A stretch of DNA of 32,000 nucleotides from Clostridium kluyveri (lineage in GTDB: Bacteria; Bacillota; Clostridia; Clostridiales; Clostridiaceae): NCBI RefSeq assembly GCF_001902295.1, contig NZ_CP018335.1, forward strand, positions 1,926,702-1,958,701, written 5' to 3'. Below the pieces are notes generated by a model. That model had not been told where the DNA came from, did not search any database, and saw only the letters and a program-made list of their open reading frames with translations. Of the stretch, positions 1-32,000 are shown piece by piece; positions within the stretch are counted from its first letter, which is position 1, and the number at the start of each line of letters is the position of its first letter. Both the position numbers and the translations under genes were made by a program.

Positions 1-10
1 ACATATAAGA

Positions 11-60
11 GGCTTAATTTCTCATATTAAAGTATTTGATATGGAGAATTAAGTCTTTTT
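11..60 (+). terminator. Intrinsic terminator of the upstream transcription unit
   Basis: Imperfect stem ggcttaatttctcatat / atatggagaattaagtc (11-27 with 39-55) followed by T5 at 56-60. Confidence 0.6.
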
Positions 61-173
61 ATATTAACACTAATTCATAGGATATTGAAGTATTTAACAA
101 AAATATTCATGTACTAATATTCAAAGTTTAAGGCTTATTATAAATAATACATTATAAAGAGGAGAGATTTAAT

Positions 174-1007
174 ATGTCAAATGTAACAGCTTTTGCAGGA
201 GTGGATGTTGGCTCATTGGGAACAAAAACAGTAATTTTAGTGGATGGAGAGATTGCTGGATTCAGTATACTTCGTACTGGACCTAATACTGAGGAAAATG
301 GGCTGAAGGGTTTAAATGCTGCACTTGAAAATGCGGGCCTTCAGCGTGAAGATTTAAAGTACATTATTGCTACAGGATATGGCAGGATTTCTGCACCTTA
401 TGCCAATAAAACCGTTACCGAAATAACTTGCCATGCTAAAGGGGCCAATTATGTTCATCCACAGACCCGAACTATTATCGATATGGGAGGGCAGGATTGT
501 AAGGCTATCCGATTGGATGAATATGGTAATGTAACAGATTTTGCTATGAATGATAAGTGTGCTGCAGGAACAGGACGTTTTCTTGAAGTTATGGCAAATG
601 TGTTGAAAGTAACTTTAGATGAATTGGGGCCATTATCTCTGAAAGCAACTGAAATATTGCCTATAAGCAGCACCTGCACTGTATTTGCGGAGTCGGAAAC
701 TGTTTCTTTGTTAGCACGTGGCGAAAAAGCGGAGAATATCATTGTCGGTATTCATCATGCCATTGCCAATAGAATTAGTGGTATGTTTTCAAGGGTTGGG
801 ATTGAAACTGACCTATTTTTCTCTGGAGGGGTAGCAAAGAATATCGGAATGAGAAAAGCATTGGAGGATGTGTTGAAAATCAACATTGCCGCTCCAGAAA
901 AGGATCCTCAATTGGTGGGAGCAATCGGTGCGGCTGTTCTGGCACAAAATGCATGGAAAAAGTTAAAAGCATTGGATAACATCGGAGAACATCCTGTGGC
1001 ATTGTAA
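174..1007 (+). CDS. BadF/BadG/BcrA/BcrD-family ATPase, 2-hydroxyacyl-CoA dehydratase / double-cubane protein activator
   Basis: ORF with RBS (gaggagag). Contains GVDVGSLGTKTV, NDKCAAGTGRFLE and SSTCTVFAESE, the ASKHA ATPase with the two cysteines that carry the bridging [4Fe-4S] in HgdC-type activators. Confidence 0.93.
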   Translation: MSNVTAFAGVDVGSLGTKTVILVDGEIAGFSILRTGPNTEENGLKGLNAALENAGLQREDLKYIIATGYGRISAPYANKTVTEITCHAKGANYVHPQTRTIIDMGGQDCKAIRLDEYGNVTDFAMNDKCAAGTGRFLEVMANVLKVTLDELGPLSLKATEILPISSTCTVFAESETVSLLARGEKAENIIVGIHHAIANRISGMFSRVGIETDLFFSGGVAKNIGMRKALEDVLKINIAAPEKDPQLVGAIGAAVLAQNAWKKLKALDNIGEHPVAL

Positions 1008-1060
1008 CAAAAAAAAATTGACATTCCAAAATTAATAAAGGAAATAGAAAGGAGAAAAAA

Positions 1061-2236
1061 ATGAGTTTGTTGACACTTGAAAAAATAAATGAGGCGGTAA
1101 AGCATCGTCCCGCAGAACTGGAAAAAGCCAGGGCTGAAGGGAGAAAAGTCGTCGGCTGGTTAAATTATAATGTTCCTGAGGAATTAATTTATGCATTGGA
1201 TTTGATTCCTATACATTTAGGTACTGGAGGAAATGATCGTCTGGTGGAATTGGGAGCACGCTATATTTCAGTAATGAATTGTGTTTTTACTCGCCAGGTG
1301 ATAGGACTTTTTTCAGAAGGTAATGATCCATATATAAAAAATACAGATGTAGTAGTAATAGACGTCACTTGCAAGCAGTTATACCGTGTTGCTGAGATAA
1401 TAAAACATTATTTTTCTATAAACACCGAAATAATTGGAGTTCCTTATAATTTTGATGTTCCTGCAGGTAAAACTTATTTTCGTAATGAAATTAAAGCATT
1501 CACAGAAAAATTAGAGAAAATCGCAGGGAAAAAAATTGAACAGGAAAAACTAGAAAAATCGGTTGAAATCTATAAAGAAATTCGTGAATCCATTAAAAGG
1601 CTTTATAAATGGCAAGCTGAACCTATTGCGCCAATTTCCTGGCGAGAAGTATATAATATCGTTCAGGCAGGATATTATCTTGATAAAGAAATCTATCTAA
1701 ATCTATTAAGAGAACTTCTGACTGAACTCACAGATGCTGTACCCAGCCAGCAAGTTTCGGCAACAGAACCGAGGATTTTTGTTTCCGGGAGCATTATTCC
1801 TCCAGGAGATAGGAAAATATTAGATATAATTGAGGAAAAAGGAGGACGGGTTGTTGTTGACGATCTTTGGTCAGGTTTTGCACCTTATTTTGATACGGAA
1901 ATAGAAGAACCTAGTATTGAGGGAATAAGCGATGCTTATATATTAAGGTATACTCATGCGTCCTTACCTCAGCTTAAGAATGATACAGATAGAAGACTAA
2001 AAAATATTCGCAGACTTATCAAAGATTTTCAGGCCAATGGAGTTTTATTTCACACATTAAGATATTGTGATTCGTTTACTTTCAAGGCAAATGAAACAAA
2101 AAATGTTTTAAAAAACGATGGCATTCCGTTTTTAGAGATTCATACTGAATATGCTGGTTCAGATTATGGAGCCATAGGGACACGAATTGAGGCTTTTGTG
2201 GAAATGTTAAAAGTAAGAACCCTTAATATTGTTTAG
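1061..2236 (+). CDS. 2-hydroxyacyl-CoA dehydratase D-component-like / double-cubane-type subunit (391 aa)
   Basis: RBS gaaaggagaa. Family-typical N-terminus (GRKVVGWLNYNVPEELIYALDLIPIHLG), three cysteines (MNC, VTCK, RYC), C-terminal GAIGTRIEAFVEML. Confidence 0.88.
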   Translation: MSLLTLEKINEAVKHRPAELEKARAEGRKVVGWLNYNVPEELIYALDLIPIHLGTGGNDRLVELGARYISVMNCVFTRQVIGLFSEGNDPYIKNTDVVVIDVTCKQLYRVAEIIKHYFSINTEIIGVPYNFDVPAGKTYFRNEIKAFTEKLEKIAGKKIEQEKLEKSVEIYKEIRESIKRLYKWQAEPIAPISWREVYNIVQAGYYLDKEIYLNLLRELLTELTDAVPSQQVSATEPRIFVSGSIIPPGDRKILDIIEEKGGRVVVDDLWSGFAPYFDTEIEEPSIEGISDAYILRYTHASLPQLKNDTDRRLKNIRRLIKDFQANGVLFHTLRYCDSFTFKANETKNVLKNDGIPFLEIHTEYAGSDYGAIGTRIEAFVEMLKVRTLNIV

Positions 2237-2252
2237 TATAGGGGTTGGGCAA

Positions 2253-3092
2253 ATGATAAAAATACAAGCAGAAAATATCGAAAAGAGATTTCCTATTAAA
2301 GCCAATCAACGAATTTATGCAAATAGTAATAAAATAGGAGAAATTCAAGTTTTGAAAGATCTGAATCTTTCTATAAAAAAAGGAGAATTTATTACAATCG
2401 TAGGCCCCAGTGGATGTGGCAAGTCTGTATTTCTCGATATGGTTGGAGGATTAACTAAGATGTCTAGTGGAAATGTATTTCTTGATGGAAAGAAAGTAAA
2501 TGGTTCTGATCCTCAGGTAGGGTATGTTTTTCAGCAATATGCTCTTCTACCATGGAGAACGGCTATATCAAATATTGAATACCCTCTGGAAATAAGAGGA
2601 ATTGAACCAGCAAAGCGAAAAGAAAAGGCAAAAAAATTGATATCACTCATCGGATTAAATGGCTTTGATAAATGGCTGCCTTATCAACTTTCTGGAGGAA
2701 TGCAGCAGCGTGTTGCAATTGCAAGATCTCTTTCCACTGATCCTGAGGTATTATTGATGGATGAACCATTTGCTGCCCTTGATGCTCAAACAAGAGAGTT
2801 GCTTCAAGAGGAACTTTTAAGAATTTGGGAAGGGATAAGAAACACTGTTATTTTTGTTACTCATAGTATAGAAGAAGCCATTTTTCTTGCTGACAGAGTG
2901 GTAGTTATGACTGCAAGACCTGGAAGGGTAAAACATATCATTGATATTCACCTCTCAAGGCCAAGAGGGGAAAATACCAGAGCTAGCAAAGAATTTGGAG
3001 CTTATAGACATAAAATTTGGGCTGCTTTAAAGGATGAGGTTAATAAAGCTCAAAAGGATTGGAAGTTATTTGCAGGTAATAATGGAAGATAA
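2253..3092 (+). CDS. ABC transporter ATP-binding protein, nitrate/sulfonate/taurine (SsuB/TauB) type
   Basis: Walker A GPSGCGKS, signature LSGGMQQR, Walker B LLMDEPFAALD. The track ORF begins at 2229; ATG 2253 preceded by aggggttggg is the more likely start. Confidence 0.9.
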   Translation: MIKIQAENIEKRFPIKANQRIYANSNKIGEIQVLKDLNLSIKKGEFITIVGPSGCGKSVFLDMVGGLTKMSSGNVFLDGKKVNGSDPQVGYVFQQYALLPWRTAISNIEYPLEIRGIEPAKRKEKAKKLISLIGLNGFDKWLPYQLSGGMQQRVAIARSLSTDPEVLLMDEPFAALDAQTRELLQEELLRIWEGIRNTVIFVTHSIEEAIFLADRVVVMTARPGRVKHIIDIHLSRPRGENTRASKEFGAYRHKIWAALKDEVNKAQKDWKLFAGNNGR

Positions 3093-3105
3093 AGGAGGAG
3101 AAAAT

Positions 3106-3987
3106 ATGTTAAATAAAGTGGAGAAAGAACAGAATACTATCTCTTACGATGAAAATTCTAACATGATTTCAGATGAATCCAGAGGTCAATTGATAAGTAA
3201 GATTATTAATCTAAAAGGGAAAATTGGTTCCTTTTTTTGGGGAGTTCCGCTTGTGGTGCTGTTCTTTCTTATATGGGAGATTGCTCCAAGAATTGGGATT
3301 CTTAGTCCCATTTTCTTTCCGCCTTTTTCAAAGGTGGTTCATGCATTATTGGATCTTATTCTAACAGGAGAACTACAAACTAATATCATAGTCAGCCTTT
3401 CTAGGGCTTTTATAGGGTTTTTGTTTGCGGTCATTATAGCTGTACCTTTAGGTTTCATTATGGGACGATATAGTTTATTTGAAAAGGTTATGGATTTATT
3501 GATTCAGGGATTGCGTAATACTTCCCAATTTGCTCTTCTTCCTGTATTTATTATGTTACTTGGTATTGGAGAAGCATCGAAGATCGCAATGACTTTTAAT
3601 GCGGCAGTATGGGTTATTTTAATAAATACTATTAGTGGAGTAAAAGGTATAGATCCTTTATTAATCAAATCCGCAATATCAATGGGAACATCTGATAAAG
3701 AACTTTTGAAAAAAATAATATTTCCAGCAAGTTTTCCATCCATTGTAACTGGAGTCCGTTTGGGTATTAAATCTTCACTTATGTCGGTAATTGCAGCTGA
3801 AATGCTTGGCGCAAAATCAGGAATTGGTTTCCTTATTCAAAATTCACAGCTAACCTATAGAATTCCACAAATGTATGCAGGAATTTTAGTTCTTACCATG
3901 TTAGGAGTGATTCTCAATTATTCTCTTGTTTGGATAGAAAAAAAAGCTACATCTTGGAAGACACAAGATGGAAATGTAACTTTCTAA
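3106..3987 (+). CDS. ABC transporter permease, SsuC/TauC type
   Basis: Multi-TM protein with a binding-protein-dependent transport permease loop (AAEMLGAKSGIGFLI). Strong RBS aaaggagg before ATG 3106; the track ORF start at 3034 is an N-terminal over-extension. Confidence 0.88.
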   Translation: MLNKVEKEQNTISYDENSNMISDESRGQLISKIINLKGKIGSFFWGVPLVVLFFLIWEIAPRIGILSPIFFPPFSKVVHALLDLILTGELQTNIIVSLSRAFIGFLFAVIIAVPLGFIMGRYSLFEKVMDLLIQGLRNTSQFALLPVFIMLLGIGEASKIAMTFNAAVWVILINTISGVKGIDPLLIKSAISMGTSDKELLKKIIFPASFPSIVTGVRLGIKSSLMSVIAAEMLGAKSGIGFLIQNSQLTYRIPQMYAGILVLTMLGVILNYSLVWIEKKATSWKTQDGNVTF

Positions 3988-4024
3988 ATAATATAAAATG
4001 AAATTTAAAAAAGGAGAAAATAAA

Positions 4025-5431
4025 ATGAATAGTAAGTTAGAAACAACAAAGATTTTCAAATTTCCCGAAAGTATAAAAGGAGCTTTTATTAAAACCCCTG
4101 GAATTCATTTCAAAGATGGAACTTATGTGAGTTCAGAAGAGATTTGGGATTTTATGACAGTCGAAGCCCCTATCAGATTTCCTTATGCGTATAGTCTTGA
4201 AAAAAATTATCAAAGTCGGTTATCAAGAGATGTGGAATTCTTTAGTGGAATTAAACATTCATATTTGAACCTAACTTTCAGAGATCGTTTATTGAGAGCT
4301 CACGCCAATGGTACTCCAATAGTTCATGTGCAAGGAGGACAAACAGTTGATCCTTATTTTGCTGCAGGGGCTATTCCAGTTGTTCCAGGACCATTAAGAG
4401 GATGGGCCAGAGATATGGAGGAAGGTTTGGATGTAAGATCAGCAGGCAGACGTGCAATGAAGATTATGGAATCAGGACGTCAGACCATCTCTATAGAATG
4501 TTGTAATAACCCTATTGGTTCAATTGAATCGATCCGTCAAAAACTTGTTCCTGTAGATCTAATTGCACCCTATCTTTGCTTGCGCTGCACGGATATTGCG
4601 TATGTTCTTGAGTCTTATCGAACAAGTATCAAGGACATTCCCTTGCATTTCATAGATTTTCCAGTGACCAGAGATAAGAAATGGACTGTGGAGTATGTAG
4701 CTGAATTGATATATGAATTAGTAAAAAAACTGGGTGATTTAAGGGGTGTTACTATTGCCAATGAAGATCTATGGAAAGAAATTAAACTGGAAAATAGAGG
4801 GCGTAGATTAGCTCGTGAGACGGTGGAAAGCATATGGAAAGCAAAAAAATTTCCTGTCACAAGTACGGATTTATCTAGCATCATTACTTCGGGGAGGTTT
4901 GACCGAGGTGATTCTTTAGCTAGTACAGAATTTTTAGAGCAGGCCAATAAGGAAGTTAAAGAAAGAATCAGTAAGGGGATTAAAGGTGCAGGCCTGTCAG
5001 ATAAACCTGTTAAAATTCTTTCTGTTGGATCCTGTTTTGGACTTAGAGCTGATTTTGTGGAAGAAAAGGGAGGGGTTATCGTTGGTACAGACGATCATCT
5101 AAGTAAGATATATGCAGATGTCGTAGAGTCCGGTGATCCTTATGAGGAAATTGCTAAGTCAATATTATCATATAAATATGAGCAACCTACAGAACAGAGA
5201 GCCCAATATGTCATTGATTTGGTTCGTGAATCTAAAGCTGATGGTGTGGTTTGCGGATATAACTGGGGATGTAATTATCAGTCTGCTTCTTCACGTATGA
5301 TTGCTGATATTGTAAAAAAAGAAACAGGAGTCCCAACAATCAATATTGAAGTTGCAGAATTAGGGTTATTGGAAGGAAATGAGCAAACTCAGAATCGACT
5401 TGAGGCATTTATAGAAATGTTGGATAATTAA
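4025..5431 (+). CDS. Second 2-hydroxyacyl-CoA dehydratase / double-cubane-type subunit
   Basis: Starts at ATG 4025 after aaaaaggag. Seven cysteines in clustered motifs (ECCNNPIG, YLCLRC, GSCFG, VCGYNWGC) and a C-terminal NRLEAFIEML family signature. Confidence 0.85.
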   Translation: MNSKLETTKIFKFPESIKGAFIKTPGIHFKDGTYVSSEEIWDFMTVEAPIRFPYAYSLEKNYQSRLSRDVEFFSGIKHSYLNLTFRDRLLRAHANGTPIVHVQGGQTVDPYFAAGAIPVVPGPLRGWARDMEEGLDVRSAGRRAMKIMESGRQTISIECCNNPIGSIESIRQKLVPVDLIAPYLCLRCTDIAYVLESYRTSIKDIPLHFIDFPVTRDKKWTVEYVAELIYELVKKLGDLRGVTIANEDLWKEIKLENRGRRLARETVESIWKAKKFPVTSTDLSSIITSGRFDRGDSLASTEFLEQANKEVKERISKGIKGAGLSDKPVKILSVGSCFGLRADFVEEKGGVIVGTDDHLSKIYADVVESGDPYEEIAKSILSYKYEQPTEQRAQYVIDLVRESKADGVVCGYNWGCNYQSASSRMIADIVKKETGVPTINIEVAELGLLEGNEQTQNRLEAFIEMLDN

Positions 5432-5522
5432 TATTTATACCCATAAACTTTACTTTGGTAATCAGGGGAGCCTGAGAAAATAAGTTAATATATTAAAGAT
5501 TATAGAGGGAGATGAATAAATA

Positions 5523-6584
5523 ATGTTAAAAAGCAAGAAGTCCATATGGGTTATATCCATTGTTGTTATTATTGCTTTAGTAGTAACAGGCACTTTATTC
5601 TATATTAAAGTGCAAAATAATGCTAAAGCACAGCAAAGCACTAAAGTAGAGGAAAAGGTTAATGTAATCAGAATTGGAAGCACAGCTCCAGGCCATTTTA
5701 AATTTATCTTAAGCCAACAAAAAAAATTGCTGGATGATGAGTTTAAAAAGGATGGTATAAAAATCGAGTATCATACTTTTGATGGTGGACAAAGTGTTAT
5801 GACAGCTTTAGCAACTGGGAGTTTAGATATTGCTTATACCGGAACTGATCCAGCTGTGCGTACTGCTGCTTCAGGAGCAGATGTAAATTTAATAGGAATT
5901 TCAAGTTTTGATAAAGGTGGAGCATCCTACATCGCTGTTAAAAAAGATTCTCCAATAAAATCAGTTAAAGATCTTAAAGGGAAAAAAGTTGCTTTTTTAA
6001 CCGGAACAATGAGACATGCAACTATTGCCAAAGCATTAAAAGCGGAAGGACTTTCTTTAGACGATATTCAGGGAGTTAATCTTGCTTTTGATGCTTCAGG
6101 CCCTGCTTTAATTCGAGGAGATATAGATGCGGTTGTTGAAAGTCTTAGTACTTTTGCGCCTTTGCTAAATACCGATACTATAAGGATTATTCTTGACGGG
6201 TCAAAACATCCAGAGTGGTCAAGCCCAAGTGCTATTTCTGCTAGTGGCAATTTTGTGAGAAAACATCCTACGCTGGTAAAAAGATTATTAAAGGTTGACC
6301 TCGCAACTTCTAAGTGGGCTGATGCTAATTATGAAGAAGCCATTAAGGTTTTTGCAGAAGGGACAAAGCAGACAGCAGAAGCAGTAAAATTGAGCTATCC
6401 AGACAAGAAATTTTATCAAGATCCTAAGATTACAGAAGATGCTATAAATGCTTTTAAATCAGAAGAGGATTTCTTAAAAGAAGCTAAACTTGCAACTGGA
6501 AGCGTAGATTACAAAAAATGGGTAAATAGTAGCTTTGTTGATGAAGTATATGGGGAACAAAGTAAAAAGTCCATAAAGAAATAA
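5523..6584 (+). CDS. ABC transporter substrate-binding protein, SsuA/THI5-like
   Basis: N-terminal hydrophobic segment, then RIGSTAPGHFKFILSQQKKLLDDEF, GGQSVMTALATGSLDIAYTG and a VKKDSPIKSVKDLKGKKVAF fold signature. No lipobox cysteine is visible. Confidence 0.88.
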   Translation: MLKSKKSIWVISIVVIIALVVTGTLFYIKVQNNAKAQQSTKVEEKVNVIRIGSTAPGHFKFILSQQKKLLDDEFKKDGIKIEYHTFDGGQSVMTALATGSLDIAYTGTDPAVRTAASGADVNLIGISSFDKGGASYIAVKKDSPIKSVKDLKGKKVAFLTGTMRHATIAKALKAEGLSLDDIQGVNLAFDASGPALIRGDIDAVVESLSTFAPLLNTDTIRIILDGSKHPEWSSPSAISASGNFVRKHPTLVKRLLKVDLATSKWADANYEEAIKVFAEGTKQTAEAVKLSYPDKKFYQDPKITEDAINAFKSEEDFLKEAKLATGSVDYKKWVNSSFVDEVYGEQSKKSIKK

Positions 6585-6816
6585 AGTAACTTTTGTGCAT
6601 TGGTAAAGCCTATTATTATTGTAATTATGAGATACAAAGGATAATAAAAAATAAGACACTGTATAACTAGATTTTAATAGTCCTATAGGGTCTTACTTTT
6701 TTCTGTATCTCTTATACAGTAGAGTTGTTCAACGGAAAAAGCTACATCAAAGTCTTAAAATAAAAAATTATGTATTAGTGTTAATTTTGTAATACTAAAA
6801 TTAGGAGGAAATTTAG

Positions 6817-8082
6817 GTGAATGTGTTATCAATGCGAGAATTGCTTGGCGAGAAGCTATTAGTGAAGAAAATATCAAATAGAATTATTAAAGGTTTTCCA
6901 GCTTTGAAGCATAAGTATTTTAGATATTTTTTAGCTGGGCAATGTATATCACTTATGGGAACTTGGGTGCAAAGAACAGCTCAGCAGTGGGTTTTTTATG
7001 ATATTACCAAATCAGCATTTTTACTTGGAGTTTTAGGAGTTTTTCAATTTACCCCAATGCTTTTATTTTCTCTTCTTGCAGGTGTTTTCGTTGACAGATT
7101 TCCTAAAAAAAAGCTTTTATTAATAACACAATTTCTACAAATGATGCAGGCGTTTGTATTTGCTATATTAATATGGTCGGGACATATAAAATATTGGCAT
7201 GTTTTAATATTAGCAGGTGTTTATGGTATTGTTCAAACTTTTGATATGCCCACAAGACAGTCGTTTTTTATAGAATTGGTAGGTAAAGATGATTTAATAA
7301 GTGCTATAGGAATGAATTCTACTATTGTAAATATAGCAAGAATATTAGGACCTGCATTTTCAGGTATTATATTATTTAAATTAGGACCTATTTTCTGCTT
7401 TCTTATTAATGGTTTTAGCTTTATAGCGGTTCTTATAGGATTAATTAGTATTAAGTCTTATTATGCAGGCATAAGAAAGAAGACATGTAATATCATGGAT
7501 GATATTGTAAATGGTTTGAAATACATTAAGTCGCAAAAAACAATACTTACCGCAGTAATATCAATGCTTTTTGTTGGGACTTTTGCATTTAATAATGAAG
7601 TTATTATACCTGTTTATGTAAAGGAAGTTTTGCATAAATCTGCTGGAGTTTATAGTACTCTTCTATCGGCTTCTGGGATAGGTGCCCTAATTGGATCTGT
7701 AAAATTTGCTTCAAATACAAAAAGAAGATTAAATGTAATATTCATTAGTAGTTCAATTTTATCCATGTGCTTAATAACTCAAAGTTTTATTCATACATAT
7801 TATGTTTCTATATTAATACTAATAATATATGGATTCTTTAATATAATTTTCATGGCATCAATTAATTTTATAATTCAAATAAATTCACGTGATGAATATA
7901 GAGGAAGAACAGTAAGTGTTTATAGTCTGGTGCTTGTTGGAACAACTCCAATCGGAAATTTATTTGCAGGGACAATAGCTGAATATTTAGGTTCTAATGC
8001 TAGTTTTCTGCTTTGTGGTGTAACAACTCTAGTATTAATGTTTTTTGTTCTTTTTAAATTTAAAGAGGTTTTTTATTCGTGA
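6817..8082 (+). CDS. MFS transporter (EntS/MFS_3-like)
   Basis: 12-TM-like ORF with RYFLAGQCISLMGTWVQRTAQQWVFYDITKSAFLLGVLG and VDRFPKKKLL. RBS aggagg. Confidence 0.85.
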   Translation: MNVLSMRELLGEKLLVKKISNRIIKGFPALKHKYFRYFLAGQCISLMGTWVQRTAQQWVFYDITKSAFLLGVLGVFQFTPMLLFSLLAGVFVDRFPKKKLLLITQFLQMMQAFVFAILIWSGHIKYWHVLILAGVYGIVQTFDMPTRQSFFIELVGKDDLISAIGMNSTIVNIARILGPAFSGIILFKLGPIFCFLINGFSFIAVLIGLISIKSYYAGIRKKTCNIMDDIVNGLKYIKSQKTILTAVISMLFVGTFAFNNEVIIPVYVKEVLHKSAGVYSTLLSASGIGALIGSVKFASNTKRRLNVIFISSSILSMCLITQSFIHTYYVSILILIIYGFFNIIFMASINFIIQINSRDEYRGRTVSVYSLVLVGTTPIGNLFAGTIAEYLGSNASFLLCGVTTLVLMFFVLFKFKEVFYS

Positions 8083-8106
8083 AATTCGTATATTGTTTAC
8101 TAACTA

Positions 8107-8149
8107 AGGCCACATACTAGATATTAATTCTAGCATAGGGCCTATTTTT
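8107..8149 (+). terminator. Intrinsic terminator after the MFS gene
   Basis: Nested stem AGGCC-acata-CTAGA-tattaat-TCTAG-cata-GGCCT followed by atttttat. Confidence 0.65.
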
Positions 8150-8171
8150 ATAAATATGTAAGCTATAACTT

Positions 8172-8378
8172 TTAGTCTCCTTTATATGGTATATGATTTT
8201 CAATAAATGCTACTTCAATTCCAAGTTCTTTCTTACTAGAAAAATAAAAGTAAAAGGAACCTGCTGTTTTTATTAAGCTCTGTTTACAGTTATAAATTAG
8301 TGAAGTTAATTCTTTAATATCAAATTTACAATAATATGGTGGAATTATTAATAAATGTGTAGTAAAATTATTCTTGGA
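8172..8378 (-). pseudogene. Start-less remnant ORF of unknown family
   Basis: Minus-strand reading ...IIPPYYCKFDIKELTSLIYNCKQSLIKTAGSFYFYFSSKKELGIEVAFIENHIPYKGD*. Open frame with protein-like composition but no convincing start; bounded upstream by a stop. Confidence 0.3.
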
Positions 8379-8472
8379 TCAATCAATATAACAAAAAACT
8401 TTATTAAAAATAAGTTGAGTGAAGTGAAAATAAAAATCAGAAAACAATAATTTAGATTGGATATCCTCTAAC

Positions 8473-8676
8473 TTTGAGTCCTCTGTAAGGGATGGTACTT
8501 CTACAGAAACTATAATGATTTTAAATAAGAGTAAGCAAATGTTTTATCTAAATAAGACTGCAGATCCTGCTTGGAAGAAGAATCGACTGCTCTAGAAAGT
8601 ATAGGATGATAAAAGTGAAAGTCTTAAAACTGTTTCACAGAAATTAAATAACGTGGTAGGTGGATTTAAACTATAA
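8473..8676 (+). pseudogene. Decayed CDS remnant, possibly methyl-accepting chemotaxis protein-like C-terminus
   Basis: One frame reads FESSVRDGTSTETIMILNKSKQMFYLNKTADPAWKKNRLL*KV*DDKSESLKTVSQKLNNVVGGFKL*. Two in-frame stops interrupt it; the end resembles MCP C-termini. Confidence 0.4.
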
Positions 8677-8845
8677 AAAGTTAAAGTATTATGCTATACA
8701 CTGTCAAAGAAAATGGATAAAAGGGTAAATAATGGGTGATTTCTGGGTTCAGGCGGAATCTATTTATGTAATATTTTATGAAGGATTTTTGATATTTTTA
8801 GAGAATTAAATTTACTTATAACAGTAAAAATAAGGAGGTAAAAGA

Positions 8846-10240
8846 GTGGAAAAAGAATTATTAGAAAATAATCAGCTTAAAAAAGGTTTAAAAAATCGTC
8901 ATATGCAGATGATTGCCATCGGAAGTGCCATTGGAGTTGGTTTATTTTATGGCTCAGCTGATGCCATAAAGATAAGTGGTCCTTCAATTATTTTAGCTTA
9001 TCTAATTGGAGGAGTGTTCATACTTTTTATTATGAGGGCACTTGGTGAGCTTGCAGCAGATGATCCTAATTCAGGGTCTTTTAGTTATTACGCAAATCGT
9101 TATTTAGGTCGTTTTGCGGGATTTTTTACCGGCTGGACTTATTGGTTTGAGGCGATATTATGCATTATGGCAGAAGTTACAGCTCTGGGAATTTATGTTC
9201 AATTTTGGTTTCCGTCATTTCCGAGATGGTTAACTGCTTTAATATTTTTGCTAATGTTAATTTTAATTAATTTACTTGGTGTTAAACTCTATGGAGAATT
9301 TGAATTTTGGTTTTCATTTTTTAAAGTGGCTGCTATTGTATGTATGATTATTTTTGGAGTGTTAATAATATTCTTTGGTTTTGCCAATGGAAAGCATGCT
9401 GTTGGAATTTCTAATCTTTGGGCTCATGGGGGCTTTTTTTCTAATGGAGCCGAAGGGTTTGTATTGTCATTTATTTTTGTAACATTTGCTTTCGGAGGTG
9501 TGGAACTCACTGGTGTAACTGCAGGTGAAGCAGAAGAACCTAAAAAGTCAATACCAAAAGCAATAAATAGTGTATTTTGGCGTATATTGATTTTTTATGT
9601 TGGTTCTATGTTTGTTATGCTGTCACTTTATCCGTGGAATAAAATTGGCTTAAATGGAAGTCCATTTGTGCTTATATTTGCTAAAGTTGGAATTCCATAT
9701 GCTGCATCAATTATTAATCTTGTAGTGATAACAGCTGCACTTTCTGCTGTAAATAGTAACTTGTACGCTATAGGAAGGTTGCTTTATAGTTTATCTTTAA
9801 ATAATAATGCTCCAAAAGCATTTGCAAAAATAGATAAATCAGGGGTACCTAAAATTGCTATTTTGTTTAGTGGTTCATTAACGTTAGTTGCTGTAGTATT
9901 GAACTATCTTATTCCTGCTAAAGTCTTTTTATATCTTTCATCAATATCAACTTTAGCCATTGTGTGTGCTTGGGGAGCTATAGTTTTAACTGAATTAAAG
10001 TCAAGAAAAGAAAAGATCTCCAATAATGAAGAAATAAATTTTAAAATGCCTTTATATCCGTTTTCATCATATATTACTATGGTGTATTTAGCGGCAGTTT
10101 TTGTTTCATTAGCATTTTTACCTAGCACAAGGGTAGCCCTCTACATTGCACCAATTTGGGTATTGATTCTGATAATTTTATATAAAGTCCTTATAAGAAT
10201 GGAAGAAAAACATATCCAAAATAGTGTAGCCAATAAATAA
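8846..10240 (+). CDS. APC-family amino acid permease (GabP/ProY-like)
   Basis: KKGLKNRHMQMIAIGSAIGVGLFYGS, GVELTGVTAGEAEEPKKSIPKAIN. RBS aaggagg. Confidence 0.9.
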   Translation: MEKELLENNQLKKGLKNRHMQMIAIGSAIGVGLFYGSADAIKISGPSIILAYLIGGVFILFIMRALGELAADDPNSGSFSYYANRYLGRFAGFFTGWTYWFEAILCIMAEVTALGIYVQFWFPSFPRWLTALIFLLMLILINLLGVKLYGEFEFWFSFFKVAAIVCMIIFGVLIIFFGFANGKHAVGISNLWAHGGFFSNGAEGFVLSFIFVTFAFGGVELTGVTAGEAEEPKKSIPKAINSVFWRILIFYVGSMFVMLSLYPWNKIGLNGSPFVLIFAKVGIPYAASIINLVVITAALSAVNSNLYAIGRLLYSLSLNNNAPKAFAKIDKSGVPKIAILFSGSLTLVAVVLNYLIPAKVFLYLSSISTLAIVCAWGAIVLTELKSRKEKISNNEEINFKMPLYPFSSYITMVYLAAVFVSLAFLPSTRVALYIAPIWVLILIILYKVLIRMEEKHIQNSVANK

Positions 10241-10273
10241 TGATTAAAATTATTAAGAAAGGACTGATTAAAA

Positions 10274-11116
10274 ATGGACTTTAATCCTATAAGTGAAGAT
10301 CCAGTAAAATTAGATAATAATTACCCTACATTAATAGATGGATTTACATGTGATAGTAATAATTCCAAACTTATGGGTACAATATATGTTGCTCAGGGAA
10401 AAGGGCCTCATCCCACGGTGCTTTTATTACATGGCATTCCCGGGTACGAACAAAATTCTGACATTGCACATGTTTTATTAAGAACGGGGTATAATGTAGT
10501 GATATTTCATTATAGGGGTAATTGGGGTAGTGAAGGGACTTATTCTATAGGACATATATTTGAAGATATAGAGAATGTAATCGAATTTTTGAAATGTAGA
10601 CAAAGTGTAGAGTCTTACAGAGTAGATAGTAAAAACATAATTTTAATTGGACATAGTCTTGGGGGATTTAGTGCACTTATGGCTGCATCAAATCATCCCG
10701 AAATAAAATTAGTAGCAAGTATTGCCGGATTTAATTTTGGATTATATGGAGAAATAATTTCAGCTAACAATAATTTGGTGAAGTCGGCTATTGAAAATTT
10801 TGAATTTATTAAATCACCTGTTATTAAGGGTATTACTCCTACTAAATTTGTAGAAGAAATCATAGAACATAGAAAGAAATGGAACATACTGAATATAATA
10901 AAAAAGTTGAAAGGTCATTCAGTGCTTATGATTGGAGGAATAAGAGATAATATATCACCCATAGAGCAAAATTTTAAATTAATTGTAGAAGCTCTAGAAA
11001 AAGAAAGGGTTGATTTCAAGGAAGTATTATTAGATGGGGATCATTGTTTTTCTGATAAGAGGATAGTTCTTACAAAAGAAATATTAAAATGGCTTCAGGT
11101 ATATATTAGAAAATAG
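10274..11116 (+). CDS. Alpha/beta hydrolase
   Basis: LLLHGIPGYEQN, nucleophile elbow GHSLGG, late GDHCF histidine. Confidence 0.85.
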   Translation: MDFNPISEDPVKLDNNYPTLIDGFTCDSNNSKLMGTIYVAQGKGPHPTVLLLHGIPGYEQNSDIAHVLLRTGYNVVIFHYRGNWGSEGTYSIGHIFEDIENVIEFLKCRQSVESYRVDSKNIILIGHSLGGFSALMAASNHPEIKLVASIAGFNFGLYGEIISANNNLVKSAIENFEFIKSPVIKGITPTKFVEEIIEHRKKWNILNIIKKLKGHSVLMIGGIRDNISPIEQNFKLIVEALEKERVDFKEVLLDGDHCFSDKRIVLTKEILKWLQVYIRK

Positions 11117-11158
11117 TAATGGTGAGCCGTAGTTAATCCCATACTCAAATGGTTAGCC

Positions 11159-11332
11159 ACTGCTAAGTGTTATCGAATAGGCGTCCATCATAATCTTTTA
11201 ATCAAATACAATACAGAAGATGGGGATTTTATCATATTTTCCGGACCAAGTGGTTGTGGTAAAGCAACTTTATTAAATATGATTGGGGTAATTGAAAAAT
11301 TTGATAATGGGGAAATAATGCGCTTGACTTAG
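11159..11332 (+). pseudogene. N-terminal fragment of an ABC transporter ATP-binding protein
   Basis: Frame reads ...NLLIKYNTEDGDFIIFSGPSGCGKATLLNMIGVIEKFDNGEIMRLT*. The Walker A context is recognisable (GPSGCGKA instead of GKS/T), then truncated. Confidence 0.6.
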
Positions 11333-11408
11333 AGTTAACTCCAAGTGGTAAAGTATAAATAGTTATATTTTTTTATAAACCTATAAAAAAGAATAGGAGG
11401 ATTTAAAG

Positions 11409-11888
11409 ATGTCAAAAAGTCTTGTTGCATTTTTTTCATATTCGGGAAATACAGAGGTTATTGCAAATGTCATAAAAGAAAATGTTGGTGGTGAGCTTTT
11501 CCAAATAAAAACAGTTGAATCTTATCCAACTAATTATAATAGAGTTGTGGATAAGGCTAGACAGGAGCAAAGTGTCAATTACAGACCGGAACTAGCAGTA
11601 AAAGTCACTGGTATGGATTCTTATGACATAATTTACATTGGTTATCCTAATTGGTGTAATACAATACCAATGGCGGTATTTACATTCTTTGAGTCATATG
11701 ATTTTTCTGGAAAAACAATCATACCATTCTGCACACATGGTGGAGGTGGCATGGGTAGAAGCACAACAGATATCAAAAAACTTTGTCCAAATTCAAATGT
11801 CTTAGAAGGCTTAGCAGTCAGAGGAAGTAGTGTTAATAAAGCAGGAAAAGATGTATCAGCATGGTTGAGTGAAATTGGTGTTATTTAA
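11409..11888 (+). CDS. Flavodoxin family protein
   Basis: FFSYSGNTEVIANVI FMN-phosphate loop; YDIIYIGYPNWCNTIPMAVFTFFE; FCTHGGGGMG. Confidence 0.9.
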   Translation: MSKSLVAFFSYSGNTEVIANVIKENVGGELFQIKTVESYPTNYNRVVDKARQEQSVNYRPELAVKVTGMDSYDIIYIGYPNWCNTIPMAVFTFFESYDFSGKTIIPFCTHGGGGMGRSTTDIKKLCPNSNVLEGLAVRGSSVNKAGKDVSAWLSEIGVI

Positions 11889-12019
11889 GAACGCTAAGTC
11901 AAACATTTGAAAACTTTTCTATAGGACTTCTTAACCTGGAGTTAATTCTAAATAGTAAGACTTGGATATCAAAATTGAATTTATTAAATCAATATTTTTT
12001 AAAACAGGAGTGATTAAAT

Positions 12020-13150
12020 ATGGAAAAATCAAAAGTTTATTTTACAGATTTTCGTACGAAACTTGGAGAGGGTCTACCTACCAAGCTAAAAAGGCTGATT
12101 AAAGATGCAGGTATCGGACAAATCGATATGGATAATAAGTTCGTTGCAATCAAGATGCACTTTGGTGAACTTGGCAATCTAGGTTATCTTCGTCCAAATT
12201 ATGCTAAAGCTGTAGCCGACATGGTGAAAGAACTGGGGGGTAAACCCTTTCTAACAGACTGCAACACTCTATACCCTGGCAGCCGTAAGAATGCCCTTGA
12301 GCATCTAGAATGTGCGTGGGAAAATGGATTCACCCCCCTTACAGTAGGATGTCCTGTTATTATCGGAGATGGATTAAAGGGGACTGATGACATCGCGGTA
12401 CCTGTAATAGGTGGTGAATATATAAAAGAAGCTAAAATTGGCCATGCAATTATGGATGCTGATGTGTTTATCAGCTTAACTCACTTCAAAGGTCATGAAA
12501 TGGCTGGCTTTGGTGGTACCATTAAGAACATTGGAATGGGCTGTGGTTCCCGTGCTGGAAAAAAAGATCAGCATATTAATGGTAAACCTCATATCATAGA
12601 GGAGCAATGCCGAGGCTGCCAAAGATGCCAGCGTGAATGTGCTAATAATGGTCTGTTTTTTGATGATGTAAAAAAGAAAATGACTATCAACACAGAAAAT
12701 TGTGTTGGCTGCGGTCGTTGCCTAGGTGCATGTAATTTTGATGCAATCGAGTTTGCAAACTGGTCAGCCAGTGAAGAACTGAACTGCCGTATGGCAGAAT
12801 ACGCCAAAGCAGTAGTAGATGGCCGCTCTTGCTTCCATATTTCCCTTGTGGTGGATGTTTCACCTAATTGTGACTGCCACAGCGAAAATGATGCTCCGAT
12901 ACTTCCAAATCTAGGCATGTTAGCTTCATTTGATCCTTTGGCACTGGATCAGGCATGTGTGGATGCCTGTATGGAGGCTGCCCCGCTGATTAATAGCCAG
13001 CTGTCCGATAACATAGCAAAATCCGACTTTGTTGATCATCATGACCACTTCACTAACTCTACACCGGAATCGGAATGGCGTACTTGTCTTGACCATGCAG
13101 AAAAAATAGGAATCGGTACTCGTGAATATGAACTGATTGTTATTAAATAA
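12020..13150 (+). CDS. DUF362 domain-containing 4Fe-4S protein
   Basis: DUF362-type VYFTDFRTK...IAIKMHFGELGN; two ferredoxin motifs CRGCQRCQRECANNG and CVGCGRCLGACNFDAI. RBS acaggag. Confidence 0.88.
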   Translation: MEKSKVYFTDFRTKLGEGLPTKLKRLIKDAGIGQIDMDNKFVAIKMHFGELGNLGYLRPNYAKAVADMVKELGGKPFLTDCNTLYPGSRKNALEHLECAWENGFTPLTVGCPVIIGDGLKGTDDIAVPVIGGEYIKEAKIGHAIMDADVFISLTHFKGHEMAGFGGTIKNIGMGCGSRAGKKDQHINGKPHIIEEQCRGCQRCQRECANNGLFFDDVKKKMTINTENCVGCGRCLGACNFDAIEFANWSASEELNCRMAEYAKAVVDGRSCFHISLVVDVSPNCDCHSENDAPILPNLGMLASFDPLALDQACVDACMEAAPLINSQLSDNIAKSDFVDHHDHFTNSTPESEWRTCLDHAEKIGIGTREYELIVIK

Positions 13151-13222
13151 CATAAGCTGTACACAAAGATTACTGTAATCTTGAAAAACAACAAATACTA
13201 GAAGCTAATGAACGATAATCAG

Positions 13223-13265
13223 CAAAATAGTCCCCAAATGTTTTGAGGGCTATTTTGTTGATATT
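13223..13265 (+). terminator. Intrinsic terminator after the DUF362 gene
   Basis: Stem caaaatagtcc / gggctattttg (13223-13233 with 13247-13257). Confidence 0.6.
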
Positions 13266-13295
13266 GAAACTATAGTTTTAATTCTGTTGATACTT

Positions 13296-13356
13296 TGATA
13301 TAGACAACTCTCTATATCATGTATATAATATACATATAGAGAGTTGTCTATGTGTA
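13296..13356 (+). promoter_or_regulatory. arsR promoter with paired inverted-repeat operators
   Basis: TAGACA (13301-13306), 17-nt spacer, TATAAT (13324-13329). Perfect IR TGATATAG-N8-CTATATCA (13296-13319), near-perfect IR TACATATAG-N8-CTATGTGTA (13331-13356), and a perfect 18-bp overall dyad (13300-13317 vs 13334-13351). Confidence 0.85.
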
Positions 13357-13382
13357 TATACTAATAATATGATTACAGACCA

Positions 13383-13745
13383 ATGGAGGTGGATCAAATG
13401 AAACATAACTATGCTGAATATGTACCAATATTTAAAGCACTTGCAGATGAGACCAGATTAAAAATAGTTGATATGCTTTCCTGTGGTGAGATGTGTGCTT
13501 GTGATATTTTAGAGTTTTTTAATATTACACAGCCAACACTTTCATACCATATGAAGATTTTAACTGATTGTAATATTGTTAACGCCAGAAAAGAAGGTTC
13601 TTGGATGAAATACTCTCTAAACTTACTTAAATTTGAGACATTTGAGAAGTTCGTGAACGACATCAGTAAAAATACTGATGATTGCATATGCAAAAATTAC
13701 TGCAAAAATATTAAAAAATGTTCCGATGATTCTGAGTGCAAATAA
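13383..13745 (+). CDS. arsR: ArsR/SmtB-family repressor with Cys-rich C-terminal tail
   Basis: wHTH ALADETRLKIVDML; metal-site-like SCGEMCACDILE on the DNA-binding side, QPTLSYHMKIL; tail CICKNYCKNIKKCSDDSECK. Preceded by a strong dyad operator. Confidence 0.9.
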   Translation: MEVDQMKHNYAEYVPIFKALADETRLKIVDMLSCGEMCACDILEFFNITQPTLSYHMKILTDCNIVNARKEGSWMKYSLNLLKFETFEKFVNDISKNTDDCICKNYCKNIKKCSDDSECK

Positions 13746-13783
13746 GTCTTATAGGAAATTAGAAATTTGGGAGGTTAGTAAAT

Positions 13784-14992
13784 TTGAATAATAACAATTA
13801 TTTCAATTCTGAAAGAAAGCTTAAGAAGAATTCTAAAGTAAAAATAGTAAGAATAAAGCAAAAACCTGATGATACATCTATTTCTTCTAACTATGAAACA
13901 GTACAGAACTCCTGTTGTTGTGGAAGTGAAAGCAAGGAATCATGTGAACACATTACTAAATATGATATAAAACAGAAATGGATAATTGGAGAAATAAGTA
14001 CCTCACAAGGCTGTGTACCATGCATTTCTACTAAATTGTCACTTACTGATATATGGGGTACATGGAAAGTACGCTTTGGAGTAAACAGAATGAATTATAA
14101 AATCAATTCAGGACTCTATGCAGTAGGAACACCTGATAACACAGCCCCTATTCTGGTAACATCAAACTATAAACTGACCTTTGATACTTTGAGAAAAGAG
14201 CTAGATGGGCTTAATGTATGGATAGTGGTACTAGATACGAAAGGGATAAATGTATGGTGTGCAGCAGGTAAGGGCACATTTGGAACTAAGGAACTTGTGA
14301 ACAGAATTTCAAAAGTAAGGCTTTCTCAAATTGTATCACACAAAACGTTAGTACTTCCTCAGCTTGGGGCACCTGGAATAAGTGCTCACCAAGTTACAAA
14401 ACAGTCTGGCTTTAAGGTGGTATATGGTCCTGTGAGAGCTAAAGATATAAAAAAGTTTTTAGAATCAGGAATGAACGCCACAGAAGAAATGCGTGAAGTA
14501 AAGTTTAATATAATTGACAGGGTGGTTCTGACACCAGTTGAATTTGTGAGTACTTTTAAAATTGCCATGTTAGTTTTTGGAATAATGTTTGTTATAAATT
14601 TATTTGCCGTTAATCCCTTTGGAGTAATTGATTTTTATGCATTTATAGGTGCATTGCTGGTGGGCTGTGTTATAACCCCTATATTACTGCCATGGATTCC
14701 AGTAAGGGCTTTTGCTGCAAAAGGCTGGATTATGGGACTTATTTGGGCAGTTACTGTAAATATACTTAATGGTTGGTCTGCAATACCGGAATATGGTGCA
14801 TTAAAAACCATTGCATATTTATTGATTTTGCCATCTGTAGCCTCATATTATGCTATGAACTTTACCGGATCTTCTACTTATACATCTTTTTCAGGTGTAA
14901 TAAAGGAGATGAAGATAGCAGTTCCTGCAATTGCTGTTTCAATAGGACTTGGAGTAGGATTGCTTTTAGTAAACAGCTTTATTCACATTTAA
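13784..14992 (+). CDS. hgcA: Mercury methylation corrinoid protein HgcA
   Basis: Diagnostic cap-helix motif GINVWCAAGKGTFGT, VLPQLGAPGISAH and about five C-terminal TM helices. TTG start after gggagg. Followed directly by HgcB. Confidence 0.92.
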   Translation: MNNNNYFNSERKLKKNSKVKIVRIKQKPDDTSISSNYETVQNSCCCGSESKESCEHITKYDIKQKWIIGEISTSQGCVPCISTKLSLTDIWGTWKVRFGVNRMNYKINSGLYAVGTPDNTAPILVTSNYKLTFDTLRKELDGLNVWIVVLDTKGINVWCAAGKGTFGTKELVNRISKVRLSQIVSHKTLVLPQLGAPGISAHQVTKQSGFKVVYGPVRAKDIKKFLESGMNATEEMREVKFNIIDRVVLTPVEFVSTFKIAMLVFGIMFVINLFAVNPFGVIDFYAFIGALLVGCVITPILLPWIPVRAFAAKGWIMGLIWAVTVNILNGWSAIPEYGALKTIAYLLILPSVASYYAMNFTGSSTYTSFSGVIKEMKIAVPAIAVSIGLGVGLLLVNSFIHI

Positions 14993-15002
14993 GGAGGTTA
15001 TT

Positions 15003-15302
15003 ATGAAGAATAAGTATTTGAAAAATGTCTGTACACTTAAGGTTGATTCAGATAAGTGTGTTGGTTGCGGAAGATGTATTGAGGTCTGCCCGCATAAAGT
15101 ATTTAATCTAAATAAAAGTAAAATTGAACTTGTTAATAAAGACGCTTGTATGGAATGTGGTGCATGTGCAAAAAACTGTGCCTTTAATGCCATTGAGGTA
15201 AAATCAGGCGTTGGATGTGCCTACGCAGTTATAATGGGATGGCTTTTAGGCACTGAACCTACATGTGATTGTTCAGGTGACAACAGCAGTGGATGCTGTT
15301 AA
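15003..15302 (+). CDS. hgcB: Mercury methylation ferredoxin HgcB
   Basis: CVGCGRCIEVCPHKVF and CMECGACAKNCAFNAIEV 4Fe-4S motifs, conserved GVGCAYAVI, C-terminal vicinal cysteines (SSGCC*). Adjacent to hgcA. Confidence 0.92.
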   Translation: MKNKYLKNVCTLKVDSDKCVGCGRCIEVCPHKVFNLNKSKIELVNKDACMECGACAKNCAFNAIEVKSGVGCAYAVIMGWLLGTEPTCDCSGDNSSGCC

Positions 15303-15312
15303 ATAGAATGGA

Positions 15313-16377
15313 GTGACTTATATGAGTATCGAACCCAAAAACAAATTGTCTTTTTTAGATAAGTTTTTAACACTTTGGATTTTTATTGCAATGGCAATAG
15401 GTATTTTATTAGGTTGGGGAGTTCCAGGTTTATCAGAGGAATTATCTAAATTATCTGTTGGTACTACATCTATACCCATAGCAATTGGACTTATTGTAAT
15501 GATGTATCCCCCACTTGCAAAAGTAAACTATAAGGAGATTGGAAAGGTATTTAGGAATCCAAAAGTTTTAGGATTATCACTTATCCAGAACTGGATTATA
15601 GGACCAATACTAATGTTTATACTTGCAGTAATTTTTTTGAAATCATATCCTGCATTTATGACAGGACTTATATTAATTGGTCTTGCAAGATGTATTGCTA
15701 TGGTTATTGTGTGGAATAGTTTAGCTGACGGCGATACGGAATATGCGGCAGCTCTTGTAGCGTTTAATTCTATATTCCAAATTATATTTTATTCTATATA
15801 CTCTTATATTTTTATTACAGTCTTACCAACTTGGATTGGTCTTACAGGTTACAAGGTAGATATATCAATGGGAGCAGTTGCTTCATCAGTAGCAGTTTAT
15901 CTGGGAATACCATTTGCGTTAGGTATATTAACAAGACTTTTATTAGAACCTAAAATGGGCACTGAATGGTACACAAAAAAGTTTATTCCTAAAATAAGTC
16001 CTTTGGCATTAATTGCTTTATTATTTACTATAATAATTATGTTTACTTATAAGGGGAAATATATAGTGGAGTTACCTATGGATGTGATAAGAATAACTAT
16101 ACCACTTATAGTTTATTTTGCTATTATGTTTACAGTTTCCTTCTTTATTAGCTTTAAAGCTGGTATTGATTATAAAAAAACGACTACTCTTGCATTTACG
16201 GCTGCAAGTAATAACTTTGAACTTGCTATTGCTGTAGCAGTTGCGGTGTTTGGGGTAGAATCTAAAGAGGCATTTACAGCAGTAATAGGACCACTTGTTG
16301 AAGTTCCAATTATGATAGGACTTGTGAATGTAGCTCTTCATTGGGGAAGAAAGTATTTTGGTTTAAAACAAGAATAA
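15313..16377 (+). CDS. acr3: Acr3-family arsenite efflux permease
   Basis: 10-TM ORF with [19 protein letters not shown] and [18 protein letters not shown] signatures of Acr3. ATG 15322 is an alternative start after aatggag. Confidence 0.92.
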
Positions 16378-16444
16378 TTATATTTATTATGTGTTGTGAA
16401 TTTAATTAAGAAATGATAATAAAGTACATGAGAGGAGAAAATTT

Positions 16445-26479: not shown

Positions 26480-26911
26480 ATGTTTGAATGGAAGGATGAT
26501 TATAATTGTGGCATTAAAAGGATAGATGAAGAGCATAAGAGACTCTTTGAAATAGGTGAATCTGTATACGATCTTATAATAAATGAAAACCATGTAGATT
26601 ATTTTGGGGATGTTTTAAATTTAATTGATGACCTTAAAGAATATACTGTGTATCATTTTGAAGATGAAGAAAGAATAATGAAGCTTTATGATTATCCCAA
26701 GTACAAGGAACAAAAAAAAGCTCATGATGCCTTTATAAATAAAATCGAAAGTTTAGATTTGGAAGAACTAGATGAGGACATACAAAAATCTGTATTAAAA
26801 TTATTGGATTTTATTTATGATTGGATATCAAAACATATACTAGGTATGGATTTGAAGTTAAAAGATTATTTTGATAGTCTAAAACCAAAAAAATCAAATG
26901 AATCAATTTAA
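26480..26911 (+). CDS. Bacteriohemerythrin
   Basis: GIKRIDEEHKRLFEIG, YTVYHFEDEERIM, HDAFINKI, WISKHILGMD diiron ligands. Confidence 0.93.
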   Translation: MFEWKDDYNCGIKRIDEEHKRLFEIGESVYDLIINENHVDYFGDVLNLIDDLKEYTVYHFEDEERIMKLYDYPKYKEQKKAHDAFINKIESLDLEELDEDIQKSVLKLLDFIYDWISKHILGMDLKLKDYFDSLKPKKSNESI

Positions 26912-26962
26912 AATATATTTTGAGCTTTGTCATAATGAGTAGAGAAATGTATTAAAATACCA

Positions 26963-26991
26963 TTGACTAATATTTACTTATAGTACATAAT
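26963..26991 (+). promoter_or_regulatory. Promoter of the lysine-riboswitch unit
   Basis: TTGACT (26963-26968), 17-nt spacer, CATAAT (26986-26991). Confidence 0.65.
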
Positions 26992-27013
26992 GTATTTGTA
27001 CTATAAGTGAATA

Positions 27014-27187
27014 TTTAAGATAGAGGCGCAAAATTTATAAGTAAAGTTTTGGAGGTAAGCACAATGAAGGGACTTGAAAGGAAATTTTGCCGAAGTGTTC
27101 AACAGATGCTTTGATGTTGAATTAACTGGTTTTGTATAAAATATATACAAGACTGTCACAAATATAATTTGTGAAGAGCTATCATTC
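27014..27187 (+). promoter_or_regulatory. Lysine riboswitch (L-box) aptamer
   Basis: Conserved landmarks in order: gatagaggcgca, aagta, ggagg...gggacttgaaaggaaattttgccgaag, cuggu, gactgtcac...gtgaagagctatc. Confidence 0.93.
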
Positions 27188-27219
27188 ATTGTGGAATTAA
27201 TATATTTTTATATTTATAA

Positions 27220-27250
27220 CCTTGGGTGTACACTCTCAAGGCTATTTTTA
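27220..27250 (+). terminator. Terminator of the lysine riboswitch expression platform
   Basis: ccttgggtgtacactctcaagg followed by ctattttta, between aptamer and ATG 27309. Confidence 0.75.
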
Positions 27251-27308
27251 TGTTTATCTTACTTACTTCACTTATGGGGATTTTGATACCAATAAGGGGG
27301 AGAAAAAA

Positions 27309-28766
27309 ATGGAAAGCTCAGTAGAGCAAAATAATGAGCGTGATAATGAACTAAAAAGAGGACTTAAGACTAGACATTTAAGTATGATTGCCATAGGAGG
27401 AGCTATTGGAACAGGAATATTTTTAGCATTAGGTGCTACTATTAATCAGGCAGGTCCTGGAGGAGCACTAGTAGCTTATGGCTGTATAGGAATTATGGTT
27501 TATTTTTTAATGACGGGCTTAGGAGAAATGGCTACTTATATGCCGGTTTCAGGCTCTTTTGGTGTTTATGCCACTAAATTTGTAGATCCGGCTTTAGGAT
27601 TTGCATTAGGATGGAATTATTGGTACAATTGGGCAATAACTGTAGCTGCAGAAATGGTAGCAGGAGCGCTCATAATGAAATATTGGCTGCCAGGTGTACC
27701 AGCTATTGTGTGGAGTGTGTGTTTTTTAGCTGTAATAGTTTTATTAAATTTATTATCTGCAAGAGCTTATGGAGAATCAGAATTTTGGTTTGCAGGCATC
27801 AAAGTAGTAACCGTTATCGTTTTTATATTAGTAGGAGTAGCAACTATTATAGGCATATTTAATGGGAATCCAGTAGGACTTAAAAATTTTACAGTAGGAG
27901 AAGCACCTTTTGTAGGCGGCTTTAAATCTATATTCTTGGTATTTTTGATTGCAGGTTTTTCTTTCCAGGGTACTGAATTAGTGGGCATAGCTGCGGGAGA
28001 AAGTGAAAATCCAGAAAAAACCATACCAAAAGCTATTAATAGTATATTTTGGAGAATACTAATATTTTATATAGGAACAATATTTGTAGTAGGTGCCATA
28101 ATTCCGTATATGAATGCAGGAGTTGACACAAGTCCTTTTACTCTGGTATTTAAAAAGGCTGGTATAGCAGGAGCTGCATCTCTTATGAATGCGGTTATAT
28201 TGACTTCAGTGCTGTCAGCAGGAAACTCTGGAATGTATGCTTCAACTAGAATGTTGTATTCTATGGCTAAAGATAAGAAAGCACCTGCCTGGCTGGCAAA
28301 AGTTAATTCACGAGGAGTGCCTGTAAATTCATTGATACTTACAACAATAGTAGCATCTGCATGTTTTTTAACAGGGCTTTATGCGGAAAGTACAGTGTAT
28401 GTTTGGCTGGTAGCAGCTTCAGGTCTTGCAGGATTTGTAGCATGGCTTGGTATAGCAATTTGCCATTATCGTTTTAGAAAAGCTTATGTTGCTCAAAATA
28501 GAGATTTTGGAAGATTAAAATATAAGGCTAAATTATTTCCTTTAGGACCTATAATAGCATTGGTACTTTGTATCATAGTTATCTTGGGACAAGGAGTTAC
28601 TTATTTTGAAGCTAACAATATAGATTGGAGTGGAGTAACTTCATCTTATATAGGACTTCCGCTATTTTTAGGATTGTGGATATGGTATAAGAAAAAATAT
28701 AGTACTAAGGTAATAAAGCTAGAAGAAGTAGATTTTGACAGTATTGAAGAGGAAGTAAAATTATAA
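27309..28766 (+). CDS. lysP: Amino acid permease, probable lysine permease
   Basis: KRGLKTRHLSMIAIGGAIGTGIFLALGATINQAGPGG. RBS aagggggag before ATG 27309. Sits downstream of an L-box; the track start at 27222 lies inside the terminator hairpin. Confidence 0.88.
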   Translation: MESSVEQNNERDNELKRGLKTRHLSMIAIGGAIGTGIFLALGATINQAGPGGALVAYGCIGIMVYFLMTGLGEMATYMPVSGSFGVYATKFVDPALGFALGWNYWYNWAITVAAEMVAGALIMKYWLPGVPAIVWSVCFLAVIVLLNLLSARAYGESEFWFAGIKVVTVIVFILVGVATIIGIFNGNPVGLKNFTVGEAPFVGGFKSIFLVFLIAGFSFQGTELVGIAAGESENPEKTIPKAINSIFWRILIFYIGTIFVVGAIIPYMNAGVDTSPFTLVFKKAGIAGAASLMNAVILTSVLSAGNSGMYASTRMLYSMAKDKKAPAWLAKVNSRGVPVNSLILTTIVASACFLTGLYAESTVYVWLVAASGLAGFVAWLGIAICHYRFRKAYVAQNRDFGRLKYKAKLFPLGPIIALVLCIIVILGQGVTYFEANNIDWSGVTSSYIGLPLFLGLWIWYKKKYSTKVIKLEEVDFDSIEEEVKL

Positions 28767-29028
28767 TAGATAATTTAATTGATTAATTGCTAGAGAATAG
28801 TTTATATTCTTTGGCAATTTTTTATTTTGCATATTTAATTAATGTATATTTAGCACAAATAGTCTACAGCAGTTTTGTTCTTATTAGATATATAAAATAT
28901 ATTGATGTTATGATAAATTATTAATAATAAAATTAGTAATTTGGAATAAATACTTATTTTTTATTTTTAATATATCAATAAGCTTCTGAAATGACTATTT
29001 TTAATCTTAGTTAAAGGGGATGGATATT

Positions 29029-30441
29029 ATGGATTTTAGAATTGAAAGTGATTCTATAGGAGAAAAAAAGGTTCCTAAAAGTGCATATTATGGAATAAAC
29101 ACTTTAAGGGCTGCAGATAATTTTAAAATTACAGGACTTAAAATTCATGAAGAATTTATAAAAAGTATTGCAGAGATAAAAAAGGCTGCTGCTATAACTA
29201 ATGAGGGTATTGGACTGCTTGGTGAACATATTAAAGAGACAATTGTAAAAGCTTGCGATGAGATAATAGATAGTAAATTTAAAGATCAGTTTATTACAGA
29301 TCCTATACAAGGTGGGGCAGGTACATCTATAAATATGAATGTAAATGAAGTGATTTCAAATAGAGCCATTGAATTATTAGGGGGAGAAAAGGGAAATTAT
29401 AATATTGTCAATCCAAATGATCATGTGAATATGGGGCAGTCTACTAATGATGTTATTCCAACAGCAGGTAAAATTACAACTATAAAACTTATTTTAAGGT
29501 GTATAAAACAGCTGAAAATATTAAAGAGAGTGTTTAAAGAAAAAGCTGATGAATTTAATGATATTGTAAAAATGGGTAGAACTCAGCTTCAGGATGCAGT
29601 ACCTATTAGATTAGGACAGGAATTTAATGCCTATAGTTCAGTGATAAAAAGAGATATATTAAGATTAAATCAGGTTATAGAAAGCTTAAAAGAAGTCAAT
29701 ATAGGTGGAACGGCCATAGGAACAGGTATAAATGCAGATATGAGGTATCAAATAAAAATAATACCGAACCTCAACAAAATTATACAAATACAATTAAACC
29801 AGGCGGAAGATTTAATTGATTCAACTCAAAACTTAGATAGTCTCGTAATAACTTCAGCGGCTATAAAAACCTGTGCAGTTAACCTATCAAAGATAGCAAA
29901 TGATTTAAGACTCATGTCATCAGGACCGAGAACAGGCTTTGGAGAAATAAATCTTCCAGCAAAACAAAATGGCTCTTCCATAATGCCGGGAAAGGTTAAT
30001 CCTGTAATACCAGAGGTAATTAATCAGATAGCTTTTAATATTATTGGAAATGATGTTACCATTAATATGGCTGCAGAGGCAGGTCAATTGGAATTAAATG
30101 CCTTTGAACCAATTGTATTTTTTAATTTATTCCAGTCTATAGAAACTTTGACGAACGGTATTAATACTTTTGTTGAAAACTGCGTTCAGGGTATTACAGC
30201 AAATAGAAAAAGATGTAAGGGACTTTTAGAAAACAGCATAGGAATACTTACAGCTCTTTGTCCTTATGTAGGATATAAAGAAGCTGCTAAAATTGCTAAA
30301 AAAGCTATGAATACTGGAGAATCTGTGAGGAAGATTATTCTAAGAGAAAAAATTTTAAATGAAAGAGAAATTAACAGTGTATTAAATACTGTGGATATGA
30401 CAAAACCTGGAATATCGAGGAAATATGTAGTTTATAAATAG
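29029..30441 (+). CDS. aspA: Aspartate ammonia-lyase
   Basis: RIESDSIGEKKVPKSAYYG, GSSIMPGKVNPVIPEV, NMGQSTNDVIPTA fumarase/aspartase signatures. The track start at 29020 may be slightly extended. Confidence 0.88.
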   Translation: MDFRIESDSIGEKKVPKSAYYGINTLRAADNFKITGLKIHEEFIKSIAEIKKAAAITNEGIGLLGEHIKETIVKACDEIIDSKFKDQFITDPIQGGAGTSINMNVNEVISNRAIELLGGEKGNYNIVNPNDHVNMGQSTNDVIPTAGKITTIKLILRCIKQLKILKRVFKEKADEFNDIVKMGRTQLQDAVPIRLGQEFNAYSSVIKRDILRLNQVIESLKEVNIGGTAIGTGINADMRYQIKIIPNLNKIIQIQLNQAEDLIDSTQNLDSLVITSAAIKTCAVNLSKIANDLRLMSSGPRTGFGEINLPAKQNGSSIMPGKVNPVIPEVINQIAFNIIGNDVTINMAAEAGQLELNAFEPIVFFNLFQSIETLTNGINTFVENCVQGITANRKRCKGLLENSIGILTALCPYVGYKEAAKIAKKAMNTGESVRKIILREKILNEREINSVLNTVDMTKPGISRKYVVYK

Positions 30442-30560
30442 AAATATAATTACTTAATTGTGAATAAATATATTTATAGTTTAATCCTTTATTAACACAA
30501 ACTGAAAAATAATTGTAGTAGAATATATAATAAATGAAATACTGTATTGGAGGTTTTAAA

Positions 30561-31547
30561 ATGTCAATTTTAGTTTGTGGGGGAGCAGGGTATATAGGGA
30601 GCCATATGGCAGCAGAGCTTTTGGAAAGAGGAAAAGAAATTGTAGTATTGGATAACTTTGAAAAAGGACATAAATCTGCTGTACTTGGAGGCAAGGTTTA
30701 CCAGGGCGATTTAAGGGATGAAAATGTAGTGGATAAGGTGTTTAAAGAAAATAACATTGAATCAGTAATAGATTTTGCAGCTTATTCTCTGGTGGGAGAG
30801 AGTGTAGGGGAACCTCTTAAATATTTCGAAAATAATGTTGTAGGTACTTTGAACCTATTAAAGTCTATGAGAAAATATGAAGTAAAATATATTGTATTTT
30901 CTTCTACTGCTGCAACTTATGGAGAGCCTAAAAACATACCTATCTTTGAAGATGATTCAACATATCCCACTAATCCCTATGGAGAATCCAAGCTTACGGT
31001 AGAAAAGTTGTTAAAATGGAGTGATAGGGCATATGGTATAAAATATGCTGCACTAAGATATTTCAATGCGGCAGGTGCACATATTTCAGGACTTATAGGA
31101 GAAGATCATGACCCTGAAACACACTTGATTCCTATAATACTTCAGGTGGCTTTAAAAAAGAGAGATAAAATATTTATATTTGGAGATGACTATAATACAG
31201 AAGACGGAACTTGTGTTAGGGATTATGTTCATGTTATGGATTTAGCTAATGCCCATCTTTTGGCATTGAATAAAATTATTGAGGATGAAAAAAGTGGAAT
31301 TTATAATTTAGGTAATGGCAGAGGCTTCTCTGTAAAAGAAGTAATTGAAGTTTCACGAAAAGTAACTGGACAAAAAATAAAAGCTGAAATTGCTCCTAGA
31401 AGAGAAGGAGATCCTGAGACACTTATAGCCTCTTCTAAAAAAGCGGAAGAAGAACTTAATTGGAAACCAAAGTATAATTCACTTGAGACAATTATTGATA
31501 CTGCATGGAAATGGCATAAAGATCATTTAAATGGATTTGAAAAGTGA
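30561..31547 (+). CDS. galE: UDP-glucose 4-epimerase
   Basis: ILVCGGAGYIGSHMAAELLERG, YGESKLTVE, GDDYNTEDGTCVRDYVHVMDLA. RBS ggagg before ATG 30561. Confidence 0.95.
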   Translation: MSILVCGGAGYIGSHMAAELLERGKEIVVLDNFEKGHKSAVLGGKVYQGDLRDENVVDKVFKENNIESVIDFAAYSLVGESVGEPLKYFENNVVGTLNLLKSMRKYEVKYIVFSSTAATYGEPKNIPIFEDDSTYPTNPYGESKLTVEKLLKWSDRAYGIKYAALRYFNAAGAHISGLIGEDHDPETHLIPIILQVALKKRDKIFIFGDDYNTEDGTCVRDYVHVMDLANAHLLALNKIIEDEKSGIYNLGNGRGFSVKEVIEVSRKVTGQKIKAEIAPRREGDPETLIASSKKAEEELNWKPKYNSLETIIDTAWKWHKDHLNGFEK

Positions 31548-31571
31548 AATATATTAATGGGTAATTATATA

Positions 31572-31601
31572 TTGACAAAAAAATGTTAATAGTAATATAA
31601 T
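31572..31601 (+). promoter_or_regulatory. Strong vegetative promoter with no downstream ORF
   Basis: TTGACA (31572-31577), 18-nt spacer, TATAAT (31596-31601). Confidence 0.75.
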
Positions 31602-31606
31602 AAGGT

Positions 31607-31742
31607 GTAGGTTATGTGATTTTATTCATAACGCTTGCATAAAGTGTTATAAGCTAGAAATATAATAGATAGGCTGTATACCTATTATTTAGATATTGTG
31701 ATAGGAGGAGGCCGTCTCTTAAAATAAAAGAGGCGGTTTTTT
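31607..31742 (+). ncRNA. Candidate small RNA, promoter-to-terminator with serial hairpins
   Basis: Hairpins GTTATG/CATAAC (31611-31632), GCTT/AAGC (31633-31654), ATAGG/CCTAT (31669-31685), then a terminator hairpin at 31712-31736. No ORF between promoter and terminator. Confidence 0.5.
31712..31742 (+). terminator. Intrinsic terminator
   Basis: ccgtctctt / aagaggcgg stem (31712-31720 with 31728-31736) followed by T6. Confidence 0.9.
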
Positions 31743-31777
31743 ATATTATATAGTAACTTCGGATTTTTAGTTTTTAT

Positions 31778-31965
31778 CTAAGCGCTGCCATTGATAAACT
31801 CCCATCTTCTTCAAAAGTTGGGGATAAGCAATGCTGTGCGTCTGGATAAGTTGTTCCCCTAAAGGATAACGTATTCTAAGTGCTAAAGACACTAATGTTA
31901 ATAAGGTTCAGATGGGAATAGGCATTTCTTATAAGCAAACTCCACCTGAACCGCTGAATCACTTG
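31778..31965. ncRNA. Candidate structured noncoding RNA (raiA-motif-like size and layout; not verified)
   Basis: ORF-free segment of higher complexity than its surroundings. Several potential stems: cccatctt/aagttgggg, gttgttcc/ggataac, agtg/cact, ggttcag.../...ctgaacc, and a possible closing agc/gct. Confidence 0.4.
31901..31965 (+). repeat. Hairpin repeat copy 2, inverted relative to 23677-23741
   Basis: taaggttcagatgggaataggcatttcttataagcaaactccacctgaaccgctgaatcacttga; near-identical to the reverse complement of the first copy. Confidence 0.7.
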
Positions 31966-32000
31966 ATTTAAAAGAATAGAAATGGGAGAGGAGCTGAAAA

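Follow-up and report, generated by a model that had tools for sequence, protein, structure and literature searches.

Gene content and organization of the locus

Analysis of a 32,000-nucleotide window of Clostridium kluyveri DNA (the whole stretch examined) revealed six co-directional genes at 174-6584, followed by a seventh gene on the same strand.

174..1007, + strand: activator ATPase of the HgdC/BcrAD/BadFG type, 277 aa (PF01869, TIGR00241)
1061..2236, + strand: small HGD-D subunit, 391 aa (PF06050)
2253..3092, + strand: ABC transporter ATPase, NitT/TauT family, 279 aa (PF00005; revised start)
3106..3987, + strand: ABC transporter permease, TauC/SsuC type, 293 aa (PF00528; revised start)
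3998..5431, + strand: large HGD-D subunit, 477 aa (PF06050)
5523..6584, + strand: extracytoplasmic substrate-binding protein, SsuA family, 353 aa (TIGR01728, PF09084)
6817..8082, + strand: MFS_3 (EntS-like) transporter (PF05977, 200 bits)

The open reading frames and domains that the initial annotation had assigned to the six genes were all confirmed at these coordinates. Two start codons were revised. The mechanically called ATPase frame opened at TTG 2229 and was moved to ATG 2253 on the basis of the sequence and of homologue lengths (278-279 aa), while the permease start was moved from 3034 to ATG 3106, which has AGGAGG 8 nt on its 5' side. ATG 2253 and ATG 3106 are likely the true starts, and with them two apparent overlaps become gaps of 16 and 13 nt. 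The MFS_3 gene may form its own transcription unit, since 232 nt separate it from the module.

Two results count against a role in sulfur assimilation: no riboswitch, S-box and T-box included, was found 5' of the operon in the window or in 7 related loci, and a scan of 24 ORFs of the C. kluyveri window turned up no gene for sulfur assimilation. The same 24 ORFs contained no CoA-transferase, CoA-ligase or acyl-CoA dehydrogenase, as had been noted initially, and these enzymes were also absent from the 25 commonest Pfam families among 146 neighbouring ORFs at 24 related loci.

Conservation of the module across genomes

The module was compared across 17 well-flanked loci, in which the sequence extends for 5 kb or more on either side. 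The activator and both subunits were adjacent in all 17, and a complete SsuABC-like (NitT/TauT-type) importer lay within 6 kb of the enzyme genes in 11 of them. Counting the window, 8 loci share the identical interleaved six-gene order; they come from Clostridium, a Bacillota MAG, Spirochaetia and Methanoperedens, and their large subunits are 65-94% identical. Because this order is exactly repeated in 7 other loci from both Bacteria and Archaea, the arrangement lies far beyond chance. The adjacency of enzyme and transporter, central to the earlier proposal of a self-contained module, is thus conserved across phyla and domains.

In archaeal arrays, a single activator and a single small subunit accompanied as many as six large-subunit paralogues, which alternated with binding proteins; a test for co-evolution of large subunits and binding proteins was not significant. 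A methanogen/Bacillota subclade (L025, L026, L034, L037) had no SsuA-type importer and adjoined Peripla_BP_2/FecCD-type transporters, with DUF364 also beside the module in L025, L034 and L037.

The activator and the two HGD-D subunits

The activator matched PF01869 (223.7 bits) and TIGR00241 (286.1 bits; cut-off 125.4), and its Cys 86, 109, 129 and 168 were all invariant across 40 homologues, including the NDKCAAGTG and SSTCTVFAE motifs. It presumably injects electrons at the expense of ATP and holds a [4Fe-4S] cluster between its two monomers. The small subunit (PF06050, 279.2 bits) had as its nearest solved structures the double-cubane protein DCCP (6ENO/7YYL, E 1e-34) and HadC (E 4e-26). 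It contains exactly three cysteines (74, 104, 336), in agreement with the initial count, all conserved across 37 homologues, and it stays single-copy even beside up to six large-subunit paralogues; its presumed role is that of an electron relay with one [4Fe-4S] or [4Fe-5S] cluster. In the large subunit, the PF06050 match (174.4 bits) covered residues 121-475 only; the roughly 120 residues before it form an N-terminal extension specific to the family. The family is rare: a search of 1.84 billion proteins gave only 28 cluster representatives at E<=1e-30.

The seven cysteines of the large subunit (168, 169, 194, 197, 346, 419, 425) had been counted correctly, but their reading as a hint of a double cubane fails because only four of them (169, 197, 346, 425) are invariant in the family. 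The double-cubane 7-Cys spacing was absent from both subunits, in the large subunit even with a relaxed pattern. The conserved cysteines (three in the small subunit, four in the large) indicate that the predicted clusters are single [4Fe-4S] clusters, not a double cubane. The large subunit is presumed to be the catalytic, substrate-specific one, with one [4Fe-4S] cluster. Its AlphaFold2 model (pLDDT 88.8) was equidistant in fold from HadBC, BzdNO, MbdON and DCCP, and Foldseek gave 15-18% identity alike to MbdN, DCCP, HadB and BzdN/O.

The subunits resemble 2-hydroxyacyl-CoA dehydratases (HgdAB+HgdC, HadBC+HadI, FldBC+FldI) in the predicted heterodimeric pairing of two HGD-D paralogues, each of which has three canonical cluster cysteines, in relying on a separate ASKHA ATPase, presumably a homodimer bridged by a [4Fe-4S] cluster, and in fold (HadB/HadC, TM about 0.8 on the target). 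However, identity was 15-16%, the HadB/HadC equivalogs scored 21-128 bits against cut-offs of 700-750, the large subunit adds its N-terminal region and a fourth invariant Cys, and the C. kluyveri module has no CoA-transferase partner and is obligately linked to an importer. Its net reaction is probably reductive, unlike that of the redox-neutral dehydratases. In class I benzoyl-CoA reductases, the larger subunit houses a catalytic [4Fe-4S] cluster that has an open coordination site and receives ATP-energised electrons, for chemistry that lies beyond the usual redox window (PMC11971306). The module would share this use of ATP-energised electrons with BzdNOPQ, BcrABCD and MbdONPQ, whose structures were equally close by Foldseek, but BzdN carries a six-Cys [8Fe-9S] double cubane where the small subunit has three Cys, these reductases use two different activator subunits and the module has one activator gene, scores were 17-100 bits (cut-offs 421-487), and the logic of a CoA substrate is missing.

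The HGD-D domain in both subunits and the canonical activator would also be accounted for if the enzyme were an ordinary 2-hydroxyacyl-CoA dehydratase or benzoyl-CoA reductase, with an unrelated sulfonate transporter interrupting its genes by chance. We regard this as highly improbable, given interleaving kept in 8 loci across domains, equivalog scores of 20-128 bits against cut-offs of 420-750, the lack of a nearby CoA-activating enzyme, the single activator gene and the absence of a 6-Cys BzdN-type cluster. By sequence, the small subunit was closest to DCCP with DCCP-R (YjiM/YjiL type; E 1e-34, NF040772 219 bits), with which the module would share a CoA-free substrate and ATP-driven reduction of small molecules; DCCP, in contrast, is homodimeric and carries a 7-Cys [8Fe-9S] motif missing from both module subunits, which scored 219 and 94 bits against a cut-off of 350. 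Both subunits fell below every curated NCBIfam cut-off for dehydratase, benzoyl-CoA reductase and double-cubane equivalogs. Far sub-cut-off scores and a fold 15-18% identical to all of them place the subunits outside the characterised acyl-CoA dehydratase/reductase clades, in line with the proposal of the initial annotation, and, judged from its sequence, the enzyme belongs to an undescribed branch of ATP-powered iron-sulfur enzymes.

Sulfur genes in the neighbourhoods

Sulfur-assimilation genes lay within 10 kb of the module in 9 of 12 Pfam-annotated contexts. In five lineages, siroheme sulfite-reductase-type (SIR) genes lay within the module or next to it. L051 encodes a siroheme NIR_SIR-TusA fusion of 773 aa between its enzyme and transporter genes. 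In L055, which has the six-gene order of the window at 79% identity, a small sulfite-reductase-type gene, TusA, ThiF and ThiS were directly upstream and an ABC-B exporter pair directly downstream. In L050, SIR, TusA, ThiS, ThiF, JAB and MetY genes followed on the downstream side at a distance of about 3.6 kb, and SIR-type genes also occurred in L023 and L036. The cysK gene exceeded its cut-off of 351 bits in Rhodomicrobium vannielii L045 (395.9 bits), where it was accompanied by an Rrf2 (CymR-like) regulator, and was likewise above cut-off in L054 (478 bits). Further neighbours were MetY-type genes (L049, L052, L023, L050), another Cys_Met_Meta_PP enzyme (L053) and CysNC (L047). A 77-aa TusA/YedF-like gene lay inside the archaeal operons L049, L008, L019, L007 and L040, and the only NCBIfam match of small DUF2292 proteins (L016, L021, L051, L053) was "sulfur starvation response protein OscA". 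About 10 Chlorobiaceae loci had none of the sulfur markers looked for, which counts against a sulfur role.

Judged from these neighbours in many other anaerobes, the results suggest that the cassette harvests sulfur from organic sulfonates. The initial annotation had proposed an uptake-and-reduce module for nutrient scavenging or detoxification; the assimilation genes beside the module in many lineages uphold its sulfur version, while nitrogen scavenging and detoxification are much less supported. For nitrogen, a nitro, nitrile or N-heterocyclic anion would be converted to nitrite or ammonia and the siroheme enzymes would be nitrite reductases. Indeed, the siroheme reductases, the large ones included, scored best against the NirA family and ferredoxin-nitrite reductase models, a comparison in which sequence alone cannot separate sulfite from nitrite. 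Nitroreductase-family genes adjoin the module in L051 and L028, the Methylomusa locus adjoins anfHDGK, and nitrate and cyanate importers belong to the NitT/TauT family. Yet the siroheme proteins are fused to or paired with TusA, and ThiS, ThiF, MetY, cysK, CysNC and OscA-like proteins stand alongside; a nitrate or cyanate model was the best match for no binding protein, and glutamine synthetase, PII or NtcA-type genes were not noticed. We therefore judge nitrogen scavenging quite improbable.

The importer and the exporters

The ABC ATPase (PF00005, 108.9 bits) had SaoA (249 bits), TauB (231 bits) and nitrate NtrCD (226 bits) as its best NCBIfam matches, and the permease (PF00528, 76.4 bits) matched SaoP (158 bits), TauC (122 bits) and SsuC (119 bits), all below cut-off. 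The binding protein passed the SsuA_fam model TIGR01728 (251.8 bits; cut-off 163.5) and matched PF09084 (76.6 bits); its nearest solved structures were E. coli SsuA 2X26 (E 5e-21), SsuA 3UIF, X. citri SsuA 3E4R and TauA 6SSY. It has an N-terminal membrane anchor and no Cys. A hydrophobic N-terminus (signal or anchor sequence) was present in this and all associated binding proteins, and SsuA_fam was the best NCBIfam match for every associated one tested (7 lineages). In its Gram-negative versions, the module is supplemented by an anion-type Porin_O_P or by a TonB receptor.

The importer thus belongs to the same family as SsuABC/TauABC, and its proposed purpose, sulfite from sulfonates under sulfur limitation, would be that of SsuABC/TauABC with SsuD/SsuE or TauD. 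SsuD and TauD, however, require O2, where the module has an ATP-driven Fe-S enzyme, and E. coli-type equivalog cut-offs were not reached. Counting against a sulfonate, the Gln hydrogen-bonded to the sulfonate in SsuA (Gln36) and TauA (Gln30) is replaced by Ala or Thr in the window's binding protein. Three other sulfonate contacts were compatible (Gly, Gly, Thr) and are weakly diagnostic, since mainly main-chain NH groups are involved.

The consistently SsuA-like importer points to an oxyanion, and this, together with the anion-type porins alongside, counts against a reading in which a reduced organosulfur compound (thiol, thioether, thione or coenzyme-M-like) is cleaved at its C-S bond to a product other than sulfite. 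The cluster would then take the sulfur ([4Fe-4S] to [4Fe-5S]) and hand persulfide or sulfide to TusA, CysK or MetY. Such chemistry would fit the TusA-like genes inside five archaeal operons, sulfide as the direct substrate of CysK and MetY, the fourth invariant Cys (346) as a possible persulfide holder, and the [4Fe-5S] sites (HadC) and desulfidase TudS of the superfamily (PMC11971306). We consider it unlikely, as siroheme sulfite-reductase-type genes in five lineages would be pointless if sulfide were released.

Exporters were the commonest neighbours of the module (among 146 ORFs: ABC_tran 13, MFS_1 9, ABC_membrane 5, MFS_3 3). Orthologues of MFS_3 (about 200 bits) lay directly 3' of the module in Ca. 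Clostridium eludens (L001), Termititenax (L021) and R. vannielii (L045), and MFS_3 also occurred in L050 and L053; the window's MFS_3 probably serves as an accessory exporter of the carbon product. The prevalence of exporters would also suit detoxification, in which a toxic anion (organo-arsenic, organo-selenium or other) is imported, reduced, methylated and exported in an SAO-like manner. The SAO locus (SaoA/SaoP/SaoB/SaoX) is associated with double-cubane proteins, which Haft and Gwadz link with it and with SelD (bioRxiv 10.1101/2022.07.06.499078). The module likewise joins, genomically and phyletically, a NitT/TauT-type importer to an HGD-D-family ATP-dependent enzyme; SaoA and SaoP gave the top ATPase and permease scores, UbiE/ArsM-like methyltransferases occurred in 6 of 24 loci censused, and the TusA-like protein scored best against YedF, a "selenium metabolism protein". 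But all Sao scores were sub-cut-off, the module has no selenoproteins or MerB-like SaoL, no selenocysteine codons or CC/CU motifs were present, the binding protein is Cys-free, and the enzyme is a predicted single-cubane heterodimer, not DCCP. High-affinity ABC import of a poison is itself unlikely, and the cysK, SIR, MetY and CysNC neighbours are assimilatory. Detoxification is consequently very improbable.

The NitT/TauT family also carries aromatic acids, which counts towards a catabolic carbon or energy enzyme for a CoA-free aromatic or hydroxy acid, with the nearby sulfur genes coincidental. Divergent LacI-family regulators, of a substrate-responding type, lie 5' of Clostridial loci, where a riboswitch is absent, and the hosts occupy lignocellulose- or humic-rich habitats (termite gut, bog, boreal lakes). 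Sulfur markers in 9 of 12 annotated contexts nevertheless oppose a catabolic role, as does its cost, uptake plus ATP-driven reduction being expensive for a bulk substrate; the recurrent neighbours are exporters, not beta-oxidation, ring-opening hydrolase or dehydrogenase genes. We rate it as improbable as nitrogen scavenging.

Proposed function of the module

We consider it reasonably probable that the six genes form a module for ATP-driven desulfonation that works independently of oxygen and releases sulfite to be assimilated. First, as family membership suggests, the SsuA-like protein would capture an anionic organosulfonate for import by the TauBC/SsuBC-like transporter. Second, the activator, reduced by ferredoxin or flavodoxin, would hydrolyse ATP and drive a very low-potential electron first into the small subunit's [4Fe-4S] cluster and then into the large-subunit cluster, a route inferred from homology to the HgdC/HadI/BzdPQ/DCCP-R systems. 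Third, and most speculatively, the sulfonate would sit at the open iron site of the large-subunit cluster, with specificity set by that subunit, and its C-SO3 bond would be cleaved either reductively (R-SO3- + 2e- + 2H+ -> R-H + HSO3-) or, if the substrate has a carbonyl, by a ketyl-type elimination; the donor of the H atom or proton may be invariant Cys346. C-SO3 cleavage is without direct precedent in the HGD-D enzyme superfamily. Fourth, based on gene neighbourhoods of other genomes, a siroheme sulfite reductase would reduce the sulfite for delivery to TusA, CysK, MetY or ThiS-type carriers. Finally, the recurrent exporter genes suggest that an MFS, ABC-B, ABC-2 or MATE exporter would expel the desulfonated carbon skeleton.

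A functional analogue is the nitrogenase-like methylthio-alkane reductase MarBHDK, reportedly described by North et al. in 2020 as cleaving C-S bonds reductively, driven by an ATP-dependent ATPase that energises electrons, for sulfur salvage by anaerobes when sulfate is scarce. Its NifH/NifDK-like proteins are unrelated in family to the ASKHA activator plus HGD-D of the module; MarBHDK acts on volatile thioethers and yields methanethiol rather than sulfite, and we know of no dedicated importer for it. Nor do we know of any identified enzyme for the O2-free harvest of sulfur from organic sulfonates, and our literature search found no paper on the six-gene system. The glycyl-radical sulfonate lyases of anaerobic sulfonate degradation (IslA, HpsG and similar) cleave C-S bonds by O2-free radical chemistry and release sulfite (PMC6386719), as is proposed here. 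They differ from the module in fold and in activation, which depends on a glycyl radical and a radical-SAM activase, accept only hydroxylated C2/C3 sulfonates as substrates, and serve mainly respiration or fermentation, not assimilation. If the proposed function is true, strict anaerobes would obtain the sulfur of sulfonates without oxygen by means of a self-contained module.

Organization and control of the cassette

ORF mapping and domain profiles recovered six + strand ORFs at 174-6584, exactly where the initial annotation had placed them.

Genes of the cassette (window positions)
174-1007, + strand: activator, full-length BcrAD_BadFG (PF01869, 223.7 bits, cut-off 31.5; TIGR00241, 286.1 bits, cut-off 125.4, residues 8-256 of 277)
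1061-2236, + strand: small HGD-D protein, 391 aa (PF06050)
2229-3092, + strand: ABC ATPase by domain profile; likeliest start, read from the DNA, ATG 2253
3034-3987, + strand: binding-protein-dependent permease by domain profile; likeliest start ATG 3106, AGGAGG 8 nt upstream
3998-5431, + strand: large HGD-D protein, 477 aa; Pfam match from residue 121 only
5523-6584, + strand: binding protein, SsuA family (TIGR01728, 251.8 bits, cut-off 163.5)

With the revised starts the overlaps were gone, the intergenic gaps were 53, 16, 13, 10 and 91 nt, and no strong terminator-like site was found between the cassette genes. The 477-aa product of 3998-5431 matched, at 100% identity, a protein from C. kluyveri labelled "2-hydroxyacyl-CoA dehydratase subunit D". 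An Rfam search at the gathering threshold, covering the window and seven related loci, had a lysine riboswitch far downstream as its sole match; with neither an S-box nor a T-box ahead of the operon, riboswitch or T-box control was dropped. A sigma-70-like promoter with a 12/12 match (TTGACA, 18 nt, TATAAT) was located on the minus strand at 180-151, facing away from the cassette. Clostridial loci carried a divergent LacI-family regulator, and in the close relative Ca. Clostridium eludens (locus L001) a divergent LacI-family gene lay ~520 nt upstream; the minus-strand promoter would fit such a divergent gene, whose C. kluyveri counterpart would lie just beyond the window edge.

Two further features of the window were recorded. 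The lysine riboswitch (RF00168, 115.5 bits, 27013-27189, + strand) directly preceded the gene for a 514-aa amino-acid permease (27222-28766; PF00324, 481 bits), a transporter whose expression is presumably controlled by lysine. The G+C content per kb was 0.33-0.38 in the cassette region (1-7000) compared with mostly 0.24-0.37 in 7000-32000, where one peak reached 0.43; the slightly higher values are compatible with horizontal acquisition but are not proof of it.

The activator and the two HGD-D subunits

The activator scored above the curated cut-offs over its full-length ASKHA domain, placing it in the HgdC/BcrAD/BadFG family. All four of its cysteines were invariant in 40 homologues, including Cys129 (NDKCAAGTG) and Cys168 (SSTCTVFAE), which we take to be the counterparts of the cluster-bridging Cys127 and Cys166 of HgdC; with these two residues the protein carries the two [4Fe-4S]-bridging cysteines per monomer of an HgdC-type activator.

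Both subunits carried PF06050, as in the 2-hydroxyacyl-CoA dehydratase (HAD)-type pair of HGD-D paralogues, each with three cluster cysteines. The cassette enzyme should work mechanistically like HAD, benzoyl-CoA reductase (BCR) and the double-cubane cluster protein (DCCP), yet it failed membership in each: both subunits fell far below every curated equivalog cut-off, and their BzdO and BcrB scores were at most 22 bits.

Equivalog scores of the two subunits (bits; small, large, cut-off)
double_cubane (NF040772): 219.4, 94.3, 350
HadC: 127.7, 52.5, 700
HadB: 44.6, 20.8, 750
BcrC: 100, 36, 421
BzdN: 76, not listed, 454

Against solved structures, the small subunit was nearest to DCCP (E 1e-34) and HadC, while the large subunit matched only HadC (E 9e-7). 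The large subunit, modelled with AlphaFold2 from 25 family members (pLDDT 88.8, pTM 0.89), matched MbdN, DCCP, HadB, BzdN and BzdO roughly equally (E ~1e-15, 15-18% identity). Because these matches are about equal, the large subunit forms a deep branch of its own within the BCR-I/HAD/DCCP superfamily. Among 1.84 billion cluster representatives, only 28 reached E<=1e-30, followed by a sharp drop in score to generic HGD-D matches that aligned only from ~residue 200 onwards; the family is rare and well delimited. NCBIfam release 20.0 (June 2026) has no specific model for the cassette, and the PDB no close relative.

A recount agreed with the three cysteines (small subunit) and seven (large subunit) initially reported, whereas the interpretation of the seven as a clustered, double-cubane set had to be abandoned. 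Only Cys169, Cys197, Cys346 and Cys425 of the large subunit were invariant (n = 25 sequences, identity down to 44%), and the 7-Cys DCCP motif, CX19CX18-19CX29CX166-170CX32-34CX32C (Haft, bioRxiv 10.1101/2022.07.06.499078), was absent from both subunits even with its spacings loosened by ~5 residues. DCCP thus differs on two counts, since it requires both this motif and at least 350 bits. Three of the four invariant cysteines (169/197/425) lined up with the canonical HadB/HadC cluster triad, and the small subunit kept exactly three, Cys74, Cys104 and Cys336, in 37 homologues. The [8Fe-9S] cluster of BzdN is ligated by Cys36/73/100/263/293/327 (PMC11971306), and such a six-Cys set is impossible in a small subunit with three cysteines only. 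Class I BCR, with its six-Cys BzdN/BcrC-type subunit, also has two distinct activator subunits, whereas the cassette has a single activator gene. Given the conserved triads, with neither the DCCP motif nor the BzdN set, the expected architecture is HAD-like, with two putative single cubanes, the catalytic one having an open iron site, and one extra invariant cysteine.

Conservation of the module across Bacteria and Archaea

A pattern-based, non-exhaustive scan of the genome collection yielded 44 loci, in which the six components were mapped by phmmer; no C. beijerinckii or C. pasteurianum locus was among them. Seventeen loci had 5 kb or more of flank on both sides; every one of these carried the activator together with the small and the large subunit, and 11 also had a complete NitT/TauT-type ABC system within 6 kb. 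The exact window order was also present in Ca. Clostridium eludens, one Bacillota MAG, two Spirochaetia MAGs and three Methanoperedens genomes; the synteny of enzyme and importer genes seen in the initial annotation therefore recurs in seven more loci from both domains. Large-subunit identity among the exact-order loci was 65-94%, and because this order is shared by bacterial and Methanoperedens loci at such identities, the whole cassette appears to have moved between Bacteria and Archaea as one unit. The same parts occurred in other orders in Chlorobiaceae, Margulisiibacteriota/Termititenax, Altiarchaeia, Bathyarchaeota, a Kineosporiaceae MAG, Rhodomicrobium vannielii and Methylomusa. The six genes very probably form one conserved functional module.

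In Methanoperedens-like archaea, one activator and one small subunit were accompanied by up to six large-subunit paralogues alternating with five binding proteins (locus L008). Because such archaeal arrays multiply large subunits on one activator and one small subunit, they mark the large subunit as the specificity-setting, catalytic partner, and they would widen the range of sulfonates used. One-to-one co-evolution of large subunits with the neighbouring binding proteins was unsupported by a mirror-tree/Mantel test in both phases (Spearman -0.08, p 0.62; 0.30, p 0.12). Between loci L007 and L008 (e.g. L007:6896-10798 and L008:12468-16333), large-subunit orthologues were 96-98% identical and the flanking binding proteins 52-72%; the binding-protein cassettes have either been shuffled or replaced, or are diversifying far faster than the enzyme genes.

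A subclade from Methanoregula (L025), a Bacillota MAG (L026), Methanoculleus (L034) and Methanospirillum lacunae (L037) had the enzyme trio without an SsuA-type importer. This trio was ringed by several Peripla_BP_2 binding proteins and ABC ATPases, with FecCD permeases in two censused ORFs, DUF364/DUF4213 "heavy-metal chelation" proteins in L025, L034 and L037, and a methyltransferase in L025 and L034. These neighbours hint at a different, chelate-like substrate class, and the substrate class need not be common to all members of the large-subunit family.

A predicted sulfonate importer

The binding protein passed the SsuA-family cut-off, was accompanied by its cognate permease and ATPase, and had as best PDB matches SsuA (2X26, 3UIF, 3E4R) and TauA (6SSY). 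The permease was nearest to the TauC/SsuC/SaoP models and the ATPase to TauB/SaoA, all below equivalog cut-offs. Sulfonate is contacted by Gln36, Gly68, Gly86 and Ser141 in X. citri SsuA and by Gln30, Gly61, Gly79 and Thr132 in TauA; the aligned residues here were Ala55 (or Thr54), Gly, Gly and Thr, so that the Gln is lost. The three remaining contacts are compatible with sulfonate but are mostly main-chain NH, which makes them poor indicators of the substrate. In other loci, SsuA_fam was the top NCBIfam match of every associated binding protein examined, all had a signal peptide, lipobox or membrane anchor, and Gram-negative modules added a Porin_O_P porin (41 bits, cut-off 21) or a TonB-dependent receptor. 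By family membership, the transporter is a predicted sulfonate importer of the SsuABC/TauABC (NitT/TauT) type.

Sulfur-assimilation genes beside the module

The strongest evidence on the substrate came from neighbouring genes. Sulfur-assimilation genes lay within 10 kb in 9 of the 12 Pfam-annotated contexts (L045-L056). In R. vannielii (L045), a TonB receptor and the module were closely preceded by cysK (TIGR01139, 395.9 bits, cut-off 351) together with an Rrf2 regulator whose best specific match was CymR; downstream came an MFS_3 transporter and, in addition, an ABC-B exporter pair. L055, which shares the window gene order at 79% identity, had a small sulfite-reductase-type gene, TusA, ThiF and ThiS directly upstream and an ABC-B exporter pair directly downstream. 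A 773-aa siroheme NIR_SIR-TusA fusion was encoded between the enzyme and transporter genes of L051, and SIR, TusA, ThiS, ThiF, JAB and MetY lay ~3.6 kb downstream of the module in L050. L049, L052, L053 and L054 had MetY or another Cys_Met_Meta_PP enzyme, MetX/MetW, or cysK (478 bits), and L047 had CysNC. When all loci were re-searched with neighbour proteins, a 77-aa TusA/YedF-like gene was found within five archaeal operons, and SIR-type genes also appeared in Bathyarchaeota and Kineosporiaceae loci. A 60-70-aa DUF2292 protein was encoded just upstream of porin or activator genes in four loci (L016:3743-3925, L021:5146-5361, L051:7456-7647, L053:5057-5242), two of them Margulisiibacteriota; its sole NCBIfam match was "sulfur starvation response protein OscA" at 38-51 bits, below the cut-off of 85. 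Counting against a sulfur role, the Chlorobiaceae loci had none of the sulfur markers looked for, and scanning 24 ORFs of the C. kluyveri window turned up no gene for sulfur assimilation.

Siroheme reductase genes were present in 3 of the 12 annotated contexts and in five lineages overall. By a rough estimate, a genome of ~3000 genes with one or two SIR genes would place one in a given 20-gene neighbourhood with a chance of ~1-2%. Since the top scores of these proteins were to NirA and nitrite-reductase models, a nitrogen reading in which they act as nitrite reductases is kept alive; TusA, ThiS, cysK and OscA in the neighbourhoods argue against it. With a sulfite reductase in or beside the module, sulfite as the product is the simplest explanation, and the sulfite-reductase neighbours together with the SsuA-type importer point to sulfonates as the substrate.

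Exporters and other neighbours

A census of 146 neighbour ORFs in 24 representative loci counted 13 ABC_tran, 9 MFS_1, 7 Peripla_BP_2, 6 class-I methyltransferase, 5 ABC_membrane, 3 MFS_3, 3 TusA, 3 LacI-type regulator and 2 nitroreductase genes. CoA-transferase, CoA-ligase and acyl-CoA dehydrogenase were not among its 25 commonest families, and no CoA-transferase or ligase was seen in the scanned window ORFs. The absence of CoA-activating genes reported in the initial annotation thus extends to the commonest neighbour families, and a classical CoA pathway was rejected; an HAD-type system would be expected to have a CoA-transferase or ligase nearby to supply its CoA-thioester substrate.

Orthologues of the window MFS_3 gene (6817-8082) immediately followed the module in L001, Termititenax (L021) and L045. 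The recurring import-enzyme-export pattern would fit a cell that retains the sulfur and discards the carbon skeleton.

UbiE/ArsM/BioC-like class-I SAM methyltransferase genes were found in or appended to the module in L008 (18790-19614), L040 (14421-15236 and 19073-19879), L048 (2579-3403), L054 (5709-6533) and L052 (12582-13301). In L008 and L040 the methyltransferase was followed immediately by the TusA-like gene and then by an ABC ATPase, with an ABC-2-type permease next in L040. One possibility is that the enzyme methylates a thiol or phenolic product before export.

In Methylomusa anaerophila, an Fe-only-type nitrogenase set (NifH-like, Oxidored_nitro, AnfG_VnfG, Oxidored_nitro; L046:13513-17778) lay 2 kb downstream of the module, and L054 likewise opened with a NifH-like gene; in diazotrophs such neighbours may be there by coincidence. 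Downstream of the cassette in the window, a flavodoxin (11409-11888, + strand; PF12682, 106.5 bits) and a DUF362 protein carrying a 4Fe-4S dicluster insert (12020-13150, + strand) are conceivable electron donors for the activator. A co-directional + strand run at 13383-18094, 7 kb from the cassette and with no proven link to it, might serve in metalloid or persulfide stress. Its genes encoded an ArsR-family regulator, a CdhD-like protein, an SBF-family transporter and a fusion of pyridine-nucleotide-disulfide oxidoreductase with rhodanese that resembles CoA-disulfide or persulfide reductases.

Proposed mechanism and significance

Sulfur scavenging by O2-independent, ATP-driven desulfonation, releasing sulfite for assimilation, is the reading that we consider somewhat probable. 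By homology, the activator would inject an ATP-driven electron through the small-subunit cluster into the large-subunit cluster, whose open iron the sulfonate might coordinate. One-electron transfer would then cleave the C-S bond, leaving sulfite on the iron and a radical on carbon; the radical would be quenched either by a further electron with a proton or by H-atom transfer, for which Cys346 is the candidate donor. Carbonyl-bearing sulfonates could alternatively undergo an HAD-style ketyl-type elimination, and ATP use might follow either the catalytic pattern of HAD or the per-electron pattern of BCR.

SsuABC with SsuD and TauABC with TauD offer a functional parallel, in which the Fe-S enzyme would take the place of the oxygenase; another is the nitrogenase-like methylthio-alkane reductase, an ATP-powered sulfur-salvage enzyme. 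The nearest published tie between a NitT/TauT importer and an HGD-D-family enzyme is Haft's selenocysteine-assisted organometallic (SAO) locus (bioRxiv 10.1101/2022.07.06.499078). Cassette proteins scored below its equivalog cut-offs (SaoA 249 bits, cut-off 360; SaoP 158, cut-off 295; SaoX 56, cut-off 300), and the SAO hallmarks, Sec or CC/CU motifs and a MerB-like SaoL, were absent: the binding protein had no cysteine, and the scanned window ORFs included no MerB-like gene. The mlp methyltransferase cluster (PMC10418091) was unrelated. Full-text literature searches on the enzyme family, desulfonation and host terms found no paper on the cassette system, which we rate as a new CoA-independent, transporter-coupled branch of ATP-dependent Fe-S radical enzymes.

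Much of the organic sulfur of soils, sediments and humic waters is present as sulfonates, and the known general desulfonating enzymes, SsuD, MsuD and TauD, require O2. The known anaerobic routes (glycyl-radical lyases, Xsc) are, to our knowledge, limited to a few functionalised C2/C3 sulfonates. Clostridia reportedly take sulfur anaerobically from alkyl- and arylsulfonates, for example converting toluenesulfonate to toluene (Denger, Cook and colleagues, 1996-97), and we know of no enzyme assigned to this desulfonation. In aerobic soils, sulfonates and sulphate esters together account for >95% of available sulphur (PMC3839906). We see the case as evenly poised that the cassette is the O2-independent desulfonase sought in strict anaerobes and the first BCR/HAD/DCCP member shown to act on a CoA-free imported nutrient, in which an ATP-energised electron breaks the C-SO3 bond and sulfite passes to assimilation. 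If so, it would be a candidate for the missing Clostridial enzyme, a new reaction class (C-S cleavage without CoA) for the superfamily, and a second ATP-powered sulfur-salvage strategy beside methylthio-alkane reductase. Such an enzyme might serve the anaerobic removal of sulfonated pollutants, and it could account for how methanotrophic archaea, photoferrotroph-type Chlorobia and termite-gut symbionts obtain sulfur where anoxic habitats are poor in sulfate.
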